This document shows, piece by piece, positions 1 through 64,000 of a DNA stretch of 64,000 bases. The DNA is taken from assembly GCA_965649765.1 (NCBI GenBank), contig OZ287755.1, forward strand, positions 28,892,001 to 28,956,000, given 5' to 3'. Numbering within the stretch: the first letter of the stretch is position 1; the number at the start of each line of letters is the position of its first letter. The notes under the pieces were generated by a model, which was given only the letters and a program-made list of their open reading frames with translations, had not been told where the DNA came from and ran no database searches. The DNA comes from Bispira polyomma (Eukaryota). Made by a program: the position numbers and the translations under genes.

Positions 1-78
1 CGCCAATATAATGATCGTGAAAAGAACACACTCATTGCAAAAAAAAATGAGTTGAAGTCGAGTTAGGGGCTAGCAGGA

Positions 79-348
79 TTTTTTTTTAAATTTCATTTTT
101 AATTGGGATAGTTAACGTCCACTCAAGTACCTGTTTAGGTTATACTGGGACGGGTAGTTGGAAACGCTGGAGGAAACATTACATACAGTTGATCAAGATT
201 CTGCAATAAAACCAGCGGCCCACAGTAAGGAACTGCAACCTTTCCCACATAGGCATCGACAGGAGTCGAACACATGCCAGTCATTCCCAGAGGTGAGAGA
301 CCAGTGATTGTGAAGTGCAATGCTTGCTAACCACTAGGCCAACGGGGC
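79..348 (-). mobile_element. tRNA-derived SINE (family A)
   Basis: Reverse complement matches the copy at 45059-45313 (TGGCCTAGTGG A-box, GTTCGA B-box, body, A-tail seen as poly-T). An 11-bp direct repeat GGGGCTAGCAG at 66-76 and 344-354 is a probable TSD. Confidence 0.85.
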
Positions 349-840
349 TAGCAGAGAATGCAACTTGAATGCGGGTGATCGCTAAATGTCAAACATGAAT
401 CAAGGATGACTAGTGCTAATTGTAGGTCGCCTAGATTGTCCTCTAATCGCTAGCTAAGGTTGTAAAAGTGGGATGAGGCATTAATTACTGTGGTTGAGAA
501 TTGGACAAATTGAGGTATCCTGGTACAAAAAGTATTTACATATGTCCACATTTATATGTCTCTCTCTCAAAAAAAAAAAACGTAATATACTTGGTATACA
601 CTCATCAATGTGTAAACAGAACAAACTCTGATGGTATTGTTCAAATATTGGCAATGTGATAAGAGTTGATAATAGGTCAGTCATAATAGGTTAAGCTCAG
701 TAAAGTCATTAATAACACAGAGGGATGCGATAGCATCTAGTTTATTATTATCATTATTTATCTACGTGATTATATAATACATGTACAACAATTACACACT
801 AAAACATTTCAAATGATCATAATATATTCTAATATATTTA

Positions 841-972
841 NNNNNNNNNNNNNNNNNNNNNNNNNNNNNNNNNNNNNNNNNNNNNNNNNNNNNNNNNNNN
901 NNNNNNNNNNNNNNNNNNNNNNNNNNNNNNNNNNNNNNNNNNNNNNNNNNNNNNNNNNNNNNNNNNNNNNNN
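841..972. other. Assembly gap (N run)
   Basis: 132 N bases. Confidence 1.
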
Positions 973-2548
973 AACCTAACATAAGAAGGGGTTGATTGTT
1001 ACCCCAGAGGAAATCATCTGTATAACACAACATCCAATTAGGCAGAGAAGCCGCCATATATATAAAAAATTGGTCGTTGTATCAACCAAATCTTTTTTGA
1101 CTAAAAACCATGTTTTTATAAAAACCAGTAACATATTGAAATTTTGCTTTGCACACATTTTGCTACTATAAAACTTAATACGACCAGCATGGTCCACGTG
1201 GATGAGATCAACTATTTCCCATCAGCGGTTCACCCATACAGTAAATATATACTTTCGGGAATTCATACATCTACATGCTAGGCCATAATGGCCTCATATA
1301 TGCATACTATACAAAAGGCATAAATATCTAAATATATATTCTAAATAACCTTCCCCCCAACATATCTTCCTCTCCCCAAAGTTAGAATGTGAATGACCAG
1401 CAACATGGGGGTAACCCTCAATGGCATATTCCTCATTAAATGGAGATGGACAGAAAAAAAGAAGGATAGGCACAATGAGAAACCACTGACCTGTGGCCTG
1501 CTGAAAAAGACTGTACTGCCTTGTGTCAATTTGTTAAGAGTTAGGCATTGTATTGCTCTGACTCTTTCCCACTTAGAGAAGGCCTTTTTTTATCATAAAC
1601 CAAATAGTTGAACAAATACTGGAGAAATAGTACAACAAAAAGAATTATTGACATAACTTCGTGTCTTGTGGTACAATTTATTCATATAGTTCAACAGTGA
1701 TTACATTTAGTGATGGACTTTTGGATTGGCAATGTCACATTTCAGTTTCTAATTCATTTTATATATATGGGTACATCATGAGCAATGCCGACCGACTCTG
1801 TTAAAAAGTTAACAGTAAATAAATTAAATTTATATTATGTACACTTATGTATCTGACCTGAACATACACCAGTTAATATTGGGAGCAGTATGCAGCCTCT
1901 TGTTTTTGTATTTTACTTAATTGGTTTTCATAAATTGTATTTCACTTGAAGTGTAATTTAGAAACTTCGTGTTTTGTTTTAGTAATCCTTTATTAGGGAT
2001 TTTGTAATTTGTACAGTAACAAATATTATCTTTATTAATTCTACTGTCTTTGGTAAGTCATTGTATTTGAACATCTGTAGTATTAATAAACTAATATCTG
2101 CCAACTGTCTATATCATTGTGTACTATTACTGTGCAAACAGTGTGTATTACCAGCCTATGCCAAATGAACACAGCCAAATACATCGCAAAATACAAATTC
2201 TGGTTGCAAACTTATCATATTCAGTTGATAATAACATGTATTAGAGACACAAATTATTTGAATACGAATTATAATACACACATATTTAAATATTCATACT
2301 GCTACTAGGGTGCACACAAGTTTACATTATTTGCATTTATGAGTTTGTCATTTAACTCATCCCATCATTTTATATCAAAAACTGACACACACATATTGTA
2401 CACAGTTTATGTAAAACTCTGTCAGTTATATATGTTTATTATTTGGTTAAAAAATTTTCTGTAAAGTTTTCTGAGCAGCAATTGATATTTGGAAAATAAA
2501 TTTTAATGCACAATTGAGGTCACATGATACCTAGTATTAGGTACATAC

Positions 2549-2670
2549 CTGAACGACCATTGTCTGTGTAGGTTCACTGCCTCCATCCACTACATCCTGT
2601 TCTCTGATGTTTTTTGAGGACTGACTGCTGCCGCCACAATCGGGGCAGTGAGTACTCCACCTGTCCACAC
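2549..2670 (-). CDS. Probable isolated internal coding exon of an unidentified host gene
   Basis: Minus strand has a tctcccAG acceptor and a CAG|GTATGT donor. The 122 nt are GC-richer than the flanks and open as (x)VDRWSTHCPDCGGSSQSSKNIREQDVVDGGSEPTQTMVVQ. No partner exons identified. Confidence 0.45.
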
Positions 2671-2771
2671 CTGGGAGATAATGTATCTAAATAATACAAC
2701 AACAAATCAATAGTTTACATTTTTACTATTTAAAAGTCCACTAGTTCTATGATTTGAATCTAAGATCTGCC

Positions 2772-3000
2772 AAGGTGGTCCACAGGGTAATACACTTTCT
2801 TTATAATAAAGACCTGGGTCCTATCCTAGCCTGGGGCGACCAGGTACAAGTACACAAATAGTGGCTCTAGTAAGCTATTTTATTATTTTGTGGCTGTTCT
2901 TTTTCATTGTGTGCTACCCTATCTCTTAGGGGCGGTGATGAATAGTCATCCTCAAGTCTCAGTTCCCTGGGTTGTAGTTAAGAGTTGAAGTAATCTCAAT
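2772..3000 (+). mobile_element. Degenerate SINE (related to 36711-37062)
   Basis: Decayed tRNA-like head; shares TGATGAAT(A/G)GTCATC(C/A)TCAAGTCTC with the SINE at ~36902. Confidence 0.45.
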
Positions 3001-3419
3001 TGTATGACACAGTGAAAACATTGCGGTACAATAATTTTATTAGCACTACATGTTAACATTTACGAGGTCGTATATACAGTTCTATGTAAGTTGTGGGCAT
3101 AAGGTAACCATAACTTGAGGTTTATTAATTCAGTTAAGGTTGACTTCAATTGATTTAAGGTTCACAAAATTTTGATGTAAGTCAACTGAAAGGTTATTAA
3201 TATATTTAGGTTTGACTTAACTTCCTTCACTAAATCAAAAGTTAGAAAAATAAGTACATTATGTACTGTGCGATGGAAGGTGACCATATGCCCAATACAG
3301 TAATATATGTTTACTGTAAATAATTTTTTTTAATGATATTAATAATTGTATATAATATTTTTATCTGACATATAAGTTGTGATAGACCACAAAACACCAG
3401 ACTATCTAGGAACTTAAAC

Positions 3420-3960
3420 TAAAGTATCGGCAACCTGGGATCCATCCTGGATGGAATCTGTTATGTATTGCCACACGCAGTCCGACGTCCAGGTACCATG
3501 GCGTTAAATGTCTTGGACATGCACATTATTGTTGAACACAAATGTGGCACCGAAATGCATGGAAATTAAAATTGGAATGCTTTAGAGTGCAACAATAGAG
3601 TGTGGACATAAATTGGAAAACCTCAGAAAACTGAAAAAACTGGTGAGGTAAACTGCTTTAAAGATTTACCCCATGTATGTGCAATCACATTTTCTATTAA
3701 ATAAAAGAGAAGTGGCATGTCGAACTTAAAGGGGACCGGTTAATCAACAATGCCCTATTATAGTACGAGATTTGTGAATCAGAAAAAAGCATCAATGTTG
3801 ATATGGAAAAATATAAAATTAGCTGTAACTACTGACAAATGAATTGAAATATTGGAGGTAGACACATTGTTAATATATTAGGAAGAGTAGCAGTGGAAGC
3901 AGTAACAGGATGGTGTAGCCTCTGGCAAGCCGAGTTTGTTAGCAGTTTGTCCATTGGATG
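3420..3960 (-). pseudogene. Tyrosine recombinase remnant of a YR retrotransposon
   Basis: Minus-strand fragments read IFKAVYLTSFFSFLRFSNLCPHS ... FHAF ... FNNNVHVQDI*RHGTWTSDCVWQY, homologous to the YR ORFs at 31563 and 55662. Internal deletions and stops. Confidence 0.8.
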
Positions 3961-5439
3961 AAAAGTGGTATTACTACTATTATTATACATCGTGACAAAA
4001 TGAGTAAAATTTACGAATCAGTCAATTCATTATTTACACAACTTTGAAAAACCCCTACTATATCTTTGATTCTATACATTTCTTAGGATACTTTTCAGGC
4101 TGTCTTTGATGTAAATGTTAACTAAAATTATCGAAGTAGGCGGGGAGTGAGTATAATTCAATATTTTACTTTACCAAATGCAAATTCTTACCAAAAATCA
4201 AAGGTTTTTCATTTGTCTTTGAAAAATAGATATACCATTTACCTAACAAAATAAACAAGTCTTGAATCATATTAGATTAAGTGATTTTTATTCTTATACC
4301 CAGAACCAAATAATATCTAACAAATAGTATATTCTGTATTATCAATATTCAAAGCTACATTTACCCACAGTTTGAGTTGCCCCCCAAATTTTCTTCTTGT
4401 AGCACAAACAAAAAATGATGATCAGATGCATCTTTTGAGTCACAATATTTACCTTTTGGGTGAAATCTTAACTTTCCACGTAAGCAGATTTAAATTACAG
4501 TTAAACATTTCATATTTATAATTTTATATTGGAAAGATTAAAGGTACCGTTCCTTTACCATGAAGTGAACCAAATAAAATATTTTCTGCTAAGGGACAAC
4601 TTTAAGAAAAGGATAGGCTTCAATCCATTTTTCTGTAGCAGATGGCTGCTATTTTTTATGGCCACTCAGTATAATACCTTATTATTTAATTTGGAGAAAT
4701 CTGATAATTAAGCCTTTACTAGAATTCTTGGCATTGCACTTTTTGGCGTGTTTAACATAAACATGGTTTTTAAAACATCTAAACTTCGTGGCCAACTGTT
4801 CAGAAGATAGCATACTGCTATTATTTGATAGTATATCCCCATTACTAAATCCTGAGTGTTGGCTTCCTGTAATTTAAAATCGTGTGACTGTTAAGACTTA
4901 TCTTAAGACTTTATAAATTTATTATCAAAAATAAATTAATTCATGATTTTGTCGCCTGATTTTGGAGATGCACCATAAAATTTCTCCTAACATTCAAATA
5001 TCTGCCTGTGAAAAGGGGTAAGGCCTTCAGACCTCTGTGTTAGTGGCAAGTTTTTCTTCATTTTATTGTACTCCTATTAATTTTTGCAAATTTTTTTCCC
5101 AAAGAAGTTTAAAAACATTTTGGTCTATTCTTTTCAATATGTTTGTTAGACAATAACATACTGTAAACAGGTTATCCAAGGTAGAACCAGTGATTTTAAC
5201 ATTAATATCTTTCCTACAATATTTAATGCTGTATATACTTTAAAATTATATATTAATATATACTTAAGATTTATATCTAAGCTGTTCATTATTTCTGGTT
5301 TTGTCTCACCGGGATAGCAAATCAGCCACTTTATTTGTCACCCTAAGTATGTGGATCACTTTTATCTCCATGTCAAACCGATTGGCCGATATATATATGT
5401 TTCTCGCATAATTTACTAGAGTGCCTGGTGCGTTCTGTT

Positions 5440-6970
5440 TCTAAAACGTTGATTGTTTGTTTGTCGCATTTAAATAAAACTCTTAAACCATGCTAAGCCC
5501 TAGCCCATAATTTTAAAGCCACAAGTATATTTATCATTTATAATGAACTTATTGATCACCTTAAATTCCACCCAGCCTGGTTAGACAAGCATCCAATTCC
5601 ATTTTGGGCATTAACCGGCTTATGAGAAAAAATCAAACTCCATTAAATTTATCTACAAATGAAGCAAGCCAATTTTAATCGTGTTGGACATTTTGAGACA
5701 CCGAAAAAAATTTCTTAGTAACTGCAGCATTTTGTTCAAGAAAACTCTGAAATATTTAACACATTTGGCTTCATATAACGGCAAACCAAGCAAGGATTGT
5801 AATTACCAGTTTGCTCAACACTTTTTTTACTTCCTTTTGGCCAACATTTCTTACAATTTTTCCAAAGAATGGAGGTGGTACAATCTATAGTATTTATAAG
5901 GATTCCCAAGTATACAACTTCTGTACTGTTTTCTGTTTTCAGTTTCTTTTCACTGACTGTGAGGCAAAGTTCGGTTAAGAGAGCGTGCAATCTGTCATAA
6001 GTTTTGTTTATTTGGCTTGGTAAGGACACACATAGACATTGTCTATGTAATTATGGACAGTATGACATTCTTAGTGCCTTCCAAACCGAACTGCATTCGA
6101 AAGACATTGAAAAATAGTTGAGTCATTCTGGTATCCGAATGGAAGTGACTTATCTATGTAGTAAAAATCCCATTGCAGTCACAAGAAAAATATGTTCTCC
6201 TGATTTTTTGGGACGTGGCAAAATTTCCCCTTCCCCTTCCAATTTATTATTGTTGACCCACCTGCATTGTTCTTCTGTTTTCTGTGAAATACCAAGGTCT
6301 TTTTTCTTTGCACTTTGTTATACTACTGCATTCTTTTTGAACGGCTTCACTATAGCTACAATAAGGTGTTTTGCATCTATTATATGTACACATATGCCAA
6401 ATGAGAGACTTGTCGAACAAATGAAACAATTCAATCTGTTCTATATGCCAAATCTACTAAATACTTTCCTACTGTTATCGCCCACTGCATTGTAGCAGTG
6501 ACCACCTAGTTTTTTGCTGTTTTTTTTTGGAACAAGCACTAGTTTTATGTGTCCCTCCACACGTCTTAAATGTATGTTTGAAGTATGTGCTCCCTGTTTT
6601 GAGATTATTTGGATATTTACAAGTTCTCTCTTAAAAAAATGAACAATACCATGGCAATCTTGACCGCTTTATTTAAACCTTGCGTGCCTATAGCCTGAAT
6701 GCTACTACTGTTTGTCATGTGCCGTTGTGCAAAATCCTGAGAGTCTTCCATTAAGCTGGCCTTGTATTCTAACATAATTTCCTGCACCTCATGAGACTTT
6801 TCATCCTGAATTATTCTCGTGAATTCACTTACCCACTGACTTAAAGACAGATCTTCATAACTTAGACGAGTTTTGAAATTTCCTGAGAGAACATAATTCT
6901 GTAGCCATTCCACAACCTTTTTAACCAAAACATCTACCCCTCCCCTTGTTGAGATTTGACCTTGTCTTGG
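5440..6970 (-). pseudogene. Decayed gag and RT/RNase H of a YR retrotransposon (probably same element as 3420-3960)
   Basis: LSYEDLSLSQWV gag motif (6617-6928), RT segment LLTELCLTVSEKKL...VVYLGILINT (5736-6029), RNase H segment NILVALKLWA (~5500-5530). gag ends GCA AAA AAC TAG. Confidence 0.8.
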
Positions 6971-7289
6971 TTCGAATTTTCATTTAGTTGTTTTAGCTCA
7001 AAGAGTCTTTGTTGTACTTGACTTTGAATAGCCGAATTTTTTCGAAGGAATTCAACACAACGGAAATTGAAAACGAGGGTAAAACATTATTGGAATTTTT
7101 AAACAAGAATAGTTTTAAGAAGCATGAAGGAATATAGATGGACAATGTAGAAATAACCAATGACAAAGCACGGTATACAGTAATTTTTACCTTGATTGGA
7201 GGCGTAGTAACACAAGGCAAAGCCTGAGTGTTTCTACGCTCCAAGAGTGGTAAAATGACCTTATACCATGCTTTGTCATGGGTTATTCC

Positions 7290-7493
7290 TATTCTAACAT
7301 GACAAATTAAAATTATTACTCCTAATTCAAGCTGCTTTTAATACAAAATTGCCTTATTAAAGGTACTATATTCACTGGGCAACCATTAAGTTACTGACGA
7401 AATTGGTGTTTTTCCGTCTATGGGTATATGGTTATTTTTACCGAAGCTATCGGCCAATCAGAATTGCGGACACAGTCATGTCATGTTAGAATA
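7290..7493. mobile_element. Non-autonomous element bounded by 15-bp inverted repeats
   Basis: TATTCTAACATGACA (7290-7304) and TGTCATGTTAGAATA (7479-7493) are perfect inverted repeats. Superfamily not established. Confidence 0.55.
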
Positions 7494-8145
7494 AAGTATA
7501 ATTCTCAAGTTTTTACAATGACATTACAAAAATTATGCATGCTCTTTGGTACTACCATAACCTGCAAACAAATTATTAGCCTGTTCAGTTTAAAAATAAG
7601 TACTCGTTATTGGGTGTTTCTTTGCTTCTCGATATTTATAATTGCTACTTCGTGTTCTCCCAGGACCTTTGGGCTTGTGACATTTAGTGAACCCATAAGA
7701 AATGCAGACAAAAATATGTAGACTAAAAAGATTGAGCCCATTTCATGAAGTGTAGCAGTATTACACATTAAGATTAATTGCATTTTTTATTTATCAGATA
7801 GAAAAACAATTATTATGCTCTAAATATTCTCAGTATCAATTATACGGTCTTTCGCTTCAAAGGTATGTGTAGGAGGGGTTACTGAACTATTCAAATGAGA
7901 CACAACTGAAGGAAAATGTGAAAGGTCTGATTGTAAGATGAGATACAGGTGCATATATTCACATTATTACATGCAGGCAAATAGATTATTAAAAGAAATA
8001 TCCAATATTGTCATTATACACTGTCTTTACATTATGTTGTAGAGACTCAAGATTAGCGGATCTGTATGGTGTAAGGGGTTACATACTAGTGTCCTACCTC
8101 TGCAGTCACCATGTATGCCAGAATGATTGAAGACCTGTAGTTTGC

Positions 8146-8489
8146 AGTGCACAAACATATTACCAACACGCAAGTCCAGTATACTATTGTTATGTGCTCC
8201 CCTTATCTATACCTTTTTCCTGGATGACCTTAATTTCTACATATTAAGTATTGTTTTATTATAATTTTCTGTATTAGGCTCTATTATCAAATATTTAAAA
8301 CTCTATCAGGTAACCAAGTGCACAAACATATTACCAACATGGAAATCCAGTATACTATAGCTATGTACTCCCCTTATCTATACCTTCTTCCTGGTTGGCC
8401 TTTTATTATTTCGTATTAAGAATTTTTTTATAATCTTCCAGTCTGTATCAGGCTTTAATATTAAATATTCAAAACTATATCAGGTAACC
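8146..8489. repeat. Diverged tandem duplication (~172-bp unit x2)
   Basis: AGTGCACAAACATATTACCAACA...TATCAGGTAACC occurs at ~8146 and ~8318. Confidence 0.85.
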
Positions 8490-9192
8490 TTGACATTGCA
8501 ATTGCTTTAAACTTTATTTTTAAATATTTGTATTTCTTTTTATTTTAGAGTGTATATATGTCTATACAAAACAGAATATGTTTCACAATTATAATTTCAT
8601 TTACATAATGTACGTATTACATTATATTGTTTGCTGTTTATCATTTTACATTATTATACAAACACAATTGTTACAGAACAGATAACCTTATTCAGGCTTT
8701 CATGTAGGTATAATGCAAAAACAGACAACAAAAAAAGCCATTTAAAAGTAGTAACTGAGCAGCAATGCTTAAAACTTAATATACTTTAGCATTTAACTGT
8801 GTGAGAAGCTTTGCTGCATATGTATGCATGTCATGTAATACATTTTAATCATACATTTAGAAGAAAAAATGTATTCACATTGATTCTTTTTCTGGAGCTT
8901 GGTCTGAAGGTCCTTATCTGAGGTTTGTCAGATTTGCCTCAGAAAATAGTGGCCATATCAGCGTTAGTGTATTTCCCACTGTTCACATGTGTATTTTTTA
9001 AAAGAAAACTCTTATTTGCTTTATGTCTTAGCACTAAGATCGTAGAAGAAAAATATTAAACTTGTGGAGGCCCAAAATAGTACATCAAACAAATGGTGAG
9101 GTCTACAGATGGTCTGCAGAAAATGATAACGTTGGTTTCATGAGATGTTTCATGAGATGTAATGCTACTGACTTAACTGCTAATTATACATA

Positions 9193-9428
9193 TCAGGCCC
9201 AGAGATTGTACCTCTTGAACAAGGTATTGGCTACAATGTTGTGGCCGCTTCATCCAGGTATATAAATGGATACCTGGCTGCTAATGGATCTATGCCATAT
9301 GTCGCAGCATGGCTAATATGTTTTCTTTGGGAGAAAACAAAAGGCTGACAAAGTGGAAGAACCCTGGCAGAGGTGTAAACTGTCAGATGATATCTCATAA
9401 AGAGTGATATCAGACCGCAAACCTATAT
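9193..9428 (+). mobile_element. 5'-truncated SINE with Deu/Nin-like central domain (family B)
   Basis: CCTCTTGAACAAGGTATT...CATCCAGGTATATAAATGGATACCTGG; homologous to 23790-24215. Confidence 0.7.
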
Positions 9429-9432
9429 TTAT

Positions 9433-10218
9433 TGTGACAGTGAGATGGAGAGGTCGATAAAATATTTATTTAAACGGCTACAAATATTTCGGCGATCGAA
9501 TTTCAGTTATTGTCGTAAATAAACGGACGGAAGTCGAGTGTTTTAAATGTTAAAGGGAGAGGGAATTTGAAGCTGTTAAGTTTGTGTGTGTCTATTTAGG
9601 AAGTGTGGATGTGTGCAGGTTAGTTTGCAGTATAGATTGAATGTAAATGTGTATGTATGTGAATTATCCTTTATAGTTTTAGTTTGTATGGTTAACTTGT
9701 CTTATAGTCTTGTAGATGTAGCACTGTTGTAGCAACTATGTTATTAGTTCTGTTAATGGTTAATCTTGTAATAATATATATATGGTGCTGGCATGGTTGG
9801 TTGTATAGTTATAACAAAACTGTGATAATGTTTACATATCATTTACATAGATGGTTGCAGATTGTAGTTGTCGTTAGCCTGTGATTTTAATAAAAATATA
9901 GCCTATTTTGCTGTGATAATTATTAATTATTATTAACTGATTCTGACAGTATTATTTAATATGTAGCAACTATATAATTCTAGTCTAATATTGTCAATAG
10001 AAATCTAGCCTAAGTACTAGTCTAATTAAAGGTTATGTAATTACAGGTGTTCTCGATGTATTGGAACTGCACCATGGAGCAGCTTCTGTGAGTCATTCAT
10101 GGTATGCGCCAGATTAGAATAAGTAATAAAACCTTTAGTTAAGACGTTTGTTCTCTGTGATGTGTTCTCATTCCCCCTGAAGTCCGGTACCTTAAGAAGT
10201 TAGGACCCAACGGCAACA
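9433..10218 (+). repeat. 5' LTR
   Basis: TGTGACAGTG...CGGCAACA; about 97-98% identical by eye to 17073-17851. Confidence 0.95.
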
Positions 10219-10220
10219 TT

Positions 10221-10238
10221 TGGAGCCTCTAATGAGAT
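10221..10238 (+). promoter_or_regulatory. Primer-binding site
   Basis: TGGAGCCTCTAATGAGAT, 2 nt after the 5' LTR. Cognate tRNA not identified. Confidence 0.7.
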
Positions 10239-11668
10239 CATCACTGCAAAAGGAGCACCTGCATGCATCTCTCTGCAACACCCCTGCTGTGTGACCGGGT
10301 TGTGGTGTAGTTTGTTTTTTTGCATTGTATCGTGTTGTCAGCATAATTAAGTGAATGTATTTTGGTGTGGTAACTGTGAACGAGACTACAATCGAGTATT
10401 TAAGCATAAATCGGGTTGAATTGAGTTGTTAGCTGAAGCTAACTTATATGCTTATATTCAAACCTCTGCTGGAAGTTTTAAGAACAGTAAAATTGAAGAT
10501 CGTGATTCACTTCACATGTTTAGTAGTGAAATATGGACAAAGAAAGAAGACAGTATTGTTAATTATGTTCTGACATCATGATTTTATCACCTGCTGCAAC
10601 GTAGACCGAAAGTGACTGGATTAGAAGACAATAATTTGTACTGCTTACATTCATACAAGTTCAAACTATTTTGTGGACTGTATCCTAACAAGTTAAAACT
10701 TATTTTAATTAACTTTACATGGACATTTTTTTTTCTGTATTGACATTTTTCTATTCAGTTTAGTTGGCATTTTTTATGGCTAGAATAAGTTATATTGTAC
10801 ATTACCCCATGCTATTCATAAAACTGCTTATTTAAGTTGTATGCACATGGTTGATAGGCTGTTTATATATTTCAGTGCATGTTTATTATACTGGACTAGG
10901 TATAATTTTCTTCTTCGATCTAAAATTGATTTAATCAAGAACATTAAATAGTTAATTGTACAATAATTGTAATGCGGGCATTATAGTTAGAATACATTTT
11001 GTATATTATTGTGCATGTTGACACCTAACTGTAGGTAAGTGTTTTATCAGGGTTGTAATTTACTGTATTGTTACATACATTTATTATCACTAAATCCTGA
11101 GTGATCCGATACTATTTGGTTATTCATAATGGTATGTTTATTTTCATATAACCTGTAATTAGTGCGTTAGGTTGCAAGCCTGTGATTATTGTGTGCTATA
11201 ACAGTGAGTCTGTATTCATGTAGGGTCAATGTTTATTGAAACTACATCCCCTTTCCAGTGTGAATGTTGGTGTGATCGAGCAGATTTCGACAAAGTAAAG
11301 TTAATACTTACAGTTTAGAATGAAACTTTGAAAGATATCAACTCATGTGTCGTTAGTTGAACTAGTGAAAGTATTGTACAGGATAAGTAGAGTAAAGCAT
11401 AATTCATTTAATCAAATCAGATTTGCTGATATTTGTCTAATTTTTCAGTGGTACTGTTTTAATTGTCTTTAATTAACTTGTGATTTGTGAATATATTTGT
11501 TCTTCTGATTTGTGTTGTGTTTTGTGTTTTTGTGATTTTGACTTGAGCAAATAAGTACTTGTATGAATGTAAGACTGTGTGAGTAGCACAATTATTAATT
11601 GATTGATCGATTTCCTGTTTTTCTTTTGGCACGGCATACGGTTTCATAGTGTTTACACCATAATTGAA

Positions 11669-13099
11669 ATGGCATTCACAAGGGTAGTGTACATAAGTCA
11701 ACTCAACCCAGACTTTGATGTCGTGGAGTTGTGTCAAACAGTTCGCTTGGATGGTAATCCAGATGAGATTATTGAAGACTTTGTGTTACATGGTAATACT
11801 GCCGTGTTTGTATCCTTTGTAGACAAAAGGGTCACTGATATGGTTATTGCCAGACATGATAAAAAGCTACTATTAGGGTCTGTGGTTAGTGTGACCTCAG
11901 TTACTCCTGAGTTACAAAAAATATTTCTACAGATTCCCAAAACAGGTCAGGAGACCACTAAAATGATTTTTTTTGTCAAAAAAGATGGACAATCCCCAGC
12001 TGTTGCGACTACCAAGGTAACTGCCAGAATTAGTGATATTTTGGAGGCCTTTTCCAATTTGTCAACGGAACAACAAATTGAAATCAAATCCGTCCTTCAG
12101 GTGATGCCGATTTTTCCATCTCTGAAGTCTGACATTTCAGGTAAACCAATGGATACAGATAAAGCGGGGAAACAACTGAAGTCTGCTGTTAAAAGTGACC
12201 TGTTTTCTGCAAGGAAGCCTAAGTCTGAGCACAGTCCCACAGTTTGGCAATTGTCACCTTTTCAGGAACAAAGTTTTCATTTTGGGATTCCCAACACTGT
12301 GAGTACGTTTTCTGGTGCAGCAAAGGACTGTTCTTTTGAACAGTTCCAGTATGATGTTCACAGTTTGATCAAACAGGGTGCACCAGAGGGAATGGTATTG
12401 ACTGCCATCAGAAGATCAATTAAGGATCGAGCACAAGAAATCGTCCTACACATTGGAGAAAATGCCACAGTTTCTGATATCTTGAACCGATTTAAGATGA
12501 TGTTTGGAGACGTTAATCCTCCTCACGTGCTGTTGTCACAGTTTTATGCTGCTGAACAAACTTCCAGTGAAAGCATAACTGCTTGGTATGCCAGGATAGA
12601 GGATCTAGCCAGCCGTATTATTCGTAAAGATATATCTATCATCAATCCTAACAAATACGACATTGTCGTAAATACACAATTCTGGACCAAGATGTACGAC
12701 GGGAAAATGAAGAACGCCCTGCGACACAAGTTTGATTCTATGGCAAGCAGTTCACAGTTTGTTGTGGAAGCCAAAAAGGTGGAGTCTGAGTTTGCAGCTC
12801 AAACTGCGAAGATGCACCAGATTCAAGAAGAAACCTCGCCTTGGGTGAAAAAAGGTTTTGATGAAATCCTCAGTAGGCTGAGTAGCTTGGAGAATAAACT
12901 GGCACAAGTTTCAACCTCTGCCAAGGATCAAGTACATTCCTCAGTTTCGCAACCACAGTCAGGTTCAAGACCAAAATGGACAGATAACAAAGGAAAGAAC
13001 ACCATTCGTTGCTACAGATGCAAACAGATGGGGCATATTCAGAAAAACTGTCCTTTAAACTTAAACAGGTCGGAGAACAGGAGCGATCCGACCCTGTAA
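11669..13099 (+). CDS. gag: Gypsy Gag (PNMA-like: N-terminal RRM-like domain, capsid, CCHC knuckle)
   Basis: Open frame; capsid-like FSGAAKDCSFEQFQYDV; CYRCKQMGHIQKNC zinc knuckle. First ATG is at 11669. Confidence 0.9.
   Translation: MAFTRVVYISQLNPDFDVVELCQTVRLDGNPDEIIEDFVLHGNTAVFVSFVDKRVTDMVIARHDKKLLLGSVVSVTSVTPELQKIFLQIPKTGQETTKMIFFVKKDGQSPAVATTKVTARISDILEAFSNLSTEQQIEIKSVLQVMPIFPSLKSDISGKPMDTDKAGKQLKSAVKSDLFSARKPKSEHSPTVWQLSPFQEQSFHFGIPNTVSTFSGAAKDCSFEQFQYDVHSLIKQGAPEGMVLTAIRRSIKDRAQEIVLHIGENATVSDILNRFKMMFGDVNPPHVLLSQFYAAEQTSSESITAWYARIEDLASRIIRKDISIINPNKYDIVVNTQFWTKMYDGKMKNALRHKFDSMASSSQFVVEAKKVESEFAAQTAKMHQIQEETSPWVKKGFDEILSRLSSLENKLAQVSTSAKDQVHSSVSQPQSGSRPKWTDNKGKNTIRCYRCKQMGHIQKNCPLNLNRSENRSDPTL
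13054..13060 (+). promoter_or_regulatory. -1 ribosomal frameshift slippery site T TTA AAC (gag-pol)
   Basis: Canonical XXXYYYZ in the gag frame within the gag/pol overlap; pol is in the -1 frame. Confidence 0.75.
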
Positions 13100-16000
13100 G
13101 TCAATGCTCCTTGTATACAAAGATAGTAGGAAAAGCCAATGAAGTTCCACTATTCGTAAACAATCAGATAGTTATTGCTCTGATTGACACTGGATCGATG
13201 GTAAGTACAATGTCAGCAAGCTTTGGTAAGTCATTAAATCTAACTGTCCAGCCATTGGATCGGTTACTGACAGTAGAAGGTGCTGGTGGTCATCAGTTGG
13301 TTTACCTTGGATATGTGGAGGTGCAGGTAAGCTGTCCTGATATTGGTGCAACTGATTTACCAGTAATCATGCTTGTACTGCCAGATACCAAGTATCATGA
13401 AAGGGTACCAGTACTAAAAGGTGTTATTGTGACTCCAAGTGTCAACCACATTCAGCCTGGTAAATCAAATTCGAAGCTACCTGTGGAAATAGTCAACCAT
13501 CTCGGACAGTCTGTGACCATTCCTGCCAAAGCTCGCATATGTGATTTATACAGCACAGATGAAATCATCACTTTGGATTCGAAAAAATCTGGACACCAGC
13601 TTACTTGCCCAACCATTGATGACATAGAACACGCTGAATTGTCAAGTTTTTTGGCCAGTATGGATCACACAAAGGACAGTTTGTCTGATAAGCAGGTGGA
13701 GGAAGTACAACAACTTTTGTCTAAGTGGCACTTTGTTTTTTCACTACATGATATGGACCTTGGAGTCACTGATAAGGCGGTACATCACATCAAATTGAGG
13801 GATGATACTCCTTTCAAGGAACGGCCAAGACCAATACCGCCATTGATGTTTGAAGACGTTCGGGACCATCTCAAGGAAATGGAGTCATTGGGGGTTATTC
13901 GCAAGTCACAGAGCCCATATGCTTCCAATGTGGTCATTGTGAGGAAGAAATCTGGTGCTCTGAGATTTTGTTTGGATCTTCGTCTGCTGAACAGTAAAAC
14001 TATACCTGATTGTTACAGCCTTCCTAGAATTGACACTACATTAGATATTCTGACAGGTTCTAAGTGGTTCAGTGTGTTAGGCTTAAAATCAGGTTATTGG
14101 CAAGTGCCATTAGCAGAAGAGGACAAGTGCAAGACCGCATTTACTGTTGGACCATTAGGCTTTTGGGAATGCGAACAGATGCCGTTCGGCTTGACCAATG
14201 CCCCAGCAACTTTTCAACAACTGATGGAGAATTGCATGCGAGATTTACATCTAAATTACTGCCTTTTGCACTTAGATGATATCATTGTGTTTAGTAAAAC
14301 CTACGAAGAACATCTGGTATGTCTGCAGGCAATTTTTGAAAAGCTGAAAGAAGCATGTTTAAAACTTAGCTCGTCAAAATGTCATTTCTTCAGAAAGATT
14401 ATAAAATATCTGGGTCATATAATATCTGAAGAAGGTATTTCAGTTGATCCTGAAAAGATATCTTGTGTACAGAATTGGCCTGTGCCTAAGTCTGTTACTG
14501 AAGTTCAGCGTTTTGTTGGTTTTACCAGCTTCTATCGTCGTTTTGTTAAGGATTTTGCTAGGATAGCTCGCCCTTTGCATCAAGTTACTCAGGGTGGTAT
14601 TCATTATCAGACTAAAACAAGGTCCAAAGTGCGATATCCGCCATTGGATTGGAATCCAGAGCAGCAAAATGCTTTTGACCAGTTGAAACAGGCTTGTTGT
14701 AATACTCCTATACTTGGTTTTACAGACTATGCCAGACCATTCCTTTTGCATACTGATGCCAGTGGTGAAGGGATAGGGGCAGTATTGCATCAAGAGCAGG
14801 ATGGAATTCAAAGAGTCATAGCCTATGCAAGTCGGGGTTTATCCAAGTCTGAGAAAAATTACCCCATTCATAAGTTGGAATTCTTAGCACTTAAGTGGGC
14901 TATTACAGAGAAATTACATGACTATTTGTATGGGAATGAATTCACCGTAATGACAGACAACAATCCCCTGACATATATACTTAGTTCTGCTAAGTTAGAT
15001 GCAACAGGACATCAATGGGTTGCTCAATTAGCAAACTATCGCTTCACTTTGAAATATTGTACTGGAGTTTCGAACAGAGTTGCTGATGCTCTGTCACAAA
15101 TTCAATGGCCAGAAGTTAGCACACAAGTAGTACAGCAAGTATTGAAGGTGCATGTGAACAACATTGATCCAATTGAAAGCTTTTGCTATGACCAACAAGC
15201 AGTACCTAGGGAGTTGGAAGAGAATGTAGCTAATTCATTGGAACAGGTCATTGATTGGGTTTCTGAACAGGATCAGGATCCTGTTATCAAGGTAATCAAG
15301 AAGAAACTTGTTAATCAGTTAAAAGGAACTGAGCTTTCACCACAAGCAAAGCGTTTATGGAAAGAAAGAAAAAGACTTTCTATCATTAGTGGCAAACTAA
15401 TGCGAAGTAGGGTTTGCTCAGGTTCAAAGCAGTGGCAATTGGTCTTGCCCAGTAAGTATTGGAAAGTAGCTCTAGAATTAGTGCACAACAGGATGGGTCA
15501 CCTTGGAAGGGATTTTTTTGTGCATTATGGGTTTCCAAAGCGATTGCATAGTGACCAAGGGCGTAATTTCGAAAGCAAGACAATTGAGGAACTTTGTAAA
15601 TTAGCAGGGATACAAAAGAGTAGAACAACACCATATCACCCAATGGGAAATGGAATTGCAGAAAGGTTCAACTCTACTCTGTTGAATATGTTGGGTACTC
15701 TTGATCCAGGGAAAAAGATTGACTAGAAAAGTCATATTGGATCACTAGTACATGCATACAATTGCACCAAACATGATACTACTGGATTTTCCCCGTATTT
15801 CCTCATGTTTGGTCGCCATCCTCGTATTGCTGTGGATCTTATACTTAGTCAAAAGCAGGAAAATGTCCATAAATCAGTGGATCATTATGTTGTCAACCTC
15901 CGTACTCGGCTGACGAAGGCTTATGAGTTGGCAGAGTCAAGTATCAGGAATTCTCAGGCTGATCAAAAGAAGATGTATGACAGGCGTATCCGAGGAGCTG

Positions 16001-16773
16001 TGTTGGAAGTTGGCGACAGAGTATTAACTTGTGTTGTTGGTTTGAAAGGAACAAACAAGATTGCAGATAAATGGAGCAAGGAAGTTTATATTGTAACTTC
16101 ACAACCTAATCTTGAAATTCCGATTTATGGCGTTAAACCAGAAGTAGGTAAAGGGAAAGCAAAAGTGTTGCATAGGAATCTTTTACTTCCTGTTCCTTGT
16201 TTGCGTCTGTTTAAGCCGGTTCCTAAAAAGAGGAAAATATTGAAGGAAGAATCCAGTGATATTTCTGAAGAAGTGAGCAAATGTGTGGATTTGGATAGTC
16301 AGTCTGATTTGAGTTTTACACTGGTTAAGCATCCGATGGGTACTCCACCAAGAAGTATACCAGTGCCAACACCTAGACGAAGTAGAACTCAAACTGTGAC
16401 ACCAAATCCCACACAAACAATACATGAGACTGATCTTGACGATACGGCTACTGACAGTTTTACTCTAGATCCTCAGAGAGATTCCTCAAATACTTCATCT
16501 TCCCATTTTGATAGTTCATCTAGTTTGCAATCAGAACAGGCAATTTCTTCTGGGACAGAAAATGTCTCTGAAGGTAATCATAGTGGGGATGATAGTTCTG
16601 AGAAGGAGGAAAGTAATGTGGAAGTGCAAGCACCCAGACGATCAAGTAGGATCAAGTCCAAGTCCCATTTGAGGCCTGATTATGTGTATGATTTTTCACA
16701 TACCTCAAGCAGCAGGGAAAGTGAAGTGTTGCAGAAAGTAAAATTCCTGAAAGAAATGGTCAAGCTCTTTTAA
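13054..16773 (+). pseudogene. pol: Gypsy Pol (protease, RT, RNase H, integrase), disabled
   Basis: ALIDTGS protease; RT with LGLKSGYWQ (D>G) and HLDD (Y>H); RNase H TDAS...KLEFLAL. Integrase is internally deleted (HNRMGHLGR|DFFVHYGFPKRLHSDQGRNFES) and has a TAG at 15724-15726; the frame continues to 16773. Confidence 0.92.
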
Positions 16774-17072
16774 TGTTTAGTATATTTTGTATATTTTAGA
16801 CAGTGGCATAGTTTGAATTCGGTTGATTTTTCATTTTTAATCATCGCTGCGAGAATTCTGGGTGTGTCATGGCAAAATGTTAAAATGTGATGATCCTGTA
16901 CAGACGTTCGTCATGCTAAAACTCAGAATGGGTTAGGAAATTTTTTAGAGACAACTGGTAAAGTCAAGGTTGGGGTCAAATCAGTGAAAGATTTTGAAAA
17001 GCTTAGAAGGATGTTAGTAAGACATCATTTTATTATAAATGTCAGGATGACATTTCCTCACACAGGGAAGCA

Positions 17073-17851
17073 TGTGACAGTGAAATGGAGAAGTCGATAA
17101 AATATTTATTTAAACGGCTACAAATATTTCGGCGATCGAATTTCAGTTATTGTCGAAAATAAACGGACGGAAGTCGAGTGTTTTAAATGTTAAAAGGAGA
17201 GGGAATTTGAAGCTGTTAAGCTTGTGTGTGTTTATTTAGGAAGTGTTGATGTGTGCAGGTTAGTTTGCAGTATAGATTGAATGTAAATGTGTATGTATGT
17301 GAATTATCCTTTATAGTTTTAGTTTGTATGGTTAACTTGTCTTATAGTCTTGTAGATGTAGCACTGTTGTAGCAACTATGTTATTAGTTCTGTTAATGGT
17401 TAATCTTGTAATAATATATATATGGTGCTGGCATGGTTGGTTGTATAGTTATAACAAAACTGTGATAATGTCTACATATCATTTACATAGATGGTTGCAG
17501 ATTGTAGTTGTCGTTAGCCTGTGATTTTAATAAAAATATAGCCTATTTTGCTGTGATAATTATTATTAACTTATTCTGGTAGTATTATTTGATATGTAGC
17601 AACTATATAATTCTAGTCTAATATTGTCAATAGAAATCTAGCCTAAGTACTAGTCTAATTAAAGGTTATGTAATTACAGGTGTTCTCGATGTATTGGAAC
17701 TGCACCATGGGGCAGCTTCTGTGAGTCATTCATGGTATGCGCCAGATTAGAATAAGTAATAAAACTTTTAGTTAAGACGTTTGTTCTCTGTGATGTGTTA
17801 TCATTCCCCCTGAAGTCCGGTACCTTAAGAAGTTAGGACCCAACGGCAACA
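17073..17851 (+). repeat. 3' LTR
   Basis: Direct repeat of 9433-10218, preceded by a short purine tract AGGGAAG. Confidence 0.95.
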
Positions 17852-18310
17852 TCATATTCACTTAAAAATTAGATATATCCTTAGTTTTGAGGACTTATCG
17901 TCAGGCATACTGATAATCCATATAATAACCTTGTTTACATTGAAACTATGACCGACAATATGATAGTTACAAAATGTAACTGAAACTAGCATCAATGGGG
18001 CAACTTCAAACAACTGGAACACCAATAAGAATTCAAGGCACATAGCTGTAGTGTAACATTACAATCTCTCTTACAGGGATACCTATTTTTCTTTTTCTGT
18101 GCTCTAACTGAGCGTTCTCATAAAGGAATGATGTGTTTTTTATTTGCTTCGTTTTTGCACTAATTGATCTGATAACACTGGACCTTAGCTAATTACTTGT
18201 GAATCTTTCCAATAGACTCTTTTAAAAGCTGTGGATATTATTAGATTGCAAAGATCTGTCAATTTTTACAAGGCTCTATAAGCAGGAGCTTACATTTGTC
18301 GGATATACAA

Positions 18311-18514
18311 TTTTTTTTATTGGGATGGATAGTTGGAACGCTGGAGGAAACAGTTATTCAAGGTTCTGCACTGAAACCAGCAGCCTACAGTTAGGAACTA
18401 CCACCTTTCCCACATAGGCATCAACAGAAGTCGAACCCAGGCCAGTCGATCCCAGAGGTGAGAGGCCAGTGATTTCAAAACTGACGCTTATAGCTGCCAG
18501 GCCACCGCGGTTCC
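18311..18514 (-). mobile_element. tRNA-derived SINE (family A)
   Basis: Reverse complement of the 45059 copy with an internal deletion near the tail. Confidence 0.8.
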
Positions 18515-20035
18515 TCATACAGTACAGTAAAAGTAGGTCAACGTGTAAGCCAAGGTTCTATCCAGGTAGTCGTTCAATATATATTTTCTAAGATCTTTTT
18601 GTTCTATTACATAGCAGAACAAAAATAGTTGTGTTTAAAAAAAGACACAGGCGCGCAGTGTGGAACACACTAATGCTGATATGGCTAGTATATACATGGG
18701 CAAATCTGACAAACCTCATTGCTTTCAACCAATCCATAAATTCCTTACATATTATTTCTAAGCTCTTTTTCTCACAATGCATACCATCAGTAAAAATCAA
18801 AACATTGTCAAGGACAGTAAACTCTGTCTAGTCTTTTTTCTTCTAGATGCAGGTAGATATGATGAAGCCTGACTGGTACACACATCTTGTGAAAGAACCT
18901 AGGTGAATGAACGGTCAATGCGTGTGGTCTTATAAGACAGACTTGCTAAAGTTACAACTAACTAAAAATAACTTTTCTTGTAAAACATGTGTCTCTAGTC
19001 ACAGAAAAAAAATGAGGGTTGCCTGTTTGAAAACAGTATTGAAGAGGACAATAATACCAGTGACATTATTAGTGCTGAAGTTATTTTTGTTGGCAATAGA
19101 ACATAAAGTGGACAGTTCCCAACGCGCTCTTATGTGTACACAAGCTGCTAGCCAGTTAGGGGTGGGAACAAGAACAGTGGCCAGCATGGTGGAAACAGCC
19201 CACCTGCTGGTATCTTTTTTGTCTACGCCAAAAACGTCGCAACATGTCCAGAGAGAAGTGAACCCGAGGCTGGCGGAGCTGGCGAAAATCAATGAAACAG
19301 GTAACCAAAAAATCCCAATGGGGGACACAGAAACAGTGCGGGTTAAAAAAAACTTTCCTTGGCTTCAAAACCATATTCTAGAGGGTCAGAATAAAAGTAG
19401 GTCATCTTATTATTTTTTTTTATGTAGGTTATCTTATGACAATTTGTCAACAGTTTTCTTATGTGGTGTTGTTAGATAATTTAAAGTGGAAGACAATAAA
19501 AAGATACTGTTTTGGAGTTAATTTTGTACATGTTACTATATCTATGTGCAATGTTACAGTAAATGAAAAAAATATTTAAAATTATAAGAAACAACTAGGA
19601 TTCTAAATGAACCCAAACCCAAATTAGAAAGGGGAGGGGATGATGTTAGAAAAGGTGTGTGGAATTACAGAGGCAGCTTGAGATGTGGACTGTAAGTACG
19701 TCCATACGGCTGAACTGCGCCAAAGGCCATGTTCTGGAGGAAAATGTTGCTGTTAAAAGCTAGGGAGGATCTGCGGAAGGTGTGAAACCCGTGTGTTGAG
19801 TGGTCAATACCGATATGTTGTATAATCATCCTCAAAGCTGCCCTGATGTGTGAGTCTACAATGGGGTAATGTTGGGGTTTTGCTGAAGTGAATAATGGGG
19901 TAGAAGATGCCATCCCCCTGTTATTAATCAGCAGAGTAAGTTCTGTGACTGGGCAGTGGAAGTTTTATTGTGGGTAACTGGACTATATAAGACTTAGATC
20001 TATCCTGCTTGTTATTTGCCCATTTTATTATAATA

Positions 20036-20248
20036 CACGGGCGGTCACAATACCGGTCGGATCACAATACCGTTCGACGCACATTTTAAAGCTTAAAACG
20101 TAGATTTATTCAAAGTAAAATAAAGTATTCTGTACTTTAATTTATAGACATTAAGTAGCATGTGTTTTCAGTATTAATTTCCGTCAGTAAAGTATTTTAA
20201 AATGCAATGGACGGTATTGTGACCCGACCGGTATTGTGACCGCCCGTG
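20036..20248. mobile_element. MITE with ~38-bp TIRs and TA TSD (Tc1/mariner-type), inserted in YR
   Basis: TA|CACGGGCGGTCACAATACCGGTCGG...CCGACCGGTATTGTGACCGCCCGTG|TA. Removing it restores colinearity with the YR at ~31900-31960. Confidence 0.9.
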
Positions 20249-20726
20249 TATGTACCCCGGGAGGGCCAAATATTACATCTTGAATTAGCAGATTTCTTGT
20301 GGAATCAAATTTCCTTCTAAAATGTGGGGCTGTAGAAAGCCACTACGGAGCCCTGATTGGGTACCTTCAGAATTTCAGAATTATTTACTCTAATTTGTCC
20401 TGTGTCATAACTGAATCAAACTGCTCGCTAGAATCACTAATTGTGACCATTTCCCTGCTACTCTTAACACTCTTGCACTGTCTGATTGTTCGTTCGCACA
20501 TGCATCCTTGCTGGAAGGTTGTGCATTGTCTGACCTCTTAGCTATGCTTGCTTTAACACACTTAAAATCTGAATAGCTATTTTCTTTCTATTCAGTGAAA
20601 GGTAACAGTGATTACAAATGAGTCTGTATTGCTTGTGATCGCTGTCATGGCTACAAGAGCCATTATTAAAGAATATACACATATTTTTCAATTTCTGCAT
20701 GGATTGTGGGTCTGTGAAACATGGCC

Positions 20727-20963
20727 AATAATTAAAGCCAGTTGTGATGTGCTCATCCGGTTCAGTGACCACTGTGTGGAATTCAACCAGTCTAAGCGTC
20801 CCTCTTCAATTTCCTGCACATTAAGTGGTCAGCCATCCTTGACATAATAATTAAAGCCAGTTGTGATGTGCTCATCCGGTTCAGTGACCACTGTGTGGAA
20901 TTCAACCAGTCTAAGCGTCCCTCTTCAATTTCCTGCACATTAAGTGGTCAGCCATCCTTGACA
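20727..20963. repeat. Exact 118-bp tandem duplication within gag remnant
   Basis: 20727-20844 equals 20846-20963. Confidence 0.9.
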
Positions 20964-22799
20964 GCAGACCAGGGTAGCGACGCTGAGTCTCTAAGTGTGT
21001 AGATCATTTGATACATCATATTATGCATTGTAGTGAGGTCCGAAACCTGCGCACTGTTAAACAGTTGTCCAGCAGCCCACTGAGTTAGTGATAGGTCGTC
21101 ATAGTTGGGCCGTTTGTCGGCAGTACCCACCAACCACCCTTTGTTTTCTCAACGTGCTTGTGAGTCAGAGGTGGACACGTCAGTGGTGGTGAATAGGCCA
21201 GATTTGTGTCAAAGTGAAATTTTACTCTTGTGAAAGGTTGTGCTTGAGGTGTATGTCATATGCTGCTAGTCTCTGGTTGATGGCGGCATTGACATCCAGC
21301 AGCATTCTTAGCGCATCTAGACAAGGGTTGATCCCATCACACTGGAAGTCCTGGTGCGAGCCCTGAGGTAATGTCTAACTGCTGGTTAAGTAAGCAGGAG
21401 CTGGTTGTAGGTTAACCTGCGTATGTGATGGTAATGTCGCTGCAATGGTCGGCCGTAGGTCGAGCATAGTATTGCTTGTGGCTTGGTGGTTGTGGCTGTG
21501 GGTTAACCTGGGCGTGTAGTTGTAATGTGGCTGCAAAAGTAGGTAAAAAGTCGAGCATAGCATTATTAGTGGCCTGGTGGTTGGGAGATGTCACAGGACT
21601 AGAGTTAGTTACATGACCCAGTTCAATCTTATATAGCCATCTGTTTAGATCAACGTTGGCCGTTTTAAGCCTTAAGTACTGTTTTTACCTCAGCTAGATT
21701 GTTCTCACAACTCGATGTACCTTGTCGCTCAACTTCTGTCAGCGGGATGTGTGGATTTATTACCACAGGATCAACTAGTTTCTCCACTGCACCACGTCTT
21801 GTAGTTGCCTTCTTCTTGACTTGGGGAGCTGTGCCAGGTGTCTTTTTAATTCTTCCCATTGTTTATATTGTAAAACTGCGTGTTAAAAACTTATTGTAAA
21901 AACTGAAAAGCCTAAATCTAACACAGTTTAATGAAGAAAATAAACAGTGTTGACCATGCCAATGCGTGGACCAATATGGCACCCAAAAGTGGGGACACAC
22001 AAGATAATTAGAGGGGGTCTAATTAGTGATGGGCTAATCAGGTAAAGGAGGGATGGACAGAAGATTCGACAATAATAGTTTTACAAAAGGGAAATTTCTG
22101 TGGGATGGTGAACTAAATCAGCAGACTCCTGAAGTTATCATGCTAGACAAGGGTTTCTGGTTTCTGAAAATGATACTAAAAATAGGAATTGTATGCTAGA
22201 ATATATGCGAGATCTTATGGAAGATGCTCACGACTAATACTAATACCCAAAGTTGGTCAAGATTTTGCTGATAGTAAAAATGGCAGTATTGCGGTATTAA
22301 ATTGTCAAAAAAATTAAATGTTAGAGTTGTATATAATTCCATGTCTGGACATGACGGTGGTAAGAAGTAGAGAGCAGGTTGGGCTAGGTATAACAATAAA
22401 TCCTATGCTGAGGTGGTTAGGGCTAAAAAGAGGGTGCATTTGGGCCTAAGTACGGCAAGTAACAACAGAGAATGTGAAATGCCCACAGGTCAGAGCTCCA
22501 ATTTTTGCTTACATGTTCAAAAAATAAAATGTACAAACAGTGTATATAATAACCATGTTTTCAGAAATGTGTACTCAGGAAAGCAATGTGCCAATATTGG
22601 GCTGATTGAAAAGGTTTCCCAGTGGAGAAAGGAGAAGGTGTCAAAATATTTACAGGTAACACTAGAAACGTAAAACAAAACACTGCACAAGAAGTCCCCG
22701 TCGAATGAATGGAAAATTAATTAGCTGGCACTAACAAAGGTGGCCATTTGGAGGGCCGAGGTCGACACAAGGGCTATTGCTGTCCCTATGTTATAGACT

Positions 22800-23005
22800 G
22801 GTATCCCAGTTGAGCTTAGATTACTTGGAATCCTTTCTGGTTTTAGGAAAAAGCTTAGAACCTATCTCTTCAACTCGCAAACACACCTTAGTTCCCTCCT
22901 TGTACACCCCACATCCTTCCTTATGACCTTGTCTTTGTTTTGTGTAGATCTCCACAGGGTAAAATATTCTGTTGTTGCGCTCCAGAAAATACAGCGCATC
23001 AAAAA
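22800..23005 (+). mobile_element. 3' end of L2/CR1-type LINE
   Basis: Translates PVELRLLGILSGFRKKLRTYLFN (typical ORF2 C-terminus); terminal TGCGCT...AGCGCA stem-loop. Confidence 0.65.
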
Positions 23006-23789
23006 GGCCTGTTAAAAAAGCCATAATACACTACAATTATTGTCTATAATATTAATACACAAGAATGTTTAAAGGGTTTTGAGCATCTGAGCTAGCTGCT
23101 TGTAATGTTGATAAAATGGTTTGGTTTCATAAACGATTGATCTGATTATGTTATGTTTTGTATTCATTATCTGGCTGTTTGCTCGCTTGCTTCTCCAAAT
23201 AATTGCTACTTGGTGATCACCTTATATTTGTACTGAGATCCCAATTAATGAACAATTTTCGATTCTCCTGAACATTCTGAACATTACCAGCACATCAAAT
23301 TCCATGATTAATCGTAAGGACTAAGGTTACAAGCTTAACACTAAATGAATGCAAAAACAGTTATGTAAACTAACAAGTATTGATCTAATTCAAGTGTAAC
23401 ATTATTACGCTTTATTATTGGAGTTCTCAGAATAAAAAAAAAGATATGTTTATGCTCCAAATGTTTTATTATAGGGGGAGGGGTTACTGAACTATTCCAA
23501 TAAGATACAGCTGAAGGTAAATGTCAAAGACCTTAAAATATGAGGAGACACATATGTTAATCTTCACATTTTTACCTTTCATACACATATATTACTAAAG
23601 CTACTGTCACACGTAAAGTTGAGTTTCACAGAATTATTATTTCTCATCCCAATAATAGGAGCAAAATTTAAATTTAGGAAATGAAACTAAAATATCGACT
23701 TTTTAAGATAGTGGTCAATGTTCATTGTTTTTAGATGAAATATCTATACAATGTTATTTTGTAATTTTAATCTGAAAAGAGTTTGACGT

Positions 23790-24215
23790 TGTTTCTGTGA
23801 CCTTGTGGTTAGAGCATTTGACTTTGGGTCCGAGGGCCCCATGATTGATCCTCACTGCAGGCCTAGAGACAGTACCTCTTGAACAAGGTATTCTACACAA
23901 AGTTGTTGTCTCTTCACCCAGGTGTATAAATGGATACCTGGTTGCTAATGAATGTTAGTCCCTGTGCCATATGTGGCAGTATGACTAGTATGCTGAGAGT
24001 AAACAAAAAGGCTGACAAAGTGGAATAATCCCGGCTGGGGTGTAAATTGCCAAATGATGCCTTATGGGCTGGTCACAACTACACGTGTTAATGTCCCCCA
24101 ACGTACCTAAGCAATAAACACTGAAAACGTGTGACGATGTTGGTTCTTATACACACTAGAACGTGTGGGTGTGACCAGGACATTATTAGAGGTGATATCA
24201 GACTACAAACACATA
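23790..24215 (+). mobile_element. SINE family B (tRNA head plus Deu/Nin-like domain), interrupted by a MITE
   Basis: tRNA-like head GTGACCTTGTGGTTAGAGC...; CACCCAGGTGTATAAATGGATACCTGG; tail GTGATATCAGAC shared with 9193-9428. Confidence 0.75.
24065..24182. mobile_element. PIF/Harbinger-type MITE (118 bp)
   Basis: TTA|TGGGCTGGTCACAACTACACGT...ACGTGTGGGTGTGACCAGGACA|TTA. Absent from the paralogous SINE at ~9395. Confidence 0.8.
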
Positions 24216-24284
24216 TGTACATGGAATTATTAGGTACATCGACTGGGATTGTGTAAGTAAGACCTATAGTTTAATTTGTGCTTT

Positions 24285-24626
24285 AAGGGGCAAATAGACC
24301 TGACTAAGTTTTCTTCCAAATCTGTCATCCGACGTCCGTTTCAGTCATCCAAAAAAATTGAAATATAACAAAATAGAGAAGTAGAATACACCTGGCCGAC
24401 GACACATCTGATTCGGGAGCTGAATTAAGGACGTGAATCTTAAGTAAATTTCATTGTTTTGTGAGGTTGGTGACATATTTATGTCTTAAACAGTATTGTT
24501 TTCCATGTGATTTTTGTGTAAATCGGCAAGTTTTCCCGGATGTAGTGGATCTCCAAATTCGGGCGTCGAATGAAGGAAGCGGATGATGGATTAGGAAGAA
24601 AAATCGGCCATGTATAATTGCCCCTT
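24285..24626. mobile_element. Non-autonomous TIR element, possibly Kolobok-like
   Basis: AAGGGGCAAATA...TTTTCTTCC at the left and GGAAGAAAA...TAATTGCCCCTT at the right, in TTTA-like context. Confidence 0.55.
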
Positions 24627-25085
24627 TAGGGAACTTTTTACATCTTATGACAAACTTGCAAAAATAAATCAATTAAAGAAAACACATCCTCAGGTATTGT
24701 GCACTAATAATCCATACAACGGCCTTGTTTACTTTGAAACCATGGCCGATAATACAATATACATATTGAGAAAAAGTAACTGACACTTGTGTCAATAGGG
24801 GCAGCTTTAAACAACAGCAAAAAATATTGAAATAAATGTTTACAAAGCTGCAAAGCATAGCAGACAAAATTGTCTATTTTTTGTACTAATTTACCCATCT
24901 CATGCAGACGTCATCAAATATATCAATCAAATGTAACAAATAAAAATTTGCACCAGAAAGTTGTTTTTATTTTGTTTCTAATATTTTCTTTAAGAGAATC
25001 AACTAATACAAAAGAAATAGCTACAGATATCATATTACACAGACAGTGCTAAATGCTGTGATTCTATAAATGAATATACTGTGTA

Positions 25086-26147
25086 TAAGCCGGTCACATC
25101 TACACGTACATCATACCGTAAAGTGTATGGTTCTCGTTGAAAGTATGATCTAGTATTGTAGTGAAAACGTCTGTCACATAGTTATTATGACGTCATTAGC
25201 ATCGTTAAAGCCTAGTCACACCTACACGTGCTGGACCTACGTGGGTGTGACGTTTTAAACGTAGTAGAAAGTAATGCAAAAGTGAGGATCCCTGCTGCGT
25301 TTGTTACATGACGTTGCTTAACGGATTATATCATCCCAGAAACGTGTGCTTTTATAAATGTGCAACGATTATTTCAAACTGTTTGAAACAATCGTGACAG
25401 AGCTCTCCGTTTCTCTACATCCTGGAGAACACAGTAGTAAGTAGCACATAATAGTAGTAGGTAGCACAACGTAGTAGTAAGTAGCAATAATTTGTTATTT
25501 CTAGTACTAAATACTAATAAAGTGTTTCTTTTATCTGTGGCAGATTTGTCATTAAAACGTCATATAAACGCCACAGAAACGTTATAATACGTCACAGGCA
25601 GGTCATAAAACATCATTGAAACGTCATAATACGTTACAGGAAGTTCAAAAAAAAGTCACAGAAACGTCACAAACATAAGTAGCAGTTATGTATCGAAACA
25701 CGAAACTACTACGTTCTCAGCAGCCATGTTTCGGGACGATAACCTGTGTTGGTGTGACCAGGCCATTAATAACTGTTCAGTAATGGTAGTTACATTTAAC
25801 AACGGATTTGAAACATACAGCCAAATAGTAGAAGGAATATAATTAAATTCAATGTACGTTTTGTGACGTTTTGGACGATTCATGACTTTTTTGACAAATC
25901 TGCCCTAGATCAAAATACAACAAAAATGGCCACTTTATCAGAACCTACCACTACGTGAGGCTACTTACTGGAAAGTTACTTCTACTAATGCTGCTCACTG
26001 CTACTTTAGTGAAACGTTTTGTGACGAATACAGACGAATATAGAAATGGAGAGCTCTGCCACAATGTTTGCAAAGACATTGGAACAAATTCTAATTTTTA
26101 GTGACATTTCAACATAGAAGCTAAACAGAGAGGTGTAACCGGGGCCA
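25086..26147 (-). mobile_element. Harbinger-type MITE (outer), host of a nested copy
   Basis: Ends AAGCCGGTCACATCTACACGT and GGTGTAACCGGGGCCA|TTA; internal GGAGAGCTCTG motif is inverted relative to the inner copy. Confidence 0.65.
25208..25765 (+). mobile_element. Harbinger-type MITE (inner, nested)
   Basis: TTA|AAGCCTAGTCACACCTACAC...GTGTTGGTGTGACCAGGCCA|TTA. Confidence 0.8.
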
Positions 26148-26976
26148 TTAAAGAGTAGGAGAGTACACAATCATTAGTGTATTAGTGGACTACCCATTAT
26201 GACCACATTAACTATATATATATATATATATATATATTAGATCTTAACTTAGTAACTAATACAAGTTTTAACCACACTATTTTACTATCTTTCTTCCTAA
26301 ACCATCTGTGCAGCCGAGGAACTAAAATCTTTATATTTGTGTGAATGCCTCCATTCCCCTAATCATTTTGCTACATATTGACGACAATGACATTTTTTTT
26401 AGAATTTTTTGTTAAATTGTAATGTAGTGTTGAAAGCTATATAGAATTATAACCTTTATCTATGTTTATGTTATTTCTATTTTTTGTGGAGACGTGCCAT
26501 ATCACGTAGTCGGCAGTCTGTAAAGCCATTAAGGATAGATAATTAGATCTAAGTGAAAAACTGACTGTCTTTTTATTCTCTATGGAAATTGCCAAGAATA
26601 CCACAAACAACGCTGATCTACTTGATATACAAACTATATCAATGACAGAGTTAAAAAGAAAAGCAGTTCACCTATTTTTTTTGTACTAATTGATCTGATA
26701 ACCTCACAAGTCCCTCAAAGTTCTGAGAGATATAGGTTAGAGGTCCTCTAAAGGTCATAAGTGATAGATGTATGTATGAATATGGTATAACTATTAACTA
26801 GTGAAGACTCTGATGCTAGTTTGAGATATATATGTATTTACACTTTCTAATAGTCTTTATGTACAACTTTATATAAAAAGAATAAACAAAGTTAATTAGT
26901 TGTGAATCTTTGCACGCAGATCCAATAGAATGTTTATATTGAAACTATGGCCGACCAAAAAATAATTTAAAAATGT

Positions 26977-27197
26977 GTCGAGCACGACAACTTTAGGGCC
27001 CTGCTGAATCAGTTCCCCATCCTAGTAAATACCCCTTTTAAAAAACTATTCTTGTTCCCAAGTACATACTTCCCACACTTTTCCCAATTAGCCAATCACT
27101 AATTAGACCACCTTTCATTAGAAATTATGTCCCCACTTTTGGGTACCATATTGGACCAAGCATTCAAAGAGTCAACAACAAAAAACGAAAGTTTATT
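26977..27197 (+). repeat. Split direct repeat A1
   Basis: About 5 differences from A2 (32549-32769). Confidence 0.93.
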
Positions 27198-27267
27198 TAC
27201 TGAATATATTGAAGGTTTTATGTGTCTTACAACAAGTGATTTGATCTGTTTTTAATATATATACACT

Positions 27268-28539
27268 ATGGGGAAGACGAAAGCACCAGGTAGTGATCCA
27301 TTATCTAAGAAAAAAATGACTTCAAAACGTGGGACAAACAAAGGCGCAGACCCAGTTGTGAGGAAACTTAGGATCTCAAGGGACACAGACACAGCGACGG
27401 ATGAGTCAGCGAAGGGTGAGAATGGTATTTCAGATGTTATGTCTATACTTAAACGACTTGAATCAGTGAATTCAGAAATCAATAGGAGGCTTGACAAAGT
27501 TGAACTGAAAGGGGCATGTAACTCGACCCCATTAACCTCCCCTACACAGCAGGGCATTAACAATACCATGTTAGAATTACGGCCACCTGTTACAGACAGA
27601 TTTCCCTTGATTCAACCGGATAACCAATACACTGCCCAGACGCATGCAGACGTCCACGTAACTCAGGCTATGCCACCCATGGCCCCACTGGCGGCACAAC
27701 ATCACGGTTATCATCCGAGTAACCACCACACTGCCCAGATACAGGCAGACGTTCACGCCACTCAGGCTTTGCCACTTAGGGCCCCCCTGGCGGCACAACA
27801 TCACGACTATCAGCGAGATGGCATCATCCTTCGACCGGATATCCTAAAAACCTTACCTGAAGTCAACGCGGCAGTGAACCAACGGCTGGCGGCTTGTCAT
27901 GTGCAGCTCAGGATGGACTTGTCGCAAGGTAAGACCTCCCTTAGGCAAAAATCTGGCCGCTTCAATACCACAGATGTTATTACATCTGACCCTAAATACC
28001 GATGGTCCAACGAGGGTTGGATCGGAGGCACTGCTTGTAAACGACCCAGTTTCGACGACCTCACACTGTCACAGTGGGCTGCAGGGCAATTGTTTAATAT
28101 AGTGCAGGTCTCAGACGTCACTACCATGAGGAATATGATGTATCAAATGATGTATACGCTCAGAGACTCAGCTTCTCTTCCCTGGCCCGCTGTTAGGTAA
28201 GGTTGGGCATTGAATATGCAAGAAGTCGAGGAAGGTCGGTTGGATTGGTCGAACTCCACCCAGTGGGCTCTAAATCGCATGAACACCTCACAGTTGGCTA
28301 TGATTAATAGCCATGTCGCACAAGCCCCACAGGCAGCACAGAAGTCCAAAAATGTATGTAAATTTTACAACAATGGTACTTGCAACCACGAATCCGACCA
28401 CGGACAGTATCGTCATATATGTAATCACTGTTTTCGCTCAGCCAATAGGGAGAACACGCACCCAGAATTTAAATGTGTCAAGGCGAATGTTGCAAAAAGA
28501 TCTTCAGACAAGCAGACACCAAGCTACGGAGTTGGTTGA
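27268..28539 (+). pseudogene. gag: Gag-like ORF1 of YR element (one premature TAA at 28198-28200)
   Basis: The same frame continues across the stop; KSGRF, LTLSQWAAG, C-terminal CKFYNNGTC...H...CNHC...H...C zinc-finger cluster; internal 33-aa duplication. Confidence 0.85.
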
Positions 28540-31369
28540 CGACCAAGTGAACGAACTAACAGAGAGAGTAGAGTATTTAAGGGTATTAGAGATAAAGTCA
28601 CAGTCACTAGTTATAATAATGTTGTGTATAATGATAATTGTAAAGTGGAAAGTCAATGGTCAAATAATTTGAAAACATCACATAGGGCCCCTCAGGGGTG
28701 CCATAGTGTGAAATACTATAATGTAAAAGCTAAAATTATACATTCGATTGGTAATGTCAAAACTATTGATTCTGGTGTCTCTGAACAAGGCTGTGACAGG
28801 TCTGGTAGTGGGGAATCAGACTCAAATTTCTATGAGATGGGGAATCAAAATATTAGACAGAATGGCCACCATGAGAATGGGCTTACTAAAGATCATATTT
28901 TGGAAAGACCTCAAAAATCTAAGATTACCCAACTGGGTCACCATAATAATGGTAACAATAATTTTTCAATTGATATAGATGGGCCTAATTATAGGCACAG
29001 GTATTGTTATGTTCAGAGACCAGATGTCAATCAAGGTGACAAACAGTATGTGTTCGTGTATGGAGGCACAATTAAGACTAAATGCATAGTTTCGATAATG
29101 AACTATGAATTCTATGATTATCATGATATTAACACCAGGGCTAAAGCATTGGTATACTTAGAATTTCCAAATTGTCATGACATGTCAGGTTTTTGTGTTA
29201 GGGAGTGGGACAATGCAGACAGTAATTTTATTTATACAGGTTTAGACGAGTTACCAGGTTTCCAACTGAGGGTGACTAAAAGACAAGGAATTATTATGAA
29301 TGGTCATAAATGGAACAGGGTCTATAAGTTTAATGACAAAGAAATAATAGGGGCAGCAAATGCTCATGACAACTACAACAAAGACCTGGCATGTCATAAA
29401 ACACTTGGCTGTGCTTATTCTCAATTTATGTGTGATATCATAGATAAGATAATTGAAAATGATGATATACATGTTAATAGTAATGAAGTTCAGAAACCCA
29501 TAAATAAATGGGATAAAATGCACAAGGTGAGTTGTACTTCCGCTCCGCTCATTAACGACCTGGATGGGCTGGTGGGCCCGGACATGGAAGTTAATTCTTC
29601 TTCAAAAACTTTACCTTCTAAGGACATTGATAACCCTGATAAGAACACAGGCTTCATTAAGCTTACTAGCACTCCATTTCAATTTGTAGGGCCAGACAGA
29701 GATTCGGTTCTGCTAGAAAATATGAAGGACATTACACTCCCTGCAAATATCATAAGGGACACAGGACTTCCAAATTACAGGCAGGCACGAATACCTGTCA
29801 AATCCCAGTTAAACATCGCGGCATGGGAAAACTTAACGCAGGATCACCCAGACAAAATCGTAATCCAATACCTTAAATTCGGTTTTCCATTGTCCCTAGA
29901 GAACGTATACCAATTACAGGTTAAACAGGTGACTAATCATCACTCTGCTCTTGAATACTCAAATGTGATTGTTCAATATCTAGACAAAGAGAAGTCTAAA
30001 GGGGCCATGTTAGGCCCAGTGGACGTACTTCCACATTACCACTGTTCCACATTACCACTGTTCCCCCCTATTAACCAGACCGAAAGACCGTGACAAACGT
30101 AGAGTTATACTAAATCTCTCTCACCCATTGGGTGATTCAGTAAATGATCACGTTAGCAGAGATACCTATGATAACACAAAATTTCTCCTTAAGTTTCCTA
30201 ACATAGATACTGTCACTTCTAACATTTTAAAATTTTCTGACCCAGTAATGTTCAAGGTCGATGTAGCCAGAGCTTTTCGTAATTTGAGAGTAGACCCTGT
30301 CGATGCTCTTCAACTTGGTATATGTCACGACAATAAGTACTACGTTGACGCTGCAGTTGCATTTGGGTGACCACACGGTAGTGCCGTATTTCAGCGCTGC
30401 TCGGACATTATCGCAGACCACATGAGAAAGCAAGGATTTGACCTTTCATGCTACATTGACAATTATATTTGTGTCTGTCAAAAATTGGATGCGCAACGAG
30501 GTTTTGACATCCTATGTACATTACTTAAAAACCTTGGTCTCCCAATGAACCCAGAAAAAATTGCACCCCCCTCTGCACAGGTTACATTCTTAGGTATCGA
30601 CATTAACATTGATGAGGGCACTATTAGTATAACCCCCGAAAAAATTAAAGAAATTTATGACGCATGTGTGGAAGCACGCACAAAATCATGGTTATCACGT
30701 TCAAAATTTCAGTCCATACTTGGGAAATTGCTATATATTCAAAAATGTGTGAAACCGGCCAGATGCTTCATCAATAGGTTACTTTCGGTATTTAGGGCTT
30801 CTCCTAACGCTAAGAGATTTAAACTTACAGATAACATCAAGAAAGATTTAGATTGGTTTGTCGCCTTCCTATTTAAATATAATGGAGTCGCTTATATTGT
30901 CCCCTCGATCATCAGTGACGCTACTGAGTTACACCTGGATGCCTGCTTAACAGGACTAGGTGGCATATGGGGTTCACAGATTTATTATACACCTGTATAC
31001 AACATTTACCAACAAAAATTACATGTAACACAACTAGAAATGATTAACATAGTTATTGCATTAAGGATCTGGGGTGAGGACTGGGCTCACCAGAAAGTTA
31101 CATTTCACTGTGATAATATGGCCGTAGTCTTGGTCGTCCAGACCGGCAAAACTAGGGACCCCTTTTTGGCAGCATGCATCCGTAATATTTGGCTGATATC
31201 TTCTTTACACGACATAACTCATATTAGAGGTAAGGCGAATATATGGGCAGACGCACTTTCGCGCATATATTCAGATAATCCCCCTAAACAGGAAATGTTA
31301 GTAAAACTGAGTCATTGTACACGCAAGGAGGTTCCCATAACACACTTTAACCTAGATTATAATATTTAA
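28540..31369 (+). pseudogene. pol: RT/RNase H ORF of YR element with long N-terminal extension, disabled
   Basis: YLKFGFPL, FKVDVARAFRNL, YIDN (D>N), HLDACLTGLGG, CDNMAVV, NIWADALSR. A 16-bp duplication frameshift at ~30031-30063 and a TGA at 30368. Confidence 0.9.
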
Positions 31370-31375
31370 TTGTAG

Positions 31376-32348
31376 GTGCTACAACAGCCACAGATTCACT
31401 GACCACTGCTGCGATCAACAGGATCAACACAGCACTGAGGCCAGCAACCACATCAGCCTACACCAGCCAATTTAGGACTTTCCTCTCTTTCCTACAGTAT
31501 GCACACATTCAGGACATAATTGTACATTCAGTCTTGGCCTTTCTAGAATATCTCAAAATAATTTGTCTCCAAAAGTAGTTAACAACTACCTCGCTGCATT
31601 GGAATTCATGTCGGCTAAATATCAGATTAACCCAGCAGTGTTTCAACACAATGCCATCTCTTTGTTTACACGTAGTCTGGTTCACAACTCCCCTTTTAGA
31701 CCAGCTTCAAAAGGGGTATTTGACATCAAACAGCTGTTAAAAATATCACAGGCTTGCGAAATCCTACAAGACCCCCATTTATTTAGGGCCATTTTTCTGG
31801 TGGCATTTTATGGATTTTTGCGTATGTCCAACATCGCCCCTCACTCAAGAAGGAAATTTGACCCCACTAGAAATTTACTTATTCATGACGTAGTATTTGG
31901 CCCTCCTGGGGTGCACCTCATAATAAAGTGGGCAAAGAACATGCAGGACAGATCCAACTCACATGTGGTTGAGTTGCCCTCAATTAAGGTTCCCTTACTT
32001 TGCCCAGTAACAGCACTTACTCAGCTGATCAGTAACAGGGGACTGGCACCTTCCACCCCCTTGTTTACCTCAGCATCACCCCCTTATTATCCTGTGGTGG
32101 ACTCACACATTAGGGCAGCTTTAAAAATCATTCTTCAACATATTGGCATTGACCATTCTACCCATGGTTTCCACACTTTTCGCAGGTCAGGCGCAACATT
32201 AGCATTCAATAACAATATTTCTTTACAAAATATTATGGCACATGGGCTTTGGCGCAGCTCAGCAGTTTGGACTTATCTTCAATCTACATCACAAGCTGCC
32301 TCTGTGATTCCTCACACTTTTGCAAACATTGTCCCCTCCTCTTTCTAA
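31376..32348 (+). pseudogene. Tyrosine recombinase of YR element (no ATG; one frameshift near 31560)
   Basis: GFLRMSN (R), KWAKN (K), HTFRRSGA (HxxR), HGLW, WTYL (Y). The N-terminal part ALRPATTSAYTSQFRTFL starts right after a TTGTAG acceptor. Confidence 0.9.
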
Positions 32349-32357
32349 CTTGGGTTT

Positions 32358-32548
32358 GGGTTCATTTAAAATTTCAGCTACCTCTTCAATTTTAAATATA
32401 TTTTATACTAATTACTGTATATTGTACATAGCCATACTAACTTGTACAGGAAAATAAACTCCAAAACAGTATCTTTTCATTGTCTTATATCACTAACCAT
32501 AGACACTTGGATATCAACAACTTACTTTGACTACACATAGGGAACTGT
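32358..32548 (+). repeat. Split direct repeat B1
   Basis: 191 bp, 2 differences from B2; directly abuts A2. Confidence 0.93.
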
Positions 32549-32769
32549 GTCGAGCACGACAACTTTAGGGGCCTGCTGAATCAGTTCCCCATCCTAGTAA
32601 ATATCCCTTTTAAAAAACTATTCTTGTTCCCAAGTACATACTTCCCACACTTTTCCCAATTAGCCAATCACTAATTAGACCACCTTTCATTAGAAATTAT
32701 GTCCCCACTTTTGGGTACCATATTGGACCAAGCTTTCAAAGGGTCAACAACAAAAAACGAAATTTTATT
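32549..32769 (+). repeat. Split direct repeat A2
   Basis: Copy of A1; junction GGAACTGT|GTCGAGCAC. Confidence 0.93.
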
Positions 32770-32835
32770 CCCACCACCAACCCCTAAGATTCCACCACTT
32801 AAGTTACATTTTACTAGGTAATCCAGGATGAACAC

Positions 32836-33200
32836 TGAACTCATGGCCGGGTGAAGATCGGGTAGTCTTTTCGCTCTCCTCTGAGCTCAACTATAGTGGC
32901 CAGGGTAGAATAAGGGCGATCTGACCATTCTTTCTTTGCTAGGTGATTAGGTACCACAGGCCTCGGGCTCCACGGACTCCCTGCATGTCCAGTAAGATTA
33001 AGTACAAATTAGGTAAATAAAAATTTCAGAGAATGGCAGACGGGTGGTTGAACTCTCGGCTGTGTGGAGACATTTTCAGTCCTTTTTCCCTCCTCTGAGC
33101 CCAACTGTAGTGGCCAGGGTTGAATAAGGGGGCAGGAACTGAATTCTTCTCTGCTAGGTGAATAGGTACCTTAGGCCTCGGGTTGCACTGCACGTCTGCA
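32836..33200 (+). ncRNA. Two tandem copies of a candidate structured RNA in the A2-B2 spacer
   Basis: Units at ~32836-32971 and ~33049-33186 share a 41-nt core with 3 differences; flanking stems differ in sequence but keep pairing. Function unknown. Confidence 0.4.
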
Positions 33201-33614
33201 CAAATCAGTAAAAAGTACATTGATTATTTATTAACTTAGTTTTTAATGTCGGATGGGCCACAGGCCTACTAAATCGGTTGACAACGTCAACCATAGTGCA
33301 AAACTTGCATGTGTATTTGTCCGCTGTCGTGGGCTCACTGCTGTGACATTATGTCAGTGGTATTGAATTAAAGAAATAATAGAGTAAATGTAATATACTG
33401 AATCAATGTGGTGGGCTAGTCCCAGGAACACTTATATCTGGTGTTTGTAGCCGTAGTTGTACCCCTGATAATTTTAATGGTTTTAATGTAACGGGCTAGT
33501 CCCATAAGCTTAAACTATATGGGTTGTTTGCTTTATATTTACACTAGTTATTTCGTACTTTTATTTACGTGCTTTGTTATACTAGTATTATTGTATATCT
33601 TTTATTCTGTTGAA

Positions 33615-33805
33615 GGGTTCATTTAAAATTTCAGCTACCTCTTCAATTTTAAATATATTTTATACTAATTACTGTATATTGTACATAGCCATACTAACTT
33701 GTACAGGAAAATAAACTCTAAAACAGTATCTTTTCATTGTCTTATATCACTAACCATAGACACTTGGATATCAACAACTTACTTTGACCACACATAGGGA
33801 ACTGT
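33615..33805 (+). repeat. Split direct repeat B2
   Basis: Copy of B1 ending GGAACTGT. Confidence 0.93.
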
Positions 33806-35273
33806 CACTGAAACTCACATCAATAGGGCTACTTCAAACAACAAGAACACCAATAAATATAATTGTTTACAAAGCGGCAGTGGAGGAGTAAAATCTCTCC
33901 TCCCGCGATGTCTATTTTCTTGCAATTTTTCTCTGTTCTAACTAACAGTTCACACAAAAGACTGATGTTGTTTTTTTCATTTGCTTCTTTTTGCACTAAT
34001 TGATCTGATAACACTGGACCTTAGCTAATTACTCGTGAATCTTTGCACACAATTTCAATAGAGTTTTTTTTAAACCGTGGATGTTATTGGATTTGCAAGG
34101 ATCTATCAATTTTTACAAGGCTATAGAAACGGGAGATGTAAACTTATTGGCTATAAAAACCTAATATTTGGTTCAAAGTTCTCAACTTACTTCAAACATT
34201 TAGCAAGATATATCTATATTCAGTAAATATTTGTTTAATTGTTCAAATAGTTTTTTTTCTGGTATTTTGAAAGTTCACATGTACTTATTTATGACCCTTA
34301 TAATATATATTTATTGTGGTCATTTAAATATCTGGCTTTTTAAATTAAAACTAAGGTTGTATTGTATTAATTCTAGGGTTAGAGACAAATTCTTGCAACC
34401 ACATATTCTTTATAAGGGCAAAATGTGTGAGGTACAGGGTTTGTCTGTGAAATCACACAAAGTAGATCAAATAGGTATTAAAAAATATTAACAAAATATC
34501 TATTTAGCCAAAGAAATTAGGTAATAAAACTGCAGCAGTTGGATTCAATAGAATTGAACAAGAAAATTGACTTAAGTTGTGATAGAATTAAGACAGGATT
34601 AAATCGCGTAAAATAAAAAAGGTGAGTAAAGCTTAAATAAAATACTTTAAAGATTAAAATTTACAAGTTCGAAAGCTTCTTTTGTATACATAAAATTTTC
34701 TTTGTACACCGTTAATATTAAAAAGCTCCCTTGCTGAAGCATTTTATAAAGGCCACAAGTAGATGCAATTTATTTTAAAATGTAGAAAAGTATATATAAA
34801 CTGTATTTAGTAGAAATAGAGCAGTTTATGTAGGAATTAGTTATTTTGATTTAATTTTGGCATGAAGGTGTGCATCAAATAAAACGAAATATTTGTTTTA
34901 TACCGTAGAAGTGATAATTTTAGTTGAAACAAAATTCCAATAATTTATGTTTTTCAATGAAATTCACTTGAAATTACTATCCAAGGTCAATAGCTAATAG
35001 GGAACCGTCGCTGAATTTAAAGTTATGTTAAACACCTCAATCTTGAATCTCAATGCACAGCTATGAGGCAATGAATGATTTGGTTTAATAGCAATATATG
35101 TAAGTTTGGGCCTGTCAGGAAATTATCATTTCTATTTCAGCCACTTTATATACATTTACAAAAACAAGTGACCATTTTCACTAAAAAAATAGTACCAACT
35201 GCAGCTAATGGCACTGTAACATAAGCTCATTATTACCGGACATTTACCTAAAAATACAGTTATATTATATAAA

Positions 35274-35903
35274 ATAATATAGGAGATACTAGAAGGTGGC
35301 ATGCTGTTATAAATCATAATATAAGAGATACTACAAGGTGACATGCTGTTATAAATCATAATATAAGAGATACTACAAGGTAGCATGCTGTTATAAATCA
35401 TGATATAGGAGATACTACAAGGTGACATGCTGTTATAAATCATAATATAGGAGATACTACAAGGTGACATGCTGTTATAAATCATAATATAAGAGATACT
35501 ACAAGGTGGCATGCTGTTATAAATCATAATAGAGGAGATACTATAAAGTGGCATGCTGTTATAAATCATAATATAGGAGATACTAGAAGGTGGCATGCTG
35601 TTATAAATCATAATATAGGAGATACTACAAGGTGGCATGCTGTTATAAATCATAATATAGGAGATACTACAAGGTGGCATGCTGTTATAAATAATAATAT
35701 AGGAGATACTACAAGGTGACAGGCTGTTATAAATCATAATATAGGAGATACTACAAGGTGGCATGCTGTTATAAATAATAATATAGGAGATACTACAAGG
35801 TGACAGGCTGTTATAAATCATAATATAGGAGATACTACAAGGTGGCATGCTGTTATAAATCATAATATGGGAGATACTACAAGGTGGCATGCTGTTATAA
35901 ATC
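35274..35903. repeat. 42-bp minisatellite, ~15 copies
   Basis: Unit ATAATATAGGAGATACTACAAGGTGGCATGCTGTTATAAATC. Confidence 0.95.
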
Positions 35904-36300
35904 GTGATACAGACATGATACAGACAAAATGTAATCAGAAGAACTGGTAAATATACCAATTGAATATAATTTTAACAACCCCATATTTATGCTAGGACTC
36001 TTCAAAATGGATCAATAGAATTAATAATTATTAACCAAGATATACATAAACCAACCGGTCATCATCAGTAGGCAATGGTGTGTTTTCACCTTTACCCAAA
36101 TAACCACTATGGTTTACCAGGAGTCCAACCAAGGACATTTGAATCACGAAACCAACTCCAAAACCTACAAACGGACCAGGGACATTGTGATCACTAGACC
36201 AAATATATAACCCCAAGGCCAATCTATTCACAGAGTTTTAAATATATAACAATTAAAAGTATGTCCAAAAGGAACAGTCGAAGCAAAACATTGCACTCCC

Positions 36301-36331
<31 letters not shown>

Positions 36332-36710
36332 AAAAAAAAAAAAAAAAATAGCATAAAGGATGTTTGCACAATGTACAGTAGGCCATACTGAGTTTAAAGG
36401 TAATTCATTTAATTGTTGTTGAACTCATAAAAAATTTAATCTGTCTTCGGTGAAAATTCGCACATTATAGACATTGCTTGTATTGAGTTGTAAATAGTAT
36501 AGGTTTGGATTTGGAATAAAACTATCGAACAAAATATTTTGTGGACATTTTCACTCAGACTTCCTACTGCATATATGGAAACACTACCAAATTAAGTACT
36601 GGTGGAAGATTGACGCAGTATAATGTGGTGAAGGTAAGAAACACTATTTAAAGTTTGAACTCTGTTTAGACTATTTTCAAGATGTTATTGTAATATTTGT
36701 GTACTTCTGA

Positions 36711-37062
36711 TCCTCCTTGGCCTAGTGGTTAGCCAGTTGGTCTGATGATCAGAAGGTTCTGGGTTCTATTCCTGATACCGGCTGCTAGTTTAATTGGTGG
36801 GCTAGCATCCTTGGGCAAGATGTGTAGAATGTCCACTTAAATTGCAGTCCTCTGTCACTGAGTCCTATCCCCAGTGGCAGATTAAAGATTCTTGTGGACG
36901 TTGATGAATGGTCATCATCAAGTCTCTCTCCTAGGTTAGGGGAATAAGCTACTGAGGCAGTTGACTGTTGCAGTCAGGGGAGGCTTATTTGGTGCTCTGA
37001 ATACCTGATGAAAGAAGATATGTGCACTGAGTATAAATCTGATTACAATTTACAATTACAAT
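36711..37062 (+). mobile_element. tRNA-derived SINE (family C) with TTACAA-repeat tail
   Basis: A-box TGGCCTAGTGG, B-box GGTTCTATTCC, TCCTTGGGCAAG core-like motif, simple-repeat tail. Confidence 0.7.
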
Positions 37063-37456
37063 GTGTAGTATGTCGTCCCCCATGTCCTACTGGTTAGTGT
37101 GTTTAGTATGGTGATCATCGAAGCATTCCCGGTTCAGCTCCAGGTGAAGCCTAACTTGTCATTCTGGGGATCTTACCCTTAAGGAACACACAATCGCCTA
37201 CCTGATGACGACCAGAGCTGTCTAGTGTATGACTATACCCTCTTCTTGGAAAACAAACAGCTGAAATGATGCAGTAGTATTATGTTAGAACTATATATTT
37301 TCATCTGTCAAACCCACCAAGAGTGCTGGATATAGAGTTTTCTCAGTGTTATTGAATAGTTTCACACTTTCTGAGTTCAGGAGAAAATGTAAAACCTGCT
37401 CTTCAAACTCGATTACCTCTCTTAGTTGATCCATTGTTATGCTTTAGAAGATGCCT

Positions 37457-38243
37457 CACATTAATAAGGCACGTTAAAATACAACATACAGTACAATGCA
37501 TGATTCAAATTATAATAACTAAAGACCACTAGATAAAGCACTTGTAGTCTAGCAAAGCACCACAGTGCCCAAAAGGTGATGTAAAATTCCCAAGGTCTGT
37601 CTATTTTACCCCGATCTGTTCCACAATGTAATGGCATTGTTCATGGCTCATGCACGATGCCTCCACCAAATTTCCTGTAAATTGATTTAGGTTTAGATTT
37701 TTCTTATTTTAATAATTACAGAACATAAGCTGTTTGTGAGGGCCATACTGGGATATATGCACCCAAGGTCAGAACAATATGGCTTGAGGGCTGTCAGGCC
37801 GTCGGTGATATGTTTACACAATATATTCTGGGAGAATGTAAAAGTGGTGTCACATCAATAAGACACGTTAAAATGCAAAATACAGTACAATACATGATTC
37901 AGATAATAATAACTAAAAGGACACTAGATAAAGCACTTGTAGTCTAGCAAAGCACCACAGTGCCCAAAAGGTGATGTAAAATTCCCAAGGTCTGCCTATT
38001 TTACCCCGATCTGTTTCACAATTTAATGTGAATTTAATGTAATTTAATATACCAGGTTTCCAGTAAATCGTTTTAGGATTTAGGTTTAGATTTTTCTTAG
38101 TTTAATAATTACAGAACATAAGCTGTTTGTGAGGGCCATACTGGGATATATGCACCCGAGGTCAGGCCGATATGGCTTGAGGGCCGTCAGGCCGTCGGTG
38201 ATATGTTTACACAATATATTCTGGGAAAATCTAACAGTGGTGG
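37457..38243. repeat. Diverged tandem duplication (~394-bp unit x2)
   Basis: Units start ~37457 and ~37851 and share CACTAGATAAAGCACTTGTAGTCTAGCAAAGCACCACAGTGCCCAAAAGG and other blocks. Confidence 0.9.
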
Positions 38244-38257
38244 TCAAATAATAACAT

Positions 38258-38930
38258 ATTTTATTTATTTTATTCATTTATTAAAGTCACATGTATTTAA
38301 GTTACAGAAAATACAATACACATTAAGACAATTTATCCGGCCCAGTACTGGGCTTATAATATGTCACTCTAAACATTAACTAGCACAAGTGTGTGTGTAG
38401 ATACTAGATTTAGACTAACATATTTCCGGAAACTTTTTTCTAAATATAAACTAAAATATAATTATAATTGCATGCATATACGTTTATAAATATAGTTTAC
38501 CTTTTCTTTGGTTCCATGATTTTCAATAAATATATGCAATGATTTTGAATCTTGTAATTTTATAATTAATAAATTTTCTTTTACAGATAATAATAACACA
38601 ACTGAGTTTAGGCATCCTGTTGACAAGAAATACGAACAATTCTTGTCCACCCAATCTCTCCTCTACATATCCTGTATATGGGCTTATTAGTTTTTTGTGT
38701 AATATTTGTGACAAATAAGCAAACATCAAACATACTATTGGAAGTGGGTGAACACATAATAACCTTGGAGGAGAGGTAAGAAGAACTATCCAGGATAGCT
38801 GGAAGAGAACATTGCATAATAAGGAATGTAGAAAATGAGTTCAAAAAGACATTCTTGGCCTCTAAAGAACGAAAGAATTGCCTTAACAGCTTGTCAAACT
38901 TCAAACTATTGCTACAGCCCAAAGGATGAT
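38258..38930 (-). mobile_element. Possible decayed LINE 3' end
   Basis: AATAAA-rich tail on the minus strand; frameshifted fragments KITRFK / SLHIFIE...RIC resemble CR1/L2-group ORF2 C-termini. Confidence 0.35.
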
Positions 38931-40825
38931 GATTTATGCTGGACAGCTAAAGATTCATAGCAATCTACCAAATTATACTGTTGTATTCTTATTATCAACA
39001 GACTTGTATTTGTTAACTTAGTAAAATTAAACGGGACATTAAAATAGCTCTTATGATTTCAAATGCAACAAATTTGAAATACACACTAGACATACTGACT
39101 GAAGTATTTGGGGGTGTGGTGTGAGGGAGAGGTTCCGTAGCAATTCCAAAGTATATATTTAGTTTACATACCTAGTTTTGTACTATATTACTGTGATTTT
39201 TCTTATAAATTACTAATAAATCATTGTATGTTTTGGTTTTATTTTGTGATACCGATATCATCAGAGGCTATCACTAAAGCTGCTTCAGACCCCGTTTAGG
39301 GCCTGCTCGTACATTAGGGAACCGCCTATGGGCCCATTTCACATTCTAAATCTTTTAGTGTACATTTGTGGTTTGAAGTTTTTTTACTGACATCAGACTT
39401 TTACAGTTATTGCACATTTGCGAAGATCTTGGTGGTTAGGTGAGATTAGCCCCAAAATTAGTTTACCTTTTTCATGTCATAAAGTTGAAATTTATTAATG
39501 TTTATTTTATATCAAGTGCAAATATAACTAAAATAATGGTTATAATACTTTATTTATGACATAATTTATCATTAGTCCATAACAGTAACATAGTTAAGTT
39601 AACACAAAGAAGAAAATGAATAAGAGTTAAATTAGTCTCTAATACATAATTATATTATTACTCAACATATAGGTTTTCAAGCCATTTGACAACTTTGTTT
39701 TTTCCCCCATGTGAACTATTTCTATCTTTTGTATTTGAGCATTCTTGTGCATTCAGGAAAACGACCTCACATTATGTGAAACAAACATGTGGGAAGCAGA
39801 ACTTTGGAATTGTTATGAGTTTTTTTTACATACAGATATATACTATGTAGTTACAACTCGGCTTGTCTACTGATTACTGGTGACCTCCCAATCCCCCATT
39901 ATGCTTGTTAGACTTACCTATTAGATACATAGGAAACACAACAAGTGATTTTGTTATTGTTTATTGATGGACTGCCACTGTAACAAGGTTTTATACCCTT
40001 TATGTACAGTAGTAAACATGGGGCACTAAGCTTAGCCAGCTCCGTGTGTGTAGAAAACAGGATATTGATTGGACACAGCTGGAGATTTACTCACAGTTTA
40101 TTATAAAGCTGAAAGGAGGTTAACTTCTAAACTATCAATTTAGCAGCCATATCAATCTGTTTCACCAATACATCTAGTTAGGCTTTAAGTAATTTTAAGT
40201 TTTCTGGTGACGCCTTGGCCATCTGCAATATCACTATACTATTTATCAACTACCCAATGTTCTTTAGCCCAACACTGTGACTAGGGCCTAATGATAGAGA
40301 GATGTCATTTTAAGTACTTACTCGAGCCACTATGTCTTTGGACGTACCTTTAAAGATTGTTAAAGCAAAAATGTCCACTTAAACAGTATCTATTTCCCGG
40401 GAATATAAATCTAGTCTATGGTCAAATGTGACACCTATTGTAAATACTTGTGTATCACTCCGGTATATGTACATCAGCACATGATAGAGTAAGTTCGAAT
40501 GTTAACAATTGGTCAGTATTTGCAAATTTTTTTGAAGAAATATGAAAAAAAACAAAACAGATTTCATTACCTCTAGCTATAGAAACCGAGTGATATTATA
40601 AAATAAATTGTAAATAACACTTGTAAAATTTGTCAAATAATGAAATTTAAAAGTTTATATAATGCGACATTATGTTAAAGAATCGGAAATTTATATTAAA
40701 AAACTGAATATGATTTGTAAATGCATTGACCATTTTATGCATAACTGCAATGTCATTATAATCAATCAAATTTAGCTAAGTTTTACATCGCTTACAACAG
40801 CTTCAGTCATACCATGATGACCAGA

Positions 40826-40965
40826 TTCAATGGTGGAAGAAACCAGTGCTGAAGACACTCTAAAACAACAACCTGCAGCAATTACCTGACAAACTTACCC
40901 ACATGAAAGAACAAATGGGATTCGAACACACTTTAGTGAGAGGCCAGTGATTGTAAAGTGAAGTG
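40826..40965 (-). mobile_element. SINE fragment with Meta-like domain
   Basis: Minus strand reads GTTCGAATCC B-box, then ATGTGGGTAAGTTTGTCAGGTAATTGCTGCAGGT...GGTTTCTTCCACCA. Confidence 0.55.
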
Positions 40966-41025
40966 GGAACTTTCCTATAATGACTACGTAAATAATATAT
41001 GATTTAGTTTTTGTTATTGCAGAAA

Positions 41026-41098
41026 ATGCCAATATTGACTCTGAATCATCTTATTCAACTTATGCTATTCGTTTCTCTAATACACAGATGTCAAACAG
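41026..41098 (+). CDS. Host gene coding exon 1: signal peptide
   Basis: ttattgcAG|AAA ATG; MPILTLNHLIQLMLFVSLIHRCQT; phase-1 donor CAG|GTGAGT. Confidence 0.8.
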
Positions 41099-42154
41099 GT
41101 GAGTTATTGCTAGTCTACATAACCACTATGAGTCTTGTTCAATAGGTCCTGTTTCAATTAACTTTATATTGATCATGTGTAAATTATAACCAGCTACAAC
41201 AACCAAAGGCTATTGGAAGAAATTTCATATAGCCATGCATGTCAACATTATGTGGATCTGTTTATGTCGAAATAATATATCTGGAATGTATCAGTACTGT
41301 ATCATGACCACAAGACTGTGATGACATGACTGATGATGACGTCACTTTGCTCTAAGATACATTTTACACAATAACTTCCTCAATTTGTATTGTCCCTACC
41401 CATTGGGAGAATATGATGGAATTTTGATACAATAATTGAGTGCTTAAAATATTAGATCTAGACAAAGGTAAGACAAATGTGTGTAAATATAAATTATTAT
41501 TGATTTAATAAAGTAACACACTAACCCATGCAAATCACAAAAAATACAGTAAATATATGATATATACCCTGCCCTAATAGGCTTATTTGTCCCTACTAAT
41601 CAAGTTAAGGCGGCAGTCGAACAAATACACATCAATAAAAGCTTAACCACCGTTTTTTTAATTTCTATTGTTTGTAACATATTTCTATTCTCTACCTTTT
41701 CTGAGATCAAATCAACCACTAGTTTGACTCTATGGATACATATTAATATTTAAAACTAATATACATGGTTTTCCAAATTAAGACAAACACATATAAATTG
41801 GATTACATCTTCATTGATGAGTTTACATATTATTTTAGAATTTTTGTAAAATACCTACCGGTTTTAATATCAAGGGATAAAGTGCCAAGAATACAGATAT
41901 TTTAAATTTAGGTATACAAACAGTAATATACGGTTCAGTACATTTTTTAGCTGTGAACAGTAAACAAGTTCTTAATTTTAAATAAAAAAACTATGGAACT
42001 AATTTACATGACTTTTGGCAAAGGAATTAAGGGTAGGGGGTCTTAATAGAAGACTCAATTTATTCATTTGTATTTCACTTGTTGGCAGTTTGCTACCTTG
42101 TGGGAGGGAGGTATGCACTCTACTGAATACTCTCTAGTTTGATTCTATTTTCAG

Positions 42155-42262
42155 CCTGCACCACTGACATTTGTTCCAAAAATGGACATTGTACAAAATT
42201 ATCGGGGTACGACTTCTGTGATTGTGATCAAGGGTGGACAGGGACAACGTGTACTCTAAACG
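42155..42262 (+). CDS. Host gene exon: EGF-like domain
   Basis: ttttcAG acceptor, G|GTAAT donor, phase 1-1; ACTTDICSKNGHCTKLSGYDFCDCDQGWTGTTCTLN (6-Cys EGF pattern). Confidence 0.9.
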
Positions 42263-42862
42263 GTAATACTGTACTGTAATAACTGGTTATTCTATTGGAC
42301 TTCCAATTGTATTTTATTGTATATTGACAGTAATGTAATGTACCTCAATGGTAATCGTAATTTACCTAAAATGACAATCTAATGTACGAAGTATAAATGT
42401 ATAATCATATTTTACATGAAACTATTTATTGATTGTGTTAAATTGTAAGTTAAACTAAGCAACTAACTTTATTGTACTTCAAACAGTACTTGTACCCTGA
42501 ATGGGTTTTAAATGGTACCTTATATTGCAACTTCTACTGAACTTAAACAATGATTGTATTGTAACCAAATATCTCTAAAACTGTATTCTATATATATCTA
42601 TATTTTTTTGAAGATTAATTTTGTGCATACTTAAGAACAAACCTATATTTTGTATGGAGGAAGGCTGTTATAATAATAAAAAGAACCCACAAATGTGTGT
42701 GTCACAAATGATAATAATGTAAAAATAATTGACTTAGCTGCTTATTTCTATAACTAATACTACATAGTAATACACTTATACTTTTTTTAAATTTTATTCT
42801 ATAACATAATATTTCAAAAAAGTTAACAATGATTAAACTTCCAAAATTTGTTCATGTTAAAA

Positions 42863-42985
42863 AAACAACAACAAAAAACATAACACAACAAAAACATAAC
42901 ACAACAAAAAACATAATACAACAAAAACATAACACAACAAAAACAAAAACATAACACAACAAAAACATAACACAACAAAAACAAC
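42863..42985. repeat. 16-bp A/C-rich tandem repeat
   Basis: (AACAAAAACATAACAC)n. Confidence 0.85.
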
Positions 42986-43613
42986 CATAAATCATTCATT
43001 GATTAGTATTGAAAAGCAAAGAGATATTTTAAAATGTATTACACAAATTATTATCTAAAAGGTAATTATATTATCTCACATATCATATTATATTATGTCA
43101 CAAATGATATTTTCACTTCTAATTCACTTGTAATTGTACAAGAAACAGGGATGTAAAGGTACATGGGTATGCTGATTTCATAGCGCTTTGTACCTTGATA
43201 AATATTGCATTTTACTTAAATAACAATTGTACTGTGGCTTAGATGGGATTGCATAAAAAAGTAGTCATACTGTATCCTTAAATGACAGTTTTATTGCACC
43301 TAGTATATAGTAATGACATTGTGTGGTATGATCGATTTTGAATGTGACCAATTTATGCCAGGCATCTACTATAGTGCAACAGCATTGACAAAGTTGTTAA
43401 AATCGCAGTCCGTTTCCAACGCAAATTTATGATCGGGAAGGTGACGTGGACAAGTAAGATTTCAATGAAGAGTAAGTGAGGGTGATGAGATAGATCTTAA
43501 GGTGGCATCTGAAATCAGATGGGGCTTTCTGGTATTTTCTATTATCTGGTAAATTTTTCTATAGAATTGGTGCTGCAACATAGAAGGCATAGGCGCCAAA
43601 CTGTTTATTAGTT

Positions 43614-43721
43614 CTTGGTCCGTATTCACGAAGGGACTTAGCCAGGTCTTTGGCCTTAATCTAGCACAAAAGTATACAGAGTTAAGCCTAAAATTGAGTC
43701 CCTTAGTGAATACGGGCCAAG
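43614..43721. mobile_element. Short MITE with ~27-bp imperfect TIRs
   Basis: CTTGGTCCGTATTCACGAAGGGACTTA ... TGAGTCCCTTAGTGAATACGGGCCAAG. Confidence 0.7.
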
Positions 43722-44142
43722 GTATCGGAGACTGAGAGTCTGTTTCCCCTAGTAAGCCTATTAAAAGACAGCAATGAGACAGGAGATAGGGGCCAACACA
43801 AATTTACAACTTTACATGTAGCGACTTTGGTGTTAGATGTGATATACTGAAAAATAGTAACCCTATTACAGATTCATTAAACAGCTTAGAGAGGGATCAT
43901 TAAAGTGGATTATGCTTGTTGGGTAAAACGTAAATAATATGGGGGATTAGCACATTTGAAGTCAAAGGATTTTATGACCCGTGGTTAATCTTGGTTATTC
44001 TTAAACAAAAGCTGAATACCACCACCAAAGGAAATCTATACATAGATTTCTTCCAATTTTCACGACTACTTTCTTTCAAAATATGTGCATATGTTTTATA
44101 CAAAAAAAAATGTTCATACTAAAAAAATTCTTTATTGCACAG

Positions 44143-44190
44143 GTTTTGGAACTACTTATGCGTGCACATGTGGGAATACTTATGCTTGCG
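44143..44190 (+). CDS. Host gene exon: short Cys-containing linker (48 nt)
   Basis: ttgcacAG acceptor, phase 1-1, GFGTTYACTCGNTYAC. The donor GTACAA is weak. Confidence 0.55.
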
Positions 44191-44565
44191 GTACAATGGA
44201 TTAAAACCCAAAGAAAACTACCTGACTACCTAAAATAATGCAAGCAAATCATAATGTGAAAAAAGTTACAATGTCACACAGTTTGCCTTAAAAAATAACA
44301 GAAATATCATATATTTGTATTAGTGTTCTGTGTTTACACTCTGCCATAGTTAATACAGAGACCCTTTCAGGGCACACAGATTTTTTGTGACATCCATTAT
44401 ATTGTCCAAATATTGTTTTCATGAGACAGTCTTGTTATAACCAGATAATTAAGTCGTTATAATGAGATCATTAAAGAAAATTGAGAAACTTTAAACATAA
44501 TCCTGTTACTCTGGCTGGTATTTTCATAGTAGTGTTTATTCATGTTTCATGGTTATGCTTTTTAG

Positions 44566-44690
44566 CATGTGACACCATGCGCCATACCCTCCTATTTGGT
44601 AAGAAAACAACGGCTGATGCAGTGACCGTCGCGGCATCTTCCTTATATGAATGTGAAAGCATGTGCCCTAACCGTTTCTGTGAATATTGG
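44566..44690 (+). CDS. Host gene exon: PAN/Apple-like domain, first half
   Basis: tttttAG acceptor, phase 1-0; ACDTMRHTLLFGKKTTADAVTVAASSLYECESMCPNRFCEYW; TGG|GTAAAT donor. Confidence 0.8.
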
Positions 44691-45058
44691 GTAAATACTT
44701 TCTTTTTACTGTATAATTGACAATTTAAAAACTTAATATTAATATTTTATCAAACAAAAATAGCTTATAGAATGTAAACCTTCCGTGTTCCAAAGTGCAC
44801 AGTAGTGGCTAGGAGTGTTAGGTTAGCTTTACACCAATGTGGGTTCAAATACTGTTTGTTTCTTCATGTGGGAAAGTGTTTATCAGGTAAATGCCGGAGG
44901 AGGGTAGTTTACTGCATTTCAGCGATGGTTTCTAAATTTAAATTCAGAGCCAAAATAAACATATATTATCCACGAGACCCCCACTATTTTCTTGTTTTTT
45001 AACCATTTTTGTATCTCACTTGACTGTTGTAGTTATATGTGGTCTTCAGGTAAATTCT

Positions 45059-45313
45059 GGGGCCGCGGTGGCCTAGTGGTTAGCAAGCATTGCGCTTCAC
45101 AATCACTGGTCTCTCACCTCTGGGCGGCGTGAGTTCGAATCCTGTCGATGCCTATGTGGGAAAGGTGGTAGTTCCTTACTGTGGGCCGCTGGTTTCAGTG
45201 CAGAACCTTGATCAACTGCAGTGTTTCCTCCAGCGTTTCCAACTACCTGTCCCAATATAACCTAAACAGGTACTAGAGTGAACGTTAAATATCCAAATTA
45301 AAAAAAAAAAAAA
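45059..45313 (+). mobile_element. Full-length tRNA-derived SINE (family A)
   Basis: GGGGCCGCGGTGGCCTAGTGGTTAGC A-box, GAGTTCGAATCC B-box, poly(A) tail; three copies in the window. Confidence 0.9.
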
Positions 45314-45375
45314 GGGTCTCAATTTGTGCACTGTGAACCTCTTGCAAGACTTATACCACATGTCTCGCATGTATG

Positions 45376-45564
45376 CAGGGGGCTTGATGGTTAACACACT
45401 TGCCTCCCACTTCTGGAAGGGTGGATGGGTTCAAATCTCGGCCGCATCTTAATCTGAGAAAGTTTGTAGTTACTTGACGATGCCCGGTGCAGAATTTTAA
45501 CCAACTAGTTTGCACGGCACATTATGGTATGACTTATATAATGCATTGAGAGTGACGTTAAATC

Positions 45565-45603
<39 letters not shown>
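45376..45603 (+). mobile_element. tRNA-derived SINE with (AATC)n tail
   Basis: GGTTCAAATCTC B-box; 3' end GAGTGACGTTAAATCCC followed by (AATC)n. Confidence 0.65.
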
Positions 45604-47303
45604 CATGCATGGCATAAGGATTGACATATGTAAATCATCATGACTGAACTTGCAAGTGGCATTTTAATTTTGTTTGGGTTTTACATCCTTTTCAACAGAA
45701 TCATGTTTGTTCCTTCATGTGGGAAAGGTACTCGGATCAGTCTGGTGGATTACCATGTTGCAGGACTGTTTTCTTCATATGTAAAATCTGACGTTTGGGA
45801 TATGACGTATAATGTTGAAAGCAATGTCAAACTAAATAAACAAATTTATGGTTAAGGTAATTTAAGGTTTAGCAAAGACGTTGATGCCTAAGTGAACTAT
45901 CAGTGGACTTTTCTGATACATGGTATGTTTATGGCATAAGATTATAGCCAAAAGTAACAACCAACTTGTTCTCGGAAGATATTCTGATTAGTTAAGGTAA
46001 ACACTTGGTAGTGTTGCAACCAATTTGGCACTGTGTGCCCCTATGGTATAATTCAAAGATCTCTTCAGTGCTTTACAAAATTGTTCAAATTGGAATTTAA
46101 TTGGGGTTTCTACGCTTTGAACAGCCTTGGTCATATTATAACGGCCAATCTTAATGGTAAAAAAAGCATACCCTGATTTTGCATTGACCAAAAATCAGTA
46201 GATTTCCCTTATATGAGTACTATCACATTTATGTCTTAAACTGTTAATGCATCCTAATATTTTCAATGTTACAATTCCACTTCATATTCTAAAGATCCCA
46301 AGTCTTCAGAAAAATCTAACTTCGTTAAGATGTGTGTGTGTGGGGGGGGGGGGGGGGGGAGGGGGTGCACCCTATCTCGCAGGTGACCCATACTTTTACA
46401 AACTGCAAAGTTTCAAATCAGTTATGGAGAAAAGGTCAAACAATTGATGAAGGATTTAACAGGAAAAAAAATTAGGCAAATGAGACTTTCATATCAATTT
46501 TGTGGGTCTAAATATATAATTTCTGATATCAAACATTAAAGCTGTTAATGGCCCTCCAAAAGTTAACCGAAATAATCTTTGTTGAACAGAAATACCTTAA
46601 AACTTTAACTTTGCTGAGAAAATCTTTCAGCAGAAGATGGGTAATTCATCTTAAACCTCCTCTGGACTGTCTGAGCTCACCTTAGCTGATTTCTGTGGCA
46701 ACTTTTCACTGTTGTTCTTGTTTCAAATGCCCTGTAAACCAACTCTCGATTAATTCAAAAACAACATTCTTGTAATATTATTATTATGCATTTTCAATGC
46801 GCTTTATTGATGCTAGATATCTTCTAAGGCGTAACAGCAGAATTAATTGACTCTCTTCAGGTTACAGAAAGAGACAAGGGAAGTGAGCTAGGAAGGCTGT
46901 TAATTAACTACAACCTTGAATGTGGTAATGTGAATTTTGAACAAAATTCTAGAGTGAATGAGAAGCCAATGTAGTTTTTCTATGTCAGGAATAACGTCCG
47001 TACCACCGCCCAGGTGAAAAATGACCCTGCATAGGTAGTTTTGAATGGACTGGACTTTTTTAATCTGTGACTTGTTTTGCAGCTAATCACAATGTTGACA
47101 ACATGAGTGTAATAAGTTTAATTGATATATTCGTGTTATAGATTTGTTAACTTTACTTGACTGTGAAGTTATCCTAAAATAATAATTTTGGGATATATGT
47201 TGTATGATATCCTGCTATTATGTTATGCCTGTTGTATTAACATATTATGTCAATAACAAAATTAAATAAAAACAAAACCAAAAATCATTGTCATTGTCAT
47301 TAG

Positions 47304-47400
47304 CCAACCATCAATACGTGCAGATTGCTGGTGGGTTCATCATTTGATAGCTTTGCAATCATTGACGATGCTGACTCCGTCCTCTTGAATAATTGTGACG
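47304..47400 (+). CDS. Host gene exon: PAN/Apple-like domain, second half
   Basis: tcattAG acceptor, phase 0-1; PTINTCRLLVGSSFDSFAIIDDADSVLLNNCD; G|GTAAGT donor. Completes the Cys pattern of the previous exon. Confidence 0.8.
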
Positions 47401-47967
47401 GTAAGTTGTATCTGAATTTCTTACAGCAGTGCTAAAAGTTAACACACCAAGATAGCATGCAAAAGGTAATTTGGTATTGTTTATACTACTTCATAAGCAT
47501 TATTAAAATTGCAACTGGCATTTAATTTACATTGTCCATGCTCACTCATTGCTGATAGTCTAAATAAAGTATCACCACTTTAAGTTAAACCCCTGACATT
47601 GGGCTTAAATGGAAATAATTGTACATATTATTTAGGATTTCAAATTTACAGAATACATTGTAAAGTAAATATGTTTTTATAGACTATAAAATATTTATGA
47701 TAAGGCTGAAAATTATTTGAAAATTTTGGTAGTCTTATCTTAGTTTGTAAGTAGTTTAACATGGAATAAAAAATATTATTTCGAAATCCAGCATTTAAAG
47801 AAACAATGTCACCAAATGTGATAAAGTCAAGGTGACTTTCAAAGAGAGACACTTTGCAAAGTGGCCTTCTAAGGCTAACAAGTTCACTGCTACCCTGTGT
47901 CACCCCTATTGACTCAACATGGTTCTACGGAAGTTTATTACTCAATTATGTTAATTATTGTTCATAG

Positions 47968-48165
47968 ATTGCTTTGTGAATGCTCCCACTCCGGTATGGA
48001 GCCCCTCCGGACACACCAGTGCTTGCTGGAGGGACGAGACGTATCTGAAAGCAAAGTTAACGTGTTACCCGGGCACCGTGTGGAGTGATACCAAGACCAG
48101 AACCAAAGTGGAGAAGTGTGTCTGTGGCAAGAGTTGGCCATCACAGGCGCTGGGCTTTTGTATAG
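47968..48165 (+). CDS. Host gene exon: CCP/Sushi-like domain
   Basis: ttcatAG acceptor, phase 1-1, 198 nt; DCFVNAPTP...LTCYPGTVWSD...KCVCGKSWPSQALGFCI; AG|GTGAGG donor. Confidence 0.85.
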
Positions 48166-48925
48166 GTGAGGTGTACTCATCTTTTGTATAGGTGAGGTGT
48201 AACCATTTCTTGTATAGGTGAAGTTGTAGTCATCTCTTGTATACGTGAGGTGTACTCATCTCTTGTATAGGTGAGGTGTACTCATCCTTTGTTTAGGTGG
48301 GTTGTACTCATCTCTTGTATAGGTGAGGTGTAACCATTTCTTGTATAGGTGAGGTGTACTCATCCCTTGTATAGGTGAGGTGTACTCATCTCTTGTATAG
48401 GTGAGATGTACTCATCTTTAGTATAGGTGAGCTGTAATCATCTCTTCTACTACCTAGAAATTATATTCACTCCAGAAAGCATACACATCTGCTCTTGGCA
48501 TCTTGCCACCCTGGACTACCCAGTGTTATAACAATATCTTTCAAGATGGTGTACTCATCTTTTGTATAGGTGAGGTGTAACCATTTCTTGTATAGGTGAA
48601 GTTGTAGTCATCTCTTGTATACGTGAGGTGTACTCATCTCTTGTATAGGTGAGGTGTACTCATCCTTTGTTTAGGTGGGTTGTACTCATCTCTTGTATAG
48701 GTGAGGTGTAACCATTTCTTGTATAGGTGAGGTGTACTCATCCCTTGTATAGGTGAGGTGTACTCATCTCTTGTATAGGTGAGATGTACTCATCTTTAGT
48801 ATAGGTGAGCTGTAATCATCTCTTCTACTACCTAGAAATTATATTCACTCCAGAAAGCATACACATCTGCTCTTGGCATCTTGCCACCCTGGACTACCCA
48901 GTGTTATAACAATATCTTTCAAGAT
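48157..48925. repeat. 26-bp minisatellite inside a 378-bp tandem duplication
   Basis: Unit TGTATAGGTGAGGTGTACTCATCTCT; block 48170-48547 is repeated at 48548-48925. Confidence 0.93.
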
Positions 48926-48945
48926 ATTGTTATAACAGTGGGTAG

Positions 48946-48976
<31 letters not shown>

Positions 48977-50624
48977 CTAGTGGCGCTTTATAAGCACCCT
49001 TTTGTTAGGTATGGGCACATTGAGTCATATACAGCTTAAGGAATGCTGCATTGTAAGTAAACAAGAGCTGTCAGTTTTTAAAAATGACACAGGGGCACAC
49101 TGTGAAATTGACTGACAAGGGTTGATATGGTCACGCTTACTACCCCTCAGTTTCGACGAATTGATTGCTTCCAACCCATTTAAAAAGGCCTTATATATTA
49201 TTATCGGGGATGGTTACACTACGATTATGTGAGGACAAAATTCAATTTTGAGGACAGCACTTTCTACCATCTCCTTATATAATTTTTGCTTCAGTTTTCG
49301 TATTTAATACTGTTTGGTACTAAGGGCAAGGACCATCTTATAATATATCTATTTTTTTTAAATTTGTTTGTTTAATACGTTTGGTCATTTGGTCTCGTAA
49401 TTACCGCATTTTTCCTTATATCTTTCCTCGCTTTAATGGACATGTCAACACAGATAGCTATACAAGAAAAATCATAGGTTTGCAAATATATATATGATAT
49501 ATTTATATACACTATATTGAAAGGATATCTGTAATTTCTATGTAATTTCTTCTAACCTGCTAGAACGCACCCCTTCTAACTTTGGTTTTGAGCCATACAG
49601 CGCCACACTACAGTGTGTTTTTTTGGCGAATAGAAATCACAATATTAATATTATATGAAAGTTTGACATAATAGTCACCCCATATACACATATAGTTGCT
49701 TTAATCCATTAAAATTTCTTTAGTTTGCAAGACTTCGAAACCGCCATATTTGTTGTTATTAAATACTAGTACACAGATGATCAAAGATGGCGGCCTACCT
49801 AATTAAATCATGCGAGACAGTAATTGGCTGAAAATCTGGGCCGTTTTCAATGCGTGTGCACATTAGGGTCAAAGTGAGACCTCTTAAACAATATTAATAG
49901 ATTTTTTAATCCCCCAATCATCCTATTTATACTTCAAAGCGATGCCGAGTATTATACAGCAAGTATATTACGAGATTCATCAACACGTGTTTATCTATCT
50001 GTTTACTTACTACACAACTTCGGTTTCTGCGAATATAAACAGATTTGAAGCCATTTGCAAAGTATAACAATATATATATATTACTTGTTTTATAACAATT
50101 TATTTTTTTAATATGATTACCTAAATAACCCTGCCTCGTTGTACACCATTTCTACGCTTCATTTATTCTTATCCTTTAAATATCATACATTAATATTAAT
50201 ATATGTTCCCGAGTCAAAGATCAAAGCCATTTTCGGGAAGTTTCGTTAATTGCTTCCTTCTAATATAGACGTTGGCATAATACACTATTTCCTGGCATCA
50301 ATAGTAGGTTTGCGATGACGCACAAAAGTAGCAAACTTGTTCAGTGACGAAAGGTCAGGGACGTTGCACCGAGTTACTGTAGTAAAGCGCGTGCCTCGTC
50401 GCAGTTCGATGAGAGGCACCAACTGGGTAGCACATATAAATTTTATTCTGCGAAAGAACATTACCTTTGTGATAAGAACTTGGATTGTATGGTTTAACAT
50501 CAAGATTGCTATGTAATTTGAATAATTTTTCCCCAGTTGGTGCCACAGGAAATTGAATGTCATTTTGGGAAAGAACTAGCTGTGTCATTACTTAAACTTT
50601 AAACCAGTGTTTCACAGTGTTAAT

Positions 50625-51925
50625 ATGAGGCCTTACAAGAAAGCAGCCAAAAGCTCAGTCAGTGCCGGCAGAATTGTAGCTAGTAGATCTGGCAGGGTTG
50701 TTATTCCCCCTGATCAGGCAGCTTTCGCTACAGTGGATAAATCAAAGAAAGCCAAAGCCAAGACTACTGACAGTCTATTTTCTCCTGCTGGAGGAGCCCA
50801 AGGCCGTGGTCAGCCGGATTTCAGCAAGCAGTCGGCAGGCAAACTCACGTTTCCTGCTAGAAGACCTACTACTCGCAGTGCTGGCAAAGCTACTAGTGCA
50901 GTAGATGTTAGCCTTCAAGGTGCCGTTTCGGATGTCAGTTGTGCAGGGGTACAGCAGCAGATAGCGACAGACGACATGACGCAGCAGCTAGGCCAGCTCA
51001 CACAGGCAGTCCTTACGTTACAAGAAGCTAATACTACCCTATTAGCTCGGGTGGACACTATGCAACACGAGAAAACAAGTTCAGATGTGGGTGTTTCTCC
51101 AGAAGCAAGTGTTTCTGCCAACATAGTATCTAGTAACCCTCGGAAGGGCAGCCCCTCACTGGGAAGGGTGCTCCCGTCAGTTGAACTTTTACAAACTGTA
51201 GGTGCCAGTACAGGACTTAAGTCGAATCTCGCAGTTCAACGAGAAGTTCAACGTCGCTCGAAATGGAGGATCAAGAAGATCAGGTGCTTGATTTTGGTAT
51301 GTGTAACAGTGCTGTTAATAACAGGAAAGTCAAGTCAGGTCAATTCCGGGTAGGGGGGGAAACCCCTTGTAAGAAGTTCATTTACTGGCCCCACGACCTT
51401 TGCTTTATTGGCAGTGATTGTAAGCGAGTCACGTATGACGAACTTACTCTGCTTCAGTGGTCCCTCGGGTTTAATCGTTGCATACTCAAAGAACCAGATG
51501 TCGCAATACAGCAGAATATGTTAAATTACGGAACGGAATTGCTACAGAATGCCATGGATCTCAGCTGGGCTGTGTCAAAAGGCGCTCATAGAGTAGTCTT
51601 ATGTAGTATGAAAGACGGCCTACTCACTTGGGGTGAGCTAGATAAAGTAAATGCTATTCGTAGGCAATTTGCGCAATGGCAAGTAGTGGCTAATGTCAAA
51701 TCCAGTGCAGGTACGTTTAAACACTCTACTGCCAACGCCAAAGAAGTATGTTCAAAATTCCAAACTGGTTCTTGTGACTCGGGTACAGATCACAAAATAG
51801 GTAACATTTGGAACCGACATATCTACGCATATTGTATGACCAGGACAGGTCGTCCCTACCTGCATAGAGAAATAGATTGTCAGCGCAAGAAGGCAAAAAA
51901 CGGAGGAGAAAAAGCTCGACAATAA
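50625..51925 (+). pseudogene. gag: Gag-like ORF1 (frameshift near 51255)
   Basis: KSGQFR, YDELTLLQWSLG, CSKFQTGSC...H...YC...H...C; ends GCA AAA AAC. Confidence 0.8.
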
Positions 51926-54900
51926 ATAATGGTCACTGTGAAGTATTGCAAGGGGTGAGTGGTCATAATAATGAACTATCTCATAACACACAAATGGTTA
52001 AAACAAGTAAGACATGTCAATTAAATGTGGCTGATCACTCAGCAGTAGTTGTTAAGAGTAATTTCAATTGCAGTCTGCCTGTAGGGCGGGACAGTGATTA
52101 TATCAGTGGTTATAGTTTTAACATGACATCTTTGCCTTTTGGGCTTAATTACAGTAGTAAATGTTCGTGCCAATGTATTTGTAAGCACAAGTATTCTTAG
52201 TTCTATGTGTATATTGTTTGTTGGATAGCTTAACCCGTGAGGGGTTGCATGACAGTCCACTTGAAGGTGGGTAGGCATTTTTGTTTTATTCTCAAGTGAA
52301 TAATTATCCCCGGCACAGAGTTGTATTACATAGTTATGTTTCAGTTTTCAACACTGATAGTTTGTTAGTGAAAACGAAGGCCCTTTGCTTTCACCATGTA
52401 AGTAGACAAGATTGCGTAGCATATAATATTACCAATGGCCCTTCTGCGCAGTGGCTTGCGCAGAGGTGGTTTTTCTTGGGGGATGCCTCGAGGCAGCAGC
52501 TGGAGTTCTTGGCGGTAAAATTCTAGACACACATGCGCAACTTACTTCGGAGGCTGTACTCACAAGTTGACAGGCAGCCGAACTACGTTTGGGCTGTAAC
52601 TCGGATCACGGAAACTTGCCACGCGCCACTTGTAACTTTCCGAAGTTAGTACACAAAACTCACGCGGTTTTATCTTGCGCGTGTCGGGTTATTATGTCTG
52701 GGCTTGTTAACGCTGGCAGTTTGCTTCAAGGTTTTTCTTCCTTATTTGGCAATATTGCAATTCACAGTGAATGCACAGAGTTTCCAGCTAAAAATGTTCC
52801 TAGTTTTCACAGTAACTTATCCCAACGGTGCATTTATTTAATACTTTGGTATTATTTAATAGTTTGTTATAAAAACAAATGTCTGGTTTATGTACGAGTT
52901 GCACATATTTTTAGTCACCTTTTTGACAGGTACTTCCAGACTGTTATTGTTCGCAGTATTAAAGCTCACAGGCTTGGCAGTATAGGCCACAAGGAAATGT
53001 CCATTCACTTAACTGGGTTAGTCAACAACAATTCATTGGCAGAGTGAGCATGCTGCTCTGTATTCTTGGTCAGTTGGTTAAATTCTTGTTCATGTCGGGG
53101 ACAGGTTTATACTTTAGCCATGTTATATATCATGTTAATGGCATCTGTAAAGTGCTTGTTGTGGTGTACTGTAATTGGTATTATTGTGTCTTGTTTGTCG
53201 CACTTCAGAACTTGTGTTACAGTTTCATGGTCAGTATACTTAGTAGATGTAGAGCTGCACAGCACTCTACTGCTAGTTGTCACATAGGTGGTGCATTACA
53301 GCAGACTGCTAGTTTATCTAGTCATTATAATGGTACTTATGTCACTTGTCAGTATCCAGGACAGTTTAATTATGGTTACTTACCTCTTAGTGCGCAGCTT
53401 ATGCCAATTGACATGGCCATTAGTCCTGCAAGGTGTGCCTCGGCAGTGCAACTTCACAGTTTAGTCAACCAGGAAGCAGGTTGTTTTCATTTTTTGTATC
53501 CTCCGATACCAGTTCCCTCTACTCTTAATATGCCAGTGTGGCGGAGTTTATTGAAGGATTATTATGACACTCCATTAGTAGAACTATTAGAATTTGGGTT
53601 CCCATATTTTAACTGAAGCGCTGCATAATCACCCTTCAGCGGGTAACTACCCTGATCATATTACACACTATATTACAACTGAATGTAAACATGATGCAAT
53701 TGAAGGCTCTTATAGGGATTCCCCCTTTCCAGGTTTACACACTTCACCCATGTTAACCAGGCACAAACCTAATTCACAAAATAGGAGAGTTATCATAGAC
53801 TTGTCGTGGCCTAGGGATGACTCAGTCAATGCTAGTGTTTCCAAAGAAGTATTTCTACATACAGATTTTGTACTTACTTATCCCACTGTTGATCATATGG
53901 TGGATTGTATCAAGCAATGTGGTTCTGACTGTTATTTGTTCAAGGTGGACCTTCAGCGAGCCTTTCGTAATTTGCGAATGGATCCTCATGGCAGAATGCT
54001 TATTACATTGATAAGGCGGTACCCTTTGGGTTAAGACATGGTAGTCATTATTGCCAGCGAATGACAGACAGTATTAGGTATATAATGGCTCAGCAAGGCT
54101 ATGTCGTATACAACTATATCGATGACATAATTGGTATTTATAGCTCTCTTGAGGCTGCGACCTCGGCTTTCACTTATTTACTCATTTTGCTCAAAGACCT
54201 AGGTCTTCCCATTAGTCAATCTAAGTTAGAATCTCCTAGTAAAGCCATTACGTGTTTGGGGTTACAAATTGATGTAGCAGCAGGTACTCTCAGTCTCCCT
54301 CAGGCAAAACTTACAGAAATTATTGCTCTCTGTGTTGAATGGAGTCATAAAACCTTTGGCACCAAGAACAAAGTGCAAAGTATCATTGGTAAACTTTTAT
54401 ATGTTAGTAAATGTGTGAGACCAGTTAAAGTTTTTGTTAACCATATGTTGCAAGTCCTGTGTACTTGCCCTGATACTGGTCGGTTTAAATTGCCAAAATC
54501 TTTTATTGCTGATGTTCAGTGGTTCGTGCAATTTCTTGGTCAGTTCAATGGAGTAGTGCTGTATGCCACACCTGTGAGTAATAGTGAAATAGTATATGTA
54601 GATGCCAGCTTATCGGGCTTGGGGGCAATGTATAAACAGTTTGGGTATCATGTGGAATTGGATCAGATACCTGATCACCCTTCTATTATTGTGCATCTGG
54701 AGATGCTTAATGTATATACCGCTCTTATCACCTGGTTGCATGCTTTTACTAACTCCCATGTAATTCTTTATTGTGACAACAATGCAGTGGTTAATATGTT
54801 GAATTTCAATAAAGGGAAAGACCCCTATCTTCTTAAGGCGGCTCGGCATATATGGTTGCTAACAGCTGCCCATAATATCACCTTTCAGGTTCGGCATGTC

Positions 54901-55030
54901 CCTGGCATCGACAATATAGGGGCGGATCTGTTGTCTGGATTTTCTGATCCATTTAAAAAGAACAAGTTCCATTCTTTGTTTCCTCAAACACAGTTCACTT
55001 AAGTACCTTGTCATGCAACGGCCCTCACTT
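51895..55030 (+). pseudogene. pol: RT/RNase H with long N-terminal extension, frameshifted
   Basis: LLEFGFP, FKVDLQRAFRNL, YIDD, YVDASLSGLGA, CDNNAVV, NIGADLLS. Confidence 0.85.
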
Positions 55031-55059
55031 GGGATATTTAAAGTGGTATTCATGTATAT

Positions 55060-55973
55060 TTGTTTGTCGTTCACTGTCACACTTTCTTAAGTTTTGTGTC
55101 AGACATTCTGTCCCTCACCCACACTACACTCTTAGTGTCATTCTTGCTTACATTGAGCATCTTGTGCAACTGCACTTGTCCTATCCTACCATTCAAAACT
55201 ATCTTTCGGCACTTAAACATTATTTTAGGCGTTTTGGCTTGAACCTGGAAGTATTCAACAATGTGAAGGTAACAATGTTACTTAGGTCTATTAATAATAA
55301 TATTCCTAGGAATATAAAGGTAAACGACATTTTTGGGGTGGAAGACCTTAAAAAGATTTGTGAACAATGTGACACTCTACCATTGGGAAGTGTATATAAA
55401 TCAGTGTTTCTTATAGCCTTTTTTGGTTTGTTTCGCATTAGCAATTTATTGTCGCGTTCTGTATATATGTATGATAATGAGCGCTTGTTACTCAGGTGTG
55501 ATGTTCAGTTCCAGGACCCAGGATTAGTTATCAGTGTTAAATAGACTAAAACCATGCAAAGTCGTCAAACCAATGTTCAGTTACAGCTGCCACGTTTGGC
55601 TGGTTCCGCTTTGTGCCCTGTTCAGGCCATTTCTGACATGTATAGTTAGTTTCTAGCCCCTTTGGCTACTCCATTGTATGTAGTACCTGGTTCTTCTGGT
55701 TATCAACCATTAACAGATGTTAAAGTTCGACAGGTTTTAAAGCATATTTTGGCCATTCTTGGCCTCAACAGTTCCACCCTAGGGTTCCATGCGTTCAGAA
55801 GGTCAGGGGCTTCTCTCCTGTTCCAACATAATGTCCCTCTTCAGTGCCTACAAGCTCATGGCACTTGGACTTCAGACTGTGTCTGGTCCTATCTTCAGGC
55901 TGGGAGAAATCTCACTCTCATTCCACACACTTTTCAGTCTAAAAAAAAAATAAATTATAATCTTCACACATGA
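55060..55973 (+). pseudogene. Tyrosine recombinase, disabled
   Basis: GLFRISNL, K*TKT, FHAFRRSGA, HGTWTSDCVWSYL; in-frame stops. Confidence 0.88.
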
Positions 55974-57585
55974 ATCCTTGTTTGGCTTGGGGTGGTTAGT
56001 ATCATTCTTTAGTATTCACTAACTAATTTCACCAACTTTTTATATGACATGTCAAGGTCATACAATGTCATACACATGTGGTGAACTGAACGTATGGAAC
56101 TAATAAATGGAATATATTACCAAAAAGTATGTTGTTCTCATTTATGTATTAAACTATCAAGGTCACTGTTCCTTTCAAGTCACTGATACTCGCTGTATAA
56201 GTACACAGATGGATATGTATATATATTCTATCATATATCTATATACTTGGGGTTTACAAAAATGGCGAATAATGTTAAGTCAACTTACTGGTCGTGTAGA
56301 TACCAAATACAACACGTGATGATATATATATGTATGTGAATATACACAAGGACGAAACGAAGTCAAACCTTTGAAACGGCAACAATGAGGTGATTAATGT
56401 ACCAACTTCCATATAAGGAAATTAAACTGTCGATATACACCAGCAGTATACAAGCAGATATACTTCACGTTTTTTATGAAGTAGGTCACCTATAAAAACA
56501 TGGGGGATTTCCCAGCAATGACCACAGCTTTATGGCGGCTGGCGAAAACTATTTTATCACGTTTTGTAAGGAAAGTTGGAATATGACAGCCTTTCAGTTG
56601 TTTAACTCCAGTGACAATGACGGATTACATAATCCCCTGACAGTGCTTTGATATGGTTTATAAAAAGATATGATGGCTTTTCATTTGTGTAGCATCAATG
56701 GCGGATTATAGCTTTTATTATTTGGTAAGTCATTTGTTTGATCGGTCTGTGAGCGTGAGCGAAATAGAAGATACTAGACACTGTACCTTTGGTAGCCAGA
56801 CGATTCGGTCCGTTATGGCGTTTGCCAAGATGTAGTTTCTATTTATATACTGTCATCGCTGATATGTATTACCACCCACTGAAAACAAGATCGATTTGAC
56901 TGCTAGTGGTTCAATAATTTTGGAAGCTATAACAGCTAACAATATTAAAATTACAAAATAAATTTTTTGGTCATTTTGAGAGCTGAGCCAGACTAGAACT
57001 ATTCTACCTTGAACAAACCCATGTATAGGGCCCCCACCATTCAACCTTTATTATTAACTACAGAGTAATTCTCTCTTCACACCATCACACCACCAGACCT
57101 GTTAACCACACAGCCTGTACACCATATACATACAAGTCTTTAATACAAACTGACATCAGACAAAGTAAAATAGGTTTATGCACAATCGACATTACCATAA
57201 AACCTATAATTGTAAGGACTTACAGATTTACACCAAACTGATCTTAATTGTACCACTTAAGCCACAGTTTCTGTTACAATCCTAAAGCAAGACCAAGGTG
57301 TGTACCAATGCAGATGTAAACCATTTAAGATCTCAAGCAAGCATAGGTGATAATGTAAACCAGGTAAACCACCAAGTAAGGGATGAGCCAAACAAGGCCA
57401 GGAATATATATGAGCATATAACACAATAATAACCACAAGTATATATAGTTTGGGCCATTTATTCATACCATTGCTACACATTTACATGTTAGTATTTTTT
57501 TAGTAATATTACACAACAAATCTAACCATATGATATGAATAAAAGGGGGTGACCCCAAACCCAAAGTAGAAGTAGGTAGTATGAG

Positions 57586-58537
57586 CTATGTATTTTTTAA
57601 AAGAATTTGAAAGGATTGAGCCACCTTTGGGGCTGCCTTGGAATTTTGAAGATAGGAAAAAATAGCATCCCTTTTCCAACTTCCATGTATTATTGTTAAA
57701 AGAAAAGTTGCGCCACTGCGCCGAAAAGAATGGAAAGTAAAATGTGATGGGTCAAGGCCCAAGTTGACAATAATCCAAGCCAATGTTTGTCGTACTTTAG
57801 AAGCCAACAAAGGTATGGGTTTTTGTTTTGCAGGCAAAATAAAAGCCAATGTTTGAGGAGAAGCTGGTATTAAATGAAACATGGCCAAAATGGCCGCCAC
57901 CGGACATAAAGTAGAAGAAGGAATTAAGGGCAAATAGAACTTGTGATTTTGGTTATATGCCTGGTGGGCTTTAGCTTTTGGTAACGTAACATGCATACCC
58001 AAGTTGACCTTAACAAAGTGCAACCGACGCAGAGACCTGTCAGTAATATCCTTTGCACTACTAGGCACTAAACTAGAAAGACGAACATACCCAAAAAAGG
58101 CTACAAGAAATAAAGCTTTATACACCACACCACCAGGCATAGAATCACACACACGTACAATATCTTGTACCATAGAAATAGAAATCACCCCTTTTATGCG
58201 TGGAGCATAAGGAGAGTTGATTGCCAAAGATTTCAATAGCATTTTAACATTTTTATGATTCAATACTCGTGTTGGGATATCATAATAGGCAAAATAATGC
58301 CTGATAATAGAAACATAGTTCAATGTTGTGGGCTGTTTAAGGCCCGTTTGGTGAAGATATTCAATATATGCTAGTATAAAGGCCAAGTCAGTATAATCTG
58401 GTACCTGCAAGAAGACCGCCAAAGCCAAAAACAAGCGAAACTGAGCAATATAGGCAGTTCTAGTGTTCTTTCTAAGGGCTGATTGGATCCTTGAACAGGC
58501 CGTTGACAATAAAGAGGAGGGGAGGCCAATGGAATAC
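57586..58537 (-). pseudogene. Tyrosine recombinase (no ATG; small internal deletions)
   Basis: GYVRLSSL, FHSFRRSGAT, HGSW, FSYL. Confidence 0.88.
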
Positions 58538-58543
58538 CTACAA

Positions 58544-59641
58544 TTAAATATTTAAATTTTGAAGAAAATATTCCTGATAAATTGGGGTCCATTCAAGCGT
58601 GGCTAATTTAGTTGCCATTTTGTTATCTACTTTCCCAGAGAACCATCTACTAAGGCAATCAGCCTCGCCATTATTAATACCTGGAATGTGGGAGTATTGG
58701 ATCTGAATGTCATAACTTGCAATTAAGTACCAGATAGATCTCGCAAATGTCATTAAATACTGATCACGTGTTCTACCAAAGGTCAATACGTTCACAACGG
58801 CCTCATTGCCGCAATAAACCTTGACGAGTTTATTTTTCCAACAACGGCCCCATGCATTCAACATGACATAAATGTTAATAATTTCATACTGCACTATAGT
58901 GTACATCTGACTAAAACCTCTTGGATATGTAGCAGCATACACGTGCTTGTCATAAATTGCCCCAATACCACTAAGGGAAGCATCCACATATACCACATGA
59001 TCCGTCTTGCTGTGCCTATGTATCATAACAATACCATTAAATTTAGCCAAAAATAGGTTAAACCATGACACATCTTTCCTGAACTCTTGGTCAAGTGATA
59101 TATTATTATTGGAAGCAGCAGAACGCAAAACAACCAACATTCTGTTAACAAAAAGACGGGCACGGCGAACACACCTGTGGATATATAGAAGCCTACCCAA
59201 CAGTGATTGCAAATCTTTTTTAGATGCTGTAGTTTTATCAGCCCAACTTCTACATACTTCTTTGATTTCTGTCAATTTATCCCTAGGTATTTTTAATGTG
59301 CCTGTTTTAGTATTAATTAAAATACCCATACACGTGATCTCATGCTGTGGGCAAGCCAACTTTTTGAGATTTATCGGCAAACCGAGATTTTCAATCAAGG
59401 CTTTCAATGTTTGATAAGCCTGGTTAGAGAGATTAACGATAATTCTACGCGAGTCCCCAGTCTTTGGCTGAGATAGGAAAGGGGACAAATGCAAAGGTGT
59501 AATTGGGGCAATATCATAAGGCCCAGCCATAGAATTATGTTTTAATTCTTTCTCAAAGTAAATATCTACATCCTCAGGAAACTGAGTGGCACCCGGGTGA
59601 TTAGTACAGTCAACATTGTGTTTAAATGACTCATAGTCCAC
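58544..59641 (-). pseudogene. pol: RT/RNase H remnant
   Basis: NHPGA...GPY...SPFL, then deletion of the YxDD region; YVDASLSGIGA, NGEADCLSR. Confidence 0.88.
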
Positions 59642-59647
59642 ACATAA

Positions 59648-60074
59648 GGTTTGAAATAATCATGGCAGAGCTCTCCGCTTCTCAATGACATATCCACTCG
59701 TCTGTATAAGTAGCTTAACGTAGCAGTAAGTAGCAGTAAATAGTGAAATCGTCTCCACTCTTCTGTATTCGTTGTGGAAAGTTTTACTAAGTAGCAGAAC
59801 AAAGCAGAACGCAGCTGTAAGTAGCAGTAACTAGCTCTACATAGTAGTAGGTATTAGGTAGTGATATCCTACCAGTAAAGTGTTCGATTTTTGCCCCCGC
59901 TTCATGTGTAAAAGTACCAACATTGTCATGAAACGTCACCAACATCGTCACAAAATGTCACAATCGACTGCACCTTTATAAAAATGACATCACTTTGACA
60001 CAAAACTATCACATTTTGAGTTATATAGCTTTGCTACATTGTGGGACGATAGCTGTGTAGGTGTGACCAGGACA
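59648..60074 (+). mobile_element. Truncated Harbinger-type MITE (same family as 25208-25765)
   Basis: GTTTGAAATAATCATGGCAGAGCTCTCCG matches ~25381-25410; ends with TIR GTGTAGGTGTGACCAGGACA. Confidence 0.75.
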
Positions 60075-60495
60075 TGAAAGATGATCAAAAGGAGGCAGTT
60101 GTATTCTTCTTAAAAGAGCATGAGGGGATCTATAACAAGCAAGTCCAACCCCAAGGACCAAGAGGTGCCGTCCTTTACTGGTTGTCTCTAGAAGCTGAGA
60201 AACTCCGGGATCAGTACTTTTACCATTTGAGGAGGGATTTCTTCAACCTTATCAGCAGCCTACACGAGAGGACTTTCAACCCGCAACCAGCAGTGCCACA
60301 GTTCTAACCACAGCAGTACCAAGCACAACCTTTTCCCACGTACCAGATGAGGCCATAGAATTTTATACCACAGCAACACCAACAGGCAGCATGTATCAGC
60401 AGCCACAGCTCATACCACATGCACAACAGCCTCCTCAGCAGTCAACCATGAGGCCACAGCAGTCCACTGTCCAACTTGTCCAACAAGCGCCGTAA
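60075..60495 (+). pseudogene. Remnant of Harbinger Myb/SANT (MADF-like) accessory gene
   Basis: AVVFFLKEHEGIYNK resembles the MADF first helix; Q/P-rich tail; convergent with the transposase. Confidence 0.45.
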
Positions 60496-60726
60496 ATCAT
60501 TCACAAGTATCACATACACACATGACAAAATAGTGCCCACACACACAGAGAAAAAATTAAAAACAATAATTTTAAAACCTTGAAATCATTGACCCATAAA
60601 CAATTATTACATCCAATTAAACCCTTTCAAAGTTGAACCCAAGGGGAGCAGAGAATATAAGCTCTAATTAACAAAGCTTTCCACTCAAGCACATTTAAAA
60701 TTAAAAACTGTTGTGGGTCCAAAGAC

Positions 60727-61125
60727 TGGTTTCCACATAAAGGAGGGGTTGACTTAACAGAGTTCTACTTGAGGGGGTTTTCACAAAAAAGAGGAATTGA
60801 CTTAACAGAGTTCTACTTTAAGGGGTTTCCACAATAAAGGAGGTGTTGACTTAACAGAGCTCTACTTGAGGGGGTTTTCACATAGTGGAGGAGTTGACTT
60901 AACAGAGTTCTACTTGAGGGAGTTTTCAGATAAAGGAGGAGTTGACTTAACATAGTTCTACTTGATGGGGTTTCCACATAAAAGTGGAGTTGGGTTAACA
61001 GAGTTCCACTTTAGGGGGTTCCCACATAAAAGGGGAGTTCACTTAACAGTGGTCTACTTGATGGGGTTTCCTCATAACAAGGGGATATGGTTTGACAAAG
61101 TTCTACTTGAGCGGGTTACACAAGA
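60727..61125. repeat. ~48-49-bp minisatellite, ~8 copies
   Basis: Unit GGTTTCCACATAAAGGAGGGGTTGACTTAACAGAGTTCTACTTGAGGGG. Confidence 0.9.
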
Positions 61126-61322
61126 CAGGGGAAATGACAAAGTATAAGGGTGGTTTCACAAGCTTAAAAGTTTCAATTTTTTCATTTTACATTTATGTGT
61201 GTGTTGGGGGGGGGGGGGGGGAGGGGCAGTATTTCTTTCTTTTGTGTGTTTGTGTGGAAAGTTACATAATCTTAGACAATGTTGTTGGATGTTTTGAGTG
61301 GTCCTCAAAAAGACCGATTAGT

Positions 61323-62400
61323 TCACACTCTATCATTCTGCCAAGCCACTGCCCCTTCATTCAGGAAGTAGCCCATGAGTATCTCCCTCTGTTCTTTGGT
61401 TGTCCTGCTGGGATTTCTACAGTCAGGTGGGTTTTTTCCTCCTGCAAGTGTTTCCTGTGGGATGGGTGGGTCATCTTCTGCATTTGAGTACTGCATTGCC
61501 ATGTTGATAATAGCAGTTCTTATGTTGTGTAGAACGACACAGGCTAGGGCTATTATGGCTACCACTCGTGGTTCTTGCTGCATGGTTGAGAGTAGAACCC
61601 AAAATTTTTGGACTAAAATCCCAAATGAATTTTCGACCACCCTTCGGCCTCTGGAGATCCTGTAGTTGTAAATCCTCTCATTAATGTCCATCCCTCATCT
61701 TGAGTAGGGTCATCTCGAAGGATGAAGTAGGGAACAGGGGGTCTGAAGGGGCCAATGGGTTCACGGGGGAGAGTTGATAGAGACATCTTCCATATTCTCC
61801 TTAAGTTTAAATCTGCTAAAAATCTGAGCTTTACCTGAGGTCAACCTGCAGGAAAAGGTAATCTTTGTCTACTAGAGCAAGCATGATGATTGAGTGGAAT
61901 CCCTTGTAGTTGAACTACACACTCACAGCTTTCCTCAGGCATCTAATAGCAACGTGCTTGCCGTCTCTGGCCCCAGGGCATTTGCAACATTCCACATATT
62001 CCTGAAGACAGACTTAACCTTCTTCCATTGGTATTCATCTGTAATGGTCTGGCAAACCTGTGGCACAAACTTGGTGATGGTTGACCTGCCAACTGCGAAA
62101 GAGTACTACAGTGATGTGTATTACTCCCCAGTAGCCCAATGTCTAAAAGTGATCGCTATCTTGACTCCAGGGGACAGTACCTTCCTGTAACAGGTGGTCT
62201 GTCTCTGTAGTCTTTTCCCCACCCTCCTCTCCATCTCCTGGAACACGTCAGGAGTCATCCTGAAGAAGTTGCGGAACGATTACAAAACTTGCAGCTCCAT
62301 GTGTGGCATAAGTGCTGCGCAGTGTCCATGTTCTTCCCTCCCCCTGAGACAAGGCTTGACGCAGAACCTTTGCCTTGCTCTTCCTCTTATGGCCACCTTT
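61323..62400 (-). pseudogene. PIF/Harbinger DDE transposase (HARBI1-like), disabled
   Basis: FRNFFRMTPDVF...KIAITFRHWATG; DGKHVAIRC; YNYRISRGRRVVENSFGIL...ACVVLHN...GAVAWQ; multiple frameshifts. Confidence 0.9.
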
Positions 62401-62715
62401 CCCTGAGCCTGAGCCTGTGGATTCTGTGCCTCCCGTTAACTTTATAATCTTCTTAGTCTTATTTCAATATCTATGATAGCCATTACTTGAACTTGCATGT
62501 CGCTAACTACAGCCATAAATGCTGTTGCAATATTTTTTATCACTTGTGGTATCATCTTTCCCACTTGACTTTTGAATTAAAACATGCTTTATTGATGCTA
62601 TGCATCTTCTAAAGCGATACAGCAGAATCAGTAATGCAATAGTCCATGGGCATAGCAAGCTCGTGAACAAACATGTGGAGGTGTACATAGTTATTTTTGC
62701 TGTTGTTTTTTCCAG

Positions 62716-63297
62716 CTGGAACTGAGGCACCCTTATTAGTACCAACAACTGAAGTTACAGCTACAGAAACAACAACTGAGATATCTGAACCAGAAACAAC
62801 AACCGATATTACTGAACCCGAAACGACAACTGAATTTACTGAACCAAAAACAACATCTGAAATTACTGAACCAGAAACAACAACTGAATTTACTGAACCA
62901 GAAACAATAACTGAAATTACTGAACCAGAAACAACAACTGAAATTACTGAACCAGAAACAACAACTGAAATTACTGAACCAGAAACAACAACTGAAATAT
63001 ATGAGCCCAAGACAACTGAAATTACTGAACCCGAGACAGCAACTGAAGTTACTAAACCCGAGACAGTAACTGAAATTACTGATCCCGAGACAACAACTCA
63101 ATTTACTGAACCCGAGATAACAACTGAATTTACTGAACCCGAGACAACAACTGAAATTACTGAACCCGAGACAACAACTGAAATATCTGAGCTTGAAACA
63201 ACTGAAATTACTGAGACAACAACTGAAGTAACTGAGTTTGAAACAACTGAAAGTACTGAGGCTGAGACAACAACTGAAGTGACTACTTCCGACAAAG
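62716..63297 (+). CDS. Host gene exon: Thr/Glu/Pro-rich mucin-like stalk (TTEITEPET repeats)
   Basis: tttttccAG acceptor, AAG|GTACGT donor, phase 1-1, 582 nt open; 27-bp repeat. Confidence 0.85.
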
Positions 63298-63602
63298 GTA
63301 CGTTACTCACAATATCTGGTAGGTTTAATACAGCACCTTTAATTTCAATTATAGTAAGAGGTGTTATCTAATATATCTGCTATACTGTTTTGCATAATGT
63401 ACAAGATGTAAATATATACAAACAATAAATTAATAACTTTGCAACTTCGTATTTAAATTTAGCATTCACATGTAACTGTAATTATTAATTTATAAATATT
63501 TTTATAAATATTTTAGTTATCTTTTATTGGCCACATGCAATAATTGTTATAAAATAAACAATTACAAGAAGTTTTTACAGTTTATAAGATGTATTTTTTC
63601 AG

Positions 63603-63629
63603 GAGACAAAGAAACCCAGATAATACCAG
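63603..63629 (+). CDS. Host gene 27-nt microexon
   Basis: ttttttcAG|GAGACAAAGAAACCCAGATAATACCAG|GTAAGT, phase 1-1, GDKETQIIP. Confidence 0.7.
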
Positions 63630-64000
63630 GTAAGTTAAAGTATTCACATTATATTTCTAATATTAGTTTCTCAAAAGTCTTTTTGGTCAAATTGCCATCT
63701 GTTAAACTTAACTACTATTTCATGCTCTCCTTGACCAGGTGTGTACTGGAGATGTATATATGTATTGTATAAATTTATTTTAGTTAAATCAATTGTATAT
63801 TAATAAATCAATTTGTAATTGTATTTATATATATGACAAACTCTTTTGGAAAGATAAGGAAGGATGTAGGGTGTACAGGAATTGAATTAAGTTAGGTAAG
63901 CGAGTTTGAAGAGATATATTTTAAGTTTTCTTCTAAACCTATAAATTGTTTCTGACTTAGGCATGTAGTGTTTTAAAGGCTCTATATCCAACCCTCTTGG

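Follow-up and report, generated by a model that had tools for sequence, protein, structure and literature searches.

The window that we analysed, a stretch of 64,000 nucleotides from the Bispira polyomma genome (assembly GCA_965649765.1, contig OZ287755.1, positions 28,892,001 to 28,956,000), contains on its plus strand a tyrosine-recombinase retrotransposon of the Ngaro type, which is broken and has split direct repeats. The element opens with repeat A1 (26971..27197), which is 97% identical to A2, and continues with ORF1 (27256..28539 in the ORF list), a Gag-like frame with a C-terminal Cys/His finger and a stop at 28198-28200. We take ORF1 to be Gag from its position and from the general layout of Ngaro elements; a Pfam search of ORF1 returned no match, and its Cys/His motif is visible in relatives of the element. 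An in-frame tandem duplication of 99 nt (27612-27809), whose copies are 82% identical, also lies within this frame. The reverse transcriptase (RT)/RNase H region follows in three broken frames (28540..31369), recognized from its ORFs and from two Pfam matches on 30371-31366 that stay under the cut-off, to RVT_1 (E = 1.3e-5) and to RVT_3 (E = 0.0076). The tyrosine recombinase ORF (31476..32348) matches Phage_integrase, also under the cut-off (E = 1.3e-4), and 143 matches to this recombinase were scored in the B. polyomma assembly (1.04 Gb in 75 contigs), the genome to which our searches refer unless another collection is named. Repeat B1 (32358..32548, with AATAAA at 32453) comes next and is abutted by A2 (32543..32769), as seen from repeat comparison and a reading of the junction, and B2 (33615..33805, with AATAAA at 33710), 99% identical to B1, closes the element.

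The arrangement A1-ORFs-B1A2-spacer-B2 is the Ngaro/PAT layout, as given in PMC7192593 and PMC3266345. The window element shares with Ngaro elements, of the DIRS order, both this pattern of split direct repeats and the succession of RT/RNase H and then tyrosine recombinase, an order that rests in the window on weak, sub-cut-off Pfam matches and that recurs in many relatives. For a methyltransferase, whose absence distinguishes Ngaro from DIRS/PAT elements, Pfam found no match on the ORFs of the window, where the copy is broken. Two further tyrosine-recombinase elements in the window, at 50580-56190 (plus strand) and 57586-59659 (minus strand), belong to lineages without the RNA motif described below, and relatives of the first have only ~250 nt from B1 to B2. 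Decayed tyrosine-recombinase remnants on the minus strand (19633-21868 and 3420-5799) hold fragments of ORF1, RT and recombinase and no motif match. The window also contains the ORFs of a Gypsy-type LTR retroelement (11603-16773, plus strand; PNMA/zinc knuckle, protease, RT, RNase H and integrase) and tandem arrays at 35139-36068, 48118-48899, 60728-61117 and 62664-63283, with periods of 42, 26, 48 and 27 nt, respectively.

In the spacer between A2 and B2, the preliminary description had placed two related structured units, and we find them there on the plus strand, unit 1 at 32834-32982 and unit 2 at 33047-33197. Both are recognized by their fold and by covariance-model matches of 153.7 and 101.8 bits for unit 1 and 151.4 and 112.3 bits for unit 2, scores that are not independent of the units themselves, which belonged to the training alignments. 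The units share a 41-nt stretch with three differences (32876-32916 and 33090-33130, 214 nt from start to start), and the stems named in that description, including the GGT/ACC side hairpin and the outer stem of unit 2, form both in folds of the single units and in a 441-nt context fold. Stability above shuffled sequences, which had been set as a check on the structure, was not observed for the window units, with z = +0.44 and −0.11 for the units alone and −0.90 in context. Nor is the shared stretch the conserved centre for which it had been taken: it is found in only 12 of 57 clusters of units and is deleted in some families (it is missing in loci L079, L092 and L177), and the junction that surrounds it is what is conserved. 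The duplication characterizes the window's family group, most other families having a single unit. A search at the DNA level found 41 matches in the genome, with 40 scored among 60 candidates, and both units were found in all 30 loci retrieved, a few of them truncated.

The consensus fold that RNAalifold computed from a sequence-only alignment of 50 family-level units is a three-way junction, modelled as a basal stem P1, a long variable arm P2 and a short 4-bp hairpin P3 with a 6-nt loop, connected by junction strands of 2, 2 and 3 nt. In unit 1, the consensus fold and pair counts place the P1 5′ strand, a 2-nt junction strand and the P2 5′ strand at 32845..32856; the shared 41-nt stretch forms the variable apical part of the P2 arm (32876..32916), and 32934..32962 holds the P2 3′ strand, a UA junction strand, P3 (32942-32955), a 3-nt junction strand ending in A and the P1 3′ strand. 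Unit 2 is organized in the same way in the consensus fold and the covariance model, with the P1 5′ strand, a GU junction strand and the P2 5′ strand at 33058..33069, the apical part of the long arm at 33090..33130, and the P2 3′ strand, UA, P3 (33157-33170), the last junction strand and the P1 3′ strand at 33149..33177.

Two-sided changes occur in 8 of the 13 pairs among the 50 family-level units, and 96.8% of cells pair as compared with 38.6-54.5% in slid registers, a figure to be read with the fact that the structure was derived from the same alignment. Covariation across copies, on which the proposal of a structured RNA had been staked, is present. The three highest-ranking of 2,628 column pairs come one each from P2, P3 and P1, and among 30 proposed pairs in 57 representatives they reach E values of 0.002, 0.004 and 0.006, in a test that used anchored columns and a null obtained by simulation along the tree. 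When all pairs are tested, the same three have E values of 0.16-0.54 (best 0.155), with none at E < 0.05; two or three two-sided events support each of the three, and no covarying pair has more than two to four. A gapped alignment of 43 rows yields one pair at E < 0.05, and its top three are again helix pairs, in a test that is dominated by phylogeny. Part of the 3′ strand was dictated by the pattern used for searching; when a pattern left the P3 pair free, that pair was a standard one in 94 of the first 100 matches listed, by hand count, with five C-A exceptions that include one whole family. Folding energy across the 57 representatives has a mean z of −1.65, with 22 of the 57 below −2; it does not choose a strand, because the antisense mean of −1.51 is close to the sense value. 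We also considered a hairpin or pseudoknot of the form CUAG-GNRA-CUAG overlapping P3. This candidate is broken in one family (L250-L254), shows no significant covariation and has a mean pairing probability of 0.11 compared with 0.36 for P3; at most it may be a minor state.

The strand is indicated by wobble pairs and by orientation. As the preliminary description had noted from the two units, G-U pairs favour the plus strand: across families, the wobbles that flank the junction read U-G in 50 of 50, G-U in 44 of 50 and G-U in 49 of 50 units, and the stems contain 71 G-U as against 39 A-C combinations. The motif is co-oriented with the recombinase in 79 of 79 pairs, re-fetched loci being counted again. 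Comparison of the window subfamily with its sister gives identities of 80-83% for unit 1 and 84-88% for unit 2, as against 50-56% for the linker between the units, 69-71% for the downstream spacer and 71% for third codon positions of the recombinase. Since the units are more identical than the linker and the third positions, both tandem copies are being kept. The data thus support a covarying, sense-strand structured RNA under selection; of the earlier proposal of a functional RNA this part stands, and the suggestion that it is a ribozyme found no positive support.

The motif is abundant in this genome. A pattern for the 3′ hairpin region has at least 763 matches, with two for the reversed control, and a looser pattern gives 651 matches and none in its control; 79 of 80 loci retrieved from the first 100 matches listed score against a covariance model that was derived from relatives of the window. 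From 180 anchors, 24 of which were dropped because they lacked a 5′ anchor, we obtained 150 unique units that fall into 57 clusters at 85% identity. The arm that bears the shared 41-nt stretch varies from 63 to 103 nt in length, and its tip is lost in some families. In an internal loop on the 3′ side of this arm, a GCUCUG-like word is conserved in most families and not in the window's own; it is possibly a second recognition site. Judged from these alignments and matches, many Ngaro-type families of this genome carry one RNA three-way-junction module.

No Rfam family matched the units of the window region and 21 further loci at E ≤ 1, and ARAGORN predicted no tRNA genes in 15 loci, which leaves a cloverleaf or tRNA-derived SINE reading without support. 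Genome searches for Y RNA and for the vertebrate telomerase family gave no match, in the first case with controls equally blank and in the second uninformatively. Metagenome, viral and prokaryotic collections scanned with patterns contained 0 and 5, 2, and 4 matching stretches, respectively, none with the full fold. The best of these scores 24.5 bits, from a pre-selected 18-mer, and we count none as a homologue; the collections contain few animal genomes. A search of viral contigs with the recombinase found no relative, and other assemblies contain 284 protein relatives of it, the best 120 of which are listed at 47-61% identity. Two contigs of one metagenome assembly (L116, 70-154, and L118, 1370-1434, both minus strand) have in common 26 nt with the P3 hairpin sequence and are without the long arm and P1; in L116 the stretch is flanked by words that resemble an A box and a B box, an arrangement like that of a tRNA-derived SINE. 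In four loci (L056, L057, L059 and L060, ~1493-1680), a unit sits within a multi-copy stretch of more than 2 kb that has no recombinase in its vicinity; by eye, a sequence like a LINE endonuclease start follows ~650 nt downstream of the unit. Full-text searches of the open literature turned up no report of such a motif or spacer RNA fold in Ngaro elements.

Prevalence was assessed in 30 loci picked by recombinase similarity alone. The motif is present in all 13 elements that have both B repeats, and also in three more loci in which no B pair was detected. The 14 loci without it comprise 11 that end exactly at B, A2, spacer and B2 being missing (three of these share one flank), and three that are cut, each at a different point. 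The B-ending copies (within L225-L254), like copies that consist of a solo A-spacer-B (L104/L257 against L080), appear to be what solo-LTR-type recombination of the split repeats leaves behind. The ends of the three copies truncated in or near the spacer lie +359, +466 and +505 from where the recombinase ends; they show no common end and no footprint of a cut or priming site at the motif. Beyond the spacer, the motif occupies three other positions: between the RT and recombinase ORFs (L079, L113, L169 and L190), between the recombinase stop and B1 (L166, L202 and L211), and within an apparent B, as judged from where the shared sequence ends (L216, L224 and L181).

In a quick recombinase tree of 61 rows (two of 63 loci were dropped), 25 carriers of the motif group together in a single clade (SH-aLRT 99), and further carriers form three groups among motif-less lineages. 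These three outlying groups keep the Gag, RT and recombinase of their own lineages, with which they sit in the Gag and RT trees as well, two of them beside motif-less sisters. How similar two units are bears no relation to how similar their recombinases are (Mantel rho 0.07, p 0.27, 23 units), and in some pairs the units are 82-89% identical and the recombinases 32-47% identical, with fourfold sites near saturation. The simplest reading of these trees and identities is that the module was captured repeatedly without the element's proteins; an ancestral duplicated pair under strong constraint, lost in some lineages and kept in others, could account for some of the disagreement between the trees. 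A search with filters off found no credible motif match in any of 12 elements from other lineages that bear the repeats. The spacers of motif-less lineages, among them those of L213 (~3190-3840) and L161 (no Rfam match), hold other GC-rich hairpin-like stretches, which might be functional substitutes. The motif is a previously unmatched RNA three-way junction, real and selected, that many Ngaro families have in common and apparently exchange.

The reading that we favour, tentatively and at a little under an even chance, is drawn by analogy with the transport elements of other retroelements: the module would act in cis as a signal to which a host protein binds and which aids export, stability or use of the element RNA. 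It would be transcribed as part of that RNA, a protein presumably supplied by the host would bind the junction, and the bound protein would promote one or more of these steps. A spacer unit would mark only read-through, full-length RNA, because it lies downstream of the AATAAA of B1, and the tandem pair of the window copy would add binding capacity. We lean towards a host protein because the motif is sense-only, flexible in position, presumably additive in tandem and portable without element proteins. That step is weakened by the trans action of the DIRS-1 RT described in PMC7192593, since a captured signal could then be read by the Gag or RT of another family. Such a signal would not be universally needed, given that 12 elements with the repeats, from other lineages, do without the motif.

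A packaging or other cis-acting role, already raised in the preliminary description, stays plausible, and the signal could instead be read by the element itself: possible but doubtful, in our estimate, is that the junction serves as a packaging signal or as a site of cDNA priming by binding the Gag or RT that the element encodes, with retroviral psi and hepadnaviral epsilon as analogues. The Ngaro model includes a circular intermediate, which would allow an origin anywhere in the element, and the spacer position, by marking full-length RNA only, would suit this role. The primer of DIRS-1 is stated to be unknown in PMC7192593. The helices of the motif (basal stem, long arm and terminal 4-bp hairpin) stand in the same order as P5-P6-P6.1 of the telomerase RNA domain CR4/5, as described in PMC4993307, and CR4/5 binds a reverse transcriptase, being the part of the telomerase RNA to which TERT binds. 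At the position that separates the long arm from the hairpin, CR4/5 has an invariant A (PMC4993307), where the motif has A in 95% and G in 4% by weight, in a column constrained by the search pattern. Yet the hairpin loop has 6 nt rather than 5, no telomerase template or pseudoknot surrounds the motif, which exists in hundreds of transposon copies, and the Rfam telomerase model gave no match on the units; the likeness to CR4/5 is topological only. A more specific version, that the junction is a CR4/5-like, lineage-independent RT cofactor or priming RNA that any Ngaro RT could load, possibly as a short A2-to-B2 transcript, and that families swap, seems to us fairly unlikely. If true, it would supply the missing initiation signal of tyrosine-recombinase retrotransposons. 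Against recognition by the element's own proteins stand the movement of the module without Gag, RT or recombinase, the divergence of the carriers' RTs (~35-41% identical to the window's), the repeat-bearing elements that do without the motif and the absence of a common end at the motif among truncated copies.

Retroelements often carry ribozymes, and the preliminary description had proposed one here. We consider it unlikely that the motif represents a novel self-cleaving ribozyme class that would process the element RNA, even though it shares conserved junction nucleotides, variable peripheral stems and tandem copies with the hammerhead, HDV-like, twister and twister-sister ribozymes of retroelements (features of twister-sister are given in PMC11620745). 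Its unpaired junction and loop nucleotides are highly conserved, its peripheral arms are interchangeable, and it is portable independently of proteins. The remark that the core matches no hammerhead, HDV-like or twister ribozyme was borne out, with core sequence words of hammerhead, twister, hairpin, pistol and HDV ribozymes occurring in 0-7 of 57 sense units. Small ribozymes differ from the motif in their recognizable catalytic cores, Rfam matches and terminal position; all four positions of the motif lie inside what would be the template, where cutting would break it, and the spacer-truncated copies share no site. It is decidedly improbable that the motif is a selfish or neutral passenger spread among Ngaro families by template switching with no benefit to its carrier. 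A passenger would fit the patchy distribution, the tree conflict and the many copies without a recombinase gene nearby, and would not explain compensatory changes in three stems or conservation above that of third codon positions; moreover, one such gene-less copy, viewed in a wider context, proved to be a solo A-spacer-B remnant (L104/L257 against L080) and not a free insertion. Very improbable, too, is action at the level of DNA, as a site for a transcription factor or the recombinase or as a fold in single-stranded cDNA. The cDNA of DIRS-1 is single-stranded according to PMC7192593, and each unit contains several short palindromes, but on the strand of the cDNA the near-invariant G-U wobbles would become A-C mismatches, the orientation is strictly sense and the stems keep their pairing, not their sequence. 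We give least weight, and very little, to a role of the conserved 3′ part in regulating splicing or polyadenylation, either as a splice acceptor or as a donor to which U1 binds. Units of the window family do read as a branch-like CTGAC or CTGAA, a pyrimidine tract and TAG followed by G, and a conserved 5′ splice site lies near the NXF1-binding loop of the constitutive transport element (CTE), according to PMC4338338; against this, the pyrimidine strand shows covariation with the strand it pairs with and tolerates A (in the top-ranking pair), the branch-like word is missing in other families, and as a donor the sequence has C at +2 in 59% and G at +5 in 4% by weight.

A signal read by a host protein remains our preferred, if tentative, account of a compact fold of 150 nt that is supported by covariation, present in hundreds of copies and exchanged between families without proteins, and that is in itself a concrete object for study. 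If a host factor binds it, the motif would be a new portable RNA signal; binding of RT or self-cleavage would matter more. Among known parts of related elements, DIRS-1's internal complementary region (ICR) is a complement of the termini, in contrast to the folded junction found here. Closer in character are the transport elements of retroelements (the CTE of MPMV, the MTE of MusD and the SERV-K/MER11 element). The motif bears no sequence likeness to any one of them, and the NXF1-binding CTE loop hexamer occurs in one of 57 units; the CTE is an NXF1-binding internal loop, whereas the motif is a compact three-way junction in a tyrosine-recombinase retrotransposon. Like the motif, however, these elements are structured non-coding modules that follow the last ORF, and they can be gained by recombination, as reported together with the multi-stem element of MusD (PMC11379458), and duplicated, as is the CTE in its virus (PMC4338338).
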